From NCBI GenBank assembly GCA_902567435.1, contig CACFMU010000002.1:3990-67989 (forward strand): 64,000 nt of DNA, in the 5' to 3' direction. The first letter of the stretch is position 1; each line of letters opens with the position of its first letter. This stretch comes from an uncultured Pelagibacteraceae bacterium (GTDB lineage: Bacteria; Pseudomonadota; Alphaproteobacteria; Pelagibacterales; Pelagibacteraceae). The translations under genes and the position numbers were made by a program. The notes beneath the pieces were generated by a model. That model was not told where the DNA came from. It was given only the letters and a program-made list of their open reading frames with translations, and did not search any database. Of this stretch, positions 1 to 64,000 are shown piece after piece.

Positions 1-354
1 TTTTTCTTGTCCAATTACCAATACTGATTGTCCATTGAATTTTGCAAAACCAGTTAATACTGATTTATCTTCACCGTAATATCTATCTCCAGATAAAGAG
101 ATAAAATCATCAAATAAATTATCTATAAAAAATTTCGATTTAGGCCTATCTTCATGTCTAGCAACCATAGTGGTTTGCCAAGGGTCTAAATTTGAGTAAA
201 TATCCTTTAATTTTTTATCTAATTCAGCTTGCGTATTTGATATTTTTTGAGTGTCGACTTCAGATAAACCCTCTTGATTAAAGGGATCTTTTAGTTTTTC
301 AATTTCACTCTCTAAATTTTTAATATCATTTTCAAAATTAAGATAATTTTTCAT
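1..354 (-). CDS. accA: Acetyl-CoA carboxylase carboxyltransferase alpha subunit (5' part, runs off window)
   Basis: Manual translation MKNYLNFENDIKNLE...LDPWQTTMVARHEDRP...LSGDRYYGED matches the AccA N-terminus. Confidence 0.93.
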   Translation of the reverse strand, partial: MKNYLNFENDIKNLESEIEKLKDPFNQEGLSEVDTQKISNTQAELDKKLKDIYSNLDPWQTTMVARHEDRPKSKFFIDNLFDDFISLSGDRYYGEDKSVLTGFAKFNGQSVLVIGQEK

Positions 355-431
355 AATTAATTTATATCGGACAATTAAAATATAAAAAAGGCAATAAAGT
401 GATGATGAATATCCTTTGTAAATGTTATCAA

Positions 432-460
432 TTGACTTAAATTTTTTTTAAAGATAAAAT
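432..460 (+). promoter_or_regulatory. sigma70-type promoter for riboswitch-glcB
   Basis: TTGACT-17 bp-TAAAAT just upstream of the riboswitch. Confidence 0.7.
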
Positions 461-468
461 TTATATAT

Positions 469-610
469 CGGGAGAGACTGATAAGCTTATTAGCGCCGAA
501 GGAGCAACCACCCCGGAAACTCTCAGGCAAAAGGACCGTTAAACGCATAAAAATCTGGAAAGAGATTAATTTCCGCCGAAGGAGCAAAACTCTCAGGCAA
601 AAATACAGAT
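469..610 (+). ncRNA. Tandem glycine riboswitch (two aptamers)
   Basis: Two copies of GGAGA/GGAAAG...CGCCGAAGGAGCAA...AACTCTCAGGCAAAA, the glycine aptamer core. Confidence 0.95.
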
Positions 611-628
611 GGGGTAAATATTAGTGCT

Positions 629-2791
629 ATGCAAGAAAAATATATAAACATTAACAAATTAAAAGTTTCAGAGAGTTTATCTAGATTTGTGAAAGATGAA
701 CTATTGAAAGACGCAAATATTTCTAGTGATGATTTTTGGCTAGGTTTTAAAAAAACTGTTGAGGAGCTTGAACCAAAAAATAGACAATTAATTAATTTTA
801 GAGAAACTTTACAAAAAAAAATTAATGCATGGCATATTAAAAATAAATCTAATGAATTCAATTTAACTGAATACAAAAAATTTTTAGTTGAGATCGGCTA
901 CTTAAAAGAAGAAGGTCCAGATTTTTCTATAGACACAAAAAATGTAGACGATGAAATCACAAAAATTGCAGGACCACAATTAGTTGTACCAATTATGAAC
1001 TCACGTTATGCATTGAATGCAGCTAATGCGAGATGGATGAGTCTCTATGACAGTTTATATGGGACTGATGTTATAGAACAATCTGAGGATAGTGTTTCTG
1101 AAAGATATGACCCTTTAAGAGGAGAAATGGTTATTAAATATGGTAGAGACTTTTTAAATAAATATTTTCCTTTGAAGGATATGAGCTGGAGTAAAATTAC
1201 TACTGTAGCAGTCAAAGAAGGAAGTTTTAAAGCATTAAAAGGAGTTGAAACATTTGATTTAGTAGATGAAGAAAAATTTATTGGTCATAGAGGTGAAGCA
1301 GATAACCCATCGGCAATTATCTTGAAAAATAATAACTTACATATAGAAATTTTAAGAGATCGAAGAGCTTTTAGTGCGCAACAAGATTATGCGGGTATTA
1401 GTGATATAATATTAGAGTCTGCTATATCCACAATATGTGACAACGAAGACAGCGTTGCGGCAGTGGATGCTGCAGATAAAGTTATTTGCTACAGGAACTG
1501 GTTGGGTTTAATGAAAGGTACTCTAAAAACTCAATTTGAAAAAGGTGGTAAACTACTTGAAAGAAAATTAAATCCAAACAGAAGTTACATATCAAAAGAC
1601 GGTAAAGGGCTTAAACTTCATGGAAGAAGTCTCTTGTTGATAAGAAATGTTGGACATTTAATGACAAACCCATCAATAATTCTCAGTAATGGAAATGAAG
1701 TCCCTGAAGGTATCATGGATGCATTTATAACTGTTGCTGCTGCTCTTCATGATCTTAAAAATAAAAATAATTCTAGAACTGGATCCATCTATATAGTTAA
1801 ACCAAAAATGCATGGACCAGAGGAAACTGCATTTACTGATTTAATTTTTTCTAAAGTTGAGGAAGTTCTAGGATTAGAGAAATACACTTGTAAAATTGGA
1901 ATTATGGATGAAGAAAGAAGAACTTCATCTAATCTAAAAGAATGCATAAGAACACTCAAAAATAGAGTATTTTTTATCAATACAGGTTTTTTAGATCGAA
2001 CTGGAGATGAAATGCACACTTCGATGGAAGCAGGACCGATGATTAAAAAAGGAGAAATGAAATCTTCTAAATGGATCTTGGCATACGAAAATAATAACGT
2101 TGATGTTGGTTTGAAATGTGGACTTTCAGGTAAAGCCCAAATTGGTAAAGGAATGTGGGCGATGCCTGATAAAATGAAAGATATGATGGAGCAAAAAACA
2201 GGTCACTTAAAAGCAGGCGCAAATTGCGCTTGGGTTCCATCTCCTACTGCAGCAGCCTTACATGCGTTACACTATCATGAAATAGATATTTTTGATCAAC
2301 AAAAAAACATAATTAAAAGAGAAAAAGCAAAACTTGATGACCTTTTAACAATTCCAGTTGCAAATAGACCTAACTGGTCGATTGAAGAAATTAATAGTGA
2401 AATTTCTAACTCAGCACAAACATTGTTAGGTTATGTGGTAAGATGGATAGATCAAGGTGTAGGTTGTTCAAAAGTTCCAGATATAAATAATATTGGGCTA
2501 ATGGAAGATAGAGCAACTTTAAGAATATCTTCACAGCATATTGCTAACTGGATACATCATGGAATTACTACTAAATTACAAGTTATAGGAATAATGAAAG
2601 AGATGGCTAAAATTGTTGATGATCAAAATAAAAGTGATGATAAATATGTCAAAATGAGTGATGACTTTGACAGGTCATTAGCTTTTAAAACCGCATGTGA
2701 TTTAGTTTTCAGTGGTAAAGAGCAGCCCTCAGGATATACAGAACCTTTACTACATTTAAATAGACTTAAAAAAAAAATTAATCAGAACTAG
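629..2791 (+). CDS. glcB: Malate synthase G
   Basis: 720 aa; AGPQLVVP, NAANARW, YIVKPKMHGPEE, FINTGFLDRTGDE, LMEDRATLRISSQH. Confidence 0.97.
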   Translation: MQEKYININKLKVSESLSRFVKDELLKDANISSDDFWLGFKKTVEELEPKNRQLINFRETLQKKINAWHIKNKSNEFNLTEYKKFLVEIGYLKEEGPDFSIDTKNVDDEITKIAGPQLVVPIMNSRYALNAANARWMSLYDSLYGTDVIEQSEDSVSERYDPLRGEMVIKYGRDFLNKYFPLKDMSWSKITTVAVKEGSFKALKGVETFDLVDEEKFIGHRGEADNPSAIILKNNNLHIEILRDRRAFSAQQDYAGISDIILESAISTICDNEDSVAAVDAADKVICYRNWLGLMKGTLKTQFEKGGKLLERKLNPNRSYISKDGKGLKLHGRSLLLIRNVGHLMTNPSIILSNGNEVPEGIMDAFITVAAALHDLKNKNNSRTGSIYIVKPKMHGPEETAFTDLIFSKVEEVLGLEKYTCKIGIMDEERRTSSNLKECIRTLKNRVFFINTGFLDRTGDEMHTSMEAGPMIKKGEMKSSKWILAYENNNVDVGLKCGLSGKAQIGKGMWAMPDKMKDMMEQKTGHLKAGANCAWVPSPTAAALHALHYHEIDIFDQQKNIIKREKAKLDDLLTIPVANRPNWSIEEINSEISNSAQTLLGYVVRWIDQGVGCSKVPDINNIGLMEDRATLRISSQHIANWIHHGITTKLQVIGIMKEMAKIVDDQNKSDDKYVKMSDDFDRSLAFKTACDLVFSGKEQPSGYTEPLLHLNRLKKKINQN

Positions 2792-3389
2792 AATTTAAAT
2801 CAGCTCTATTTTTAAAAGCAGAAAATAAAGTTCCATCATCTAAATTTTCAATTTCACCTCCAACTGGTAGTCCTTGAGCTAATTTGGTAACTTTAGCATC
2901 AGTATTTTTTAAACTATCTTGAATATAGTAAGCAGTAGTTTGTCCTTCAACTGTTGCACTAGTTGCAAGTATTACTTCCTCTATACTTTCTTTATTAACT
3001 CTTTCTACTAATGAGTTGATTAAAAGATCTTCTTTTCTTTGTCCTACAGACGAAATAGTTCCACCCAAAATATGAAAATATCCTTGAAAAATATTTGAAT
3101 TTTCAATTGACCATTGGTCTGCAATATCTTCTACGACACAAATTTTATTATATTTTTCTTTGGAATTTTCACAATTAATACATCCACTTAAATTTGATTT
3201 TAATGATCCACAAAAATTACATCTTGTTACATTTTTATAAACTTGATCCAACGTGCTTGCCAGTGGTTTGACCAACTCATCTCTATTGTTAATCAATTTT
3301 AATACAATTCTTTTTGCTGATTTGGGGCCTAAACCAGGAAGCTTTGAAATTAACTTTATTAATTCCTCAATCTCATTAATATTTTGCAT
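2778..3389 (-). CDS. recR: Recombination mediator RecR
   Basis: LPGLGPKSA HhH, C4 zinc finger, EVILAT/EGQTTAYY Toprim. Confidence 0.96.
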   Translation of the reverse strand: MQNINEIEELIKLISKLPGLGPKSAKRIVLKLINNRDELVKPLASTLDQVYKNVTRCNFCGSLKSNLSGCINCENSKEKYNKICVVEDIADQWSIENSNIFQGYFHILGGTISSVGQRKEDLLINSLVERVNKESIEEVILATSATVEGQTTAYYIQDSLKNTDAKVTKLAQGLPVGGEIENLDDGTLFSAFKNRADLNSSSD

Positions 3390-3392
3390 TAA

Positions 3393-3710
3393 CTATAATG
3401 GCCATTTAAAACCAGGAATTCCGAAACCTCCCGTAGCTTTTGAAATCTCTTCTGTGGTTTTTGTTTTCAATTGTGATTTTGCGCTATTATGAGCAGCAAC
3501 AATTAAATCCTCAATTATTGTCTTGTCTTCTTTAATAATTTCATCAGATAATTCAATTTTTTGCATCTCTCCTTCACCATCGAGAGTTATTTTAACTGAA
3601 TTAGACCCTGAAACTCCCTCAGCTTTAATCTCCTTAATTTTTTCTTGGCTTTCTTTCATTTTCGCCTCTAATTCCTTCGCTTTATCCAAAATCTTTGTAA
3701 AATCAGTCAT
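3393..3710 (-). CDS. ybaB: YbaB/EbfC nucleoid-associated protein
   Basis: EDLIVAAHN motif; between dnaX and recR; start at ATG 3710 overlapping the dnaX end. Confidence 0.92.
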   Translation of the reverse strand: MTDFTKILDKAKELEAKMKESQEKIKEIKAEGVSGSNSVKITLDGEGEMQKIELSDEIIKEDKTIIEDLIVAAHNSAKSQLKTKTTEEISKATGGFGIPGFKWPL

Positions 3711-5370
3711 TTTTATCCTCTTCTTTTTCATTTAACTTTACGTCTACAAGTTCTGCATCAGGAAATTTTTCCATCACCATCCTATAGATCTCTGAACTTT
3801 TAGCCTCATTAATCAGTTCATCTTTTTTATTCCTTTGTTTCTCTTTAACTGACATATCTCCTTTGGATTTACTAAAGGTAATAATCCATCTTTCAGAAGT
3901 CCATTCAAAAAGTTTTGAGGAAAGATCTTTCACAAAGTCTTTATCTAAGTTATCGTTAAAAGAAATTTCAATTCTATTTCTCTCAAATTTTACAAGATTT
4001 ACATTTTTTTCTAATTCATATTTTAGTTTAATTTCTTTTTTTCGAGTACAGATATCAAGAAGGTCTTCAAATGAATTTATTAAATTTTTATCTATCGCTT
4101 CAACTTCTTGTTTAAGATCGGGTTTATGTTTTTCTTCTTGAGCTACATTTTTTATTTGATTTATAGCTCTTGAATTGTCCTCAAATCCATCATCTTTTTC
4201 TTTTTTGTGAATTTGATCATCTACATTGTAGCTTATTTGCTCTTTTTGAGTATCTTGCTTTAACTTAATTGAACTTAAATGCATCAATCTTATCAAAAAC
4301 ATTTCTATAGACAGATGCTGGTTAGAGACAATGTCTAATTCTTCAAGTGAAGATACAGCAAACTGCCAAAATAAAATTAAAACTTCTGAGTTTACTTGAT
4401 TAGAAATTTCTTTAATTTTTGAAAACTCTTCATCATTAAGTGAAAAATTTGTACTTTCTAGAGATAATGAATTTATATTTTTGAAATAATAAAGTATTTC
4501 TAAAAAATCATTAATAAATACTTTTGGCTCAACCCCCTGATCATAAATTTTTCTGTAAATATTAATAACTTTTTTCTCTTCTCCTTTAAGTATTAATTCA
4601 AATAAATTTATTAATTGAGATTTATCAAAATATCCAAAAATTTTTTGTGCAGCATTTAAATCTAATTCAGTATTTTGCTCTAAACTTAGTAGGCCTCTAT
4701 CCAATAAAGATAGTGCATCTCTTACAGATCCTTCAGATATTTTAACAATTAACTTCAAAGCTTCATCTGATACTTTGCCATTTTCTTTGTCTTTAATTTT
4801 TTTAATAAATTCAAATAACTCTGTTGATTTAATTCTAGATAAATCAAATCTTTGACATCTTGACACTACTGTAATTGGTATTTTTTTAATTTCTGTAGTT
4901 GCAAAAATAAATTTAAGATATTCTGGTGGCTCTTCTAATGTTTTTAACAAAGCATTAAATGCTTGTTTACTTAACATATGAACTTCATCAATTATAAAAA
5001 TTTTATATTTTGCTGAAGTTGGGCCATATCTTGAAAATTCAATTAAATCTCTAACATCATCAACTCCAGTTTTACTAGCCGCATCCATTTCTAGTATATC
5101 AATATGACTCGAATTAGTTATTGCCTCACAATTTTCACACTTAATTTTACATTTATTTTCAATTCCATTTAAACAATTAAGTGACTTAGCTACAATTCTA
5201 GCAATTGTTGTTTTACCTATTCCTCTTATTCCTGTGAATAGATAAGCATTCGGAATTTTATCTGCTTTAATAGAATTTGTTATAGTTTCAGCCACTACTT
5301 CTTGGCCAATAAGATCATCAAAAACTTGTGGTCTATATTTTAATGCTAATACTTTTGAGTTATTGTTCAT
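3703..5370 (-). CDS. dnaX: DNA polymerase III subunit gamma/tau
   Basis: LALKYRPQ, GIRGIGKTT, IIDEVHMLS, SRCQRF. Confidence 0.97.
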   Translation of the reverse strand: MNNNSKVLALKYRPQVFDDLIGQEVVAETITNSIKADKIPNAYLFTGIRGIGKTTIARIVAKSLNCLNGIENKCKIKCENCEAITNSSHIDILEMDAASKTGVDDVRDLIEFSRYGPTSAKYKIFIIDEVHMLSKQAFNALLKTLEEPPEYLKFIFATTEIKKIPITVVSRCQRFDLSRIKSTELFEFIKKIKDKENGKVSDEALKLIVKISEGSVRDALSLLDRGLLSLEQNTELDLNAAQKIFGYFDKSQLINLFELILKGEEKKVINIYRKIYDQGVEPKVFINDFLEILYYFKNINSLSLESTNFSLNDEEFSKIKEISNQVNSEVLILFWQFAVSSLEELDIVSNQHLSIEMFLIRLMHLSSIKLKQDTQKEQISYNVDDQIHKKEKDDGFEDNSRAINQIKNVAQEEKHKPDLKQEVEAIDKNLINSFEDLLDICTRKKEIKLKYELEKNVNLVKFERNRIEISFNDNLDKDFVKDLSSKLFEWTSERWIITFSKSKGDMSVKEKQRNKKDELINEAKSSEIYRMVMEKFPDAELVDVKLNEKEEDKND

Positions 5371-5384
5371 TTTGTTTATTTTAA

Positions 5385-5468
5385 GGAGACTAGAACCTGA
5401 ATAACTGTCTCTACGACTGCTTCCGTTAAGATCTGGTCGGGTTCAAGCAGCATCCACCTCTAGCCTCC
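5385..5468 (-). ncRNA. ffs: Signal recognition particle 4.5S RNA
   Basis: Long hairpin GGAGGCTAGA...TCTAGTCTCC with CAGATCT-TAAC-GGAAGCAG helix 8; upstream of dnaX; TATAAT at 5480-5475. Confidence 0.9.
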
Positions 5469-5511
5469 AAAACTATTATAGCAGTTATAATTTCTATTCC
5501 ACAAGAAAAGA

Positions 5512-6348
5512 TTAATTATTTTTTTCTCTTAACTTATCTGCTTCAAAAACACCTAGAACGTGAAAATCTTCGCAATGAAGCCCAAGCTCTTCTAAGGATT
5601 TTTGAACTTTTGGATCTTCGATATGACCATCTAATTCACATAAGAAAAAGAATGAGTCAAAAGTATTCTTTTCTGGATAGCTCTGTAATTTTGTTAAATT
5701 AACTCCATTAATTGCGAAGCCTCCTAGTGATTGATAAAGTGCAGCTGGTTTACTTTTTAATTTAAATAAAAAAGAAGTGATGTATTTTTTATCTCCAAAT
5801 TCTGGTTGTGAAATATTTTTACCCATAATTAAAAATCTTGTTAAGTTGCCATTTTCATTTTCAATATTTTTTTTTATTACGCTTAAACCATAAATTTCAG
5901 CACTTAAAGAAGAGGCTATTGCTGCTTGCTTAATATCTTTAGTTTTAGAAATCATTTCTGCAGAGCCTGCGGTATCAGCTCTGATATGCTCTGTTATATT
6001 ATTATCTTTTATAAATTTTGAGCATTGAGATAATCCTTGAGCATGAGAATATACTTCTTTTATATCGCTTAGCTTTGCACCAGGTTGTCCTAATAAATTA
6101 TGTTCAATTTTTTGAAAATACTCTTCGTAAATATTTAGTCTATGTTTAAAGATTAAATATTCTATGCCAATATTACCTGTAATTCTATTAGACTCTGGGA
6201 TGATTATTTTACACTCAGCTTCTGAACTTGCTTTATTAAAACAATCATCAAAAGTTTTACATGGTAATATTTCTGCATCAGGATCAACTGATAAAGCAGC
6301 TAAATGAGAATATGCTCCAAAAGTACCCTGAAAATATATTTTTGACAT
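5512..6348 (-). CDS. pheA: Prephenate dehydratase
   Basis: FQGTFGAYSH, SHAQGLSQC, TRF, NLTKLQS ACT domain. Confidence 0.93.
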   Translation of the reverse strand: MSKIYFQGTFGAYSHLAALSVDPDAEILPCKTFDDCFNKASSEAECKIIIPESNRITGNIGIEYLIFKHRLNIYEEYFQKIEHNLLGQPGAKLSDIKEVYSHAQGLSQCSKFIKDNNITEHIRADTAGSAEMISKTKDIKQAAIASSLSAEIYGLSVIKKNIENENGNLTRFLIMGKNISQPEFGDKKYITSFLFKLKSKPAALYQSLGGFAINGVNLTKLQSYPEKNTFDSFFFLCELDGHIEDPKVQKSLEELGLHCEDFHVLGVFEADKLREKNN

Positions 6349-7079
6349 TAGGCTTTATATTCCATAATTTTTTTTAAGGCTAGATAATCTTCTTCAGTAT
6401 CAACTCCTATCGGTGATGATTTAGCTAGAGAAACATTTATTTGGATATTATTATCTAATGCTCTTAATTGTTCTAATCTATTTTTAATTTCATTTTGAGA
6501 TTGTTCTAGTTTTACAAATCTTTCTAATGTTTCGGCTGAATAACAGTAAACTCCTATATGATGATAAATATTATTCTTTTTTGAGGAGTTTCTTAAAAAA
6601 TTCTCAGCACTAGAAAAATCTTCATCTTTCAGATTTTTTTTAGTAATAACCTTTACTATATTTTCATTTTCTAAATCTTTGTCATTTTTTATATTAGCAG
6701 CAAGAGTTCCCATTTGACTTGGATAAACAGTCATTTTCTTATTTAAGCTGATAATATCATCAATGTTAATTGCTGGTTCGTCACCCTGTAAATTCATTAT
6801 TAAATCTACATCTTTGATATCTAATTTCTTAAATGCTTCATATATTCTGTCAGTACCAGTTTTATGATTATTGCTTGTAATTATAGCTTTACCCCCATTT
6901 TTAATAACATCATCTACTATTTCCTGGTCTTCAGTAGCAACAACAACCTCTCCAATATTTGCCTCTTTGGCTTTTCTAAATACATGCGAGATGATGGATA
7001 AGCCATTAATTTTAAGCAAAGGTTTACCTGGTAGTCTAGTGGCTGATAATCTTGATGGAATAATTGTCAATGTTTTCAT
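6348..7079 (-). CDS. kdsB: 3-deoxy-manno-octulosonate cytidylyltransferase
   Basis: IPSRLSATRLPGKPL, TGTDR, NLQGDEP, LEQLRAL. Confidence 0.95.
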   Translation of the reverse strand: MKTLTIIPSRLSATRLPGKPLLKINGLSIISHVFRKAKEANIGEVVVATEDQEIVDDVIKNGGKAIITSNNHKTGTDRIYEAFKKLDIKDVDLIMNLQGDEPAINIDDIISLNKKMTVYPSQMGTLAANIKNDKDLENENIVKVITKKNLKDEDFSSAENFLRNSSKKNNIYHHIGVYCYSAETLERFVKLEQSQNEIKNRLEQLRALDNNIQINVSLAKSSPIGVDTEEDYLALKKIMEYKA

Positions 7080-7191
7080 TATATTTACAATTTATTATAC
7101 ATTTTAAATAGTAATAGAGGCAAATTTATACATTAAAATTTAGTAATTTTTTAATTTATCGTGATATACGTTCAAAAATAAAAGTACAAAA

Positions 7192-7731
7192 ATGGATTCA
7201 TTTGAAATTAATAAAATAGTAGCAGCAGTTCTAATGGTTGCTCTTTTGGTGATTGGTATTGGAAAACTATCTAACGTAATATTTCATGTGGAAAAACCTA
7301 AAACTCCAGGTTACACAGTTGAAGTAGAACAAGCAACGACTGTATCATCATCTGCTAAAACAGCTGTTGAAGAAAAAATTGATATTGCTGCATTAATGGC
7401 AATGGGTGATGTCGCATCAGGTGAAAAAATTTTTAAAAAATGTGCTGCATGTCACTCAATAGTTAAGGGAGGAAAAAATAATATTGGTCCCGCTTTATAT
7501 AATGTAGTTGGAAGAAAAACTGGCGCTGTTACAGATTATAAATATTCTAAAGCTTTAGCATCGTATGAAAAAGAATGGACTTTTGAAGAGTTAAACGGAT
7601 ATTTAATTAAGCCTGCCAAATGGATTAAGGGAACAAAAATGGCATTTGCTGGATTAAGAAAAGAAAAAGATAGAGCCTCAGTTATTAAATACTTAAATCA
7701 AAATTCTGATAGTCCAGTATCACTACCTTAA
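7192..7731 (+). CDS. cycM: Membrane-anchored cytochrome c (CycM/c552 type)
   Basis: N-terminal TM helix, CAACH heme motif, GTKMAFAG. Confidence 0.9.
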   Translation: MDSFEINKIVAAVLMVALLVIGIGKLSNVIFHVEKPKTPGYTVEVEQATTVSSSAKTAVEEKIDIAALMAMGDVASGEKIFKKCAACHSIVKGGKNNIGPALYNVVGRKTGAVTDYKYSKALASYEKEWTFEELNGYLIKPAKWIKGTKMAFAGLRKEKDRASVIKYLNQNSDSPVSLP

Positions 7732-8652
7732 TTTCCCAAAACAATATAATAAGATACTCTTTTGAACGTGAACTCTATTAAGAGCTTGTTGCCAAACATG
7801 TGATTTATTTCCTAAAAAAATTTCATCACTCACTTCAGATCCACGAGGTAAACAGTGCAAAAAAATACAATCTCTTTTCGCAAAACTCATCAATTTTTTA
7901 TCTATTCTAAATTTTTTAAATTGTTGAATTTTTTTCTTTTTATTAACTTTATCATTCAAAGATATAACTTTATCCGAAAATATAACATCAGCACCTTTAA
8001 CTGCTTTTTTAGGATCATTGTAAATAAATATTTTTTTATTATTTTTTTTAACCCAGGTCTTAACTTCTTTACCTGGTTCAAATTTTTTAGGACATCCTAT
8101 GCTGAGTTTAAATGAAAATTTAACTGAAGCTGCTAACAAGCTATCTAGAACATTATTGGAGTCTCCAATCCAACAAATATTTAATTTTGAGATAGGTTTT
8201 TTTTTTATTTCTTCAACAGTAAATACATCAGATAAAACTTGGGTTGGATGTGAAGAAGGACTTAAACCATTAATTACTGGTATTGTTAAATGATTTTTGA
8301 AACTCTCAACTTTTTCATCACTATCAGTTCTCAACATGAAACCATCACCATAAGTTGAAAGTATTTTTGCAGTATCTGCTATGCTTTCTCCACCTTGTCC
8401 AAGATGAAGTTCATTTGATCTAAGTGTTAATGTTCCACCACCAAGCTGCTTAATAGCCAAATAAAAGCTAATTCTTGTTCTCGAGCTCGCCTTTTCAAAC
8501 ATTTGGATAAGCATTTTACCCTTTAATGGAGCTCCTTTATCTACCTCCAATGTGCTTAGTTTTTTTCTTAAATTTTTCCTTTTTTTTGCGTCAGTTAAAA
8601 TTTTTTTAAGATCTTTAGCTGGAATATCTTTTAAATTTATAAAATGTTTCAT
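7723..8652 (-). CDS. argF: Ornithine carbamoyltransferase
   Basis: SSRTR, HPTQ, HCLP. Confidence 0.93.
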   Translation of the reverse strand: MKHFINLKDIPAKDLKKILTDAKKRKNLRKKLSTLEVDKGAPLKGKMLIQMFEKASSRTRISFYLAIKQLGGGTLTLRSNELHLGQGGESIADTAKILSTYGDGFMLRTDSDEKVESFKNHLTIPVINGLSPSSHPTQVLSDVFTVEEIKKKPISKLNICWIGDSNNVLDSLLAASVKFSFKLSIGCPKKFEPGKEVKTWVKKNNKKIFIYNDPKKAVKGADVIFSDKVISLNDKVNKKKKIQQFKKFRIDKKLMSFAKRDCIFLHCLPRGSEVSDEIFLGNKSHVWQQALNRVHVQKSILLYCFGKLR

Positions 8653-8653
8653 T

Positions 8654-9820
8654 TTAATTCATTTCCCAACAAACTTTATTGATTATCTTTAAAGCTTGAT
8701 CTATTTCGCTTTTTTTTACATTTAATGGCGGCAAAACTCTAACTACATTTTCAGTAGCTCTAATAGTCAACAATCTATTGTCCATTAGTTTTTTTATAAA
8801 TTTTGTTTGATCTGCCTTAAGTTGTATTCCAATTAATAAACCTTTACCTCTGATCTCATTTATAACGTTAGGATACTTTTTCTTGATAAGATTGAGATTA
8901 AGTAAAAAATATTTTGAAATTCTTTTTACATTGTCTAAAAACTTTTTATTATGAATGATATCCAATACTGTATTACCAACAGACATAGCAAGTGGGTTTC
9001 CTCCAAAAGTAGAACCATGAGTTCCTGCTATCATTCCTGAAGCAACTTTTTTATTCATTAAAACTGCACCTATTGGAAATCCACCTCCAATTCCTTTTGC
9101 AATTGGGACTATATCTGGTTTTACTTTTGATTTTTCAAAAGCAAAAAAATCACCCGATCTTCCTATTCCACACTGAACTTCATCTAAAATTAACAATATA
9201 TTTTTTTTGTCACAAATTTTTCTTAGCTCTTTTAAACACCAATCAGGCACTACTTTTATGCCACCCTCTCCCATTATTGTCTCTATCATTATGGCTGCTG
9301 TATTTTTTGAAATCTTTTTTTTTAGAGAGCTATGATTACCAAATTCAAAATGATCAAAGCCATTTACCTTTGGCCCAAAACCTTCAGTCATTTTTTTTGA
9401 ACCACTTGCATAAATTGCAGCTATAGTTCTTCCATGAAAACTATTTTTAACACATAAAATTCTATTTTTTTTTGGCTTACCTATTGAATAAAAATATCTT
9501 CTAGCAACTTTAATTGCCGCCTCTGTTGCTTCTGCACCACTGTTTTGAAACATAACATAATCAGCGAAAGTCTTTTTGGCTAATTTTTTTGCTAATAATT
9601 CCCCTTCTGGGATTTGAAACGCATTTGAAACATGCCAAAGTTTTTTTGATTGCTTGTTAACAGTATTTATTAGCTTTGGGTGTGCATGACCTAAAGAATT
9701 TACAGCTATGCCTTGAACAAAATCTAAATATTTATTTCCATTGGATGAATACAGAAAGCTTCCCTTCCCATATTTAAAAGAAATTTTTTTTCTATTATAA
9801 TTTTTTGCTAGATAGCTCAT
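8654..9820 (-). CDS. argD: Acetylornithine aminotransferase
   Basis: NSGAEA, FHGRT, DEVQCG, AKGIGGG; next to argF. Confidence 0.93.
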   Translation of the reverse strand: MSYLAKNYNRKKISFKYGKGSFLYSSNGNKYLDFVQGIAVNSLGHAHPKLINTVNKQSKKLWHVSNAFQIPEGELLAKKLAKKTFADYVMFQNSGAEATEAAIKVARRYFYSIGKPKKNRILCVKNSFHGRTIAAIYASGSKKMTEGFGPKVNGFDHFEFGNHSSLKKKISKNTAAIMIETIMGEGGIKVVPDWCLKELRKICDKKNILLILDEVQCGIGRSGDFFAFEKSKVKPDIVPIAKGIGGGFPIGAVLMNKKVASGMIAGTHGSTFGGNPLAMSVGNTVLDIIHNKKFLDNVKRISKYFLLNLNLIKKKYPNVINEIRGKGLLIGIQLKADQTKFIKKLMDNRLLTIRATENVVRVLPPLNVKKSEIDQALKIINKVCWEMN

Positions 9821-9991
9821 AATTTTACTAAGTATTTATAAATTTTATTTATTAGATACAAGTTATGATTGAAAATACATATTATCCAATTTTAACTCAT
9901 TTTTGTTGATAACTATGAGATTTTGCTTGTTTAATTTTTCATTGTATCAGTATATTGTATTCTTTATAAACATTAATACTACATATAGATA

Positions 9992-10486
9992 ATGAGCTGG
10001 AACGAAGAAAAAGTTAATAAATTAAAAGAGCTTTGGGGCAAAGGAAATACTGCTAGTCAAATTGCAGAAATTATTGGTGGTATTAGTAGAAATGCAGTTA
10101 TTGGGAAAGCTCATAGATTAAATTTGTCTGCTAAAATAAAGACAAGAGCAGCTACATCTAATCAAAATTTCGAAAATTCACAAGAGCAGAAAGATATCAA
10201 ATCTAGAAGAGGAAGAAAAAGCAAATTTAAATCTTTGATTATTGAAAAAGATTTTGAACCTGAAAATCCAAAGCAATTAGAGGAACTTGATGAAAGCTCA
10301 TGCAAATGGCCGATAGGTCATCCAGATGAGAAGGATTTTTATTTTTGTGGTAGATCATCTTTAAAAGATTTCTCTTATTGTAAGCTTCATCTTTTGTATG
10401 CTTATCAGCCTAAAGGTAAAAAAGAAGAAGTTACCAATAAAGAAGATGTTCCTGACTTTATTGAGAAAAAAATCCAGTCAGCTTAA
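9992..10486 (+). CDS. gcrA: GcrA cell-cycle regulator
   Basis: MSWNEE..LKELW..G.TASQIA..SRNAVIGKAHRL; CKWPIG..FCG..YC..H. Confidence 0.93.
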   Translation: MSWNEEKVNKLKELWGKGNTASQIAEIIGGISRNAVIGKAHRLNLSAKIKTRAATSNQNFENSQEQKDIKSRRGRKSKFKSLIIEKDFEPENPKQLEELDESSCKWPIGHPDEKDFYFCGRSSLKDFSYCKLHLLYAYQPKGKKEEVTNKEDVPDFIEKKIQSA

Positions 10487-10492
10487 AATAAT

Positions 10493-11479
10493 TTAGTTAA
10501 TTTTATTTTCTAAATCTCCTGAAGTATATTTTTCAGTTGAAAACTGTCCACCCTCTCTCCACATATAACAATATTTTTTTACCTCTTCTTCAAAATACCT
10601 AACACTAGGAATTCCTATTTCTGAATTAGTTTTATATTTCCCAGATAATATGTTGTCATATTTTAATAATCTTAGCTGATCGCTAGTAAGCAAAGGGTTG
10701 GGTAATAACTCGAAAAATCTTGCTGAAAATTTTGCTAACGGTAAAGGGAAAGGCATTAAAATTCTTTTTTTATTAATTAAATATAATAACTTTTGTAATA
10801 ATTCCTTAAAAGATATTATTTCGGGCCCTGTACATTCAATTATTTTTGAATAAATATTTTTAGAAATAATATGATTAATTGTATCAGTTAAATCTGAACA
10901 ATGAATTGGTGCAAATTTAGTCTTTCCTCCATAGTAAAGCGGAAATATTGGTAATCTATTTAAAAGTGTCATAAAATTAGTTGTAAAATTATCATCTACA
11001 GAATAAACGATTGATGGTCTTAAAATTGTTGCCAATGGAAAGTTTTTTAAAACATGATTTTCTCCTTCTAATTTACTTTTAGCATATTCAGAATCGACAG
11101 CATCATTTATTCCAAGTGCAGATAAATGAATAAAATGTTTTAAGTTATATTCTTTGCAAAGCTTGGCTAATAGAGATGGAAAAATGGAATGAATGTTTTT
11201 AAATGTATTTCCTTTTTTTTGTTCAAATAATATTCCTATTAAATTAATACAAATATCTGTTTTTTTAAAAAGAGCTCTTATCTTTTTTTCATCAAATATA
11301 TTGGCTTCTACAATATCAATATAGCCTGCATTTGCTTGGGTTTTTATAATGTAGCTTTTTTGATGAATATTTCTTGTTACAACAGTTACTCTATAATTAT
11401 TTTTAGTTAATTTTCTAATCAAGTTTCGACCAATTTGGCCACTACCTCCAAAAATTAGACAATGCTTTGAATTCGTCAT
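10493..11479 (-). CDS. Complex I NDUFA9-like NAD-dependent epimerase/dehydratase
   Basis: FGGSGQIG Rossmann motif, YAKSK, LRPSIV. Confidence 0.85.
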   Translation of the reverse strand: MTNSKHCLIFGGSGQIGRNLIRKLTKNNYRVTVVTRNIHQKSYIIKTQANAGYIDIVEANIFDEKKIRALFKKTDICINLIGILFEQKKGNTFKNIHSIFPSLLAKLCKEYNLKHFIHLSALGINDAVDSEYAKSKLEGENHVLKNFPLATILRPSIVYSVDDNFTTNFMTLLNRLPIFPLYYGGKTKFAPIHCSDLTDTINHIISKNIYSKIIECTGPEIISFKELLQKLLYLINKKRILMPFPLPLAKFSARFFELLPNPLLTSDQLRLLKYDNILSGKYKTNSEIGIPSVRYFEEEVKKYCYMWREGGQFSTEKYTSGDLENKIN

Positions 11480-11493
11480 ATATATATTTAAAA

Positions 11494-12108
11494 ATGAGTA
11501 ATAATATTAAATTGCACCAAAAAGATTTACCAGAAGATTTAGATTTAGGCAATGTGTTAGCAGTTGATGGCGAGTTCATGGGTCTTAATGTGAGAAGAGA
11601 CCCACTTTGTTTAATACAATTATCCTCAGGAAATTCAGATGCTCATATTGTTCAGCTTGATAGAGACAATTATGAAGCACCAAATTTAATAAAAATACTT
11701 AAAGATGAGGCTATTACAAAAATATTTCATTATGGCAGAGCAGATATGGCACATATTAAATATTATTTAAAAACTGAAACAAATAATATTCTAGATACTA
11801 AAATTGCATCTAAATTAGCCAGATCTTACTCTGATAATCATTCGTTGAAAACATTAATTAAAGAGTTTGTAAATATTGATGTAAGCAAACAATTTCAAAG
11901 TTCTGATTTTGGGGGTACACTTACACCAGCACAATTAAAATATTGTGCAAATGATGTTGTTTATCTTCATCAAATACACGAAGAGTTAATCAAAATACTT
12001 GAAAGAGAAAACAGAATAAAGCTTTATAAAGATTGTTTAAAGTTTTTAAAAATTAGAGTTGATCTTGACCTAGCTTTATTCAAAGATGATATTTGGTCAC
12101 ATCAATGA
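11494..12108 (+). CDS. rnd: Ribonuclease D-like 3'-5' exonuclease
   Basis: AVDGE, KIFHYGRAD, DTKIASKLAR, YCANDV. Confidence 0.88.
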   Translation: MSNNIKLHQKDLPEDLDLGNVLAVDGEFMGLNVRRDPLCLIQLSSGNSDAHIVQLDRDNYEAPNLIKILKDEAITKIFHYGRADMAHIKYYLKTETNNILDTKIASKLARSYSDNHSLKTLIKEFVNIDVSKQFQSSDFGGTLTPAQLKYCANDVVYLHQIHEELIKILERENRIKLYKDCLKFLKIRVDLDLALFKDDIWSHQ

Positions 12109-13073
12109 ACAAAAAAAAATTTACAAAAATTGCTAAAGACGTAATTGAATTAGAAATTAAAAGTTTACAAAAATTAAAAAAAAAAATTGATAATTCATTT
12201 AATAAAGCTGTAAACGAAATAGCAAAATGTCAATCCAAGGTAATTGTATGCGGGGTTGGGAAAAGTGGTCTAATAGCATCTAAGATAGCAGCAACACTTT
12301 CTTCTGTGGGGACACCTGCGTTTAATCTATCTGCAAGTGACTCATCTCATGGAGATTTGGGATCTATTCAAAAAAAAGATGTTTTAATATTATTAAGCTA
12401 TTCTGGACAAACTAATGAACTTAAAAATATTATACAGTATGCAAATAGAAATAAGGTATTATTGATTGGAATAATGTCAAAGAAAGACTCTATTTTGTAC
12501 AAAGCCTCAGACATAAAATTATTAATTCCACAAGTAGTTGAGTCAGGAGGTATAGTTCCAACATCAAGCACTACTGTTCAACTTGCTCTTGGTGATGCTC
12601 TAGCTATAGCTGCTATGCAATATAAGAATTTTGGAAAATTAGATTTTAAAAAAATTCATCCTGCTGGTAATTTAGGCTTAAAACTTAAAACAGTTGAAGA
12701 TCTAATGGTTACTGGTGCTCAAATTCCTTTTGTACAAGATAATATTAATATGAAAAAAGCTTTGGAAATTTTAAATAAAAAGAAATTAGGTTTTTTGATT
12801 ATTCAAAATAAAAATAAAAAAACAATTGGTATTATAACCGATGGTCAAATCAGAAGGTTTAAAACAAAGAAAAATAATTTTCATTCTTTAAAAGTCAAAA
12901 ATGTAATGACTAAAAACCCTATAAGTGTTGATAAAGATATGTTGGCTGCTAAAGCACTAGCGCTTATGAATCATAAAAAAATTACTTCTTTAAGTGTTTT
13001 TAATATAAAGGATAAGTCTAAGACAATTGGAGTAATTCACATACATAATATTCTTGCGTCTAATATTGTGTAA
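12105..13073 (+). CDS. kdsD: Arabinose-5-phosphate isomerase (KpsF/GutQ, SIS+CBS)
   Basis: GVGKSG, HGDLG, PTSST, HPAG, CBS pair. Confidence 0.92.
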   Translation: MNKKKFTKIAKDVIELEIKSLQKLKKKIDNSFNKAVNEIAKCQSKVIVCGVGKSGLIASKIAATLSSVGTPAFNLSASDSSHGDLGSIQKKDVLILLSYSGQTNELKNIIQYANRNKVLLIGIMSKKDSILYKASDIKLLIPQVVESGGIVPTSSTTVQLALGDALAIAAMQYKNFGKLDFKKIHPAGNLGLKLKTVEDLMVTGAQIPFVQDNINMKKALEILNKKKLGFLIIQNKNKKTIGIITDGQIRRFKTKKNNFHSLKVKNVMTKNPISVDKDMLAAKALALMNHKKITSLSVFNIKDKSKTIGVIHIHNILASNIV

Positions 13074-13640
13074 ATGAAAAAAAAAAATATTATATTTTTT
13101 TTAATTATATTTTCACTTATTTTTACATTAATTATATATCTTAAGTACTCAAAAAAAGAGAGCGTTGCTAAAATAGAAAAAGAAGTTTTAGAAGAAACTT
13201 ATAAATCAAATATAATCGAAGATGTTAATTATTCATCAAAAGATGTCAGAGGAAACGAATACACCGTAAATGCAGTTAAAGGTGAAATTGATTATGATAA
13301 TCCTAACACAATATTTCTTACAGATGTAAAGGCTGTAGTTAAATTAACAAACTCAAATAACGTTACTATAACTTCAGACTATGGAAAATATAATACTAAT
13401 AATTTTGATACTATTTTTTCAAAAAATGTAATTATTACTTATTTAGATAATAAAATTTCAGGCGAATATCTTGATTTTTCATTAAAAAGAAATTCAATGA
13501 TTATTTCAAGAAAAGTAGTCTATACAAATCTTGAAAATATTCTAAAAGCAGATGTTATTGAAATTAATATTACCACTAAAGACACAAAAATATTTATGTA
13601 TAAAGACAATAAAAAAGTGAATATAAAAAGCAAAGATTAA
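13074..13640 (+). CDS. lptC: LPS export protein LptC-like
   Basis: N-terminal TM then beta-rich domain; position between kdsD and lptB. Confidence 0.65.
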   Translation: MKKKNIIFFLIIFSLIFTLIIYLKYSKKESVAKIEKEVLEETYKSNIIEDVNYSSKDVRGNEYTVNAVKGEIDYDNPNTIFLTDVKAVVKLTNSNNVTITSDYGKYNTNNFDTIFSKNVIITYLDNKISGEYLDFSLKRNSMIISRKVVYTNLENILKADVIEINITTKDTKIFMYKDNKKVNIKSKD

Positions 13641-13641
13641 A

Positions 13642-14418
13642 ATGGCTGTTATAAAAAAATTTAGAATTAAATCATTTAAAAAAATAAATTCAGTAATTGA
13701 ATTTAATAATGTTTCTTTAGCTTACGGAAATAGACTAATTTTAGATAACATTAATTTTAAAATCAACGAGGGTCAAATTTTTGGAATGCTTGGACCAAAT
13801 GGTGTCGGTAAATCTACAATCTTTAATCTTATCACGGGATTAATTGGTCCTAAGAGTGGAATTATTAAAATTAATGGAGAAGATGTAACTCAATATCCAA
13901 TTTACCTAAGAAGCAAAAAATTTAAAGTTGGTTACGTTCCTCAGTATGGAGGTTTTTTTAATGAACTTACTCTCCAAGATAATCTTAGAGCTATAAGTGA
14001 AATTGTAATAGAAGATAAAAATTTTAGAAACGATAAGATTAATTATTTAATTTCAAAGTTTGAACTTGATAACTTAAAAGATATTAAAGCCAAATTTTTA
14101 TCTGGTGGACAAAAGAAAAAATTAGTAATTGCTTTGTCTCTCCTAAGTGATCCAAAAGTACTTCTTTTAGATGAATGTTTTGCTGCACTAGATGTTTTAA
14201 CTATTAAAATGTTGCAAGAAACTATAGTAAATTTACAACAAGAAAACTCAATTACAATTTGTATATGCGATCACCAAGCAAGAGATTTGCTTGCGTGTGT
14301 TGATATTGCAATGATCTTGAATAATGGAAAAGTTATAGCTCAAGATACACCTTCAGAATTAGTAAATAATATTAATGCAAAAAATGCTTATTTTGGTGAG
14401 AGCTTTAGCTTCAAATAG
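13642..14418 (+). CDS. lptB: LPS export ABC ATPase
   Basis: GPNGVGKST, LSGGQ, LLDE; gene context. Confidence 0.85.
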   Translation: MAVIKKFRIKSFKKINSVIEFNNVSLAYGNRLILDNINFKINEGQIFGMLGPNGVGKSTIFNLITGLIGPKSGIIKINGEDVTQYPIYLRSKKFKVGYVPQYGGFFNELTLQDNLRAISEIVIEDKNFRNDKINYLISKFELDNLKDIKAKFLSGGQKKKLVIALSLLSDPKVLLLDECFAALDVLTIKMLQETIVNLQQENSITICICDHQARDLLACVDIAMILNNGKVIAQDTPSELVNNINAKNAYFGESFSFK

Positions 14419-14424
14419 GTATTA

Positions 14425-15744
14425 ATGTCCAGCCCAGTAATAATAAAAAAAAGATTAAAAGATTTTGATAAAGAAATATTTGTTAGTGGAGACAAAAGTA
14501 TTAGTATTAGATGGGTTTTACTTGCATCACTAGCAAATGGAAATTCTAAAGCTCAAAACTTATTACTTTCTGATGATGTTAAAGCGGCGATTAAAACAGT
14601 TAGGAAATTAGGGATTAAAGTTATTATAAAAAATAATTTCTGTAAAATTTATGGAAAAGGAATTGACGGATATAAATACAAAAATAATCTTACTCTTAAT
14701 GCTGAAAATTCAGGAACACTAGGAAGACTTATTCTTGGTTTTTTAATTAATACTACAAAACAAATAAAGCTTATTGGTGATAAAAGTTTATCAACAAGAG
14801 ATTTTAAAAGAATATCGGACCCTTTAAGTAAATTTGGAGGTATTTTTAAATTAAAAAATAAAAAAAACTTACCTTTAACTATTAATAGTCCAAAAAATTT
14901 AAAGCCTATATCTTATCTAGAAAACAAAGGATCAGCACAATGTAAAAGTGCCGTAATTTTTGCAGGTATGAGAACTGAAGGAACTACGATTATTAAAGCA
15001 AAAAAATCAAGAAATCATACTGAACTGATGTGTAAACATCTTAAATTACCAATTACAGTTAAGAACAATAAAATTTATGACTTAATAAAAGTAAAAAAAG
15101 TAAACAAAATTAAAGCATTTAATTATATTATTCCATCAGATATCAGCTCTAGTGCTTTTTTTATCATTCTAACATCATTGTCAAAAAATTCAAAATTACT
15201 CATTAAAAATGTAAATATTAATCCTTCAAGAGTAGCTGTCATTTCTATTTTAAAAAGGATGGGTGCAAAAATTATTTTTCAAAATCAAAAAATTTATAAA
15301 GGTGAAAAAATTGCTGATATTAAAGTTGAAGGTGGAAAAAAACTTAGAGCTATTAATTGTCCTACAAAATTTAATAGTGGTGCAATTGATGAATTTTTAA
15401 TAATATTTATATTGGCTGCTAAAGCTAAAGGTGTTTCATATTTTAAAGATTTAGCTGAATTAAACCAAAAAGAGAGTCCTAGACTAAAATGGGGTGCAAA
15501 AATTCTTGATTTAATGGGTGTAAAAAATATTGTAACAAGCAATTCTATAAAAATTTTTGGTAACCCGAATTTAAAAGTAGAAAAAAAGATAGTAATTAAA
15601 AATTACTTAAAAGATCATAGAGTGTTTATGACTTGTGTTGTTGCAAGTCTTTCATTTGGTGGTGAGTGGCACATACATGATAAAGACTCAATTAAAACGT
15701 CTTTTCCTAGTTTTTTAAAAATTTTAAATCAAATAAAAAATTAA
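14425..15744 (+). CDS. aroA: EPSP synthase
   Basis: GDKSIS, ENSGT, SAQCKSA, RNHTE, KESPR, DHR. Confidence 0.93.
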   Translation: MSSPVIIKKRLKDFDKEIFVSGDKSISIRWVLLASLANGNSKAQNLLLSDDVKAAIKTVRKLGIKVIIKNNFCKIYGKGIDGYKYKNNLTLNAENSGTLGRLILGFLINTTKQIKLIGDKSLSTRDFKRISDPLSKFGGIFKLKNKKNLPLTINSPKNLKPISYLENKGSAQCKSAVIFAGMRTEGTTIIKAKKSRNHTELMCKHLKLPITVKNNKIYDLIKVKKVNKIKAFNYIIPSDISSSAFFIILTSLSKNSKLLIKNVNINPSRVAVISILKRMGAKIIFQNQKIYKGEKIADIKVEGGKKLRAINCPTKFNSGAIDEFLIIFILAAKAKGVSYFKDLAELNQKESPRLKWGAKILDLMGVKNIVTSNSIKIFGNPNLKVEKKIVIKNYLKDHRVFMTCVVASLSFGGEWHIHDKDSIKTSFPSFLKILNQIKN

Positions 15745-16400
15745 TGATCAAAAGAAAAAATATTTTAAAAATAGCAATTGATTCACCAGCAGCAGCTGGA
15801 GCTGGAACTTTAGCAAAAGCTATATCAAAACATTACAATCTATTTTATCTAGATACAGGAAAAATATATAGAATGATTGCATACTTAAAATTAAAGTATC
15901 CTAAAAAATTCAATCAAAAATTTATTAAATCAAAAATAAAATCTTTAAGAGTTAAAGACTTAGCTAAAAAGGCACTATTATCTGATGAAGTAGGTACAGA
16001 AGCTTCTATAATATCAAAAGTAAAATTAACAAGAAAACTTGTACATTCTTTTCAATTAAATTTCGCATACAATCCACCAAAAAAATATGATGGGTCATGT
16101 TTGGATGGAAGAGATATCACCTACAATATTGTGCCCGATGCTGAGTTTAAGTTTTTTATTACTGCCAGTGTAAAAACAAGAGCCTTAAGACGATATAAAG
16201 AACTAAAAAGTTTAAAAAAAATAATTTCTTATGATGAAGTGCTTAAAAGTATCAAAAAACGGGATAAAAGTGACTACAATAGAAGAATTTCACCCCTTAA
16301 GAAAACAAAAGATTCGGTATTGATTAACACCACAAATTTATCTAAAAGAGCGTGTTTTTTAAAAATAAAAAAAATTATAGACAAAAAAATTAATATTTAA
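15744..16400 (+). CDS. cmk: Cytidylate kinase (degenerate P-loop)
   Basis: LDTGKIYR, DGRDI, RD..D..R..SPL; aroA-cmk-rpsA synteny. Confidence 0.9.
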   Translation: MIKRKNILKIAIDSPAAAGAGTLAKAISKHYNLFYLDTGKIYRMIAYLKLKYPKKFNQKFIKSKIKSLRVKDLAKKALLSDEVGTEASIISKVKLTRKLVHSFQLNFAYNPPKKYDGSCLDGRDITYNIVPDAEFKFFITASVKTRALRRYKELKSLKKIISYDEVLKSIKKRDKSDYNRRISPLKKTKDSVLINTTNLSKRACFLKIKKIIDKKINI

Positions 16401-18127
16401 TGGAAATTTATAAAGACTTATCAAGCACAGCATCTCAAGAATTCGAAAAACTATTAAACAGCCAACTTTCAAAAGTCCAAATTGAAGAAGGAAAAATTAT
16501 TGAAGGTAAGATTAACAAAATTACTGAAAAGTTTGTTTTCTTATTTGTTGAAGGTTTAAAAAGTGAACCTGTTTTAGATATCAACGAACTAAAAAGCATG
16601 GGTCTAGCTGATAAAATAAAAGTGGGTGAAACAATATCAGTATTATTAGAAAAAATTGAAGATAAACATGGTGAAGTTTTAGTTTCTGCTAGTAAAGCTC
16701 AAAAAATCAAAGGTTGGGATAGACTTGTAGAAGCATATGAGAAAAATGAACCAATCATGGGTAAAATTACATCTAAATGTAAGGGTGGATGCATTGTTGA
16801 ACATATAGATACTGGCTCTTTAATGTTTTTACCAGGATCGCAAATAAGCGATAAGCCATTAAAAGATATAAGTCATTTAATGAATGAACCACAAAAATTT
16901 GCACTGATTAAATTAGATAAAGTTAGAGGAAACGCATGTGTTTCAAGAAGAGAAATCATTTCATCTTTCAAAAAAGAAGATAAAGCAAAAATTATAGAAA
17001 AATATAAAGTTGGAGACATTATTAAGGGAGCTGAAGTCAAGGGTTACAGTTCATTTGGATGTTTCTTTAGTGTTAACGGTGAATTAGATGTATTGGTTCA
17101 TTTACAAGAAATTTCTTATTCAAGAGTAAACCATCCAGATGAAGTATTTAATATTGGTGAAAAGCATGATCTAAAAGTTATAACTGTAGATAAAGATAAA
17201 TTACAAGTTGGTTGTTCGGTGAAACAATTATCACCTGATCCTTTTGAGCATATTGAAAATTATGAATTAAATAAAATTTATAAAGTTAAAGTTTCTAAAT
17301 TAATGGATTTTGGCGCATTCTGTGAACTAGAACCAGGTCTTACAACATTGCTTCATTCTAGTGAACTTAGTTGGACTAAAAAAAATATTTCTGCAAAAAA
17401 AATGTTTAAAGTTGGTGATGAGATAGATTGTGTGATTACTGAAATAGATAAAGAAAAAAGACGTGTTGCAATCTCACACAGATTAACGCAAGAAAATCCA
17501 TTTGAAACTTTTGAGAAAAAATACCCTGTTGGAACTATTATTGAAAGTGAAGTAGTTAATAAAAATGAGTATTCATTATTTGTAAAAGTAGAAGACTTAG
17601 ATGTAGATGCATTTTTACATTGTAATGATTTAACATACTTAAATAATGGCGAGCAAGAATTAGAAAAATATAAAAAAGGAGATAAAATTAAAGTTAAAGT
17701 ACTTGAAGTTAAAGTTTCAGAACAAAAAATTAGAGTCGGTTTAAGACAAACACAAGCAGATCCTTTTGAGTGGTTTAAAGACAAAGCTAAAAACCAAACA
17801 ATCACAGTCAAAGTAATCTCAACTGACAATAAAGGATTAATGGTTAGACCTGAAGGTTGTGAAATGGATTTTCAGATTAAAAAATCGGCAATTGCAATTA
17901 ATGCAGCCGATGCAAGACCAAGTAGATGGACAGGTGGTGAAAAACTTGATTGTGCAATAGCTGATCTTGATTCAGACAAAAGAAAAGTTACATTAAGTAT
18001 TAAATTACAAGAAGAAATTGAGAAAAAAGAAGCTTTAGACAAATATGGATCTGAAGGTTCAGGTAAAAACTTACCGTTCTCATCACTTTCTGAAGATTTA
18101 AAGAAAAAAGAAGAAGATAAAGAGTAA
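16400..18127 (+). CDS. rpsA: 30S ribosomal protein S1
   Basis: Repeated S1 domains (FLPGSQ, FGAF, LLHSSELSW). Confidence 0.95.
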   Translation: MEIYKDLSSTASQEFEKLLNSQLSKVQIEEGKIIEGKINKITEKFVFLFVEGLKSEPVLDINELKSMGLADKIKVGETISVLLEKIEDKHGEVLVSASKAQKIKGWDRLVEAYEKNEPIMGKITSKCKGGCIVEHIDTGSLMFLPGSQISDKPLKDISHLMNEPQKFALIKLDKVRGNACVSRREIISSFKKEDKAKIIEKYKVGDIIKGAEVKGYSSFGCFFSVNGELDVLVHLQEISYSRVNHPDEVFNIGEKHDLKVITVDKDKLQVGCSVKQLSPDPFEHIENYELNKIYKVKVSKLMDFGAFCELEPGLTTLLHSSELSWTKKNISAKKMFKVGDEIDCVITEIDKEKRRVAISHRLTQENPFETFEKKYPVGTIIESEVVNKNEYSLFVKVEDLDVDAFLHCNDLTYLNNGEQELEKYKKGDKIKVKVLEVKVSEQKIRVGLRQTQADPFEWFKDKAKNQTITVKVISTDNKGLMVRPEGCEMDFQIKKSAIAINAADARPSRWTGGEKLDCAIADLDSDKRKVTLSIKLQEEIEKKEALDKYGSEGSGKNLPFSSLSEDLKKKEEDKE

Positions 18128-18140
18128 AAGAAGATTAAAA

Positions 18141-18434
18141 TTGGCTATTGTAAAATCAAAGCTTTTAAAACAACTCTCAAATAATTATCCTAATTTTCTA
18201 AAAAAAGACCTTGAAAAATTTACCAATATTATTCTTAGTGAAATTAAAAATGCCCTTAGAAGAGGAGATCGTGTTGAATTAAGGGGTTTTGGTGTTTTTT
18301 CAACGAATATCCAAAAAGCAAGAATTTCAAGGAATCCAAAAACAGGAGAGAAAGTCAATACACCTCAAAAAAAAACAATTCACTTTAAAATGTCAAAAGA
18401 CTTGTTTAAAAAATTAAACAATGAAGAAGAATAA
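18141..18434 (+). CDS. ihfB: Integration host factor beta subunit
   Basis: RVELRGFGVF, RNPKTGE; follows rpsA. Confidence 0.9.
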   Translation: MAIVKSKLLKQLSNNYPNFLKKDLEKFTNIILSEIKNALRRGDRVELRGFGVFSTNIQKARISRNPKTGEKVNTPQKKTIHFKMSKDLFKKLNNEEE

Positions 18435-19092
18435 AATATTCATAGCTTGTGACAGCACAAATATTCCAAGAATTAAAGAAATAATAAAAAAATCAAATAC
18501 TTCCAAATTAAAGATAGGTTACAAGTTTGGATTAGAGTTTTTAAATTCCAAAAATGGAAGAAAATTTGTTTCACAATTAAAAGATCAAATAACTTTTGGA
18601 GATTACAAATTTTCAGATATCCCAAATACTTGTGCTTCAGCTATAAAGGCAATTAAAGATCTTAAATTTAATTATTGTACTATGCACATTAGTTCTGGAT
18701 TGGAAGCATTAAAAGCTGCCAAGAGAGCCTCTGGTAGAACTAAATTAGTAGGAGTTACTATTCTAACATCAATAGATAATAAAGCTCTAAAAGAAATTGG
18801 TTTTAATAAAGATGTTAAAAAATTAGTCTACCAACAAGCTAAGTTAGCTAATAAAGCAAAATTAGACGCTATTGTTTGTAGTGCACAAGAAGTAAAAATA
18901 GTTAGAAAAGTATTCAAAAAAGAAATCATTACACCTGGAATAAGATTTGATTCAAAATTAAATGATCAAAAAAGAATTTTAACCCCTAAACAGGCATACA
19001 AAAATGGAAGTGATTGGCTTGTTATTGGAAGACCAATTACTAAAGGCAACATTAAAAATAATATTCTAACATTAATCAATCATTTAAACTAA
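18421..19092 (+). CDS. pyrF: Orotidine-5'-phosphate decarboxylase
   Basis: DYKFSDIPNT, TPGIR, VIGRPIT. Confidence 0.94.
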   Translation: MKKNKIFIACDSTNIPRIKEIIKKSNTSKLKIGYKFGLEFLNSKNGRKFVSQLKDQITFGDYKFSDIPNTCASAIKAIKDLKFNYCTMHISSGLEALKAAKRASGRTKLVGVTILTSIDNKALKEIGFNKDVKKLVYQQAKLANKAKLDAIVCSAQEVKIVRKVFKKEIITPGIRFDSKLNDQKRILTPKQAYKNGSDWLVIGRPITKGNIKNNILTLINHLN

Positions 19093-19718
19093 TGAAAGGT
19101 TCTAAGATTTGTGGGATCTCAGATCTTAATACTCTTGATTTTATAATTAATCATCAATATCCACCTCAATTTATTGGTTTTATTTGTAATTATAAAAAAA
19201 GCTCAAGATATGTTGAGATTGAAAAGCTAAATGAATTATTAAAATTAGATAAAAAGAATTCTTATTTTGTAGCTGTGCTTGTTAAACCTGATGAAGATAT
19301 TTTAGAGAAAATTAAACATCTCCCTTTTGATTATTATCAATTATATGACTGTACACCTGAAGAGATCAAAGAAATTAAAAAAAAGTATAATAGAAAAATT
19401 ATTACTGCTTTAACTGTAAAAGATAAAAATGATGTTCAAAAACATAATTTATTTTCTGAAGTAACTGATATTTATTTATTTGACAGCAAAGGCTACGAAA
19501 AAAGTATGGCTTTTGACCATGAACTTATTCAAAAAATAAAGATTAACAAACCATTAATGCTAGCTGGCAACATACAAATAAATGATAATCTTGAAAATTA
19601 TAAAAAAATAGCAGATATTATAGATATATCTGGGGGTCTGGAAACTTCTGGGGTAAAAGATAAATCCAAAATAGATATATTTTTAAATAAGATAAAACAG
19701 GTACACAATGAAACTTAA
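19092..19718 (+). CDS. trpF: Phosphoribosylanthranilate isomerase
   Basis: KICGI, LAGNI, DISGGLE. Confidence 0.92.
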   Translation: MKGSKICGISDLNTLDFIINHQYPPQFIGFICNYKKSSRYVEIEKLNELLKLDKKNSYFVAVLVKPDEDILEKIKHLPFDYYQLYDCTPEEIKEIKKKYNRKIITALTVKDKNDVQKHNLFSEVTDIYLFDSKGYEKSMAFDHELIQKIKINKPLMLAGNIQINDNLENYKKIADIIDISGGLETSGVKDKSKIDIFLNKIKQVHNET

Positions 19719-20937
19719 AAAAGGAATTCCATTAATTGATCAGCATGATCAACACGGTTTTTGGGGTGGTAAATTTGGAGGAAGTTTTATTCCTGAGACC
19801 TTAAAAAAGCCTGTCGAAGATTTAACAAACGAATTTAAAAAACTAAGAAAAGATAAAAAATTTCTTAAAAAAAGAGACCATTATTTCAAAAATTATATAG
19901 GAGCTCCTACTTCATTTGTAAAACTTAATAATTTAACAAATCAACTAGGTGGTGCTCAAATTTGGGCGAAAGTTGTATCTGAAGCAAACGGAGGCGCGCA
20001 CAAGATATATAATGCAACTGTTCATGCTCTTATTTGTAAGGCGATGGGTAAAAAATACATAGTCGGAGACACCGGAGCAGGTTATGCGGGAAAAATGTTA
20101 AGTATGGCAGCTAAAAAATTTGGCCTTAAGTGCAAAATATTCATGGGCGCGAAAGATATTAAAAGACAAAAACCTAACTGCGATGCAATGAGAAAGAATG
20201 GAGCTGAAATAGTTCCTGTTTACTCTGGAAGCCAAACGCTAGTTGATGCTGTAAGTGAATGTATGAGATACTGGGTATCAAATTGTGATAACACCCACAT
20301 GTGTGTTGGAAGTACCGTTGGTCCAAATATATTTGTTAAAATCTGTGGCTGGAGCACAGCGCAAATTTCTAGAGAATTAAAAGTACAATTAAAATCAGAA
20401 TTTAAAAAAATACCAAATAAAATAAAATTGATTAACTGTGTTGGCGGCGGAAGTTCAGCATATGGATTTTGGAGTGAGTTTATTGACTATGATAAAAAAC
20501 AGATTGAATTAATTGGTGTTGAGGCGGGTGGACCTAAAAATTCAAAACTGCACGCAGCTCCATTAAGCCGTAAAACTAAAATTGGAATATTACATGGAGC
20601 AGCCTCTTATGTATGTCAGAATAAAGAGGGACAAATAAATGAGACCGAGTCTATAAGTGCTGGACTAGACTATCCTGGTGTAAGTCCTATGCACTGTTTT
20701 TTAAAGGATACTAAAAGAGCAAGATATACATATGTAACTGATGAAGAAGCATTAGATGCACATCAAATGGTAACCAAATTTGAAAATTTGAATCCTAGCT
20801 TAGAACCAAGTCATGCATTTGCAGAGGCAATTAAAATTGCTCCTAAATTAAGTAAAGATACAATTATAATTGTAAATTCATGTGGTGATGCAAAAAAAGA
20901 TAGAGATATTTTAAGAGAAAGATTGGGTAAAAAATAA
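19708..20937 (+). CDS. trpB: Tryptophan synthase beta chain (divergent)
   Basis: GAHK PLP lysine, CVGGGS, SISAGLDYPGV; in the trpFBA cluster. Confidence 0.92.
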   Translation: MKLKKGIPLIDQHDQHGFWGGKFGGSFIPETLKKPVEDLTNEFKKLRKDKKFLKKRDHYFKNYIGAPTSFVKLNNLTNQLGGAQIWAKVVSEANGGAHKIYNATVHALICKAMGKKYIVGDTGAGYAGKMLSMAAKKFGLKCKIFMGAKDIKRQKPNCDAMRKNGAEIVPVYSGSQTLVDAVSECMRYWVSNCDNTHMCVGSTVGPNIFVKICGWSTAQISRELKVQLKSEFKKIPNKIKLINCVGGGSSAYGFWSEFIDYDKKQIELIGVEAGGPKNSKLHAAPLSRKTKIGILHGAASYVCQNKEGQINETESISAGLDYPGVSPMHCFLKDTKRARYTYVTDEEALDAHQMVTKFENLNPSLEPSHAFAEAIKIAPKLSKDTIIIVNSCGDAKKDRDILRERLGKK

Positions 20938-21737
20938 TGACTTCTTTAATTAATCAGGCTTTTCAAAATGCAAAAAGTGAAAATAGACCAGCTTTACTTA
21001 CTTACACCGTAGCTGGTGATAATACTAAAAAAAGATCTTTAGAGATATTAAAATCAATTTCTAATTATGCAGACATTTGCGAATTAGGATTTCCACATAA
21101 CACGCCTATTGCAGACGGTGGCCAAATACAAACTAGTGCTTATCGTGCTATCAAGAATGGAATTAAAATTAATGACGTATTTTCAATAGCTAAAGAATTT
21201 AAAAGCCAAAAAAAAGATAAACCTATTATTCTAATGGGCTATTACAACATGATTTTTCAATACAATGAAAATAAATTTTTAGAAAAATGTAAAAAATCAA
21301 AAGTCGATGGATTAATTGTTGTAGATTTACCTTATCCAGAAAACAAAAATTTTGCTGCTAAATGTAAAAAAAAAGGAATTAACTTTATTCAATTAGTATC
21401 CCCAACCACATCTAAGATAAGATTAAAAAAAATAATCAAGGACTCTCATGATATGATTTATTATATAAGTATGCTTTCTACAACTGGAGGCAAATTGAAA
21501 GTTTCACCTAAAAAAATACTGGAGAGATACAGAAAAATAAAAAATCAAAATAAATCTAAGAACGTCGTAATTGGATTCGGAATTACTGAAAAAACAATAA
21601 AATCGCTTAAAAAGGCTGATGGATTAGTTGTTGGAAGTGCAATTTGTAAGGAAATTTCTAATTCAATTAATAAAAGACAAAATACTGTCACAAATGTTAC
21701 TAATATCGTCAAGAGATTGAAAAATAAAATTATATGA
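20937..21737 (+). CDS. trpA: Tryptophan synthase alpha chain
   Basis: ELGFP..PIADGGQIQ, MGYYN, VDLP, GFGI, VVGSA. Confidence 0.95.
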   Translation: MTSLINQAFQNAKSENRPALLTYTVAGDNTKKRSLEILKSISNYADICELGFPHNTPIADGGQIQTSAYRAIKNGIKINDVFSIAKEFKSQKKDKPIILMGYYNMIFQYNENKFLEKCKKSKVDGLIVVDLPYPENKNFAAKCKKKGINFIQLVSPTTSKIRLKKIIKDSHDMIYYISMLSTTGGKLKVSPKKILERYRKIKNQNKSKNVVIGFGITEKTIKSLKKADGLVVGSAICKEISNSINKRQNTVTNVTNIVKRLKNKII

Positions 21738-22663
21738 ACTGGATTACAAAAATAATTAAGGCAGGTGAGAAAATTAAAACTGCTTTTCATGAGAGAGCTT
21801 CTAAGGAAGATATAGCTAAAAGTGATTGGACTTCATGTTGTAAAGGGCCAATACTAAAAAAAGATTTAGCTAATAATTTATGGGTATGCCCAGACTGTAA
21901 TAAACATCATCGAATTAAACCAAGTCAAAGATTTGATATATTATTTGGTAAGAATAATTATGAAATTTTAGAAACTCCTTTGCCACAAGATGATCCTCTT
22001 GGATTTGTAGATAGTAAGCCATACAAAGAGAGATTAAAAAGTGCCAGAAAAAAAACAGGACTAAAATGTAGTATGGTTGTTGCAACCGGTTCTATTAACA
22101 ATATTAAAATTACATCTATCGCTTCTGACTTTGATTTTTTAGGAGCATCAATTGAAGCTGCTGAAGGTGAAGCTATTCTTTTTGCTGCACAATATGCAAT
22201 AGAAAACAAACAACCTTTGCTAATTTGCACAAGTGGTGGGGGAATGCGTATGCAAGCTTCGATGATTAGCTTAAGCCAAATGCCTCGTTCAATTTTAGCA
22301 ATTAACGAATTGAAAAAACATAATTTACCTTATTTAGTTCTATTCACAGATCCAACTGCTGGAGGAATTACCGCAAGTTATGCAATGGTTGGTGATATTC
22401 ATATTGCAGAGCCAGGTGCTCTTATAGCATTTGCTGGGGCCAGAGTTATACAAGGAACTGTAAACGAACAGTTGCCGCCGGGTTTTCAAAAATCTGAATA
22501 TCTCGAGAAATCAGGCTTTGTAGATTTGATCGTAGATAGAAAAGATCTTTCATCAAAAATAGGAACTTTATTATCAATATTGTTAAAACAAAATTCTGCT
22601 ATAAGTTCTGAAAAAAATGAAACTACAGAAGATTCTCAATCGCTTACTAGAGAAGCATCCTAA
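21734..22663 (+). CDS. accD: Acetyl-CoA carboxylase carboxyltransferase beta subunit
   Basis: Zn finger, GGMRMQ, DPTAGGITASYA, AEPGALIAFAG. Confidence 0.94.
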   Translation: MNWITKIIKAGEKIKTAFHERASKEDIAKSDWTSCCKGPILKKDLANNLWVCPDCNKHHRIKPSQRFDILFGKNNYEILETPLPQDDPLGFVDSKPYKERLKSARKKTGLKCSMVVATGSINNIKITSIASDFDFLGASIEAAEGEAILFAAQYAIENKQPLLICTSGGGMRMQASMISLSQMPRSILAINELKKHNLPYLVLFTDPTAGGITASYAMVGDIHIAEPGALIAFAGARVIQGTVNEQLPPGFQKSEYLEKSGFVDLIVDRKDLSSKIGTLLSILLKQNSAISSEKNETTEDSQSLTREAS

Positions 22664-23885
22664 AGAAAAAATAGATCTTAGTTTAGATCGTATTAAAGAA
22701 CTCTGTAAAAAATTAGGTAATCCTCAAGACAAAATTAAAGCCATATCTGTGGTGGGTAGCAATGGCAAGAACAGCTCAATCAATGCAAAGTTTGCTATAT
22801 TAAAAGAAGCTAATTTCAATTGTAATGTTTACACTAGCCCTCATATTCTAAAAATAAATGAACGATTTGTATTCAATAATGAGGAATTAAGTGATGATAA
22901 GTTAGCTGATTTATTTGAAGAAATAGAAAGTTTTAATGAAAATAAACCAATTACATTCTTTGAAATATTAACAGCATCTTATTTTTATAAAGCTGCTCAG
23001 TACCCTGACAACATTAACCTTGTAGAGGCTGGCTTGTTTCACCGATTTGATGCAACTAACATACTTAAAGAAAACTTAGCTAGTGTCATATGCTCATGTT
23101 CTATTGACCACACTGACTGGCTCCCAAAAGATGAAAGAACAATTGAAAAAATTGTATTTGAAAAAACATCTACACTTTTAAATTCAAATATTATTGTAGC
23201 TAAACAAAGCACTAAAGAGACAATGGATTGTATCAAAAAAACTATTTCTCAAAATAAATCTAATAAAGTGTTTTTTAATGATGATTTTAGTTACTCTGTA
23301 AATGAAAATGGATCCTTTTATTATGAGGATAAATTTGGTGGATTAAAACTTCCAATACCTAATGTTCTTGGTCAATATCAATTAGAAAATATCTCAACAG
23401 CAATAGCAACTTTAAGAACTTTAGATATTGGCATCAAGGATGAGCATATTCAAAGAGGTGTTACTAAAATATCTAGTTTAGCAAGACTTCAGGAAATTAA
23501 GTCTGGTAAATTAAAAGAACTTGTTAAAAATAATAAATTAATAGTTGATGGAAGCCATAACGAAGGTGGAGCTAAAGCATTAAACGAATATCTTCAAAGT
23601 TTAGATTGTAATAAGCATCTAATTATTGGAATGATGTCTAACAAGCGACATGAAGAATATATTAGCTACTTAAAAGATATCTCCTCAATAACAACAATAG
23701 ACATACCCAATCAAATTAATGCTATCAAAGGTTTAGAACTAAGAGATAAATTTAAAAACCACCCTAATGTTCAATATCAAGCAAGTATAGAAGAAGCTAT
23801 TAAATCAATACCATTAAAAAAAAATGATCTTTTATTAATAACTGGTTCTTTATACCTTGCAGGTGAAGTATTAAATTTAAACTAA
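22617..23885 (+). CDS. folC: Folylpolyglutamate synthase/dihydrofolate synthase
   Basis: GSNGK, YTSPH, FFEILTA, DATN, DGSHN, TGSLYLAG. Confidence 0.94.
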   Translation: MKLQKILNRLLEKHPKEKIDLSLDRIKELCKKLGNPQDKIKAISVVGSNGKNSSINAKFAILKEANFNCNVYTSPHILKINERFVFNNEELSDDKLADLFEEIESFNENKPITFFEILTASYFYKAAQYPDNINLVEAGLFHRFDATNILKENLASVICSCSIDHTDWLPKDERTIEKIVFEKTSTLLNSNIIVAKQSTKETMDCIKKTISQNKSNKVFFNDDFSYSVNENGSFYYEDKFGGLKLPIPNVLGQYQLENISTAIATLRTLDIGIKDEHIQRGVTKISSLARLQEIKSGKLKELVKNNKLIVDGSHNEGGAKALNEYLQSLDCNKHLIIGMMSNKRHEEYISYLKDISSITTIDIPNQINAIKGLELRDKFKNHPNVQYQASIEEAIKSIPLKKNDLLLITGSLYLAGEVLNLN

Positions 23886-24199
23886 AGATTTTCGTCTAGC
23901 CACGTTTTTACATGGCCCTCTGGGGCACCACCCACCTTACGCGAAATTTCAATTCCCTTCTTATACAAAATTAATGTGGGAACGCCACGAATACCAGCAG
24001 CGGAACCTGTGTTGATCCCATTATTTTCTATATCAGCGTAATACATGTTACACTTTTCTTTGTACTCTTCTGATAACTTATCCATTATGGGCTTCAAACT
24101 TTTACATGGCCCGCACCACGCTGCCGAAAATTGTATGACTGATGCATCTTCTTGTTTAATTTTATTTTCAAAGTCTTCATCTTTAAAATCTATAAGCAT
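23882..24199 (-). CDS. trxA: Thioredoxin (atypical, GC-rich)
   Basis: WCGPC active site, GIRGVPT cis-Pro loop. Confidence 0.9.
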   Translation of the reverse strand: MLIDFKDEDFENKIKQEDASVIQFSAAWCGPCKSLKPIMDKLSEEYKEKCNMYYADIENNGINTGSAAGIRGVPTLILYKKGIEISRKVGGAPEGHVKTWLDENL

Positions 24200-24295
24200 A
24201 ATTTATCCTTTTAATCTAAATTTAAAATTTGTATCCTACGTATGTATTGATTGAAGTTCAATTTTTCAACTATTAACTTTATTTTTTTATATAAT

Positions 24296-24754
24296 TTATA
24301 ATAATTTACTTAATCTAGAAGACCTTTTTTCATTCAAAACTCTTCTAACTAATTTTCTATTACAAGGCACTCCAAGAGCTTTAGCTACTTTATCAGCTAT
24401 AGAAGATTTTGATTCTTTTTTGTTTTCAGCTTTATCAAATATTTCCAAGATTTTTTTTTCTTTATTCTTAACATTTTCTATTCCAAGAGAAGTATTATTA
24501 CTTAAAAACATAATTTTTTTAATTTCGTTGATTTTTGTCAAAGAAAGGATTTTATAAGCTGTTGGCACAGAACCTCCTGAACCCTCTCTTTTAAATTTAC
24601 ACATTTTAATATTATGATTAAAGCTAAACCTTGGTAGATTATCTTTTCTTACGGATATCTTGTTTTTTATTAAAAATTCTAAAAATCCATCAGTATCCAA
24701 ATATCCTTCAGGTATTTCTTCAAATAATTTTAAATTATAAGGATTATTTTGCAT
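24296..24754 (-). CDS. Hypothetical protein, possible C-terminal helix-turn-helix
   Basis: 152-aa ORF with GGAG RBS; SSIADKVAKALGVPCNRKLVRRVL is HTH-like. Confidence 0.6.
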   Translation of the reverse strand: MQNNPYNLKLFEEIPEGYLDTDGFLEFLIKNKISVRKDNLPRFSFNHNIKMCKFKREGSGGSVPTAYKILSLTKINEIKKIMFLSNNTSLGIENVKNKEKKILEIFDKAENKKESKSSIADKVAKALGVPCNRKLVRRVLNEKRSSRLSKLL

Positions 24755-24768
24755 ATAATCTCCGAGAA

Positions 24769-25962
24769 TTAATTTAAGTTATCTTTATCCTTGGTTAAGT
24801 TTTCCTCAAACTCTAATAATTTATCCTGCATGGGAGTTGTTTTTGGTATTGGAGTAGAAGGATTGATTCCCTGATCTTGTAGTTTTTCAATTCTTTGTTC
24901 CAAGCTAGCTTTTCCAGCCCATGCACCATTGATAACTTTTTTTAAACTTTCCCCATGACTATTAAAACTATTCATTGTTTGGATAAGGTACTTTTTTAAA
25001 ACTGAATATTTATCCATTAAGTGAGTAGCAGTGTCTGTAATTTCCTTCACACCATTGATTTGTTTTTCTTTGTCTTTAATAGTTTGAACAATAGAGATTA
25101 TTGCTAAAAGGTTTTTAGGTCCTACTAGTAATATGTTTTTTTTATAAGCATATTCATAAAGATCTGGAAAATGTTCTAAAGCTGCTAAGTAAGCAGCTTC
25201 ATGGCACATATACATTATTACTTTTTCAAAAACATCTTTCTTTAAATTTTTCATATAATCTTTTTTCGATAGATCATCGATATGTTTTCTAACAGCTAAA
25301 GCATGTTTTTTAAATTGCTCATCTTTTTCTTGATCATCTGTTGCCATTACAAATTTTTTCCAATTATCTAATGAAACTTTTGAGTCACATATAATATGAT
25401 TTCCATCAGCTAAATTTATTACTATGTCTGGCTTAACTGTTTGCGTGGTATCATCTTCTATATTCAAAACTTCTTCTTTCTTTTGTTTGGTATAATCAAT
25501 ACCCAACTTAAAACCATGAAACTGCAAGGATTGTTCTAGAAATTTTTCACCAAAATCTCCTTGATATTTTGAATTTCCCGTAAGTTTGTCAATAAATGTT
25601 TGTTGATCTTTAATCATTTTAGAATGTTCTGTCATATTAGTAGTCAGCACAGTTTTAAATTCATCAACTTTTCCTAAGCTTTTAAGCTGCTCAGCGCTAG
25701 TTGCTCTTTCAGTTTTTAAACTATCTTCAACATTGCTTTTAAGCTCCTCAAGACTATTAATTTTTTCTTTTAATAAATCAGCCTCTGAATTCTTTTCAGC
25801 TTCCAATAATTCCATTTGATGTTTTTGATTTTTTAACTCTTCATCTTTTAATCTTAAGTTTTCAATTTCTTCAGAGTTATCTTTTTTTTGAAAAAACTTA
25901 ATATAAGCTAACCATAGAATTGATGTTATTGCTGCTGTTACTAATATTGTAATTAAATTCAT
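24769..25962 (-). CDS. rmuC: DNA recombination protein RmuC family
   Basis: N-terminal TM, coiled coil, GDFGE..LE, KPDIVINL..IICDSKVSL, HIDDLSKKDY. Confidence 0.88.
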   Translation of the reverse strand: MNLITILVTAAITSILWLAYIKFFQKKDNSEEIENLRLKDEELKNQKHQMELLEAEKNSEADLLKEKINSLEELKSNVEDSLKTERATSAEQLKSLGKVDEFKTVLTTNMTEHSKMIKDQQTFIDKLTGNSKYQGDFGEKFLEQSLQFHGFKLGIDYTKQKKEEVLNIEDDTTQTVKPDIVINLADGNHIICDSKVSLDNWKKFVMATDDQEKDEQFKKHALAVRKHIDDLSKKDYMKNLKKDVFEKVIMYMCHEAAYLAALEHFPDLYEYAYKKNILLVGPKNLLAIISIVQTIKDKEKQINGVKEITDTATHLMDKYSVLKKYLIQTMNSFNSHGESLKKVINGAWAGKASLEQRIEKLQDQGINPSTPIPKTTPMQDKLLEFEENLTKDKDNLN

Positions 25963-25974
25963 TAATTGATTCCT

Positions 25975-26349
25975 TTATTGTATTGTATTGTTTGCTGCAT
26001 CTAATTTCAACTCAGGTGCATTTTCATTTAAATATTCAGACATATTCTTTGTAACTTCATCAGTAGATGTTTCATTTACATGTTTAAATAAATTGTAAGA
26101 GACATTTAATATTGCTCTTTGTTTTATGTGATAAAGAAAATGATAATAGGTAAAATCAGTATTCATTCTACATTCTTTAACAAATTCATCGATTTCATCA
26201 CATATTTTTCTAGCAAATTTATTAGTTCTTTCACGCTCCTGGTCTTCTATAGATAACAACTGGGTAGCATTTTCTGCCTCTACTATATTTTTATTAATAG
26301 GAATAACGTTTGTTGTTTTTTTTTTACTATTCTTTTTAATTTTTGGCAT
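25975..26349 (-). CDS. Hypothetical protein
   Basis: AGGAG RBS before ATG 26349 (MPKIKK); overlaps the end of the upstream ORF. Confidence 0.65.
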   Translation of the reverse strand: MPKIKKNSKKKTTNVIPINKNIVEAENATQLLSIEDQERERTNKFARKICDEIDEFVKECRMNTDFTYYHFLYHIKQRAILNVSYNLFKHVNETSTDEVTKNMSEYLNENAPELKLDAANNTIQ

Positions 26350-26650
26350 TTTTTCTCCTATATTTGATTTGTGGCACCTCATATTTATTAAGCTCTTCTT
26401 TTAAAACCTCAATTTCACTAAGGGCCTTGTGATATTGAGAGTGTTCTCTGATCTTTTGAAAAAAATTAAGTGTTATAATGGGTAGGTAAATTAAACTATA
26501 GATTGTAAATATAAGCTTATTATCTCGAAACCTTCTTTTTTTTGCTTCAGCAATTAAACCTCTAAACTTTAAGTAATTCTTTTGATCATTTGCCCAGTTT
26601 TCTCGATGAGTAAGGCAATCTTTTAAAACATAATAATATTTATCTTTCAT
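26336..26650 (-). CDS. Hypothetical protein with one hydrophobic segment
   Basis: AAAGGAG RBS; LIFTIYSLIYLPIITLNFF segment. Confidence 0.65.
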   Translation of the reverse strand: MKDKYYYVLKDCLTHRENWANDQKNYLKFRGLIAEAKKRRFRDNKLIFTIYSLIYLPIITLNFFQKIREHSQYHKALSEIEVLKEELNKYEVPQIKYRRKNAKN

Positions 26651-26664
26651 GATGCTCCTTTAAG

Positions 26665-26817
26665 ATATTGAAGCTCAGATTCTCACAACAGAAAGGATTG
26701 AGATAAAAAAAATGAGAACCTGAGTTTTCAATATATGATTTTGAAATATTTAAGCTTAAGCACTTCCAACAGAAAGCAGAAAGAAAGGAATGAAGTAAAC
26801 TTAAGTGTTCAATATTT
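26665..26817 (-). ncRNA. Putative structured leader/sRNA: two tandem hairpins with conserved stem base and CUUUCUGUUG loop
   Basis: Inverted repeats 26665-26685/26713-26734 and 26744-26766/26792-26817; both loops share CAACAGAAAG on +. Confidence 0.65.
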
Positions 26818-26832
26818 TTTATCATTGAGAAC

Positions 26833-26861
26833 AATATATATAATAAAATTACTGTTGTCAA
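26833..26861 (-). promoter_or_regulatory. Leftward sigma70 promoter
   Basis: TTGACA (26861-26856)-17 bp-TATATT (26838-26833). Confidence 0.7.
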
Positions 26862-26867
26862 CAGTAA
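26849..26867. promoter_or_regulatory. Palindromic operator candidate
   Basis: Perfect TTACTGTTG-T-CAACAGTAA covering the -35 of the leftward promoter. Confidence 0.65.
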
Positions 26868-26876
26868 AAATATCTA

Positions 26877-26905
26877 TTTACAAATAAATTTTACTTCTAT
26901 ATAAA
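26877..26905 (+). promoter_or_regulatory. Rightward promoter for the repressor gene
   Basis: TTTACA-17 bp-TATAAA. Confidence 0.5.
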
Positions 26906-26934
26906 GTACTATATATAAAGAATCAACAAATCCA

Positions 26935-28041
26935 ATGAATACAATTATTAACGAAAAAAACCGAGAATTGCTTCTAAAAGTACTAAAGTTATCAAATTTA
27001 ACTAAAGCTCAATGTAGCTACTTGTTAGGAAAGCATCAAAAATCACTAGATACCTATATTTATAAATACTCAGACATAAATTTTCCACCAAGTTTTGCTT
27101 TTTTCTTTCTTAGTTCAGTTGCAACTTCTCAAACTTCCTTTTGGGATAAGTCCCAAAAAATAAGCAAGTTTAACTATTTTAAAAAATTAGATCATGTAGA
27201 TAACCACGAGTTTTATAAGTTACTAAACAATTGTGAGGATTTGGAAATAGTTAAAAAATTAATCATGCCATGCCTAGAACACCATTGTATGCTCTTAATT
27301 AGATTGTCAAATTCACAATTTGTTCATGATGCAGATTATTTTGAAGAAGAATACATTAATCTAGCAATGCCAGGAATAAGAGAGTCTATTGAAGAGTATG
27401 AAGATTATAAAAATGGGATTGAAGATGGATCGAGAGTTAGTCCTAATGAAGCTTTAAAAAATATTCAAAACCAAAAATTATTAGAATCTATAAAAAATTT
27501 TTTTCTTCACGCAGAAATTTTAAGAAAACATTATATGGAAAACTTTGTTGCACCCCATGAGACTTTCAAACTACCTGTTTTAAATTCAAACGAAAAAATT
27601 TTGTTTTCAAAAGATTTTATAAAAAGAAATTTAAATATAAAAAAATATGATGATTTAGTTTTAATGAATGTAGACGAAGATAATATGCAAGGAACATTTA
27701 ATAAAAATGATATTGCATTAATAGTGAAATTTAAAAATAATATACTGCCACAAAAATATGAAGATGGTATTTATGCACTAAATATAAATGAAAAAATTTC
27801 TGTTAGAAGGCTGCAATTTTTAAAACTACCTAAGAGAACTTTGGTTACAATTATTTCAGATAATAAGAATTATAGTGATCAAAACGTTGCTCTGGAAGAT
27901 CTGAATATATTTGGTGAAGTTGTTTGGAAATGTAATAGTTTTAAAGATATAAAATTTGAAAAATATATTGATAACACACCCGATTTATTTTCAGAGGAAA
28001 AAACAACAATTAACAAAATTTTAGAGAAGGAAACTGCATAA
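26935..28041 (+). CDS. CI/LexA-like regulator: N-terminal HTH-like region plus C-terminal S24-fold domain lacking catalytic residues
   Basis: LTKAQCSYLLG HTH-like; VDEDNMQGTF..D..LIV...DGIYAL...VRRLQ...IISDNKNY...IFGEVVW. Confidence 0.75.
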   Translation: MNTIINEKNRELLLKVLKLSNLTKAQCSYLLGKHQKSLDTYIYKYSDINFPPSFAFFFLSSVATSQTSFWDKSQKISKFNYFKKLDHVDNHEFYKLLNNCEDLEIVKKLIMPCLEHHCMLLIRLSNSQFVHDADYFEEEYINLAMPGIRESIEEYEDYKNGIEDGSRVSPNEALKNIQNQKLLESIKNFFLHAEILRKHYMENFVAPHETFKLPVLNSNEKILFSKDFIKRNLNIKKYDDLVLMNVDEDNMQGTFNKNDIALIVKFKNNILPQKYEDGIYALNINEKISVRRLQFLKLPKRTLVTIISDNKNYSDQNVALEDLNIFGEVVWKCNSFKDIKFEKYIDNTPDLFSEEKTTINKILEKETA

Positions 28042-28042
28042 G

Positions 28043-29488
28043 ATGGATTATAATTATATATTTTTTGACTGTGAAACAAACAGTGGAAGATCACATGCTG
28101 ATATTTTAACTATTTCAGCATTATTTGTTGATAAAAATTTTAAATTAATTGAGGAATTTAATTGTGCAGCTCGTCTTAGAAAATCTAGAATATATGAGAT
28201 AGATAGTTTCTTAGTAAATGGAATGGATCCTTTCGAAGTTGATAAACACCCCTTCTCTAATTTTGATTTAACGAAAAAAACTAATGATAAATTTATCTCT
28301 TGGATAAATAAAGGGCCTGTATTGTTTTGTGCGCACAACGGATACCAATTCGATTATATGCTAACATCTACGCACCTTTTTACCAATCTCTTTACATGGC
28401 CTTGGATATTTTCAACAGGAAATGCCAAACAAATAGATTCTTTACCAATTCTACAAAATTTTGATTTTTATTCTCCAAATACAATTGCAATCGAATTAAA
28501 TGAAAAATCTAATAAAACTTTTAAATTAAGTAGTTTATGTCGGATGAATGGTTTTGACCTTGGAGATAAAGCTCATACAGCAGAGGCAGATACTTTGGGA
28601 ATGAATAAACTAATGGAATTAGTGAGTAAAAAGAATCCAGAGTTATTTAAAAAATGTATTAGTCTTAATGATAAGAAAAATGTTTTATCAAGAATAAAAG
28701 ATGTTGATTATTTTTGTCACCCTGAAACATTTTTCGGTCGAACTAGACAATTTACTTCAAGTTATCTTTGTGAACATCCAGTATACAAAGGTTATCATTT
28801 AGTTTTTGATTTAAAGCATGATCCTGAGGCAATGTTTTCAGAAAAATCTAATACAGTTTTAAAAAAAATTCTTAACGGTGCTCCAAAAAAATACAGAACT
28901 ATAAAAGCTAATAAAAATCCTTTTATTCAAGATAAATCATGGGCTACAAAATTTGGTGATGAGTATACAACGCTTGGACATGAAATATTAGAACAGAGAG
29001 CAAACTTTGTAGTTGAAAATAGAGATGAGCTTGCTAACAGAGTTAGCTTAATTATTAGTGATCAATTTGAAAGTCAGAATTTAGATCAAACAGAATTACT
29101 TCCTGAACAAATGATTTTTACATTAAATCCTTCTCCATCAGATAAATCATTGATGAATCATTTTGTGATGACAAACTCTATGGATGAGCAGAAAAAAATT
29201 CACAAAAGTTTCAAAGGTCCTATTAAACATTTATCTGAAATGATACTGCTTGATAGATTTGGAGAAGAACCTTTTACAAAAGCTGAATATACAAGAATTA
29301 GAAAAGGTATAAGCAGAAGATTGCTCTCAACCAACAAAGAAGCTTTTCCAACTATTCCTGATGGAATGGCGCGTATTGATCAGCTTAGAGTTGAAAAAAA
29401 AGATGAACCTGAGCAATTAAAAATTATTGAAAATATAAATAAACATTTAGAGATGACTGCATCTGAACATGAAAAATATTTAAAATAA
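28043..29488 (+). CDS. sbcB: Exodeoxyribonuclease I-like DEDDh 3'-5' exonuclease
   Basis: FFDCET, AHNGYQFD, FKLSSL..NG....AHTAEADT; ExoI-sized (481 aa). Confidence 0.8.
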   Translation: MDYNYIFFDCETNSGRSHADILTISALFVDKNFKLIEEFNCAARLRKSRIYEIDSFLVNGMDPFEVDKHPFSNFDLTKKTNDKFISWINKGPVLFCAHNGYQFDYMLTSTHLFTNLFTWPWIFSTGNAKQIDSLPILQNFDFYSPNTIAIELNEKSNKTFKLSSLCRMNGFDLGDKAHTAEADTLGMNKLMELVSKKNPELFKKCISLNDKKNVLSRIKDVDYFCHPETFFGRTRQFTSSYLCEHPVYKGYHLVFDLKHDPEAMFSEKSNTVLKKILNGAPKKYRTIKANKNPFIQDKSWATKFGDEYTTLGHEILEQRANFVVENRDELANRVSLIISDQFESQNLDQTELLPEQMIFTLNPSPSDKSLMNHFVMTNSMDEQKKIHKSFKGPIKHLSEMILLDRFGEEPFTKAEYTRIRKGISRRLLSTNKEAFPTIPDGMARIDQLRVEKKDEPEQLKIIENINKHLEMTASEHEKYLK

Positions 29489-29489
29489 T

Positions 29490-29687
29490 ATGGCTTTTGT
29501 TAAATCAGAAAAAATAGAAATTGAAATCCAAAAACAAGTAATGGCTGATGCAGGATGTAAATATATGGTACTAGTTAAATCTGAAAATAATAATCAAAAT
29601 AAACTTAAAATTTTAACTACTGATGTTGAGCCTATAGTTAGGTTTTCTGAAGATAATGGTCGTATTGTAGTTGTTAAAAAGAATTAG
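29490..29687 (+). CDS. Small hypothetical protein
   Basis: 65 aa, starts 1 nt after the ExoI stop. Confidence 0.6.
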   Translation: MAFVKSEKIEIEIQKQVMADAGCKYMVLVKSENNNQNKLKILTTDVEPIVRFSEDNGRIVVVKKN

Positions 29688-30382
29688 CTATTATTTTTTA
29701 ATTCATAATAGGCATCTACTCTTCTCATCGCTTCATCTTTTAAATGCTCAAATTCTTGGCCTTCTATTTTAAATTTTTGAAAAAGTAAATTTGGAGTGCA
29801 CATCAAAATAACTCCCGTTTTAATACTAGTTCCATATACTTTATCGTGTGCCATTGCATATAGACAAAGTTGGAGGAAGTATTCGTTTACAGAAGACCAT
29901 TCACGTTGCTTTGGCTTATTACTTTGTTTCCAGTCTCCCACAGCCATCTTTGAGTCAAAATTAATAATTCCATCAGCAGTTCCTGCATATAAATTTGGAT
30001 AATGTAACACTACCTCACATCCATAGACCTCATCGACATGATCATTAATGCCATTTTTTACTATAGTTTCGGCCATTTTTTTTGGTAAATTAACCTCTTC
30101 AATCAACTCACCGTTCATACGACCTAACAATATTGCCTCGACATAGGAGTGCATATTTGTGCCACGATCACTTGATTGCTTTGCTATAGCTGTAGCATTT
30201 GCTAAACCAACATCTTTTTTCCATTTACTTAATGCATCTTTATCTTTTTGACTTTTAGTCAATGAAAGTATGGTAGTCACGCTTGGTAATTTTTCACCTT
30301 CTACCTCATAATGTCTAGATCCATTATAGATAGATCTCATTGATTTAGGGTAGGCAAACTTATTAATGATTTTCCAAGGCAT
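29684..30382 (-). CDS. Phage-type PD-(D/E)XK exonuclease (Cas4/RecB-like)
   Basis: LPSVTTIL, RGTNMH, YAGTAD, DWKQS, QL..Y. Confidence 0.85.
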   Translation of the reverse strand: MPWKIINKFAYPKSMRSIYNGSRHYEVEGEKLPSVTTILSLTKSQKDKDALSKWKKDVGLANATAIAKQSSDRGTNMHSYVEAILLGRMNGELIEEVNLPKKMAETIVKNGINDHVDEVYGCEVVLHYPNLYAGTADGIINFDSKMAVGDWKQSNKPKQREWSSVNEYFLQLCLYAMAHDKVYGTSIKTGVILMCTPNLLFQKFKIEGQEFEHLKDEAMRRVDAYYELKNNS

Positions 30383-30388
30383 ATTAAT

Positions 30389-30880
30389 TTAAATCCTTTT
30401 TTTTTTAGCTTGAGCTTGATATTCTCTATCTCTTTGCTTTTTAATTTCCCAATCTTTTTGAGATAAATTAATCCATCTGCTTATAGCTGATTTTCTATCT
30501 TTTTGTCTTTTATTTTCTAATCTTTTTTTATCTTTTTTTAATTTTTTATAATATTTTATATCTCTTTCTCTTTTGTTGATTTTATCCTCTTCTGTCTCAT
30601 ATTCTTTCCTTTTTCTATACATTTCTATTTTTTCAGCATCAGTATATCTGTCTGCATATGGTATAGATTTTTTAGTAGCTCCAATGGGCAAATAAGACTT
30701 TCTAAATTTTATATTTTCAGCATACTTAATTTTCTTTAATGTTTTTTTGTTTATTTTTAGTTTTTCTTCAACCTCTTTTTGTGACATTTTTTTTGCTAGT
30801 TCTTTTATTTGAGGAATTAAATCATATGTAGATTGTCTAATATTTAATGGATTATTATTTTTAAATTGATTTTTTTGCAT
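30389..30880 (-). CDS. Basic hypothetical protein, possible N-terminal HTH
   Basis: MSQKEVEEKLKINKKTLKKI; K/R-rich C-terminus. Confidence 0.55.
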   Translation of the reverse strand: MQKNQFKNNNPLNIRQSTYDLIPQIKELAKKMSQKEVEEKLKINKKTLKKIKYAENIKFRKSYLPIGATKKSIPYADRYTDAEKIEMYRKRKEYETEEDKINKRERDIKYYKKLKKDKKRLENKRQKDRKSAISRWINLSQKDWEIKKQRDREYQAQAKKKRI

Positions 30881-30948
30881 ACTAAATTTTCTAATTTGCC
30901 ATATTAAGACCTTTTTTTTATCATTAAATTAATAATTGTTAAAGTTCA

Positions 30949-31875
30949 GTGATGAAAGTTCTTAAATTTAAGATTAATACAAAACGAACCAAAGTTAGAC
31001 CTAATTTAAAAAATATACCTAAAAGTCTTTTAAAAAAAATGTTTGATATGAAGGAGTATGAATCTCAGTTTAAAGATTATACCAAAGCTAAAAAATTGAC
31101 ATTTAAATTTGTATTAGATGAACGTAACAAAACAATCAGATGTATAGATCAGTATTCACCATATTGGCATGGTATTTTTAATACTGAAAAATTAAATCTC
31201 AAAGAAGAATATTCATCTGAAAACGAAAATATATATGGTAGTGAAACAACTAAATGGTACAGGTTAGGTGGCTTTAATGCCACAATGCTCCATCATTATA
31301 TAACTACAATTTCTTCAGCTAAGGGTGGTCTTTTAATTAGACCTTCTGTTTATTTAGCATATCCTCATAAAATTGATGATGAGCCAAAATTTAAATTATG
31401 TGACAGCTTTGATATAGTAATGGATTGTGTTTACAGTAACGAAGAACCATTGACTTTTACTACTGGGCTAGATGATAAAATAGTCAAACAAATTATGAAT
31501 AAGTCCACTATGAAAAAAGCTTTAGAAATACTTTCTGAAAAACCAAAAAAAAGTAGACAGTATTGGAGCAGAAAAATGTTTAAATATGAAAAATTTTTTG
31601 AACATGATGAAAAATATGATTTGGTTAAATTAGCTAAATACCTTAATGAAATTGTTTATGATTTATTGGATAAAGATAACGCTGGAATTTATAGTACAAA
31701 ATTGGTTTTTAAAAAATTTGTTGTTCAATTTTATCAGTTGTATGCGATACATCATAAAATAACATATGCTCAATCTTTGTTGAAGATATTGGATATCTTA
31801 AATCTTTCTGGCAATAAAATAATTGAGGACATTGAATATCCAGTTGAACCTGCTGAAGCTTTTAATAAGCAATAA
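30949..31875 (+). CDS. Hypothetical protein
   Basis: 308-aa open frame, no recognised motif. Confidence 0.65.
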   Translation: MMKVLKFKINTKRTKVRPNLKNIPKSLLKKMFDMKEYESQFKDYTKAKKLTFKFVLDERNKTIRCIDQYSPYWHGIFNTEKLNLKEEYSSENENIYGSETTKWYRLGGFNATMLHHYITTISSAKGGLLIRPSVYLAYPHKIDDEPKFKLCDSFDIVMDCVYSNEEPLTFTTGLDDKIVKQIMNKSTMKKALEILSEKPKKSRQYWSRKMFKYEKFFEHDEKYDLVKLAKYLNEIVYDLLDKDNAGIYSTKLVFKKFVVQFYQLYAIHHKITYAQSLLKILDILNLSGNKIIEDIEYPVEPAEAFNKQ

Positions 31876-31887
31876 CTGGAACCTGTA

Positions 31888-32005
31888 AGTTGGTTAAACG
31901 TTCAGCTTTATATTAATTCACTAACCCTATGTAAGGGACCAAGGGGGTACCTGGTATAGGATATATGTGCTAAAGTGTAGAATATTTATAGGGTGTTAAC
32001 CACTT
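31888..32005. other. GC-enriched structured intergenic element
   Basis: Nested inverted repeats TGGTTAA/TTAACCA, ACCCTAT/ATAGGGT, ACCAAGG/CCTGGT. Confidence 0.45.
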
Positions 32006-32021
32006 TCTATTTTGTTGTTTT

Positions 32022-32822
32022 ATGAGGAATAAGAAAATTAAAAATGAATATCTAAAAAAAAGAGAACTACTTACCTCTTATGATATTTATCGAGCAAAAC
32101 ATAAAAAACTACCTGTAAGCAAAGATGAGTATCAAAATCTTAAAGACGAAATTCTAATATTAGAAAGTCGACATCCAAGTATAAAAGAGATGGGCGATGA
32201 ATTGGTAATAAGAGGAGAATTAAAATACCCTGATGGCACAATTTATAAAGGAGCAATAAAAAGTGCTGATCAACAAATTCCTCATGGTCGTGGTTTTATG
32301 TGTTTAAATCAATTTGATATAGATTTTGAGTCTGAAACACATGGTAAAAAATTAACTGATAATCCTTGGGATTATATTGGTGAATTCAAAGACGGTGTTT
32401 TCGATGGTCAAGGTGAGTACAGATGTAAGGGAAATTATTCATATAATGGTGAATGGAAGAAAAGCCATTTTCATGGAAAGGGCAAATTAATTCTTGAAGA
32501 AGCCAAAGAGGTTTATGAGGGTGAGTTTGTTGATAGTAAAAAAAATGGATATGGCACTTTGATAGTATCCGATCAATTTAAAACAGAGGGTAAATGGATA
32601 GATGATAAGTTACATGGAGAAGGGAAAATAACATTTTTAAAAGATATTGATGAAGAAGAGAAAGGAACAATTATTAAAGGTAATTTTGTAAAAGGTAATT
32701 TACATGGTTCCTCCGAAGTAATTTATCCGGATGGTGATATTCTAGAATGTATAAATAAAAATGGTGTACGTATTAAAGTAAGATTTAAAGGCGAAAAAAA
32801 ATGGACCATTATCAAGAAGTAA
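32022..32822 (+). CDS. MORN-repeat protein with LigA-domain-Ia-like N-terminus
   Basis: Repeats YxGxxxxxxxxGxG (YIGEFKDGVFDGQG, YNGEWKKSHFHGKG, YEGEFVDSKKNGYG). Confidence 0.8.
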   Translation: MRNKKIKNEYLKKRELLTSYDIYRAKHKKLPVSKDEYQNLKDEILILESRHPSIKEMGDELVIRGELKYPDGTIYKGAIKSADQQIPHGRGFMCLNQFDIDFESETHGKKLTDNPWDYIGEFKDGVFDGQGEYRCKGNYSYNGEWKKSHFHGKGKLILEEAKEVYEGEFVDSKKNGYGTLIVSDQFKTEGKWIDDKLHGEGKITFLKDIDEEEKGTIIKGNFVKGNLHGSSEVIYPDGDILECINKNGVRIKVRFKGEKKWTIIKK

Positions 32823-32966
32823 ATAAATTTTGTAAATACTGGTTAACAAATCCAAAAATTAAGCAACTTTTTAAAACATATGAATTTGTTAAATATCTTT
32901 ACATTTTTAAACGATATAGACTCTATTTGTCATTTAAATTTGATAAATATAGTGGCATAATAATTA

Positions 32967-34151
32967 ATGGCTGAAACTCACGACAAAGGTGCAATAGACT
33001 CTTCATCAGTAATTTTAAATAAGATAAGATCTGAGGATAATGAGTTTAAACAAATTTTCACGACAAGATTTCATAGAGCAGGGTTTACAGGATGGCCTAA
33101 AGCTGATGCAGTTTTCAAAGATTATTTTGATGAAAAAGAAATAACTATTGGATTAGAATATAAACCTCCATACCAGGATAAAAGGGAATATATGACAGGA
33201 GTTGGACAAGCAATCTCTTATCTTTATCATAATGATTATGCTGGTCTTATTATTCCTAAATTTTCAAAAGATAATTTTCCTATTTCAGATTTTGTTATTG
33301 ATCTAGTTAATAAAAGAGATGAATTGAATAAATTACCAATTTGTATCTTTGACTATGATCCAAAAATCCCAATCAATTCAGATAATCTGTTTTTAAAGAA
33401 AAAAATACATAAAAAAAATGATTATATTTTTGAAAAAAAAGATGACAAAGGCAAAGTAAAGGTATTTTGGGCATGGTGGAGAGATCTCAGTAATTATGAA
33501 ATTTATGATATTTTATCTCTATGTAAAAATTATGACGAAAAAAAATCAGAGGATATTTATACAAACTATGTGTGGCCTGAATTTAAAAAAAAATTAGAAA
33601 ATAAAGAAGCATTGACTTGGGAGGGTACACCAAGAAATAGACCTTCAATACCAGCTGGTGAAAAACAAAATTATAAAATTCCACTATTTCAATTAGGTTT
33701 TATTAATCAAGACACTGGGCACTTAACGCAATATGGTTACAGATTTTTAAATTTATGTGATCAAGTAGGCCCTGAAAGTAAAATTTTTATGAAAGCGCTT
33801 GGAAATCATATTCTTAGGGAGGGAAAACATATGCAATTGATTGATTTAATCTATTACTTCCAAGAAAAAATTTTAAAACAAAATGTAAAATTTAATTCAA
33901 ATGAACATAAGGAATTATTTGATAATTATTTAATTGATGTGGGACAAGTTCCACCTTGGGAAGAACGAAAGCCTGGAAGAAAAACTACTGGTGGAAAACA
34001 ATACTATATTCGAGATGAGTTTAAGTTGTGGAACAAACTAGGTTTTCTTTGTGGAGATAGAAACCGCTATTTTAGAGAAAATTATGGATTACAATTTGAT
34101 TGGCCTAAAATTATGGAAACTTATAATTTTGATATTCATAAATTTATTTAA
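32967..34151 (+). CDS. Putative restriction endonuclease (PD-(D/E)XK)
   Basis: PKADAVF...GLEYKP...GVGQAISY motif; convergent with two m5C MTases. Confidence 0.65.
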   Translation: MAETHDKGAIDSSSVILNKIRSEDNEFKQIFTTRFHRAGFTGWPKADAVFKDYFDEKEITIGLEYKPPYQDKREYMTGVGQAISYLYHNDYAGLIIPKFSKDNFPISDFVIDLVNKRDELNKLPICIFDYDPKIPINSDNLFLKKKIHKKNDYIFEKKDDKGKVKVFWAWWRDLSNYEIYDILSLCKNYDEKKSEDIYTNYVWPEFKKKLENKEALTWEGTPRNRPSIPAGEKQNYKIPLFQLGFINQDTGHLTQYGYRFLNLCDQVGPESKIFMKALGNHILREGKHMQLIDLIYYFQEKILKQNVKFNSNEHKELFDNYLIDVGQVPPWEERKPGRKTTGGKQYYIRDEFKLWNKLGFLCGDRNRYFRENYGLQFDWPKIMETYNFDIHKFI

Positions 34152-35190
34152 CAATCTTACCAGTTAAATTTTTTTTACTAAAAATAATACTCTCTTTTAT
34201 TTTTTTTCCTAAAATTTTAGCTAACTTTATTGGAACAGCATTTCCAACCAAAATACATTGCTCCTGTCTTGTTCCTTGAAAAATTACTTTATCGGGAAAG
34301 GTTTGTAATCTAGCTGCCTCTCTTACCGTTAAAGACCTATTTAAAGTAGGATGTAGTGGAAATGCATTATGTCCTGGAACCATGGTTCCTGAGGGTAATT
34401 TTCTATCAAGTCTTCTATATATATGGCTAAAATTTTTTAAACTATTGTTTTTGTAGTCACTTCTACTTCCAAATAATAATTGCTTAGGTATATTTTTTGT
34501 AATTCCTCCCCCTTCATTAATAAAAGAAATTCTTTTTTTAACAATTTCATTATGTTTCATAGGCACATGATTAGAAATTTTTACATTTTTTGTTAGATCC
34601 ATTATTGCGTCTCCAACAGTTCTATATTTTTTTTTTGTACAAATAGGGTCTGGAAATGTAAAATTAAATTCATCTTTATAACCAATTAAAAATACTCTTT
34701 TTCTTAATTGAGGTACTCCATAATCTGCAGCATTTAAAAGTTTATAATCAATATCATAACCACATGAGATAAAGAATTTTTTTAATCTATTAAAATAAAA
34801 AATATTTTTTTCTTGAATTAGTCCACTTACATTTTCCATAACAAAAAACTTTGGATTTAAAGTTTTGACAATCCGACCAAATTCAAAAATTAAATCATTT
34901 CTTTTATCATTAATATTTTGTTTACCAATTGATGAGAAGCCTTGACATGGCGGACCTCCTATAACCACATCAATTTTTTTATTTTTAAAAATCTCTCTAA
35001 TTTCGTAACTTGAATAATCTTGAATTGATTTGGTAAAAATTTCTTCTTTTTTAAAATTTTTTTTATGAGACATTATTGCTGGTTTCCAGTTATCAAAAGC
35101 TCCAACACAGTTAAAACCAGCTTCTTTGAAGCCTAAAGAAAAACCACCTGCTCCACAAAATAAGTCTACAAAATTAAGCTGCTTTTTCAT
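34144..35190 (-). CDS. DNA (cytosine-5)-methyltransferase
   Basis: DLFCGAGG, GGPPCQGFS, ENV, QLRKR, GNAV. Confidence 0.95.
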   Translation of the reverse strand: MKKQLNFVDLFCGAGGFSLGFKEAGFNCVGAFDNWKPAIMSHKKNFKKEEIFTKSIQDYSSYEIREIFKNKKIDVVIGGPPCQGFSSIGKQNINDKRNDLIFEFGRIVKTLNPKFFVMENVSGLIQEKNIFYFNRLKKFFISCGYDIDYKLLNAADYGVPQLRKRVFLIGYKDEFNFTFPDPICTKKKYRTVGDAIMDLTKNVKISNHVPMKHNEIVKKRISFINEGGGITKNIPKQLLFGSRSDYKNNSLKNFSHIYRRLDRKLPSGTMVPGHNAFPLHPTLNRSLTVREAARLQTFPDKVIFQGTRQEQCILVGNAVPIKLAKILGKKIKESIIFSKKNLTGKIVK

Positions 35191-36217
35191 TTTTTTTTAA
35201 ATCTTTTTTTAATAAAATTTTTTTTAAATGTTTGGCCCAGCATTGTGCCATTTTGACAGGAACAGAATTACCGACTTGCATACATTGTTCATGTCTTGGA
35301 CCAACAAAAATGAAATTATCTGGGTAAGTTTGTATTCTTGCTGCTTCCCGAACAGTCAACGATCTATTTAACCATGGATGTATTGGAAAGGCATTATGCC
35401 CTGGTACCATAGTTAATGAAGGCTTATTTCTATGAAGTCTTTTGAAAGTATTTCCAAAATTTTTTCTAAATAATTCTTTTGAAAGCTTATTTTCTGGAAG
35501 CCTTCCACCCTCTGGTATTAAACTATATCTCTTTAGATTTTTAGGCTTATGGTTAAGTGGAACATGATTTATTTTGGTATCAATTTTTATTTCAGCTAAA
35601 TCACTAATTATAGAATTAATAGAAACTTCTTTTTTTAAAAATAAATTTTCACCATGAGTAGTATTAGGTTTTGAAATCTCATATTTATCTATTCTTGTTC
35701 CGATAATAAAAACTCTTTTTCTATATTGAGGAACACCATAATTAACAGCATCTAATTTAAAAACCTGATATCTGTAACCAAAAGATTCAATTTTTTTTTT
35801 TAATGCCTCAAAAATTTTTCCCTTTTCTCTAGTAAGTATACCACTTACATTTTCCATTAAAAAAATTTTGGGATTTAAATAGTTAACATGCTCCATAAAT
35901 GAAAATACCAAATTATTTCTAAAGTCTTTTTTTTCTCTTTTTTGTTTAAGTGATGAAGCTCTAGATCCTATAGTTGAAAATCCTTGGCAAGGTGGTCCTC
36001 CCACAACAATATCTGGTTTTAAACCCTTAAAATTCTCTTTTTTAAGTTGAGACAAATCTTCCAATATAAATTTTGTTTTAGGTAAATTTTTTTGATAAAC
36101 TTTTTGACAATAAGGATCTATGTCAGCTGCGAGCTCAACATGAAATTTTTCTTGAATAAATCCTAATGTAAAACCACCAGATCCACAAAACAAGTCAACG
36201 ATTTTTAATTTATTCAT
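35174..36217 (-). CDS. DNA (cytosine-5)-methyltransferase
   Basis: DLFCGSGG, GGPPCQGFS, ENV, QYRKR, GNSV. Confidence 0.95.
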   Translation of the reverse strand: MNKLKIVDLFCGSGGFTLGFIQEKFHVELAADIDPYCQKVYQKNLPKTKFILEDLSQLKKENFKGLKPDIVVGGPPCQGFSTIGSRASSLKQKREKKDFRNNLVFSFMEHVNYLNPKIFLMENVSGILTREKGKIFEALKKKIESFGYRYQVFKLDAVNYGVPQYRKRVFIIGTRIDKYEISKPNTTHGENLFLKKEVSINSIISDLAEIKIDTKINHVPLNHKPKNLKRYSLIPEGGRLPENKLSKELFRKNFGNTFKRLHRNKPSLTMVPGHNAFPIHPWLNRSLTVREAARIQTYPDNFIFVGPRHEQCMQVGNSVPVKMAQCWAKHLKKILLKKDLKKNEKAA

Positions 36218-36306
36218 AATGATTCAGAATAAATACTATATCACAACTTTATCAAAAAATTATATTGACTGTTGATAACTTTTTCAATTTCATTATTAAT
36301 AATATT

Positions 36307-36441
36307 ATGGATCTTCTTTTTATCTCAAAATTATTATTATTAGTGGGAGCAATAATTGTGGTTTATGCAGTTGCTAGAAACCTTGATATTATTAAGATTA
36401 TTTTAGTTTATTGGAAAGACTTAATACTTGGTCGAAAGTAA
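36307..36441 (+). CDS. Putative 44-aa membrane peptide
   Basis: Manual translation MDLLFISKLLLLVGAIIVVYAVARNLDIIKIILVYWKDLILGRK*; below the ORF-track cutoff. Confidence 0.45.
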   Translation: MDLLFISKLLLLVGAIIVVYAVARNLDIIKIILVYWKDLILGRK

Positions 36442-37113
36442 TTTTGCTAACTTTTGAAACTCTTTATTTTTAAGAGACGATTTTCCAACCATCATACAAA
36501 GTTCAGACTTTAAAATATAACCATCGTTGATTATTCTAAGATTATTAGCAGCTAGTGTTGATCCAGTGCTTGTGATATCTGTAATCAACTCAGAACTGCC
36601 TGTAAAAGGTGCCACTTCAGTACTGCCAACAGATTTAACAAGAGAAAATTGGGTTACACCCTTATTATAAAAAAATTCACGTGTTAAGTTTGGATACTTA
36701 GTTGCAACTCTTAATCTTCTCTTCTTTTTATCCTTAAATTCAAATGCTACTTCTTCAAGGTCCGCCATTGAAAATATATCTATAAAATCATTTGGAATTG
36801 CCACTACTAGTGTTGCTTTGCCATAAGGATAACTTTTATATACATTAATGTTTTTTTGAATGTTTATCTCACTTTCTTTTAATAAGTCTAATCCTGAAAA
36901 ACCCATATCAAGTGACTTATCTGCTAATCTCTCGATTATTTGACGAGCATGTAAATATATAATTTGAATATTTTTCTTTGCTTTAACTGAACCAAATAAA
37001 TCACGGTCTCCTCTTTTTGAGATTAATTTTAATTTATTTTTCTTAAAGATATTTAAAACATCTTTTCTAAGTCTACCTTTGCTAGGAATACCAATTTTAA
37101 TTAAATCTTTCAT
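36421..37113 (-). CDS. hisG: ATP phosphoribosyltransferase, short form
   Basis: IPSKGRL, RVATKYP, GSTEVAP, DITSTGSTL..N. Confidence 0.95.
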   Translation of the reverse strand: MKDLIKIGIPSKGRLRKDVLNIFKKNKLKLISKRGDRDLFGSVKAKKNIQIIYLHARQIIERLADKSLDMGFSGLDLLKESEINIQKNINVYKSYPYGKATLVVAIPNDFIDIFSMADLEEVAFEFKDKKKRRLRVATKYPNLTREFFYNKGVTQFSLVKSVGSTEVAPFTGSSELITDITSTGSTLAANNLRIINDGYILKSELCMMVGKSSLKNKEFQKLAKLLSTKY

Positions 37114-37117
37114 AAAA

Positions 37118-38161
37118 TTATAAATTAAAAGCAGCTCCTACTGCTGAAACTTTCTTTTTAGATCCTAGATCTGAAATCAAACCATCATAACGGCCTCCTG
37201 CACAACAGTTAATTATTTTAGAATTTGATTTAATATCAATTTTAAAAACCATACCTGTATAATATTCAAGTTTTCCACCTGAAGTAGAGAACATTACATT
37301 TAACTTTGATACTTTATTTGATGAAATTGGAAAATACTTTTGATCAACTGCTAAATTAATCTTATTTTTTTTAAAAAATTTATTTAATTCTTTTACGGCA
37401 TTATTGATTGGACATTTAATTTTTAAAAAGGATCTAATTATTTTTGAAACTTTTTTACCCTTGCTTGCTGTTCTTGGGTCTTTTATTTTAGTATCAAATC
37501 TTTTTAAAATTTCTCCAATTGATCTTCCAGCAATCATTGTTGATGGATCTTGTTTTAATAAATCTAAAAATTTTTTTTTATCAACCTCAACTACTGTAGG
37601 GTCAATATCAGCGTTAGTTTCTAATCGTTTTAATAAATCATTAAAATATTCGTCTCGCCAGAAATGTCTTAATAGTCTTAATTTCCATCTTGCTGGTATT
37701 TCTAATTTTGAAATTAACAATTTAAATATCTCAACATTACCAATGGTTAATGTGCCTGATGAGTATTTTAAATTTTGAAGTGATTTTAAAGATGTATTAA
37801 TAATTTCTTTATCATCATTTTTTTCATCTTTAGATCCTAGAATTTCAAATCCTATTTGATTTCTAATAATAGAGTCTTTTTTATTTTGTGACTTTCTATA
37901 AGCTTGACCGCTATAAAAAATCTTTTCTTTTCCTTTTAAATTGTTCTCCAAATATCTAAGACATGATACAATTGTTAAATCAGGTCTAAGACAGATTTCT
38001 TTCCCTTCTTGGTCGGTAAATGAAAATATAAATTTCCTAAAGTTTTCACCTGATCTTTGAACAATATGATTAGCCTCAATTACTGAAGGTAAATCGATAT
38101 ACTTAAATCCTTTAGATTTGACCGATCTAAGGATATTTTCAGATAAGTTTTTTGATTTCAT
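37118..38161 (-). CDS. hisZ: ATP phosphoribosyltransferase regulatory subunit
   Basis: LRPDLT, YYTGMVF, GGRYDGL; between hisS and hisG. Confidence 0.9.
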   Translation of the reverse strand: MKSKNLSENILRSVKSKGFKYIDLPSVIEANHIVQRSGENFRKFIFSFTDQEGKEICLRPDLTIVSCLRYLENNLKGKEKIFYSGQAYRKSQNKKDSIIRNQIGFEILGSKDEKNDDKEIINTSLKSLQNLKYSSGTLTIGNVEIFKLLISKLEIPARWKLRLLRHFWRDEYFNDLLKRLETNADIDPTVVEVDKKKFLDLLKQDPSTMIAGRSIGEILKRFDTKIKDPRTASKGKKVSKIIRSFLKIKCPINNAVKELNKFFKKNKINLAVDQKYFPISSNKVSKLNVMFSTSGGKLEYYTGMVFKIDIKSNSKIINCCAGGRYDGLISDLGSKKKVSAVGAAFNL

Positions 38162-39533
38162 CAATTAAATCAGCTTTTGGAATTGTTTGGTTGTTTTCAC
38201 CCTTAACCCCTTTAAGGTTTTTAATAGTGACTGTATTATCATTAAATTCATTTTCTCCACAAATAACAGCAACAGTTAATTGACGTTTATTTGCTAAATC
38301 AAGTTGTTTACCTAGGTTTTTTTTAGTGTTCAAAAAAACTTCAGCATTAATATTATTGTCTCTTAATAGATCCACTAATTCATAATAATTTTTTAGATAT
38401 TTTTGATCCATGACACAAACTAAAACTGGTTTTTGATCTTCAACTTCAATTTGATCTAATTGCATTAAAGCAAACAGCAATCTATCTACACCAAAACTAA
38501 TCCCAGTTCCTGGTATATCTACGCCTCTAAATCTGGATATTAATTTTGCATATGCTCCACCAGAGCATATACTTCCAATATCTACTTCTTTTCCTTTGTT
38601 ATTGGTGACTTTGAAATTTAAATTTGTCTCTACAATAAAATCTGAATAATAAGCTAGCCCTCTAACGATTGTAAAATTAGTCTTAACTTGATCTAAGTTT
38701 GATCCATATCCTAATACCTCAAATACATCTTCTAACTCTTTTATTCCTTCTTGAGAAAGTGGGTTTTTTAAATTTTCTTTTAATTGTTTTAAATCTTTTA
38801 TTTTTAAGAAATTTAAAATTTGTTGAGCTTGGTTATCTGATAGATCTGCCCCTTTAGTAATAGCACCACTTTGATCTTTTCTTTCTTTTTTAAGTAAATC
38901 TTCAACTCCTTTTAAACCAAACCCAGGCTTATCTAATTTATCAATTGCTCGAATAACCTTAATTTGTTTTTCTTCAGAAATTTTTAATTCATCAATTAGT
39001 CCTTGAACTATTTTTCTATTGCTAACATTTATTGTGAATTGATCTTTGTTTAATCCACAATTTGACAATGTGCTTGATATTAAATTACAAAGTTCAGCAT
39101 TAGCTTGAGCAGGATTAACGTTTCCAACAATATCAAAATCAGCTTGCATAAATTCTCTGTAACGGCCGTTTCCAACTTTTTCATTTCGAAATACATTTTG
39201 AATTGCATATCGTTTATAAATTGAGGGCAGTTCTTGATTATTTTGTGCAACAAATCTAGCTAGTGGACTTGATAAATCATATCGAAGTGTAATACTTTTT
39301 TCCCCATCCTGAAATGAGAATACATCAGACATAGGATTACTATCATCTTCTGCAAGAAAAGATCCTATATTTTCACTAATTTCAAACGAAGGTGTTTCAA
39401 GAGCTTCTGCTCCAAACTTGATAAAATTATTCTCAATCGCTTTTAATAGCTTTTTTTTGAGAAGAAGTTTTTTATCCCAACGATCTTCAAAACCTGAAGG
39501 TAATCCAGGTACTAATTTATTTTCTTTGTTCAT
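38139..39533 (-). CDS. hisS: Histidine--tRNA ligase
   Basis: LRYDLSSPLAR, GRYREFMQAD, VRGLAYY, FGVDRL; true start ATG 39533 downstream of tRNA-His. Confidence 0.95.
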   Translation of the reverse strand: MNKENKLVPGLPSGFEDRWDKKLLLKKKLLKAIENNFIKFGAEALETPSFEISENIGSFLAEDDSNPMSDVFSFQDGEKSITLRYDLSSPLARFVAQNNQELPSIYKRYAIQNVFRNEKVGNGRYREFMQADFDIVGNVNPAQANAELCNLISSTLSNCGLNKDQFTINVSNRKIVQGLIDELKISEEKQIKVIRAIDKLDKPGFGLKGVEDLLKKERKDQSGAITKGADLSDNQAQQILNFLKIKDLKQLKENLKNPLSQEGIKELEDVFEVLGYGSNLDQVKTNFTIVRGLAYYSDFIVETNLNFKVTNNKGKEVDIGSICSGGAYAKLISRFRGVDIPGTGISFGVDRLLFALMQLDQIEVEDQKPVLVCVMDQKYLKNYYELVDLLRDNNINAEVFLNTKKNLGKQLDLANKRQLTVAVICGENEFNDNTVTIKNLKGVKGENNQTIPKADLIDEIKKLI

Positions 39534-39537
39534 TTTT

Positions 39538-39612
39538 TGGTACCCGGGCTGAGAATCGAACTCAAACTTAAAGTTCCACAAACTTTCGTGCTAACCGTTA
39601 CACCACCCAGGC
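39538..39612 (-). tRNA. tRNA-His(GUG)
   Basis: GCCTGGG...AAAGT-TTGTGGA-ACTTT...TTCGATT...CCCGGGT-A-CCA. Confidence 0.95.
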
Positions 39613-39784
39613 ATTCCTTGTTTTTATATTATTTTTGTGTGGATTTAAAATTATATTATAAATAAATAGCCTACAGGCTATGGAAACAAACTCTATGAGT
39701 ACTTCTTGAAGTCTCTCTATATGTAATATTTATAATCATGAGCAGTCTTTTAGACAATAATTCCGATTATTCAAGACAAAAAAT

Positions 39785-39827
39785 AAAAAAGGACGTTATC
39801 TATTTTTCTATAGATAAAACGCCCTTT
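39785..39827 (-). terminator. Intrinsic terminator after cspA
   Basis: Imperfect hairpin (GGGCGTTTTATCTAT...ATAGATAACGTCC) followed by a T-run on the minus strand. Confidence 0.65.
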
Positions 39828-39845
39828 AAAATATTTTAATAAAAA

Positions 39846-40058
39846 TTAGTCTACTTTTTTTAAGTTAACTGCTGAAGGACCTTTAGGACCATCTTCTAAT
39901 GTAAATTCAAGTTTATCACCCTCATTTAGATATCTCATGCCAGCTGCTTTAACAGCTGATGCATGCACAAAGGCATCTTTTTCTTTGTCATCTCTTTCAA
40001 TGAAACCATACCCTTTTTTACCATTATACCATTTAATTTTACCCGTTAATGTACTCAT
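39846..40058 (-). CDS. cspA: Cold-shock protein
   Basis: GKIKWYNGKKGYGFI, AFVHASA. Confidence 0.93.
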   Translation of the reverse strand: MSTLTGKIKWYNGKKGYGFIERDDKEKDAFVHASAVKAAGMRYLNEGDKLEFTLEDGPKGPSAVNLKKVD

Positions 40059-40138
40059 CTTATTCTTAGTCCTTATGTTGTTTATTATTCTATAAAGCTA
40101 TTTTGATTTTTTTTAAATTTCAAGATTAAAAATGATTG

Positions 40139-40213
40139 TGGTGCCTCGGGAAGGATTCGCACCTCCGACACAAGCCTTTTCAGGGCTCTGCTCTACTCCT
40201 GAGCTACCGAGGC
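40139..40213 (-). tRNA. tRNA-Phe(GAA)
   Basis: GCCTCGG-TAGCTCAG...GAGCC-CTGAAAA-GGCTT...CCGAGGC-A-CCA. Confidence 0.93.
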
Positions 40214-40219
40214 AAAAGA

Positions 40220-40435
40220 TTAACCTCTAAAGATTATTCTGCCTTTTGTAAGGTCATAAGGTGTAATTTCTACTGTCACATTATCTCCTTGCAATACTCT
40301 AATTCTATTTTTTCTTAACTTACCTGCTGTGTGTGCAGTAACAGTATGGCCATTTTCTAATTTAACTCTAAACATTGCGTTTGGTAGTAAGTCCGTTACT
40401 TTACCCTTAAATTCTAGTAGGTCTTGTTTTGACAA
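40220..40435 (-). CDS. infA: Translation initiation factor IF-1
   Basis: [30 protein letters not shown]. Confidence 0.96.
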
Positions 40436-40437
40436 AT

Positions 40438-41721
40438 TTATTTTCTCCTAATTCTTTTTTTTACAGATTCAGCATGTCCTGCTAAGCCTTCGTAATTTGC
40501 AAGTGTTATAACGGATGGCCCAAGACTTTCAATACCCTTTTTAGATAAGTTTATGTAGGAAATCCGTTTATAAAATTCGTTTACACTTACTCCGCTTGAG
40601 TATTTTGCAGATCCGTTTGTTGGAAGTATATGGTTTGATCCTACATTGTAATCTGTCATTGCCATAACCGCATATTTTCCTAAACAAATAGAACCTGAGT
40701 TTTTAATTTTTGGAATAAACGATTTATAATTCTTTACATTCAGCTCCAAGTGTTCGGGTGCAATTTTATTTACTACATCAATTATTTTTTTATCAGAGCT
40801 AATATGCATTAATATTCCATTACTAATTAAACTTTTTTTAGCAACAGATTGTCTTGGAATTTCTTTTAATTGTTTAAAAATTTCAATTTTAACTTTTTCT
40901 ATAATATTTTTATCTTTAGAAATTAAAATACATTGAGCAAGATTATCATGCTCTGCTTGACCTATTAGATCACTTGCAACCCATTCTGGATTTGAAAATT
41001 TATCACTAATTATCGTAACCTCAGATGGTCCTGCAGTCATTCCCTCAATTCCAACATCACCAAAAACTTCTTTCTTTGCGGCTGCAACAAATGCATTACC
41101 AGGACCTACAATTTTATTAACCTTTTTTATTCTCTTAGTTCCATAAGCTGCGGCAGCAATTGCTGATGGCCCTCCTATTGAATAAATCTCTTTTATCTTA
41201 CATTTACGCGCTGCATATAATACTGCTGGATTTTGCTTTCCTTTATATCCAGGATTGATCATTATTACCCTTTTAACACCAGCAACAATTGCTGGAATAG
41301 CGTTCATTAAAACACTTGAAGGGTATGACGCTGTAGAACCAGGCACATATATTGCAACCGATTCTATTGGAACATATTTGTACTCTAATTTATTTTTTAG
41401 TTTATCTGTGTATGAAATATTCTTAAATTTTTGAAGAGAGTGAAATTTATGAATTCTAGTATATGCAAGATCAATTGCATTTTTAACTTTTTTATCTAGA
41501 GACTTTATTGATTTAGAAATTTGATCAGCGCTTGGTACAATTACATTATTTTTATTAAATCTTTTTTCATATTTTAAAAGAGCTTTATCACCATTTTTTT
41601 TAACATCTTTTATAATACCTACAACTGAAACTGAATTGGATTGGACTTTATTTTTTCTTTGCAAAAGCAAAGCGTCCAAAACTTTATCAAAATTTTTACT
41701 CTTACTATTTAATATTTTCAT
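40438..41721 (-). CDS. hisD: Histidinol dehydrogenase
   Basis: YVPG...[28 protein letters not shown]. Confidence 0.95.
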
Positions 41722-42119
41722 TACTGTTTAATTTCGTTTTGATCCTCTAGATTTACCTCAATTGTTTCTGTAGTCAAAGCTATGTGAGCATTATTATCAA
41801 AAATTAAGTTAATTTCATAATCATCTTTATTTTTTAAATAATCTATAGCTATTAAGTCTAAAACTAATTCTTTATTTTTTTGATCAATATTTTTTGACTT
41901 TACTTTATCAACAAAATCAAACCTGCAAATACTGTTAATTATTTTATCTGCTTGATCTGTTTCAATTTTGGTTCGTTCAAGAGATAATAAAAAAACTTTA
42001 TTTGAAGCAAGATATTTAATATCTGCTACTTTAACTTTTGCACCAGCAGTACATGCAGAAATCATTTGTAAACCCTCATTATCTGTAGCAATTATTTGAG
42101 CTAGATATTTTTTATCCAT
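41721..42119 (-). CDS. DUF2948-like conserved alphaproteobacterial protein
   Basis: LQMISA motif; conserved position between murA and hisD. Confidence 0.7.
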   Translation of the reverse strand: MDKKYLAQIIATDNEGLQMISACTAGAKVKVADIKYLASNKVFLLSLERTKIETDQADKIINSICRFDFVDKVKSKNIDQKNKELVLDLIAIDYLKNKDDYEINLIFDNNAHIALTTETIEVNLEDQNEIKQ

Positions 42120-43372
42120 TAATTAACTCTTTTAATTTTTGCCCCAACTTTTTTTAATTTCTTCTCTAAACTCTCATATCCACGATCTAGGTGATATATT
42201 CTATTTATAACAGATTTACCTTTTGCAGTTAATGCAGCAAGAATTAACGAAACTGAAGCTCTTAGGTCAGTTGCCATCAATTCTGCTGCTGCAAAATTAA
42301 TATTTCCTTCAACTATAGCTTTATTACCATTAGTTGAAATATTGGCTCCCATTCGATTTAACTCTGCAACATGCATAAATCTATTTTCAAAAATATCTTC
42401 TTTTATTAATGATCTTTTATTTGCTTTACATAATAATACCATGATCTGTGCTTGTAGATCTGTTGGAAAGCCTGGATAAGGTGCTGTTTTTATATTTATA
42501 TTATTAATCTTTTTATTTCCAATAATTTGAATATCACTTTTTTTTATAGTAATTTTCGCACCTATCTTTTTAAGGGTATCAATTTCAGTTTTAATAATGC
42601 TTGGTATAATATTTTTAATTATTAAATTTCCCTCTGTAACAGCTGCTGCAACTAAATAAGTGCCAGCCTCAATTCTATCGAACATAACTTTATAAGTTGT
42701 TTCATTAATTTTGCTTACACCTTGAATTTTAATTGAGCGTTTTGTAATCCATTTTATTTTACATCCAGTTTTATTTAAAAAATTAATCAAATCTTTTATC
42801 TCAGGCTCTATTGCGCAATTACTTAAAATAGTAGTGCCTTTTGCCAAGCTTGCAGCAATAATTAAATTTTCGGTAGCTCCAACTGAAATTTTTGGAAATC
42901 GAATTTTAGATCCTTTTAAACCTTTAGGTGCAGTTGCATGTACATAACCTTCAATAATTTTATATTTTACACCAAGTTTTGATAATGCTTTTAAATGAAT
43001 GTCTACTGGCCTTGTGCCAATTGCACATCCTCCTGGTAGTGAGACTTTTGCACTACCAAACTTTGCAAGTAGTGGGCCAAGAACCAAAATACCTGCTCGC
43101 ATAGTTTTCATTAAATTATAGGAGGCAATTTTTTTTTGTTGTTTAGAATTATCAATAATTAATTTTTTATTATCAAATTTTACTTTTGATCCTAATGATT
43201 GTAATAAATTAATCATTGTCTCAATATCTTTTACCTTTGGTAAATTATTTAAATAAATTTTTTTACTAGATAACAAAGTTGCCGCTAAAATTGGTAAAGA
43301 AGCATTCTTTGAACCAGATATATTTATTTGTCCCTTGAGCTTATTTGCTCCTAGGACTTCTAGTTTTTGCAT
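42119..43372 (-). CDS. murA: UDP-N-acetylglucosamine 1-carboxyvinyltransferase
   Basis: SGSKNA, LPGGCAIGTRP, PGFPTDLQAQ, DLRAS. Confidence 0.97.
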   Translation of the reverse strand: MQKLEVLGANKLKGQINISGSKNASLPILAATLLSSKKIYLNNLPKVKDIETMINLLQSLGSKVKFDNKKLIIDNSKQQKKIASYNLMKTMRAGILVLGPLLAKFGSAKVSLPGGCAIGTRPVDIHLKALSKLGVKYKIIEGYVHATAPKGLKGSKIRFPKISVGATENLIIAASLAKGTTILSNCAIEPEIKDLINFLNKTGCKIKWITKRSIKIQGVSKINETTYKVMFDRIEAGTYLVAAAVTEGNLIIKNIIPSIIKTEIDTLKKIGAKITIKKSDIQIIGNKKINNINIKTAPYPGFPTDLQAQIMVLLCKANKRSLIKEDIFENRFMHVAELNRMGANISTNGNKAIVEGNINFAAAELMATDLRASVSLILAALTAKGKSVINRIYHLDRGYESLEKKLKKVGAKIKRVN

Positions 43373-43374
43373 GG

Positions 43375-43929
43375 TTAAACTTTAGGTAATGTTACTCCAG
43401 TTTGACCCATGTATTTTCCGTTTCTATCTGCATAAGTCACTTCTGGTTTTTCATTTCCTTTTAAAAAAATGAATTGTGCAACACCTTCATTTGCATAGAT
43501 TTTAGCAGGCAGTGGTGTGGTGTTTGAAAACTCAAGTGTTACATACCCTTCCCATCCAGGCTCTAAAGGTGTTACGTTAACTATAATTCCGCATCGTGCA
43601 TAAGTAGATTTACCAAGACAAATAACTAGCACATCATCTGGTATTTTGAACTTTTCGACTGTTCTAGCTAATACAAATGAATTAGGTGGAATAATGCACT
43701 CTGAAACATTTTTAGTCACAAAGTTTGTTGGTTTAAAATTTTTAGGATCAACTATTTCAGAATTCACATTCGTAAATATCTTAAATTCTTCAGATACTCT
43801 AGCATCGTAACCGAAAGAGGATAAACCATATGAAATACTATTTCCTCTAACTTGTTTTTCTTCAAACGGACTAATCATATCTTCTTCTATAGACATTTTT
43901 CTAATCCACTTATCTGAAAGAACTGACAT
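43375..43929 (-). CDS. dcd: dCTP deaminase
   Basis: [28 protein letters not shown]. Confidence 0.96.
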
Positions 43930-44030
43930 TATTTATTTTTCTTTTTTATTTTTTTTTGAAAAAGTTTTCTTTTCTTTAAGTTTTTTCTTAGTGCTAAGCT
44001 TAAGCGCTCATTTTTATCTTTTGAATTCAT
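43929..44030 (-). CDS. 33-aa basic small protein
   Basis: [33 protein letters not shown]; ATGA overlap with the upstream ORF and TAATG overlap with dcd. Confidence 0.65.
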
Positions 44031-44227
44031 TCTTTATCTGGATTAGTAAGGAAGTCTAAGGTTATTGGCTTTGAAGTATCTAGTGTTTTTGGTTTTGCCT
44101 CCTCCTCCTTTGGGCCTTCTTTAGCTAAACGTTTAGCTTTTTTTTCTGCAAGCTTCTTTTCTCTCTTAGCTTGCTTTTCCATAAGCTTATTACCTTTAGT
44201 AGATTTATAATCGTAATGAATTCCCAT
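44027..44227 (-). CDS. Small hypothetical protein
   Basis: 66 aa with GAGG RBS, head of the dcd-murA operon. Confidence 0.7.
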   Translation of the reverse strand: MGIHYDYKSTKGNKLMEKQAKREKKLAEKKAKRLAKEGPKEEEAKPKTLDTSKPITLDFLTNPDKE

Positions 44228-44326
44228 AAAATTTCCTCAAGTAGATATAAATCATATTACCTAAAAAATTAAGGCAATATTTTGAAAAAAATGCTTTATT
44301 ATCAATAAAATATAAATTGTTTATTA

Positions 44327-44400
44327 GCTCCTATAGATAAATGGTATATCAAGTCATTGGTAATGACTAATTCCCTGGTCAGTACAGGGTGGGAGCACCA
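44327..44400 (+). tRNA. tRNA-Thr(GGU), non-canonical T-loop
   Basis: GCTCCTA...AGTCA-TTGGTAA-TGACT...CCCTG-GTCAGTA-CAGGG-TGGGAGC-A-CCA. Confidence 0.85.
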
Positions 44401-44403
44401 TAA

Positions 44404-45129
44404 TTAATTTTTATAAAAAATTTTTCTCAAAAAAATTGTAAATAAAATTAATGTAAAAAATGCTAAAATTGGAACGTATATATCTTGGGAAAAAATTACA
44501 TCTGTAATTTCTGGAACCTCTGAATTTTGATCAATTAATTTCTCTAAACCACTTCCAATTGAAACAGCTAAAAAAATTTGAGGTATAATTCCTATAATCG
44601 TTGCAAAGAAAAAATTCTTTACTTTCACATTAAAAAGTGTTGGTAAAAGACAGCTTAATTGCCAAGGTATTCCTCCAATGAATCTATATATCAATAAATA
44701 AATAAATTCAGATTTTTTAAATTTCATTTCAAGTCTTTGGTATTTGTTTAAAAATTTTTCTCTAATAAAATTTTTTAAAAAATAATTTCCAAACACATAC
44801 AAAAGAGTTGCGCCAATGCTTAATCCTAAAACAACAATTAGAGTTCCAATCCATTTTCCAAAAATAAATCCTCCAAACAAAGCTACAGGAGATCCAAAAC
44901 CTAAAAATGGAAAAACCCATAATATTGTCAGTAATAAAAAAATTATTGATATTAAAAACAAATTAGAGTTTTTAAGTTCAAAGAAATAAGATCTGTTTTG
45001 TTTAATGAAATCATATGATGTGAGATCTTGAAGGCTAAATTTTGAAAAGAAAAAGTATAAAAATAAACAAACTAAAATTAGATAGGATAATCCTATAATT
45101 GTTTTAATTTTTTTAGTTTTTTCCATCAA
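44404..45129 (-). CDS. TVP38/DedA (VTT domain) membrane protein
   Basis: GGFIFG, G..IGAT..Y, RFIGGIP, FFFATIIGIIP. Confidence 0.8.
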   Translation of the reverse strand: MMEKTKKIKTIIGLSYLILVCLFLYFFFSKFSLQDLTSYDFIKQNRSYFFELKNSNLFLISIIFLLLTILWVFPFLGFGSPVALFGGFIFGKWIGTLIVVLGLSIGATLLYVFGNYFLKNFIREKFLNKYQRLEMKFKKSEFIYLLIYRFIGGIPWQLSCLLPTLFNVKVKNFFFATIIGIIPQIFLAVSIGSGLEKLIDQNSEVPEITDVIFSQDIYVPILAFFTLILFTIFLRKIFYKN

Positions 45130-45218
45130 ATCTAATACAATTTATAAAATCTTCTGTTTGCTATTTATATATTTAATTACTATAAAGGGCGAAATTTAAT
45201 TAAAAATTAACCACATTT

Positions 45219-45359
45219 ATGAAACGAACATATCAACCATCTAACGTTAAAAGAGCTCGAAAACATGGTTTTAGGTCTAAAATGAAAACTAAAGGTGGAC
45301 AAAAACTTTTAGCTAGAAGAAGAGCAAGAGGAAGAAAATCGTTAACTGTATCAGTTTAA
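45219..45359 (+). CDS. rpmH: 50S ribosomal protein L34
   Basis: Manual translation [19 protein letters not shown]...RRRARGRK. Confidence 0.96.
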
Positions 45360-45363
45360 ATAA

Positions 45364-45705
45364 ATGAAAAGCAAAATACTTGCTCTTTCAAAAAACGAAG
45401 AATTCAAAAATCTACTTAAACAAAAAAAAATTTCTAATAAATTCGTTACAATTTTTTTTGGCACTTTAGAAAATAAAGATAATAAAAAACTTAATATAAG
45501 TTTTGTGACAAAGAAGAAAATAGGCAATGCAGTAAAAAGAAATAAAATTAAAAGAAGATTAAGAAATATAGTTAATGATGCTGTTAAAAAAATATCAGTT
45601 AAATTCAACTATTCATATCTTGTTATTGCTAAGTCAACTATGTTAAACAGTGATTACAAAAATATAAAAGAAAGCTTATTTCAAGATTTAGAAAAGATTA
45701 AATAA
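45364..45705 (+). CDS. rnpA: RNase P protein component
   Basis: [17 protein letters not shown]. Confidence 0.93.
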
Positions 45706-45956
45706 TGAACATTATCACTGTTATTTTTATTAAAATTATAAAAGGTTATAAATTTTTTATCAGTCCTTTATTTGGTCATTCATGCAGATATTTGCCTACA
45801 TGCTCAGAATACAGTATTGAAGCTTTGAAAGAATTTGGATTAGCTAAGGGAACTTTTTTAAGTTTAAAAAGAATTTTATCATGTCACCCAATAAAATTTT
45901 TAGGCGGTGGTGATGGTTTTGATCCTGTAAAAAAAAATATAAAGGTTAAAAAATAA
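45705..45956 (+). CDS. yidD: Membrane protein insertion efficiency factor
   Basis: [17 protein letters not shown]. Confidence 0.93.
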
Positions 45957-47632
45957 TGGATACTCGAAATGTTATCGCAGCAATTTCTTTATCAGCAGCA
46001 GTAATTATACTGTATTCACTTTATTTTGCACCACCTCCGATTACTAAAGAACAACTTGCAGAAAAAAATAAAACTGAACAAACTACTGATGCGCCAAGTT
46101 TAGATCAAAAAGAAACTATAACTGAAGTTTCAAGAGAGGAGGCTTTAAGTCAAAGTAAGAGAATTAAATTTGAAAATCAAAGTATAATTGGTTCTATATC
46201 TCTTAAAGGTGCAGCAATCGATGACTTAACCTTTAAAGAATATAATGTAGCATTAGAAAGTGATGAAAAAGTTAAACTATTGTCACCTAGAAGTGCCAAA
46301 GATGGATACTTAATAGAAAGTGGATTTATAACTACTGATAAAAATATTGATATTCCAAATTCTAATTCAGAGTGGTCTGTATCAGGAAATAATATATTAA
46401 CTGATCAATCTCCTATAAAATTAACATGGACTAATGATCAAGGAATTACTTTTGAAAAAGAGATATCTCTAGATGACAAGTTTTTATTCACTATTAAACA
46501 AAAAGTAATTAATTCAACAAATAAAGAGTTTGATTTTTATCCTTATGGTCAAATTATTAGAAAAGAAATTCCTGAGATTTCTAATTTCTATATTCTCCAT
46601 GAAGGTCTTATTGCAACTTTAGATGAAGAGTTAATTGAAGAGGATTATGACGATATTCAAGAAGAAAAATTTTCAAGAACTTCACAAAAAGGATGGCTTG
46701 GAATTTCAGATAAATTTTGGATAACTTCATTAATTCCACCAAGTGGTAAAGAATTTAAAACAACTTTTGATTATAAAGATAAATTTCGTGCCAATTTTGT
46801 AGGTACTGAGCCTTTAGAGCTAAAAGGAAACTCAAGTATTGAGGATAAATTACAAGTAATAGTGGCTGCTAAAAGAGTCGACGTTATTGACGGATACGCA
46901 GAGTCGTTAAATATTGATAAATTTGATTTAACAATTGATTGGGGTTTTTTATATTTTATCACAAAACCTCTTTTTTACGGTATCGACTATTTCTTTAAGT
47001 TATTAGGAAACTATGGTCTTGCAATCATTGCTATAACAATTTGTATAAGACTGGCATTCTTTCCACTTGCTAACTTCTCATTCAGAAGTATGGCTAAAAT
47101 GAAGGCACTTCAGCCAGAGATGGTGAGATTAAAAGATTTACATAAAGAAGATAAAATGAAGCTACAGCAAGAAATGATGGCGCTTTATAAAAAGGAAAAA
47201 GTAAATCCTATGTCTGGATGTTTACCCATATTAGTGCAGATACCAGTGTTTTTTGCTTTATATAAAGTTTTATTTGTTACAATTGAAATGAGACAAATGC
47301 CTTTTTATGGCTGGATACAAGATTTATCTGAAAGAGATCCAACATCATTATTTAACTTGTTTGGTCTGCTTCCTTATGACGTTCCATCTTTTTTAATGAT
47401 TGGAGCATGGCCAATTGCAATGGGTGTTTCTATGTTTATTCAACAAAAATTAAATCCGGCTCCAACAGATCCAATGCAAGCAAAAATATTTATGTTCTTT
47501 CCTTTATTCTTAACGATAATTTTAGCACCTTTCCCTGCTGGATTGGTAATTTATTGGACAGTTAATAATATTTTAACTATGGCTCAACAAGTTTTCATAA
47601 TGAAACGAACTACAGTCAAAACAACAACTTAA
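45956..47632 (+). CDS. yidC: Membrane protein insertase
   Basis: IDWG, NYGLAII, NPMSGCLPILVQIPVF, PAGLVIYW. Confidence 0.96.
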   Translation: MDTRNVIAAISLSAAVIILYSLYFAPPPITKEQLAEKNKTEQTTDAPSLDQKETITEVSREEALSQSKRIKFENQSIIGSISLKGAAIDDLTFKEYNVALESDEKVKLLSPRSAKDGYLIESGFITTDKNIDIPNSNSEWSVSGNNILTDQSPIKLTWTNDQGITFEKEISLDDKFLFTIKQKVINSTNKEFDFYPYGQIIRKEIPEISNFYILHEGLIATLDEELIEEDYDDIQEEKFSRTSQKGWLGISDKFWITSLIPPSGKEFKTTFDYKDKFRANFVGTEPLELKGNSSIEDKLQVIVAAKRVDVIDGYAESLNIDKFDLTIDWGFLYFITKPLFYGIDYFFKLLGNYGLAIIAITICIRLAFFPLANFSFRSMAKMKALQPEMVRLKDLHKEDKMKLQQEMMALYKKEKVNPMSGCLPILVQIPVFFALYKVLFVTIEMRQMPFYGWIQDLSERDPTSLFNLFGLLPYDVPSFLMIGAWPIAMGVSMFIQQKLNPAPTDPMQAKIFMFFPLFLTIILAPFPAGLVIYWTVNNILTMAQQVFIMKRTTVKTTT

Positions 47633-48498
47633 TGTTGGAAATCAAAGAAGAAGAATTAAAAAAAATCCTACCCACTGATGGTCCCTCGATTAATGAGGTT
47701 AAAAAATATTTAGAAAAATATAATGATGAATACATTGTTATTAAATGTGGTGGTAGTGTTTTAGTAGATAACAAATTATTTGATATTTTCATAAAAGATA
47801 TATCAGTATTGAATAAGCTTGGATTTATTCCAATTATTGTCCATGGAGGCGGAAAAAGAATTAGCAATAAACTAAATGAATTAGGAATTAAGAGTAATTT
47901 TATAAAAGGATTGAGAGTTACAGAAAAAGAAACTATTGAAGTAGTAGAACAAGTGTTAATAGAGTTTAACTCTGAAATTATAGAGGCCTTAAAGGAACAA
48001 CAATGTACTAGTCAAACTATAAACTCTAGAGAAAATAATATTATGACAGTTGTGCAAGAAAATACTGAGCTAGGATTTGTTGGAACACCAACAGAAATAA
48101 ATAAGTCGATTATTGATAAAATTGTAGATGAAAAAAAAGTTCCTGTTATAGCTCCTTTGGGTCTAGACGAAAATAATCAAGCTTATAATATTAATGCTGA
48201 TACAGCTGCCGGATCAATTGCAAAAAAAATTGAAGCTAGACGTTTAATAATAATGAGTGATGTTGAAGGTGTTCTTGATAGTAATAAAAAATTAATCCCT
48301 GAAATTAATTCTCAATCAATTAAAGATTTAATAAATGATGAGGTGGTTAATGGAGGAATGATTCCTAAAATTAATAATTGTTTAGATGTTGCTTGTAACG
48401 GTGTTAAAGGTGTTGTTATTATTGATGGTCGAAAGAACCACTCTATTCTTTTTGAATTATTATCCGACAAAGGTTCAGGAACTTTAATTAGACAATGA
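47632..48498 (+). CDS. argB: Acetylglutamate kinase
   Basis: VIKCGG, VHGGG, GLRVT, NINAD, GGMIPK. Confidence 0.94.
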   Translation: MLEIKEEELKKILPTDGPSINEVKKYLEKYNDEYIVIKCGGSVLVDNKLFDIFIKDISVLNKLGFIPIIVHGGGKRISNKLNELGIKSNFIKGLRVTEKETIEVVEQVLIEFNSEIIEALKEQQCTSQTINSRENNIMTVVQENTELGFVGTPTEINKSIIDKIVDEKKVPVIAPLGLDENNQAYNINADTAAGSIAKKIEARRLIIMSDVEGVLDSNKKLIPEINSQSIKDLINDEVVNGGMIPKINNCLDVACNGVKGVVIIDGRKNHSILFELLSDKGSGTLIRQ

Positions 48499-49166
48499 AA
48501 GAATTAATAGACATAAAATACTGGATATTTGATCTAGATAACACTCTTTATAGCGGTCAAACGCAGGTTTTCTCTGAAGTAGATAAAAAAATGAGCGCAT
48601 TTATATCAAAAAAAATGAATGTGGATTTAGTCAAAGCAAAAGAAATACAAAAAAAATATTTTTATGAATATGGCACAACACTATCAGGATTAATGAAACA
48701 GGATGGTATAGATCCACATGACTTTTTAGAATTTGTTCATGATATTGACATAAGCTGGTTGCCTAAAGATTTAAAATTACGAGAAGAATTAACAAAAATT
48801 AAAGAAAAAAAAATTATCTTTACCAATGGTTCACATGCACATGTTGAAAATGTCACCAAGCAATTAGGAATAGATGGCCTATTTGATGGAGCTTTTGATA
48901 TTGTAGATGCTGATTTTACTCCAAAACCTCATTTAGATCCCTATGAAAAATTAATAAAAAAATTTAATATTAATCCAAATCAGTCAATTTTAATTGAGGA
49001 TATTGCACACAATTTAGAACAAGCTAAAAATTTAGGAATGAAAACTTGTTGGTTGGAAAATGAGGAGTCATTTGCAAAAAAAGACTCTGACAAATCTTAC
49101 ATAGATTATAAGATTAAGAACTTGCCTTCTTTTTTACAAGAAATTAATATATTAAAGAATAATTAA
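48495..49166 (+). CDS. Pyrimidine 5'-nucleotidase (HAD)
   Basis: FDLDNTLY, YGTTLSGL, FTNG, KP, ED..HNL. Confidence 0.85.
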   Translation: MKELIDIKYWIFDLDNTLYSGQTQVFSEVDKKMSAFISKKMNVDLVKAKEIQKKYFYEYGTTLSGLMKQDGIDPHDFLEFVHDIDISWLPKDLKLREELTKIKEKKIIFTNGSHAHVENVTKQLGIDGLFDGAFDIVDADFTPKPHLDPYEKLIKKFNINPNQSILIEDIAHNLEQAKNLGMKTCWLENEESFAKKDSDKSYIDYKIKNLPSFLQEINILKNN

Positions 49167-49188
49167 ATTAACTTTCTAAAATTAAAAT

Positions 49189-50019
49189 ATGAGCGATATA
49201 GAAAAAATTATAAATGATGCGTGGGAAAATAGAGATAATGTAAATCAAGATTCTGACCAAAGTTTAAAGGATACTATCAATCAAATGATTGATGATTTAG
49301 ATAGTGGTAAAGTTAGGGTCGCAGAAAAAATAGATGGTGAATGGGTCACACATCAACACATTAAAAAAGCTATTATGCTCAGCTTTAGAATATATCCAAT
49401 GGAAAATTTAAATGGACCATACAGTAGTTGGTATGACAAGGCACATTTGTTAAAGGGTAAAACAGCTGGTTGGACAAAAGAGGATCATGAAAAAGCTGGT
49501 TTTAGAATGGTACCTAATTCTCCTGTAAGAAAAGGTTCGTTTGTAGGAAAAAATGCTGTTCTTATGCCATGCTATGTAAATATTGGAGCTTATATAGATG
49601 AAGGTACTATGATGGATACTTTTAGTCGTGCTGGTAGTTGTTGCCAAATAGGAAAAAATTGTCATATTTCTGCTGGATCAGGAATTGGGGGTGTCTTGGA
49701 ACCCGCTCAAGCATTACCAACTATAATTGAAGATAATTGTTTTATTGGAGCAATGTCAGAAGTTGTTGAGGGTGTCATTGTTGGAGAAGGATCTGTTTTG
49801 AGTATGGGAATGTATATAGGACAATCAACTAAAATAGTTAATAGAAATACAGGGGAAGTTACTTATGGAAAAATTCCACCATATTCTGTAGTTGTGCCTG
49901 GTTCATTGCCTGATAAAAATAATTCTTCCGCACCATCGTTATATTGTGCGGTAATAATCAAACAAGTTGATGAAAAGACTAGATCTAAAACTTCTGTTAA
50001 TGATCTATTAAGAGAATAG
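49189..50019 (+). CDS. dapD: Tetrahydrodipicolinate N-succinyltransferase
   Basis: [25 protein letters not shown]. Confidence 0.96.
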
Positions 50020-50026
50020 ATTTATA

Positions 50027-51184
50027 ATGGCCACTATTAACGAACTTCAATTAGCTAAACAACTAATTAAATTTCCAACTGTAACACCTATTGACGCCGG
50101 AATAATGAAATTCTTAGAAAAAAAACTTAAAACTCTTGGGTTCAAAACAAAAATTTTAGAATTTAAAGAAAAAAACAGTAAACCTGTAAAAAATCTATAC
50201 GCAAGACTGGGAAATAAAGGGCCTAATTTTTGCTATGCTGGTCATCTTGATGTAGTTCCAGCTGGGAATTTAAAAGATTGGACCGTAAATCCTTTTAAAC
50301 CCTCTATAAAAAAAGGTTTTTTAATCGGAAGAGGCGCGAATGATATGAAAAGTTCTGTTGCTGCTTTTGTTTCAGCGGTAAGCAATTTCATGTCAAAAAG
50401 AAGAAAATTTAATGGCTCTATTAGTCTTTTAATTACTGGTGATGAAGAAGGAGTTGCAATAAATGGTACAAAAAAAGTAGTCGAATATTTAAGAAAGAAA
50501 AAAGAAAAGATAGATTTTTGTTTAGTTGGAGAGCCAACTAACCCAAATAAATTAGGTGAAATGATTAAAATTGGTCGTAGGGGAAGTATGACTGGAAAAT
50601 TAACAATCATTGGTATCCAAGGACATGTTGCTTACCCTGATAGAGCAAATAATCCTTCAACGGCATTAGTTCAAATACTGAAAGAACTTAAAGAAATTAA
50701 ATTTGATAATGGTACAAAAGATTTTCAACCTACAAATCTTGAAATTACCAAAATCAATATAGATAATTTTGCAGATAATGTGATACCAGGATCGGCTAAT
50801 GCAAAGTTTAATATCAGATTTAATAACAAACATTCTTCAAATTCAATTAAAAAGAAAATTGATAAAATTATTAAAAGAATAAGTAAAAAAAATAAATCAA
50901 AGTTTAATATTGATTATAGTGTCTCAGGAGAAGCTTTTCTGACTAAACCAAATGACACTACTTATATGATTAGAGATGAAATTAAGAAAATAACAAAGAT
51001 TAAACCTAAGTTATCTACAACTGGTGGAACTTCTGATGCGAGATTCATTAGAAAAATAGCACCTTGTTTAGAGTTTGGTTTAGTTGGAAAAACTATGCAC
51101 AAAGTAGATGAAGCAGTTTCATTGTCAGATTTAAAAAAATTATCATTAATTTATTCTAATATCTTAAAAAACTACTTTAAGTGA
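50027..51184 (+). CDS. dapE: Succinyl-diaminopimelate desuccinylase
   Basis: GHLDVVP, GRGANDMK, GDEEG, GRRGS, GGTSDARF. Confidence 0.95.
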   Translation: MATINELQLAKQLIKFPTVTPIDAGIMKFLEKKLKTLGFKTKILEFKEKNSKPVKNLYARLGNKGPNFCYAGHLDVVPAGNLKDWTVNPFKPSIKKGFLIGRGANDMKSSVAAFVSAVSNFMSKRRKFNGSISLLITGDEEGVAINGTKKVVEYLRKKKEKIDFCLVGEPTNPNKLGEMIKIGRRGSMTGKLTIIGIQGHVAYPDRANNPSTALVQILKELKEIKFDNGTKDFQPTNLEITKINIDNFADNVIPGSANAKFNIRFNNKHSSNSIKKKIDKIIKRISKKNKSKFNIDYSVSGEAFLTKPNDTTYMIRDEIKKITKIKPKLSTTGGTSDARFIRKIAPCLEFGLVGKTMHKVDEAVSLSDLKKLSLIYSNILKNYFK

Positions 51185-52110
51185 AAACTGGTTTAGTAAC
51201 ATCAGATACTTATCAAAACCATAATACAGGTGAAGGTCATCCTGAAAAAATAGATAGAGTTACTGCAGTAATTGATAACTTTAAAAAGTTAGATAATAAA
51301 AATTTAATTTGGAAAAAACCAATTAACTTTGATCAAGATCTTTTAATTAAAACTCATTCATTGAATTATATAAACCAAGTACAAAAATCTTTTCCACAAA
51401 ATGGATTTAATTTTCTTGATGGCGATACGGTTGTTTCACCGGGTAGCAAAGATGCCACTAAAGATGCAGTTGGTTCAATACTTGCTGCAATAGAAGGTGT
51501 TCAAAATAAAGATTTCAAAAATGCCTTTTGTGCCGTTAGACCGCCTGGACATCATGCTGAAAAAGAGAAAGCAATGGGATTTTGTATTTATAATAATGTT
51601 GCTGTAGGTGCAAATTATCTTATTGAAAAATATAAATATAATAAAATTGCAATCATTGATTTTGATGTACACCACGGAAATGGAACTCAAGATATTTTTT
51701 ATGATAATGAAAAAGTCTTATACATATCAACTCATCAGTATCCTTATTATCCTGGATCAGGATCTGAAAAAGAAAAAGGTAAATATAATAATATTTTCAA
51801 TATTCCACTTGAAGCAGGCACAACAGCTGTTGAATATCTTAATGCATACGAACAAGTTTTAAATAAACTAAAAGAATTTAAACCTGAATTCTTGTTATTT
51901 TCTGCGGGTTTTGACGCACATATTGATGATCCTTTGGCCCAATTAAGATTAGATTCAGAAGATTTTTATACTTTAACAAAAAGAACTTTAGAAATTTCAA
52001 AATCATTTTGTAACGGAAATGTGGTTTCAATTCTTGAGGGTGGATATGATTTAAAAGCGCTTCAAGAAAGTACTCAAAGACATGTAGATGCTTTAATAGA
52101 ATTTAATTGA
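51181..52110 (+). CDS. Histone deacetylase family protein
   Basis: HPE, RPPGHHA, GFC..NN, DFDVHHGNGT, SAGFDAH, LEGGY. Confidence 0.93.
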   Translation: MKTGLVTSDTYQNHNTGEGHPEKIDRVTAVIDNFKKLDNKNLIWKKPINFDQDLLIKTHSLNYINQVQKSFPQNGFNFLDGDTVVSPGSKDATKDAVGSILAAIEGVQNKDFKNAFCAVRPPGHHAEKEKAMGFCIYNNVAVGANYLIEKYKYNKIAIIDFDVHHGNGTQDIFYDNEKVLYISTHQYPYYPGSGSEKEKGKYNNIFNIPLEAGTTAVEYLNAYEQVLNKLKEFKPEFLLFSAGFDAHIDDPLAQLRLDSEDFYTLTKRTLEISKSFCNGNVVSILEGGYDLKALQESTQRHVDALIEFN

Positions 52111-52140
52111 TAATTTTTGATAACACTCTAAAAAAATATA

Positions 52141-52632
52141 ATGAAATTATATAGAATTAAAAATTCTGATATTGATAAAAAAGGTCGAGGCCTTTACGCC
52201 ACAAAAAATATCAAAGCGGGAACAAAAATAATTGACTATATAGGAAAACTAATTACCAAAAGACAAACTGAAGAGTCAGATAAATACGATAATAGTAAAC
52301 CTATTTATTTATTCACAATAAATAAAAGATACGATCTTGACGGAGATTTTTCTTGGAATACTGCTGGTTTAATAAATCACTCCTGTGATAACAATTGTGA
52401 TTATGATGGTAAAGGACTTAAGATATGGGTCAAGGCCATTAAAGATATAAAAAAAGGTGAAGAATTTACATGTGACTATGGTTTTGGATATGATCAAAAT
52501 TACAAACAATTTAAATGCAAATGTAAATCAAAAAACTGTTGTGGCTATATAGTCAGAGCAGAGTCTAGATGGCGAATTAATAAAAAATTTGCAATGAGTA
52601 ATAAAAAAAAATTAATAAATCACTCTCGCTAA
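52141..52632 (+). CDS. SET-domain lysine methyltransferase with post-SET cysteines
   Basis: GRGLYA, INHSC..N, GEEFTCDY, CKC....C.G. Confidence 0.9.
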   Translation: MKLYRIKNSDIDKKGRGLYATKNIKAGTKIIDYIGKLITKRQTEESDKYDNSKPIYLFTINKRYDLDGDFSWNTAGLINHSCDNNCDYDGKGLKIWVKAIKDIKKGEEFTCDYGFGYDQNYKQFKCKCKSKNCCGYIVRAESRWRINKKFAMSNKKKLINHSR

Positions 52633-53353
52633 AAAAAGTCCTTCAGGAGGTGCCGGTGGTGCACATAATACTCTTTTTTTTGATTTAAAAATCTTATCAA
52701 ACGTTTTTAAATCCCATTTTTTTTTCACCTAAATATTTTAAACAACCAACCATAGATCTTACCTGTTGTTGTAAAAATGATTGAGATCTAAATTCTATTT
52801 CTATTTTATTTTTAGACGATTTGATTTTGATAGATTTAATCGTCTTAATTGGGCTTTTAGCATGACAGCTAGATGCTCTAAAAGTAGAATAATCATTAGT
52901 TCCCTCCAGTTTTTTTGCACCTTTTTTAATTAAACTTAAATCTAAAGTTTTTCTAACATGCCAACCTCTTTTTTTTTCTATCACAGGTTCACTAATTTGA
53001 TTAAAAATTATGTATTTATAAATTCTTTGTTTTGCAGAAAATCTTGAGTGAAATTTATTGCTTCTTTTTTTTATTTTTTTTATTGCAATACCTTTGTCAT
53101 TTAAAAAAAAGTTAATAGATTTTAAAAATTTTGTTAAATCTTTAATTTCATTTTTACAATCAAAATGAGCAGATTGTTCAATTGCATGAACTCCAGTATC
53201 TGTTCTTCCAGAACCATTTAAAATTATTTTTTGTTTTAACAGTTTGGTGAGTTTTTCTTGAATTAGACCTTGAATTGTTGAGCCTTTTTTTTGAATTTGC
53301 CACCCTCTAAAATTTGTACCTACATACTCAATAAGCAATTGATATCTGATCAT
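52612..53353 (-). CDS. truA: tRNA pseudouridine(38-40) synthase, +1 frameshift in an A9 tract near the 3' end
   Basis: GRTDTGVHA; conserved tail CAPPAPPEGLFL continues in another frame to TAA at 52612. Confidence 0.9.
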
Positions 53354-54277
53354 TTAAATTTTAGACCCTTTTTTTAATTGAGAACCAAGCATAAATTCAC
53401 CAATATTTTGAGGCTTTTTTCCTTGTCTTTGTATTTCAATAATTTTGATGGATTGATTTTTTCCACAAACAATTTCTAAATAGTTAGAAATAACTTCTCC
53501 TGGATTTCCAATTCCATTACCGATATCAGCTTTTAATATTTTATATCTTTCGCCATTATATATAAAAAAAGCACCAGGTGTTGGGTACAGACCATTTATT
53601 TTACCAATTATGTTTTGTGCAGATTCTGTCCAATCAATTTCTCCTTCAGACTTTTGAATTTTTGACGCATAAGTTGCTTTTGAATGATCTTGTTCAATAA
53701 AAGTGGCTTTATCATCTAATATATCATCAATATTATCTAAAATTTTTTCTGCAGCTAATAAAGAAAGTTTCTCTCCAATATCCTTAGCATTTAAATTATT
53801 CTCTAAATTTATTTTATAAGTGTTACATACTGGGCCAGTATCAAGCTTCTCTGCTATTTTCATAATACTTACACCAGTTTCTTTATCAAGGTTCATGATT
53901 GATCTTTGTATGGGAGCTGCACCTCTCCATCTTGGAAGTATTGATGCGTGAATATTTATAAAACCTTTTTTAGATAAGTTCAGGAATTCTTTTGGAATAA
54001 TTTGTCCATAAGCAACAACTACAACAAGATCTGCTTCTATCTTTTTAAAAGACTCATACTCTTCATTGTTATCTTTTAATGATTTTGGTGTTTTAAAATC
54101 CAAATTCAAAGTCTCTGCTATTCCCTGTATTGGTGATTTATTTATTCTTTGTCCTCTTTGAGATTTTTGAGGCGGTTGTGTATATACATTTGAGATAGGG
54201 TATCCATTTTGATATAAAGATTTTAAAATTGGTACCGCGAACATTGGGGTACCCATAAAAACAATCTTTTTAGGCAT
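53354..54277 (-). CDS. fmt: Methionyl-tRNA formyltransferase
   Basis: FMGTP, VAYGQI, NIHASILPRWRGAAPIQR. Confidence 0.96.
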   Translation of the reverse strand: MPKKIVFMGTPMFAVPILKSLYQNGYPISNVYTQPPQKSQRGQRINKSPIQGIAETLNLDFKTPKSLKDNNEEYESFKKIEADLVVVVAYGQIIPKEFLNLSKKGFINIHASILPRWRGAAPIQRSIMNLDKETGVSIMKIAEKLDTGPVCNTYKINLENNLNAKDIGEKLSLLAAEKILDNIDDILDDKATFIEQDHSKATYASKIQKSEGEIDWTESAQNIIGKINGLYPTPGAFFIYNGERYKILKADIGNGIGNPGEVISNYLEIVCGKNQSIKIIEIQRQGKKPQNIGEFMLGSQLKKGSKI

Positions 54278-54280
54278 TAA

Positions 54281-54799
54281 TTAAAGTACAGCTGTATTTG
54301 ATTTCAATTTTGATAGCTTTTTAATTATCATTGATTTTTTTAATTTTGATAAATAGTCAATAAAAAGAACACCCTCTAAATGATCCATTTCGTGTTGTAT
54401 ACAGGTTGCTAGCAATCCATCTGCTTTTAATAACTGCTTTTTCCCGTGATAATCTAAATATTCTACCTCACATTTACTTGGTCTATCTATTTCTGCAAAC
54501 TGGTTAGGAACAGATAAACATCCTTCTTCATATGTTGCTTTTATTGGATCTTTATTTTTGATAACGGGATTTACAAAATACCTTGGTTCTTTTTTTCCTT
54601 CTTCTTTACTAATATCCATCACTATTATCCTTTTTGGAACACCAACTTGAATTGCTGCAAGCCCTATACCTGGTGCGTCATACATTGTCTCCAACATATC
54701 ATCCATTAATGTTTGTTCTTCTTTGCCAACTTGATCAACAGGTTTAGATACTTGTCTTAACAATGGATTTGGCTCGGTTATGATAGTTCTAATAGTCAT
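54281..54799 (-). CDS. def: Peptide deformylase
   Basis: GIGLAAIQ, EGCLS, QHEMDHL. Confidence 0.97.
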   Translation of the reverse strand: MTIRTIITEPNPLLRQVSKPVDQVGKEEQTLMDDMLETMYDAPGIGLAAIQVGVPKRIIVMDISKEEGKKEPRYFVNPVIKNKDPIKATYEEGCLSVPNQFAEIDRPSKCEVEYLDYHGKKQLLKADGLLATCIQHEMDHLEGVLFIDYLSKLKKSMIIKKLSKLKSNTAVL

Positions 54800-54823
54800 A
54801 GAGGTATTATTTTATTATAAATT

Positions 54824-56587
54824 TTAAACTTTTAAAGGAAGAACTTTAAGTAGAAGTTTATTTCTTATTAAATCTACATTTAATTGGTTAAGCGTATTAA
54901 TTATGAAATATACCGTATCGTCATCAATATCTTCAATTCTTTCAGAACCAATAACTTCAATAACCCTTAATAATGCTGCCCCAACCTCTCTATTATCTAT
55001 CATTAATTGTATATCTGCTGGCATTTCAGTTGCACTAATTTTATACAGATCATTATATTTTTTTGAAATCTCAATGCCATCAGATTTTAACGCCTCAATA
55101 AAAATTATATCTTTTTTTGATAAAACATATTTTTTATTTTTTTTTATTTTTTTTAGGTATTTGTTCAAATCCTCTTCAATTTTAGATTTAGCATAATTAC
55201 CATTAAAATAATTTACTAACTTTGATTGGTGTAAAACTTTATTATTATATTTAATTCTTTTTTTACTTGAAGTACTGCCTTCTATATTTTCACTATAAAA
55301 AGTTGTAAAATTCGATGGAACATCTTCTGGGTCTATTGATTTTAAAAATCTCTTCAATTCTAAATCAAAAGTATTATCCAAACCTTCTGATATAAAAATG
55401 TCTTTTAAAATTTTCATTAATTCCAACTTTAACTTTGGTTCCTCAGTCAAAAGTACTCTTTGATAAACTAAAGCTTTCGCCTCAATTGATGGAAGAGATT
55501 TATAAGACTGTTTGGTATTTAGTAATTGATTTATTGTAAACTGAAATTTTTTGTAAAATTCAAACAATTCTTCCTCAGAATAATTTTTATCATGGACAGC
55601 TTTCTCTATTGTGGAAATTTTTTCAATATCAGTAATTTCAATGTCTTTGATATTAAATAATAAATTTGAAGCTGATAAATATTTCCAGATTAATTTTGGA
55701 GTATCTTTTTTTGGTTCAAATTTAAATTCTGGATTTGTTCTATGAGCTAAATGAAAATCAAGAATAGAATTTTCAGATATATCTTTATTTGCTTCTTCTA
55801 AATATCCAAATAAATAATTAATTTTATTCTCAAAATACTCATCGTTAAAACCTAATTCTTTTTTTAAATCTAAAATAAGTTGAGCTTCTTCATTTTTTCC
55901 ATAATTTATTAAACAATATAAATTAAATTTTGATAAGTATTCATTTTCAAGAGGTTCTTTTATTTTGGAAAAAATTTCACACGATTTTTTTACATCAGAT
56001 TTGGATAGATAGTTATCAACCATATATCTCATCAATTCTGGATGAAGATTTGTAGCTTGATTTTTAATTAAAAATTCCTCAATCAATTCAAGATTCGAAT
56101 CTTTGATTAACCAATTAGATTTAAAATTTAAAAATTCGTCTTCTGTGATACTTTTATTTGGATAGTAAGTATTTGTTAGTAATGCAATATTAAGAATTTC
56201 TGATGCATCACTTGAAAGATCATAATTATCTATATTTTTAAAAAGTTTTTTTAGAGTTGCGCCATCTGAATTTGACCACATATCAATACTTAATCCATAA
56301 TCTGCAGGATCATATAATCCAACAATCTTAATTTCTTTCGAAGTGAGTTCGTTATCTAGTTTTACGGTTTCTTTTTTATTATCAGTTTGTAAATTATAAA
56401 TATTACTATCTTTTTTAACTTCTATATTTTCAATTGTTGAAATTGTTGCTGATGTTGTCTCATTTGTTTTTTTTTCTATATTCCAAATATCTATAGGCTG
56501 ATCTTCTGCCAATGCACAGAATGAAGAGAGTGAATAGATGATTATTATTGATAAATATTTTTTATTTAACCACTTTAAAATTCTCAT
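54824..56587 (-). CDS. Exported hypothetical protein
   Basis: 587 aa with signal-peptide-like N-terminus. Confidence 0.7.
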   Translation of the reverse strand: MRILKWLNKKYLSIIIIYSLSSFCALAEDQPIDIWNIEKKTNETTSATISTIENIEVKKDSNIYNLQTDNKKETVKLDNELTSKEIKIVGLYDPADYGLSIDMWSNSDGATLKKLFKNIDNYDLSSDASEILNIALLTNTYYPNKSITEDEFLNFKSNWLIKDSNLELIEEFLIKNQATNLHPELMRYMVDNYLSKSDVKKSCEIFSKIKEPLENEYLSKFNLYCLINYGKNEEAQLILDLKKELGFNDEYFENKINYLFGYLEEANKDISENSILDFHLAHRTNPEFKFEPKKDTPKLIWKYLSASNLLFNIKDIEITDIEKISTIEKAVHDKNYSEEELFEFYKKFQFTINQLLNTKQSYKSLPSIEAKALVYQRVLLTEEPKLKLELMKILKDIFISEGLDNTFDLELKRFLKSIDPEDVPSNFTTFYSENIEGSTSSKKRIKYNNKVLHQSKLVNYFNGNYAKSKIEEDLNKYLKKIKKNKKYVLSKKDIIFIEALKSDGIEISKKYNDLYKISATEMPADIQLMIDNREVGAALLRVIEVIGSERIEDIDDDTVYFIINTLNQLNVDLIRNKLLLKVLPLKV

Positions 56588-56744
56588 TAGGGATAATTTT
56601 CTTTATTTCTTTTTTTGGCGATGGAAAATCAATTGTATTTAGAAAAAAAACTAAACCTAAAATTGCTACTAATCCAAAAATAGATTTAATTACTAATCCT
56701 ATTATATTAATTTTGCCTGAACTTGTATTTTTACTAAATTCCAT
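56562..56744 (-). CDS. Small membrane protein
   Basis: 60 aa, single TM; divergent from aroK. Confidence 0.6.
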   Translation of the reverse strand: MEFSKNTSSGKINIIGLVIKSIFGLVAILGLVFFLNTIDFPSPKKEIKKIIPNENFKVVK

Positions 56745-56801
56745 ATAACTTTAGATAATTTCAAATTAAGACATATTTGTGTTTTTTCAATAAAGAAACT
56801 T

Positions 56802-57314
56802 ATGAAATCAAAAGAAAATCTAATTTTTTTAGGAATGATGGGATCAGGAAAGAGTTCTATTGGTTCTTTGGTTGCAAAAAAACTACAATTAAACTTTATA
56901 GATATTGATAATGAAATTGAGACTGAACTAGGATTGTCGATTAAAAAAATATTTGAAGCAAAAGGTGAGAATTATTTCAGAAAATTTGAAGAAAAAATTA
57001 CATTAAAAAAACTAAAATTAAATCCTGTAGTTATATCTCTTGGGGGCGGTGCATTTACAAATAGAAATATTAGAAAAGAGGTAATAAAAAATCATTTATC
57101 TTTTTGGTTAAATTGGAGTGATAAAATATTGGTGAATAGAATAAAAAATAGTAAAAAAAGACCTTTGGTGTCAAATGCTTCTGAAAATGAAATAATTGAT
57201 TTAATTAAAAAACGGTCTAACATTTACGAAAAAGCTTTATATAAAATTGAATGTGATAGCTTAACTAAGAAAGAAATTGTTGAAAAAATTTTAAACATTT
57301 ATGAGGCCCATTAA
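56802..57314 (+). CDS. aroK: Shikimate kinase
   Basis: GMMGSGKSSIG, GE..FR, SLGGGA, RPL. Confidence 0.94.
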   Translation: MKSKENLIFLGMMGSGKSSIGSLVAKKLQLNFIDIDNEIETELGLSIKKIFEAKGENYFRKFEEKITLKKLKLNPVVISLGGGAFTNRNIRKEVIKNHLSFWLNWSDKILVNRIKNSKKRPLVSNASENEIIDLIKKRSNIYEKALYKIECDSLTKKEIVEKILNIYEAH

Positions 57315-58407
57315 ATTAAAGATAGATACTAAAAGCCAAAGATATCCCATTATCATTGGTTCTAATTTAGTTTCAAATTTAGCAAATATTGCAAAAAATA
57401 ATTCAGTTAATTTTAAAAAATGTCTTCTTATTATAGATAAAAATTTATCAAAAAAAATTATTTCTAGAATAAAAAAATCTTTAAGCAAAAAAAAACTGTA
57501 CCTTTATATTTTTAATGCAAATGAAAAAAATAAGAATCAAAATAGTGTTAATAAAATTTTAGATATTCTTTTAAAAAAAAACTTTTCTAGAGAAGATTGC
57601 CTAATCTCAATTGGCGGTGGAATTACTGGAGATATTAGTGGTTTTGCTGCTAGTTTGTTCAAAAGAGGGCTAAAATTTATAAATGTTCCAACAACCCTTT
57701 TATCGCAAGTAGACTCTTCAATTGGAGGAAAAACTGGAGTTAACACCAAATATGGAAAAAATTTAATTGGAAGTTTCTATCAGCCTCATTTGGTTGTTTC
57801 TGATATTCAATTTTTAAAAACACTTCCAAAGAGAGAAATTATTTGTGGCTATGGCGAAATTTTAAAACATTCGTTAATTGCTGATAAAAAAATTTTTAAT
57901 TATTTAAATAAAAATAGTGAAAAAGTTTTAAGTCTTACTTCTCCGTTTATAGAAAAAACAATTTTCGAAAGCTGTAAAATTAAAAAAAATGTTGTTGAAA
58001 AAGATGAAAAAGAAAAAGGACTTAGAAAAACTCTAAATTTTGGCCACACATTTGCGCATGCATATGAAGCATCTTTAGGCTATTCAAAAAGACTAAACCA
58101 CGGTGAAGCAGTAATACTTGGAATGAAAACTGCTTTAAATTTTAGTTTAAAAAATAATTTGCTAAAAAATGAAGAGCATAATTTAATAATTAATCATATT
58201 AGTAATTCAAATTTACCATCAAAAATAACTAAGTTTTTTAATTTAAAAGATTTAGGTAAAATTTTATCATTTATGGTTAAGGACAAGAAAAATAATTCAG
58301 ATAAAATTAGTTTAGTTTTATTAAAAAAAATTGGCTCTCCACTAATCAATAAAGAATACACCAAAAAAATGGTAGCAAATTTTTTAAAAAGTGAATTAAC
58401 TAATTGA
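57301..58407 (+). CDS. aroB: 3-dehydroquinate synthase
   Basis: GGGITGD, PTTLLSQVDSSIGGKT, LNFGHT, HGEAV. Confidence 0.96.
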   Translation: MRPIKLKIDTKSQRYPIIIGSNLVSNLANIAKNNSVNFKKCLLIIDKNLSKKIISRIKKSLSKKKLYLYIFNANEKNKNQNSVNKILDILLKKNFSREDCLISIGGGITGDISGFAASLFKRGLKFINVPTTLLSQVDSSIGGKTGVNTKYGKNLIGSFYQPHLVVSDIQFLKTLPKREIICGYGEILKHSLIADKKIFNYLNKNSEKVLSLTSPFIEKTIFESCKIKKNVVEKDEKEKGLRKTLNFGHTFAHAYEASLGYSKRLNHGEAVILGMKTALNFSLKNNLLKNEEHNLIINHISNSNLPSKITKFFNLKDLGKILSFMVKDKKNNSDKISLVLLKKIGSPLINKEYTKKMVANFLKSELTN

Positions 58408-58656
58408 TATTTGTATTGAATGAATAAACATCTTTAGTTCTTCACTTAAAATCTTATAAATTTTTTTATTACTCTCTATTCTGCTCATTTTTTTTAGTTC
58501 AATTGACTTAAGATGAATTTTTAAATGGAATTTACCTTCCTGGTTTCCAGCATGATTTTTATGAAGGAAAGACTTGTCTTCAATTTTAATACTTTCAATA
58601 CTAATTTTCTCTTGAAGCTTTTTTTTTACAATTGCAATTAACTCATTTATATCCAT
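58396..58656 (-). CDS. bolA: BolA family protein
   Basis: D.S..H..H.G, IHSIQI; conserved position next to aroB. Confidence 0.8.
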   Translation of the reverse strand: MDINELIAIVKKKLQEKISIESIKIEDKSFLHKNHAGNQEGKFHLKIHLKSIELKKMSRIESNKKIYKILSEELKMFIHSIQISIS

Positions 58657-58673
58657 AAATATTATTATATATC

Positions 58674-59207
58674 ATGAAAAATATTTGTGACTGGAATAAT
58701 TGTAATAAAATTGGTGAATATAAAGCGCCAGTGGAAAAAGATAATAGCAAAAAATATAGAATGCTTTGTCTTGAACATGTAAAAGAATTTAATAAAAATT
58801 GGAATTATTTTTCAGGTATGAATGATGACCAGGTTTTAAATTTCTTAAAATCAGATATGATTTGGCATAAACCCACACAAAGCTTCAGTTCTTCAGACAA
58901 TTTTTTTAAAGTTCTTTGGAATAACACTTTAAGAGATGAATTAGATAAAGATAAGATTAATGGAGAATATGATCATATGCGTCAATTTAAATTTAATCAT
59001 AAAGACATTAAAGCCTTTGGAATATTAGGTGTTTCAGTAGGTTTAAAATGGAAAAAAATTCAAGATAAGTTCAAATTACTTGTCAAAAAATTTCACCCAG
59101 ATATAAATGCCGGAAATAAAAAATATGAAGAAAAACTAAAACTAATCACTTTAGCTTATACACAACTTAAAAATACTTATAGAGAAAAAATTGACACCAA
59201 ATCTTGA
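58674..59207 (+). CDS. J-domain protein (N-terminal Cys motif, C-terminal HPD)
   Basis: CDW..C...[26 protein letters not shown]. Confidence 0.85.
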
Positions 59208-60165
59208 CATGCAGCCGGACATAAAAGTTTCATTAAAGCAAACTTTTGGAATCGATTCTGAAATGGAAGTAGATGCATTTTCAAAAAAAAATGAATATGT
59301 CCCTGAAATTGATAAGACTTATAAATTTGATAGAGACACTACGCTAGCGATAATTTCTGGTTTTGCTTTTAACAAAAGAGTTTTGGTGCAAGGGTATCAT
59401 GGAACGGGAAAATCTACACATATAGAACAAATTGCAGCACGATTAAACTGGCCTTGTATCAGGGTAAATTTAGATAGCCATGTAAGTAGAATAGATTTGA
59501 TAGGAAAAGATGCCATCGTATTAAAAGACGGTAAACAAGTTACTCAATTTAATGAAGGTATTTTACCATGGTCTATTCAAAATCCAGTTGCATTAGTTTT
59601 TGATGAGTATGATGCAGGTAGACCAGACGTAATGTTTGTTATTCAAAGAGTTTTAGAGGCTGAGGGAAATTTTACACTACTTGATAAAAACAAAGTTATT
59701 AAACAAAATAAATTTTTTAGATTATTTGCCACATCAAATACTGTTGGTTTAGGTGACACCACAGGTCTTTATCATGGAACACAACAGATCAATCAAGGGC
59801 AAATGGATAGATGGAATATTGTTACCACACTTAATTATCTTAGTCTTGACAGAGAACTAGATATTGTTTTAGCCAAAAATAAAAATCTTAATAACGCAAA
59901 AGGTAAAGAAAAAGTTGCCAATATGATAAAGGTAGCATCTTTAACTAGAAAAGGTTTTATTGCAGGAGATATTTCAACTGTGATGAGCCCAAGAACAGTT
60001 ATGCATTGGGCAGAAAATTTTGAGATTTTTAAAGACACTGGTTACGCTTTTAGAGTAACTTTTTTAAATAAATGTGATGAAATTGAGAAAAATACTATCT
60101 CAGAGTATTATCAAAGATGTTTTGGGGAAGAATTGCCAGAGTCATTGATTAATATTCAGATTTAA
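59191..60165 (+). CDS. cobS: CobS-like MoxR AAA+ ATPase
   Basis: [28 protein letters not shown]. Confidence 0.92.
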
Positions 60166-61965
60166 ATGAGTGATAAAATTACCAGACTAAAAGAAAAATT
60201 TAGATTAGCATTAACCTCAACTGCTAAAGTAATTTCAAATGATTTTGATACAATAAATAAAACTTCTGAAGAAAAAAAAAATAAAGATTTAAATTCAGTT
60301 GAAATTAATGATTTAACAAATCCAAGCGATTTTATAAAATTAAGAGCTGAAACAGACTCTGCTGCTTTAAAAAAAAAATTTTCTAACGATCAAATTTACA
60401 GAAAGAATCTTCCATTAAATAATTCATCTAAATCACTATACAATATAGCTGAAAAAATAAGGTATGAAGCTTTAGGTGGAAAAATGCTCAAAGGAATTGA
60501 AAAAAATTTTCAAGAAAATTACTCACACATAATAAATAGCAAAAGAAAAGATCAGTTAAAAACAAAAGAAGATGTGCCTGTCACAGAAGCATTTGAGCTA
60601 TATATGCTTAAAAATTTTCACAAAATTAAGTTAAGTCCTTTAACAACAAAGATACTAAATTTTTGGGAACACGATTTTGACCAATCAGTAGGTAAACATA
60701 AAAAATTTTTGCAAGATAATCTTGAAGATCAAAATAATTATAGTTCAAGATTTTCTCAAATCTTGAATGAAATGGATATTTTTCAAAATGATGAAAATGA
60801 TGAAAAAAGAGAAGAAAATCAAGATCAAGGTCAAGATAATCCTTCAAACGATGATCAAGATAAAGATACCGAAGACAATAGGGATGAAAATAATGAAAAT
60901 GAAACACAAGCTTCTTTGGATGCAGACTATAATGTTGATGAATTTAATCTTGATGAACAACTTTCAGACGTTGAGACTGATGAACAAAGTTCAGAGCAAA
61001 TAGTTCAAAAGAATATTGAAAATTTAAACTTAGATTACAAAATATTTACAACACAATTCGATGAGGTAGTAAAAGCTGAAAATTTAGAAAATGCAGATGA
61101 AGCAGTTAAACTTCGTAGAACTTTAGACCAGCAATTAATTGGTTTTCAAGATGTAATTACAAAACTTGCAAATAAACTTCAAAGACAACTATTGGCTAAA
61201 CAAAATAGGGCATGGGAATTTGATTTAGAGGAAGGCTTACTTGATAGTTCAAAATTACCAAGAATTATAATGGATCCATATAATTCTCTTTCTTTTAAAA
61301 AAGAAAAAGATTTAGATTTCAAAGATACAATTGTGACTTTACTTATTGATAATTCTGGTTCAATGAGAGGAAGACCAATTACGATAGCTGCAATATGTGC
61401 AGACATACTTTCTAGAACCTTAGAAAGATGTTCGGTTAAAGTAGAAATTTTAGGTTTTACTACTAAAAACTGGAAAGGTGGACAAAGTAGAGAATATTGG
61501 AATAAAAATTCAAAACCTAAAACGCCTGGTAGGTTAAATGATTTAAGACATATAATTTATAAAGGTGCTGATACTCACTGGCGACAAGCTAAAAATAATC
61601 TAGGGCTGATGCTTAAAGAAGGGTTACTTAAAGAAAATATTGATGGAGAAGCCATTTCTTGGGCATATAACAGGTTAAAAAAAAGGAAGGAAGAAAGAAA
61701 AATATTAATGGTTATATCTGATGGGGCACCAGTTGATGACTCTACTCTTTCTGTAAACTCAGGTGACTTTTTGGAAAAGCATTTAAAAAAAATGGTAAAA
61801 TTTATCGAAAATAAAACAGAGATAGAAGTTTTGGCAATCGGAATCGGTCATGACGTTTCAAGATATTATAACAGGGCGATTAAAATCACTGATGTTAATG
61901 AATTAGGTGATGTAATGATATCTCAATTAAGTTCTCTATTTGACACTAAAAAAAAATTTCACTAA
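60166..61965 (+). CDS. cobT: CobT-like VWA protein
   Basis: Acidic linker, [31 protein letters not shown]. Confidence 0.92.
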
Positions 61966-63242
61966 ATATCAAATAAATCTCTGTTACCCCACTTAATGAT
62001 TACTTCAGCTCCACTTCTAGTTTTCGAATTTCTACAAATAACTGAGGCGAAATTTTTCTCTAAGAGATTTTTTCCTATGAATAAACCAAGTCCCAAGCCT
62101 GTTTTGGATTTTTCTTGAGAGTTATTTGTGCTTAGATATGGTTCACCTATTTTTGGTAAAATATCTTTTGGATATCCGTTTCCATCATCTTCAATTGTAA
62201 TTTCTGTTGTTTCACTGTCACTTTTCAGATTTATATAAATTGAGCTTCTAGAAAACTTATTAGCATTTCCAATAAAATTTCTTAGGCCATAAACTATTTC
62301 AATTGATTTAGTTATCTTTCTAACATTTGAGTCTTGATCATAATTAAAAATAAATTGTCTTTTACTAATTTCTTTAAATGAAGAGATAATTTCTGATAAA
62401 TATTCTCTCATGGTAAGATCCTTATCGATAAAATCATCCTCTTCAACGGGATTAAGGGTTAAACGTTTTAAAATTGCATTACATCTCTCAACTTGACTAG
62501 ATAATAATTCAATATCTTTTTCGATATCTTTTTGTCCTTTAAATTGCTTTATCAAGTCTTGAGTGATTATCTTAATTGTAGAAAGAGGAGTTCCTAAGGA
62601 GTGAGCTGCAGCAGCAGCTTGACCTCCTAAGGATAATAGCTCATGCTCTGTTGCCATTACTTCTTCCATTTTTGCTAGCGCCTCTTTTCTTAAACGAGAT
62701 TGAGTTCCAAATGTCATCGCAAAGAAATTCAAGAAAAATAGGGCAATTATTAATGATACTGGGATAGCATAATAATAATATGGACTTACATGAAAATGGT
62801 CACTGATTGGACCTGGTAAATTTTCTGAGTAAAATGTGAGAAAAATAATTACTATAGTGGTTAAAAATACAAGTAAAGAATTAGTTACAAAGCTTAAGTT
62901 TGATGATGAAAAAACACTTGGAATTAATAAAAATATAACAAAAGGATTAGTAACTCCTCCCGTCAAATAAATCAAAATACCTAATTGGAAAATATCAATA
63001 ACTAAAAATATAAATGCTGATCTATCAGATAATTGTGTTTTTTTATAAATAAAGATTAAATATAAATTACTTAGGATTCCAAAAAATATTGTTATGTTTG
63101 AAACTTGTGCATTAAAATCAAAATTTAAAATAAAAAATACAAAGTTAACAGCAATAAACTGACCTGCTATTCCTATCCACCTTAAACTTATATATGTAGA
63201 TTTTTTAAAAGAATGATATTTTGAAGTTTCAAAAAACTTCAT
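61962..63242 (-). CDS. regB: RegB/PrrB/ActS redox sensor histidine kinase
   Basis: [31 protein letters not shown]. Confidence 0.92.
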
Positions 63243-63244
63243 TG

Positions 63245-64000
63245 TTAGATATCAAGATTTTGTACATTTATTGCGTTAGAGATTATAAAATCTTTTCTTA
63301 AAGCTACGTCATTACCCATTAAGGTATGGATTAAACTTTGATCTTTTTTTAAATCTTTAGAATATTGAACTTGAAGTAAATTTCGAGTTTCAGGATCAAG
63401 AGTTGTGCTCCATAATTCCTCTGGATTCATTTCACCTAATCCTTTAAATCTTTGAATACTCATTTTTGATTTTTCTAGTTCTAATTCTTTAATATATTCC
63501 TTTGACCCCTTTTTAATCTTTTTCAGTTCTTTACTATTTTTCACTATATAATTTTCTAATTCCAATTCGTCTTTAATATATATTCCTTTAGTACCTTTGT
63601 TTATTTTAAATAGTGGTGGTTGTGCCAAATAAACATGTCCATTTTCTATTAATTTATTAAAAGGTTTATTATTAAAGAAAGTTAATAGTAAAGCTCTAAT
63701 ATGAGATCCATCAACATCGGCATCAGTCATAATAATAATTTTTCCATATCTTAGATCTTTTAAGTCTATCTCTTGGGTTTTTGGATCTAAACCAAGCGCA
63801 TTGATTAAAGTTACTATTTCATTTGAGGAGATCATTTTTGATAAAGCTTTTGTTCTTTGTTGTTCATATGCGTCTCCATTTCCATTCTTTTTTATACCTA
63901 GATCTTCAACATAAGTGTTCAAAATTTTACCTCTAAGAGGTAAAACTGCTTGATTAGCTCTATTTCTTCCTTGTTTTGCTGACCCACCCGCTGAATCTCC
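63245..64000 (-). CDS. gyrB: Type IIA topoisomerase B subunit (GyrB-like), 3' part
   Basis: GDSAGGSAKQ, PLRGKILN, MTDADVDGSHI, QRFKGLGEMN, ends NLDI; ParE not excluded. Confidence 0.85.
   Translation of the reverse strand, partial: GDSAGGSAKQGRNRANQAVLPLRGKILNTYVEDLGIKKNGNGDAYEQQRTKALSKMISSNEIVTLINALGLDPKTQEIDLKDLRYGKIIIMTDADVDGSHIRALLLTFFNNKPFNKLIENGHVYLAQPPLFKINKGTKGIYIKDELELENYIVKNSKELKKIKKGSKEYIKELELEKSKMSIQRFKGLGEMNPEELWSTTLDPETRNLLQVQYSKDLKKDQSLIHTLMGNDVALRKDFIISNAINVQNLDI

What the first reader, a model, noticed from the sequence alone, without database searches (positions are those of the whole stretch)
23882..36441. Integrase-less island organised around a phage-like switch and loaded with nucleases: candidate new defence or satellite-derived system
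Seen: ~12.5 kb between folC and hisG carrying thioredoxin, an HTH-like ORF, RmuC, two unknown ORFs, a hairpin leader, a divergent operator, a CI-like repressor, ExoI, a PD-(D/E)XK exonuclease, a MORN fusion and an R-M system. No integrase, capsid, terminase, flanking tRNA or att repeat is visible. Four nuclease-fold proteins occur together with divergent copies or fragments of host DNA-metabolism factors (Trx, ExoI, LigA N-terminus). Inference: a regulated anti-phage module or domesticated phage-satellite remnant exchanged by homologous recombination at the flanking core genes.
Basis: partly seen in the sequence, partly recalled or inferred. Interest (0 to 1): 0.75.

Follow-up and report, generated by a model that had tools for sequence, protein, structure and literature searches.

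The report
SAR11 repair-gene locus with swappable cargo
The supposed 12.5-kb "island" is the normal Pelagibacter DNA-repair gene neighbourhood between folC and hisG, here in a rare recombinant version with its own LexA-like regulator that cannot self-cleave, plus a small slot next to hisG where restriction-modification cassettes are swapped in and out.

Summary
The listed genes are real, but they are not one island or one system. Thioredoxin, RmuC, exonuclease I and the PD-(D/E)XK (MGME1-like) nuclease are single-copy core genes. They sit between folC and hisG in nearly every Pelagibacter genome examined, usually as a compact 4-5 kb block. They are the host's only copies, not extra divergent ones.

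The window is a mosaic of three layers:
1. folC, trx, hisG and hisZ of the common type.
2. A rare "type B" version of RmuC, ExoI and PD-(D/E)XK. It comes with small ORFs and an HTH/pseudo-S24 regulator whose catalytic Ser and Lys are invariantly Asn and Arg. The full-length regulator occurs in 5 of 200 other species genomes, and every full-length copy whose context was examined lies in this interval.
3. A cargo stretch (30343-36298) made of independently assorting pieces: o163, an o308-MORN pair, and a PaqCI-like type IIS restriction enzyme with two m5C methyltransferases.

A close relative has a different R-M system in the same slot. Trees and breakpoints show exchange by homologous recombination. 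Nothing supports a phage or satellite origin or a LigA fragment. Only the R-M cassette is a clear defence system. Interest is moderate.

The parts
22617..23885 (+). folC (left core flank), common ('modal') allele type
   Evidence: Pfam Mur_ligase_C. 61-77% identical to most genus genomes but 28-30% to G008/G024/L040.
23882..24199 (-). trxA, the genome's only good thioredoxin; core gene, modal type
   Evidence: PF00085 E 1.8e-22. Only copy apart from a 28% Trx-like hit on C12. 70-78% identical to most genomes, always next to folC. GC 0.387.
24296..24754 (-). o152, unknown protein next to trx; present in some locus types
   Evidence: No family hit. Homologues in G013, G008, G024, G110, G103, L040.
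24769..25962 (-). RmuC, rare 'type B' allele of a single-copy core gene
   Evidence: PF02646 E 2.3e-52. RmuC found in 47/47 genus genomes >=90% complete. 63% identical to G008, 57% to G089, 93% to L040, 17-31% to other types.
25975..26349 (-). o135 (probably 124 aa, starting at MPKIKK), type-B-specific small ORF
   Evidence: Homologues of 124-130 aa at the same place in G008, G159, G300, L040-L042. No family hit.
26336..26650 (-). o104, first gene of the leftward operon; type B/C-specific small ORF
   Evidence: Homologues in G008, G024, G110, G159, G300, L040-L042. No family hit.
26651..26830 (-). 5' leader of the leftward operon, with two hairpins (covers the spurious ORF o73)
   Evidence: RNA fold -37.6 kcal/mol, z -3.1, 0 of 200 shuffles as good. 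Present only in the window and L040, absent in L041/L042/G008. No Rfam family.
26833..26867 (-). leftward promoter (TTGACA-17-TATATT) overlapped by the palindrome TTACTGTTG-T-CAACAGTAA (26849-26867), the candidate operator
   Evidence: 11/12 promoter match. The exact palindrome is unique in the genome. Its 17-nt core is identical in L040 and L041, and different sequences occupy that place in G008/L042.
26935..28041 (+). regulator: helical N-terminal region plus catalytically dead S24 (LexA/CI-like) domain
   Evidence: PF00717 E 1.8e-8. Ser->Asn and Lys->Arg against the genome's own LexA, invariant in 33 homologues. AF2 pLDDT 75, C-domain matches LexA/CI/UmuD at 2.5-3.3 A. 127 homologues. N-domain has only 34 cluster representatives in 1.84 billion proteins.
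28043..29488 (+). exonuclease I (sbcB), rare 'type B' allele, 1 nt after the regulator gene
   Evidence: NF008746 E 1.6e-22 and PF08411. DEDDh motifs present (and direct reading). 70% identical to G008/G159/G300/G292, 92% to L040, 25-35% to all other ExoI of the order.
29490..29687 (+). o65, small ORF after ExoI
   Evidence: 65-68-aa homologues in the same position in L040 (80%), L041 (55%) and G085 (43%).
29684..30382 (-). PD-(D/E)XK ssDNA-exonuclease-like protein (MGME1-like / phage exonuclease family), type B allele of a core gene
   Evidence: PDB MGME1 E 7e-8. phrog_298 E 2.7e-44. About 40% identical to pelagiphage and cyanophage exonucleases. Found with the window protein in 21 of 25 intervals. 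G000+G008 clade, support 100.
30389..30880 (-). o163, lysine-rich unknown protein; part of the G008-type haplotype, missing in L040
   Evidence: 74% identical in G008 and G300 next to hisG. Lies outside the block homologous to L040.
30949..32822 (+). o308 + MORN-repeat protein: small itinerant cargo pair
   Evidence: Absent from 25 genus intervals. The pair recurs in L045 (80%/87%) with other neighbours, and o308 alone sits next to tgt in L043/L044. MORN PF02493.
32967..34151 (+). type IIS restriction endonuclease candidate
   Evidence: PaqCI (8em1_A) E 3e-12 over residues 36-133. A D...ExK-like motif (FDEKE...LEYK) read directly from the sequence. 77% identical in G069, with homology starting exactly at its first codon.
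34144..36217 (-). two tandem m5C DNA methyltransferases (45% identical paralogues)
   Evidence: PF00145 E 1.6e-78 and 1.5e-70. PADLOC MTase_II. 77% and 84% identical in G069.
36265..36441 (+). o58, conserved small membrane ORF of the hisG flank (right edge of the variable slot)
   Evidence: 42-80% identical next to hisG in most of 25 genomes. Homology with L040 resumes at 36298.
36421..37113 (-). hisG (right core flank), modal type
   Evidence: PF01634. 81-83% identical to G013/G089/G069, 43% to G008/G024. The G000+G008 clade is rejected, p-AU 4.6e-6.
39538..40213 (-). tRNA-His and tRNA-Phe, the pair reported to mark the origin-proximal edge of the genus-wide HVR zone
   Evidence: ARAGORN, Rfam, preprint 10.64898/2026.04.03.716430.

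Best explanation
The stretch is a recombination mosaic at a conserved chromosomal locus, not an inserted element. In Pelagibacter the interval between hisG and folC normally holds a compact co-directional block: RmuC, an MGME1-like PD-(D/E)XK exonuclease, exonuclease I and TrxA. This is the cell's single-copy DNA-end-processing set, in a genus where no AddA was found. Each of these genes exists in the genus as a few very divergent types (17-31% identity between RmuC and ExoI types, 39-50% for PD-(D/E)XK), and the types are shuffled by homologous recombination. The window genome has the common folC, trx, hisG and hisZ but the rare 'type B' nuclease set. In type B the genes are rearranged into two divergent operons: o104-o135-RmuC-o152-trx leftward and regulator-ExoI-o65 rightward. 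Inferred mechanism: the regulator binds the palindrome over the -35 of the leftward promoter and represses at least that operon. Because its S24 domain lacks the Ser-Lys dyad, it cannot self-cleave on RecA filaments, so any induction must use another signal. Next to hisG is a cargo slot. Here it holds o163, an o308-MORN pair, and a type IIS R-M system. The PaqCI-like enzyme would cut unmodified foreign DNA, and the two m5C methyltransferases would protect the two strands of an asymmetric site. Shown: gene identities, core status and synteny, mosaic breakpoints, the dead dyad, the palindrome and promoter. Inferred: operator binding, the regulation logic, R-M specificity and activity.
For: Core status and synteny. 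RmuC is single-copy in 47/47 genus genomes >=90% complete, and ExoI in 45/47 by Pfam and in 138/143 across the order. By hand tally of the coordinates, hisG and ExoI are on one contig in 72 of 73 genomes and <=5.5 kb apart in 62 of 72. Family scans found an RmuC in the interval of all five relatives first fetched, and a PD-(D/E)XK even in G024. With the window protein as query, PD-(D/E)XK was found in 21 of 25 intervals. These genes are the only copies in this assembly. Mosaic. Window genes 24769-30880 are 51-74% identical to G008 but 17-49% identical to, or undetectable in, the modal type. folC and hisG are 70-83% identical to modal genomes and 29-43% to G008. ExoI and PD-(D/E)XK trees join G000+G008 with support 100, while hisG and folC reject that clade (p-AU 4.6e-6 and 1.5e-62). 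DNA breakpoints against L040 fall at about 24302, 30343 and 36298, and against G069 exactly at the start of o394. Cargo slot. The same R-M trio sits in G069 beside modal nucleases. L040 has a different R-M (Bsp6I-like REase + Dcm + EVE) in the slot. L041 has HATPase/Z1/DUF4420/AIPR genes downstream of its PD-(D/E)XK. Other Dcm genes lie in the interval in G114, G074 and G077. Regulator. Dead dyad, LexA/CI fold, palindrome over the promoter, and ExoI immediately downstream in 10 of 10 contexts. R-M.. No mobility genes, att repeats or GC shift. Precedent for exchange of flexible islands by recombination in bordering genes: PMC4033161. R-M enrichment among Pelagibacter singleton genes: preprint 10.64898/2026.04.03.716430.
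Against: No direct evidence that the regulator binds the palindrome. G008 and L042 carry other sequences there, and the helical N-terminal region has no recognised DNA-binding family. Why housekeeping nucleases should persist as such divergent types is not explained by recombination alone. The position beside a defence-cargo slot, and the weak resemblance of RmuC and ExoI to PADLOC's RT-associated accessory models, leave room for an immune role. The window genome is only 69% complete, so a second, modal copy of the nucleases cannot be strictly excluded here; however, G008 (92% complete) has only one copy of each. The clade tested was named after the identities had been seen.
Confidence: 0.78

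Rival explanations
1. The type B block (regulator-ExoI-o65 with o104-o135-RmuC and PD-(D/E)XK-o163) is a regulated anti-phage nuclease system that has taken over the place and the housekeeping role of the common operon. The non-cleavable LexA-like protein keeps the nucleases low until a phage cue releases it.
For: It is rare (full-length regulator in 5 of 200 species genomes). It sits beside a slot that repeatedly holds R-M or defence-type genes. Gene coupling is strict in 10 of 10 contexts. Divergence between types is extreme, as expected under an arms race. RmuC and ExoI match PADLOC's RT-associated accessory models. PD-(D/E)XK is shared with pelagiphages and cyanophages.
Against: It replaces universally retained single-copy genes instead of adding to them, whereas defence systems normally show presence/absence polymorphism. 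No PADLOC system is called, and no reverse transcriptase or other known effector partner is present. There is no experimental or co-occurrence link to phage resistance.
Confidence: 0.13
2. The whole 12.5 kb is one horizontally acquired, integrase-less genomic island or the degraded remnant of a prophage or phage satellite.
For: A CI-like protein next to a divergent promoter with a palindrome. The PD-(D/E)XK exonuclease family is common in phages. tRNA-His and tRNA-Phe lie 3 kb away, and a preprint proposes phage integration at those tRNAs.
Against: No integrase, capsid, terminase, primase or att repeats. GC is the same as the surroundings. ExoI has no phage relatives, RmuC has no convincing ones, and the regulator matches only through the S24 domain. 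Four of the genes are core and syntenic in the genus. The parts occur independently in other genomes.
Confidence: 0.04
3. The divergent 'types' are simply fast-evolving orthologues inherited vertically, and the apparent mosaic is rate variation, not recombination.
For: ExoI is generally fast-evolving (median pairwise identity 47% against 54-64% for folC, trx and hisG).
Against: The types are discrete and tree-discordant with neighbouring genes at very high significance. There are sharp DNA-level homology breakpoints between otherwise about 88%-identical genomes. Over the rest of the window G013, G008 and G024 are about equally related to G000.
Confidence: 0.05

Closest known systems
Flexible genomic islands exchanged by homologous recombination in bordering core genes (Lopez-Perez et al. 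2014, PMC4033161), and the scattered singleton islands and R-M enrichment described for Pelagibacter (preprint 10.64898/2026.04.03.716430)
   Same: Fixed chromosomal position, different content in related genomes, no integrase, divergent bordering core genes, sharp homology breakpoints, and R-M genes as cargo.
   Different: Here the 'replaced' genes include single-copy DNA-repair nucleases, not surface-polysaccharide clusters. The locus is small (4-35 kb) and combines a replacement part (nuclease types) with an additive part (the cargo slot next to hisG).
Type IIS restriction-modification systems with two methyltransferases (PaqCI-like endonuclease)
   Same: An endonuclease with sequence similarity to PaqCI, next to two m5C methyltransferases. 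From my own knowledge, paired methyltransferases are typical of enzymes that recognise asymmetric sites.
   Different: Similarity to PaqCI covers only about 100 residues (E 3e-12). The recognition site and cleavage offset are unknown.
LexA / phage CI / UmuD family (peptidase S24)
   Same: C-terminal S24 fold, N-terminal helical region, and a position at a divergent promoter with a palindrome, as for CI-type repressors.
   Different: Catalytic Ser and Lys are invariantly Asn and Arg. About 200 residues of lineage-restricted helical sequence replace the usual short DNA-binding domain. It is always followed by exonuclease I. The genus has a separate canonical LexA and a UmuD-like protein.
E. coli SbcB (ExoI), RmuC and human MGME1
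   Same: Family membership by profile or sequence, and intact DEDDh motifs in ExoI.
   Different: They are clustered in one operon with TrxA in Pelagibacter, and they are very divergent between species of one genus.

Membership tests
Mobile integrative island / prophage / phage satellite | Integrase or other recombinase | tested here: not met
   No such family among the ORFs of 23882-36441 in Pfam, NCBIfam or PHROGs.
Mobile integrative island / prophage / phage satellite | Flanking att direct repeats or insertion directly in a tRNA | tested here: not met
   No att-like repeats. The nearest tRNAs lie 3.1-3.7 kb away, beyond hisG, hisZ and a 480-aa His-tRNA-synthetase-like ORF.
Mobile integrative island / prophage / phage satellite | Structural, packaging or replication hallmark genes | tested here: not met
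   None found. ExoI has no phage relatives, RmuC no convincing ones.
Mobile integrative island / prophage / phage satellite | Composition different from the host | tested here: not met
   Island genes have GC 0.23-0.39 against a window mean of 0.283 (sd 0.032 over ORFs). There is no step in the profile.
Flexible genomic island exchanged by homologous recombination | Same chromosomal position with different content among related genomes | tested here: met
   The folC-hisG interval is 3.8-35 kb in five relatives. By hand tally, 10 of 72 genomes have hisG and ExoI 8-31 kb apart. Different cassettes lie next to hisG.
Flexible genomic island exchanged by homologous recombination | Recombination breakpoints or discordant phylogeny in bordering genes | tested here: met
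   Breakpoints. AU tests and clade supports.
Type II (IIS) restriction-modification system | DNA methyltransferase(s) | tested here: met
   Two PF00145 proteins, E 1.6e-78 and 1.5e-70. PADLOC MTase_II.
Type II (IIS) restriction-modification system | Adjacent restriction endonuclease | tested here: met
   o394 matches PaqCI at E 3e-12. It is co-inherited with both methyltransferases in G069.
Type II (IIS) restriction-modification system | Defined recognition site, cleavage and methylation activity | not testable with these tools
   Needs methylome data or enzyme assays.
Self-cleaving S24 repressor (LexA / CI) | S24 fold | tested here: met
   Foldseek hits to LexA, CI, 186 repressor and UmuD, rmsd 2.5-3.3 A over about 97 residues. 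PF00717.
Self-cleaving S24 repressor (LexA / CI) | Ser-Lys catalytic dyad | tested here: not met
   Ser->Asn and Lys->Arg against the genome's own LexA. N250 and R291/R292 are invariant in 33 homologues.
Self-cleaving S24 repressor (LexA / CI) | Recognisable N-terminal DNA-binding domain and operator binding | tested here: inconclusive
   The N-terminal 200 residues are helical but match no family or structure. The palindrome is present but binding is untested.
Exonuclease I (SbcB) | DEDDh exonuclease motifs plus the ExoI C-terminal domain | tested here: met
   NF008746 and PF08411. NGYQFD and AHTAEAD align to E. coli ExoI. FDCET at the N-terminus read directly from the sequence.
Known defence systems other than R-M (PADLOC) | A complete set of system-defining proteins, e.g. 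a reverse transcriptase for the RT-associated RmuC/SbcB models | tested here: not met
   Only accessory-model hits for RmuC and ExoI. No RT or other core component among the ORFs.
NAD-dependent DNA ligase domain Ia (claimed for the MORN protein N-terminus) | Detectable sequence similarity to LigA | tested here: not met
   No ligase among PDB matches at E<=10. Pfam finds only MORN.

The most novel reading that the evidence does not exclude
Pelagibacter keeps its core DNA-end-processing nucleases (RmuC, ExoI, MGME1-like exonuclease) as a few ancient, discrete, freely recombining haplotypes at one locus, much like an immune-type polymorphism maintained by phage pressure. The rare type B haplotype, with its dedicated non-cleavable LexA-like regulator and small partner ORFs, would then be an inducible nuclease module that doubles as anti-phage defence.
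Probability: 0.15. Interest if true: 0.75.

Novelty: new variant of a known kind. Interest (0 to 1): 0.4.

Why it matters
The finding moves from 'possible new defence island' to a well-defined small recombination hot spot in the ocean's most abundant bacterium. Two things may deserve follow-up. First, single-copy repair nucleases that differ by 70-80% of their residues between species whose other proteins are about 75% identical, with clean haplotype swapping, point to balancing or diversifying selection on DNA-end processing, possibly driven by phages. Second, there is a lineage-restricted family of LexA-like pseudo-proteases (127 members found) strictly coupled to exonuclease I. The hisG-proximal slot is also a convenient natural 'landing pad' for cataloguing SAR11 R-M and defence cargo in metagenomes.

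Tried and rejected
- Dimer prediction for the pseudo-S24 domain (first attempt failed) gave no verdict, so it says nothing either way.
- A second operator: other ACTGT...ACAGT palindromes in the genome are all intragenic chance matches.
- LexA control: the genome's own lexA carries a GAAC-N7-GAAC repeat, but none is present in the divergent promoter region.
- AddAB at this locus: no AddA over the curated cut-off in five complete genomes. The idea that these nucleases stand in for AddAB beside trxA rests on remembered alphaproteobacterial synteny and was not tested further.
- A donor lineage for type B ExoI: nothing closer than 35% identity outside the type B carriers in 150 genomes of the order.
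- PDB sequence searches for o308 and the regulator found nothing meaningful.
- Rfam found no family for the leader hairpins.
- G085, where the block lies about 300 kb from hisG, turned out to be a rearrangement that carries the whole type C block, including o58, and not module hopping.
- One genome in the draw (G274) is unpublished. No claim here rests on it.

Full report
**What is there.** The window is AT-rich (28% GC) and belongs to a 0.83-Mb, 69%-complete genome whose relatives are 1.0-1.5-Mb genomes of one genus. The literature and gene content identify that genus as Pelagibacter (SAR11). Between folC (22617-23885) and hisG (36421-37113) the ORFs are: thioredoxin, o152, RmuC, o135, o104, an S24-domain protein, exonuclease I, o65, a PD-(D/E)XK nuclease, o163, o308, a MORN-repeat protein, o394, and two m5C DNA methyltransferases. 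o394 matches the type IIS restriction enzyme PaqCI (E 3e-12). The PD-(D/E)XK protein matches MGME1 (E 7e-8) and a phage exonuclease family (phrog_298, E 2.7e-44). No integrase, structural, packaging or reverse-transcriptase gene is present. There is no GC step and no att-like repeat.

**Three details of the inventory are wrong.**
- Trx, RmuC and ExoI are not extra 'divergent copies'. They are the only copies in the assembly.
- The 'LigA N-terminus' of the MORN protein has no support.
- tRNA-His and tRNA-Phe lie only 3.1-3.7 kb to the right.

**Core status and synteny.** In a draw of 80 genus genomes at least 85% complete:
- RmuC (PF02646) is single-copy in 77 of 80, and in 47 of 47 genomes at least 90% complete.
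- The ExoI C-domain is found in 74 of 80. The misses include genomes whose ExoI is found with the protein query.
- Across the order, ExoI is found once in 138 of 143 genomes at least 90% complete. That draw includes one unpublished genome, G274, on which nothing here rests.
- From the coordinates (my hand tally), hisG and ExoI share a contig in 72 of 73 genomes and lie within 5.5 kb in 62 of 72. RmuC usually begins about 0.4 kb after hisG.

In the six fetched intervals first examined and the twenty added later, the usual arrangement is hisG, o58, then RmuC > PD-(D/E)XK > ExoI > trx, converging on folC. No AddA reaches the curated threshold in five complete genomes. I infer that this operon is the genus's main DNA-end-processing set.

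**The locus is a mosaic.** Over most of the 64 kb, three other species (G013, G008, G024) are about equally similar to the window genome, at 65-90% amino-acid identity. At this locus the pattern splits.

| Gene | Modal genomes | G008 |
|---|---|---|
| folC | 61-77% | 29% |
| hisG | 65-83% | 43% |
| hisZ | 64-84% | 49% |
| RmuC | 17-22% | 64% |
| ExoI | 25-31% | 70% |
| PD-(D/E)XK | 39-50% | 67% |

 Single-linkage clustering gives 4 ExoI types, 6 RmuC types and 2 PD-(D/E)XK types among 22-26 genomes. Maximum-likelihood trees put G000 and G008 together for ExoI and PD-(D/E)XK (support 100). The same clade is rejected for hisG (p-AU 4.6e-6) and folC (p-AU 1.5e-62). The clade was named after I had seen the identities, but the effect is very large.

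**DNA breakpoints.** A single-cell genome (L040, GCA_902513955.1) matches the window at about 88% DNA identity over 24302-30343 and 36298-38998. It is unrelated over folC-trx (folC 28% amino-acid identity) and over 30343-36298. G069 matches at 79% from exactly the first codon of o394 through hisZ. These are the signatures of exchange by homologous recombination at a fixed locus, as described for flexible genomic islands (PMC4033161).

**The cargo slot.** The stretch 30343-36298 consists of pieces that assort independently.
- The R-M trio (o394, dcm1, dcm2; 77-84% identical) is next to hisG in G069, beside modal-type nucleases.
- L040 has a Bsp6I-like endonuclease, one Dcm and an EVE protein in that place.
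- L041 has HATPase_c_3, Z1, DUF4420 and AIPR genes downstream of its PD-(D/E)XK; that locus ends before hisG.
- G114, G074 and G077 carry other Dcm genes inside the interval.
- The o308-MORN pair recurs in L045 with other neighbours, and o308 alone sits next to tgt in L043/L044.
- o163 belongs to the G008-type haplotype.

A recent preprint on 135 complete Pelagibacter genomes places the Phe/His tRNA pair at the origin-proximal edge of the genus-wide variable zone and reports R-M enrichment among singleton genes. The present slot lies just inside that edge.

**The 'switch'.** The S24 protein is a third S24 protein, in addition to a canonical 234-aa LexA and a UmuD-like protein.
- Aligned to the genome's own LexA, the catalytic Ser is Asn and the Lys is Arg. 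Both are invariant in 33 homologues.
- An AlphaFold model (pLDDT 75) shows a LexA/CI/UmuD-type C-domain and a 200-residue helical N-terminal region with no structural or family match.
- That N-terminal region has only 34 cluster representatives among 1.84 billion proteins.
- The family has 127 members in marine data. In 200 genus genomes the full-length form occurs in 5. Four more genomes carry related forms: G226 has a 496-aa open frame, and G024, G110 and G085 match only the N-terminal domain and lack the S24 part.
- In all ten contexts examined, ExoI follows the regulator gene directly, and o104/o135/RmuC are transcribed divergently.
- The 284-bp intergenic region holds a perfect palindrome (TTACTGTTG-T-CAACAGTAA, 26849-26867) that contains the TTGACA of an 11/12 leftward promoter. 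Its 17-nt core is identical in L040 and in L041, whose regulator is only 54% identical, but not in G008 or L042.
- The leader forms two hairpins (z = -3.1), found only in the window and L040.
- No alphaproteobacterial-type LexA box is present there, although the genome's own lexA has one.

I infer a non-cleavable repressor acting on this palindrome. That is plausible but untested.

**Verdict on the interpretation.** 'One integrase-less island organised around a switch' is not supported. 'Satellite-derived' is not supported: ExoI has no phage relatives, RmuC's few hits are mostly bacterial or unannotated records, and the regulator matches phage repressors only through the generic S24 domain. 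Exchange by homologous recombination at core genes is supported. Only the R-M cassette is a recognisable defence system.

**What remains open.** Type B replaces single-copy core genes; it does not add to them. That argues for a housekeeping role. Still, its rarity, the strict coupling of its genes, the extreme divergence between types and its place beside defence cargo leave a minority possibility, about 0.13-0.15, that it also acts against phages. The dimer prediction for the pseudo-S24 domain returned no verdict.

Noticed in passing
window:19708-21737: The trpB-like (PALP) and trpA genes left of accD are only 28-37% identical to G013, G008 and G024, but 63% and 57% identical to G159. This looks like a second pair of core genes with deep allelic types close to the same locus.
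   Followed up: partly
L008:8123-11485, L009:2128-5502 (also G159, G300, G085): A roughly 1,120-aa protein combining a Cas4-like nuclease, an RNase_H_2 domain and an SF1 helicase sits inside the folC-hisG interval of several genomes, next to trx/o152 or folC. The window lacks it. It may be another end-processing enzyme of this locus.
   Followed up: partly
window:36265-36441: A 58-aa hydrophobic ORF overlapping the 3' end of hisG is conserved (42-80%) next to hisG in most genus genomes. It marks the exact right edge of the variable slot.
   Followed up: partly
L041:13622-21173: Downstream of PD-(D/E)XK, another SAR11 genome carries TerB-like, HATPase_c_3, Z1, DUF4420 and AIPR genes, which look like a defence-type cluster. 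The locus ends before hisG.
   Followed up: no
L004:3810-7033 (G013): In the 35-kb version of the interval, ExoI is followed by an o135-like ORF, a 694-aa protein with a weak LRR match and a DUF2130 protein, before o152 and trx. This is another variant of the operon.
   Followed up: no
window:23882-24199: trxA has the highest GC of any ORF in the window (0.387 against a mean of 0.281), yet it is the common core allele (70-78% identical to most genomes). The GC excess is therefore not a sign of foreign origin.
   Followed up: yes
window:38139-39581: The 480-aa TTG-start ORF (His-tRNA-synthetase-like; its homologue in L040 carries tRNA-synt_His and HGTP_anticodon domains) overlaps tRNA-His (39538-39612). 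Its true start is probably further downstream.
   Followed up: no
G085 (L048, L049): The whole type C block, from o58 to the helicase-nuclease, lies about 300 kb from hisG. This is a chromosomal rearrangement whose break is at the o58/hisG junction, the same point where cargo inserts.
   Followed up: partly
genome contig C7:~22880-22960: The genome's own lexA is preceded by GAACTTTTATAGAAC, which matches the alphaproteobacterial GAAC-N7-GAAC SOS box as I recall it.
   Followed up: no
L047:269-1393: A metagenomic 374-aa protein joins an N6-methyltransferase/Eco57I-type N-terminus to a C-terminus 97% identical to o308. It is either a fusion or an assembly chimera, and it hints at an R-M association for o308.
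   Followed up: no

Follow-up and report, generated by a model that had tools for sequence, protein, structure and literature searches.

Two adjacent hairpins on the minus strand of a marine genome fragment carry loops that resemble the 3' end of 16S rRNA, and they lie between a repressor-type regulator and the operon that it faces. Their presence raises the question of what an RNA element of this kind does at such a site. The DNA analyzed, referred to below as the window, is a 64,000-nt stretch of an uncultured Pelagibacteraceae bacterium (assembly GCA_902567435.1, contig CACFMU010000002.1, positions 3,990 to 67,989 of the forward strand). A first-pass annotation had described two hairpins at 26665-26817 (-) and had read them as tandem RNA units with paired upper stems, possibly processed into guide RNAs. 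Inspection of the letters bore out this description, and unit B folded as drawn (-22.6 kcal/mol, z = -5.75, equalled by 0 of 200 shuffles). Unit A, in contrast, was weak in the window genome (-9.6 kcal/mol, z = -0.83), and its score with our covariance model was also lower than that of unit B (Table 1). The structure was thus strong in unit B, and the stems covary among relatives (see below), but it is weak in unit A of this genome.

Table 1. Positions of the leader, its control elements and the flanking genes in the window.
Feature	Position	Strand	Description
Likely operator palindrome, perfect, 17 bp	26850..26866		TACTGTTG-T-CAACAGTA; covers the -35 box
Sigma-70-type promoter	26833..26861	-	TTGACA-17-TATATT; 11/12 consensus matches
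uORF, 61 codons + stop	26640..26825	-	AUG 26825-26823; UAA 26642-26640
Hairpin unit A (weak here)	26746..26817	-	Loop 26767-26791 with UCCUUUCU and CUUUCU; 47.2 bits
Hairpin unit B (strong)	26665..26734	-	Loop 26686-26712 with UCCUUUCU; 79.9 bits
First-gene Shine-Dalgarno sequence	26655..26661	-	AAAGGAG; complementary to the loop motif
First gene (small104), 104 aa	26336..26650	-	One hydrophobic segment; AUG at 26650
S24-peptidase-domain (CI/LexA-like) regulator, 368 aa	26935..28041	+	Divergent from the leader; ExoI-like gene next

The promoter reported just upstream of the hairpins was recovered at the expected place (Table 1), and its layout is repeated in all related leaders. The 17-bp palindrome is likely the operator of the divergently encoded S24-type repressor; its sequence varies clade by clade, in step with the repressor. 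The host genome also encodes a separate LexA of its own. On the divergent side, the S24 regulator is followed by an exonuclease-I-like protein (ExoI) and a 65-aa ORF, whereas on the leader side small104, whose AUG lies 14 nt downstream of the 3' base of unit B, is followed by an ORF of 124 or 135 aa (orf124), RmuC, a 152-aa ORF, and thioredoxin. For the second ORF, the most likely start is an internal Met at 26349 (-), behind UAGGAGAAAAA, which gives 124 aa; the alternative is an upstream ATG at 26382 (135 aa), and it is the SD-led start that relatives conserve. Neither the small104 nor the orf124 protein had a match in Pfam, NCBIfam, or PADLOC, and look-ups of the 104-aa and 124-aa proteins in the ESM-Atlas returned nothing beyond their own clusters. 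PADLOC models of reverse-transcriptase accessory proteins matched RmuC and ExoI, but the reverse transcriptase itself is absent, and an assignment to such a system was rejected. Short clade-specific palindromes were noticed within the first 10-12 nt past the predicted +1 (TGTTTAAACA; AATGTTAACATT; TTAATATTAA); they could represent a second operator or A/T-rich chance sequences.

The check for covariation in homologues was run with a covariance model trained on 13 units, with which 61 loci were searched. It retrieved 62 hairpin occurrences (45 of them distinct) in 60 sources, namely, Pelagibacteraceae genomes and marine metagenomes, all on the mRNA-sense strand. In the resulting alignment, 93.8% of the 755 cells were paired, and compensatory changes were observed at 13 of the 17 pairs, including all 11 pairs of the upper helix; 113 cells were changed on both sides, although the source genomes are related to one another and these counts overstate independence. 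None of 500 shuffles matched any of the covariation measures, and pairing fell to only 25-52% in a control in which the partner was slid by 1-3 columns. Because the covariance alignment had been fitted to the model, RNAalifold was run independently on 20 whole leaders in a plain MAFFT alignment; it returned the same helix, with compensatory changes at 11 of 14 pairs. In these aligned leaders, it predicted no conserved outer helix between the 5' end and the initiation region. The hairpins measure 56-82 nt across loci, with stems of 17-27 bp, and their base is separated by 13-16 nt from the first-gene AUG in most clades. The SD sits 2-8 nt beyond the hairpin in most clades, and the L034 clade alone has a stem that reaches to 6 nt from the AUG.

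The hairpin was kept, with covariation, in every related locus that retains the upstream DNA, and for this reason the feature is, by these alignments, far beyond chance. The search of Rfam yielded no family at gathering score, and at E values up to 10 it returned just chance matches of at most 19 bits. Elsewhere in the window, Rfam gathering scores were reached by a glycine riboswitch aptamer (459-548, +) and by two tRNA genes (39541-39612 and 40142-40213, -). Judged by its strong covariation and the lack of an Rfam match, the element is a well-supported new structured RNA. An intrinsic terminator or transcription attenuator was considered and rejected: a scan of 26550-27000 gave no terminator-like sites, and the loops, of 21-32 nt, are not followed by a U run.

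The strand that folds could also be determined. G-U pairs occupied 103 cells, as compared to 15 cells for A-C, and reading the alignment on the opposite strand lowered pairing to 82%. The model scored 80 bits on the minus strand versus 24 bits on the plus strand, and across loci the plus-strand scores did not exceed 25 bits, versus up to 83 bits. The excess of G-U over A-C and the strand-biased scores therefore indicate that the folded strand is single-stranded and mRNA-sense; by the same counts, the element is neither a DNA palindrome nor a plus-strand RNA. This asymmetry bears on the idea that the site acts as DNA, either as a cruciform or by offering extra repressor half-sites (CAACAG). Such an idea draws on CAACAGAAA, which is present in both window loops and matches the operator half-site, but the 103 G-U cells become A-C mismatches on the other strand. 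Moreover, CTGTTG in the loop does not track the operator: the loci L029, L030, L032, and L034 share the operator and lack CTGTTG, whereas L062, with another operator, has it. The half-site candidate was rejected on these grounds, and we regard a DNA-level element of any kind as extremely improbable.

To which extent the tandem arrangement is general was apparent from the distribution of the element. Scans of one-genome-per-species contigs and of metagenomes returned 11 and 51 loci, respectively, all of them marine, and 10 of the 11 genome loci carried a Pelagibacteraceae label. All loci share a cassette with RmuC-orf124-small104 on one side of the leader and, divergently, S24-ExoI(-orf65) on the other. 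There is one hairpin locus per genome, always with the same promoter/operator on one side and the first cassette gene on the other. With the covariance model, the element was found in 5 of 151 genomes of the genus, a survey whose strict search filters lose weak matches, as illustrated by genome G008, which has the element yet was missed. An order-level sample of 150 genomes added one further genome, of the same genus, and a class-level sample of 150 genomes gave no hairpin match. The S24 protein was rare, being found in 3 of 61 relatives, and a search of viral contigs with the repressor protein as query detected no relative. Two units are present solely in the clade of the window; every other clade has a single unit, and there are never more than two. 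The tandem arrangement thus holds for the window itself but is a one-clade trait. A DNA search of the window's own genome detected no further hairpin copies. The longer arrays with variable loops that had been anticipated were not encountered in any of these loci: most carry only one unit, and it is the loops that stay constant. Since there is one locus per genome with mostly one unit, the element is, on this distribution, not an arrayed or dispersed sRNA family.

The leader appears to travel with its repressor. Between the window and the loci L033 and L042, the small104, RmuC, and ExoI proteins are 96-100% identical, whereas the S24 proteins share only 53% identity, and nucleotide similarity is lost over 26698-27042, a segment that comprises the 5' part of the hairpin, the promoter, the operator, and the N-terminus of the repressor. 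The combination of near-identical cassette proteins with a divergent switch therefore indicates that the switch, including the leader, was exchanged as a module; repressor N-terminus, operator, and leader appear to have been swapped together, as far as these alignments tell. In this exchange between near-identical cassettes, the site is much like the immunity region of a phage, and the exchange suggests selection for diversity at the repressor/leader switch. The cassettes of L042, L039, and L033 have a different operator (GACTTTACAAAAAAGTC), the 53%-identical S24 regulator, and a single long hairpin. The clade of L051, L056, and L057 has a gene for a 535-aa protein inserted between leader and small104 (664-2271, -, in L057); the protein contains a HELAH (HExxH-like) motif and has no Pfam or PADLOC match.

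The leaders have a second common property, which is a new observation here: each of them holds an upstream open reading frame (uORF). A leader AUG (uAUG) is located about 12-15 nt before the hairpin in every leader, and AUGUU is invariant in the 20 aligned leaders. It lies 6-8 nt past the -10 box in all clades (8th nt in the window). The uORF is probably leaderless, because its AUG falls where transcription should begin. Metatranscriptome-library contigs from two studies cover both hairpins, at 26655-26805 and 26562-26810, with 1 mismatch each; they provide weak evidence that the leader is transcribed, given that DNA may be carried over into RNA libraries and that the ends, gaps, and stopping points of contigs are uninterpretable, and neither of them enters the promoter. 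While the spacing from the -10 box points to a uAUG near the 5' end, these contigs stop 15-20 nt before they would reach the predicted start. In genome G000, -10-like hexamers preceded the first ATG of long ORFs by 5-6 nt in 22 cases, versus about 9 at neighboring offsets; this faint enrichment suggests that a few percent of its genes may be leaderless.

The frame set by the uAUG contained no premature stop in 40 of 40 distinct leaders, whereas the other two frames contained 99 and 135 stops. It stays open through the hairpin, or through both hairpins in the window, and has a length of 27-47 codons with one unit and of 61 codons with two. In every clade it closes at the start of the next gene: relative to the first-gene AUG, the uORF stop was at -7, -6, -2, +1 (AUGA), or +8. 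The stop may be the UGA of an AUGA or the UAA of a UAAUG; it may fall 8 nt within the first gene, as does the UAA of the window; or it may be a UAA 6 nt upstream. The latter applies to L034, the only clade in which uAUG and main AUG are in phase; because this UAA closes the frame 6 nt before the main AUG, no leader fuses the uORF with the first gene. In L051, L056, and L057, the uORF stops at -7 or +8 of the AUG of the inserted 535-aa gene. An AUG at the predicted +1, an in-frame hairpin, and a stop on the next AUG together indicate a ribosome-operated leader. As far as can be judged from this layout, a hairpin enclosed in an open frame that closes on the next AUG speaks for a cis-acting leader rather than for processed guide RNAs.

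A frame that is open in all clades could also signify that the uORF encodes a functional small peptide rich in F, L, S, and P, with the hairpin being secondary, and C/U-rich codons do yield hydrophobic F/L/S/P stretches in any frame. However, the peptides, of 27 to 61 aa, have almost nothing in common past their first 6 residues, and clades differ in the frame in which the CCUUUCU motif is read, with all three frames represented. Selection therefore acts on the RNA and on the openness of the frame and not on the peptide. The stems, moreover, covary in a manner that preserves pairing while residues change, and a peptide function is accordingly very unlikely in our view. A loop made only of pyrimidines has neither stop nor start codons in any frame; avoidance of such codons could by itself favor C/U richness but not an exact motif.

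What the loops display is indeed an exact motif. The 16S rRNA gene of the window genome ends in ...GGAUUACCUCCUUUCU, and the loop motif therefore equals its last 8-9 nt. The octamer UCCUUUCU, the last 8 nt of the gene, was present in 42 of the 45 distinct loops, and the 9-mer CUCCUUUCU of the tail was present in 21 of them; 39 of the 45 distinct units had two or more copies of CUUUCU. The loops are about 77% pyrimidine and predicted to be single-stranded. Both loops of the window finish with CUUUCUGUUG. The proposed resemblance to the 16S 3' end consequently stands for (C)UCCUUUCU, which is conserved, but not for the terminal CUGUUG, which is confined to the window's own clade and is independent of operator type. 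In the 829-kb assembly, the heptamer CCTTTCT is present only 56 times, both strands counted. The 16S rRNA was scanned for the complement of the loop motif, and AGAAAGG was absent. At about 1320-1345 (-) of L062, upper stem and loop read GGAUCACC-AC-UCCUUUCU, near the full 16S 3' terminus GGAUYACCUCCUUUCU; this resemblance may be due to chance.

The use of SD sequences differs between host and cassette. Host genes were rarely SD-led, as had been expected: the fraction amounted to 13-17% of 661 long ORFs, a figure that relies on a first-ATG rule and is no better than an internal control. SD use was higher in pelagiphages, at 42-52% of the annotated genes of HTVC010P and HTVC008M, and it still reached 36-44% when the host ORF rule was applied to these two phages. 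The suggestion that the genes of the operon itself are SD-led was likewise borne out, since nearly all cassette genes have a strong and conserved SD. In the island at 23882-30382, an SD of -6 kcal/mol or better was observed for small104, orf124, RmuC, orf152, trxA, ExoI, and a PD-(D/E)XK ORF; almost all island genes reach this value, as compared to about 11% of the long ORFs of the genome.

These figures are the basis on which the hairpins might act in trans: once induced, the leader hairpins, possibly cut by RNase III, would cover the AGAAAGGA-type ribosome-binding sites (RBSs) of phage or island genes. Identity of the loop motif with the 16S 3' end, low SD use in the host against higher use in HTVC010P and HTVC008M, and the strong conserved SDs of the downstream cassette genes all agree with this, and stems of 17-27 bp are possible RNase III substrates. 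Guide RNAs would nevertheless be expected in another form than the one found. There are 1-2 units at a single locus per genome, and stand-alone copies, arrays, and variable loops are absent from the loci and genomes searched; the units are enclosed by a conserved open frame that closes at the next start codon, something of which a free sRNA has no need; and no Hfq turned up in 4 genomes, of which three are at least 92% complete. A transcript with its one or two hairpins would, furthermore, have to rival ribosomes for many mRNAs. We therefore consider action in trans unlikely. A related proposal, that the leader mimics the 16S tail so that after derepression its UCCUUUCU loops compete with ribosomes for SDs, in cis or, after processing, in trans, is in our estimation distinctly unlikely as well. 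If it were true, SD-dependent phage or island mRNAs would be selectively throttled in an SD-poor host, which would constitute a layer of defence or self-control at translation initiation.

Pairing within the same mRNA was assessed for the individual clades. In many of them, the SD is a possible partner of the 3' loop motif, as codons 2-3 (GAAAGA) are of the 5' motif, and in L050 loop and initiation region are nearly continuously complementary (-16.2 kcal/mol). For 9 of 15 scored clade representatives, the pairing of the loop with its own initiation region ranked in the best 11% of host initiation regions. When duplex energies of loop and initiation region were compared to shuffled targets, the z-scores were mostly unremarkable, because purine-rich targets remain purine-rich on shuffling. 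About one-third of the clades (L012, L032, L033, L034, and L052) have no SD before the first gene and retain the loop motif; in these, pairing of the loop with its own initiation region is no stronger than with average host genes. Masking of the downstream RBS thus fits about two-thirds of the clades, as predicted from these complementarities, and since the motif is kept in the SD-less clades, masking is not the sole conserved role of the loops. No clear covariation of SD variant with loop variant was seen, UCUCC loops being present in clades with and without a GGAGA SD. Judged by geometry, an SD at 2-8 nt from the base of a 17-27-bp stem would hardly come into contact with the loop before the A-U basal stem had opened.

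The reading that we favor, to which we assign about an even chance of being correct, is that of a cis-acting structured 5' leader of small104-orf124-RmuC, gated by termination-reinitiation at the uORF together with loop pairing in the same mRNA. The S24-type repressor would hold the operon off through the palindromic operator over the -35 box. Upon derepression, the transcript would start at or beside the uAUG and hence be leaderless, and a ribosome bound to the 5'-terminal AUG would translate the uORF and thereby unwind the hairpin. This ribosome would terminate on the start of the first gene and could then reinitiate. As ribosomes would have to end on the first-gene start, translation of this gene would depend on that of the leader, and production of a first, possibly harmful, protein would be gated in this manner. 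The most likely role of the loops would be to pair with the purine-rich SD and AUGAAAGA of the same mRNA and to bar independent 30S entry until a translating ribosome strips the pairing. The SD-less first genes of about one-third of the clades are consistent with a reliance on reinitiation.

The principal challenge to this gate comes from the constancy of the loops. Their motif is kept with or without an SD or AUGAAAGA, and also before a different first gene, so a constant trans factor would fit better than a variable cis partner. The C/U-rich loops might accordingly be a landing site for Rho, which favors YC-rich, G-poor RNA, for S1, or for a protein that normally recognizes the 16S tail, with translation of the uORF controlling access; in the Rho version, this could amount to translation-dependent premature termination, as in tna- or mgtA-type leaders. 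Rho is encoded in 4 of 4 genomes checked, single-stranded pyrimidine-rich loops of this length would suit such a factor, and a uORF over a rut-like site is a classical layout. Known rut sites, on the other hand, span about 60-80 nt and are unstructured, whereas here the C/U tract lies in a loop closed by a very stable stem; the exact 8- to 9-nt motif is more specific than Rho or S1 require, and no candidate binding protein was identified. We judge a factor-binding site to be rather unlikely; a constant loop partner, which could be Rho, S1, or the SDs of the second and third genes, both strong and conserved, nonetheless constitutes a serious rival to the translational gate.

The gate has counterparts, in parts, among known systems. 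In Escherichia coli, uORFs with a 5'-terminal uAUG are bound by 70S ribosomes and can influence the cistron that follows (PMC4965119). In those of the ptrB type (Beck et al. 2016, PMC4965119), as here, an AUG at the predicted 5' end opens a short ORF before a leadered gene, and an effect on the next cistron has been proposed; the uORF described here differs in that a conserved and covarying hairpin, which displays the 16S-tail motif, lies within it and in that it always closes on the following start codon, and its transcription start is a predicted one. The lambda cI transcript from PRM, a classic leaderless mRNA, likewise belongs to a repressor/operator switch region. Termination-reinitiation systems (AUGA/UAAUG; coat-lysis and coat-replicase of RNA phages) are alike in having an upstream stop within a few nucleotides of the downstream AUG, in that some of the downstream genes have no SD, and in that upstream structure is opened by the translating ribosome. 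They are unlike the present case, in which the upstream frame is an unconserved leader peptide and any masking is exerted by a hairpin loop and not by a long-range stem. The attenuators of ermC, cat-86, and cmlA also have a short leader ORF that overlaps a hairpin just before the regulated gene; here, by contrast, the SD is outside the hairpin in most clades, so that there is no sequestration by a 3' arm, no stalling peptide is conserved, and the leader ORF crosses the entire hairpin to the next AUG.

Among RNAs with anti-SD loops, the cuckoo/CcsR (RSs0680) sRNAs form 2-4 adjacent hairpins of 24-50 nt, each with CCUCCUCCC in its loop (PMC4615179); they are co-transcribed downstream of a small gene, occur in several neighborhoods per genome, and are bound by Hfq (PMC4615179). 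They resemble the present element in their variable stems, in a constant anti-SD-like pyrimidine loop, and in their presence in Alphaproteobacteria. The present element differs by its 1-2 hairpins of 56-82 nt, by (C)UCCUUUCU, by its single locus, by its location at the 5' end of an mRNA and inside an ORF, and by its occurrence in genomes without detectable hfq. As motif, size, copy number, and position all differ, and as there is no Rfam match, membership in this family was rejected. A type III toxin-antitoxin (ToxI-like) repeat was also discarded, because there are just 1-2 units and the downstream proteins match no endoribonuclease-toxin family. The immunity RNAs of phages P1 (c4) and P4 (CI) are processed, untranslated, and specific to each immunity type. 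The leader is like them an operon-leader RNA in an immunity-like switch, with loops complementary to downstream RBSs, but its loops are constant across immunity types and it forms an open frame. By analogy, the element looks like a leaderless uORF, termination-reinitiation coupling, and an anti-SD mask combined. Full-text literature searches retrieved no description of such a combination or of a translated leader with a loop that equals the 16S tail.

SAR11 bacteria have very few transcription factors and are thought to rely heavily on control at the RNA level, and few RNA elements have been described in them. The leader adds an unusual design: a probably leaderless uORF that runs through a hairpin showing a copy of the anti-SD tail and closes exactly at the following start codon. 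Should the gate operate in the proposed manner, an operon with a toxic-looking membrane protein and an RmuC nuclease would be double-locked, by a repressor and by translation of the leader. It would then also offer a tractable case for the interplay of leaderless initiation, SD use, and the anti-SD tail in a host that is mostly SD-free.
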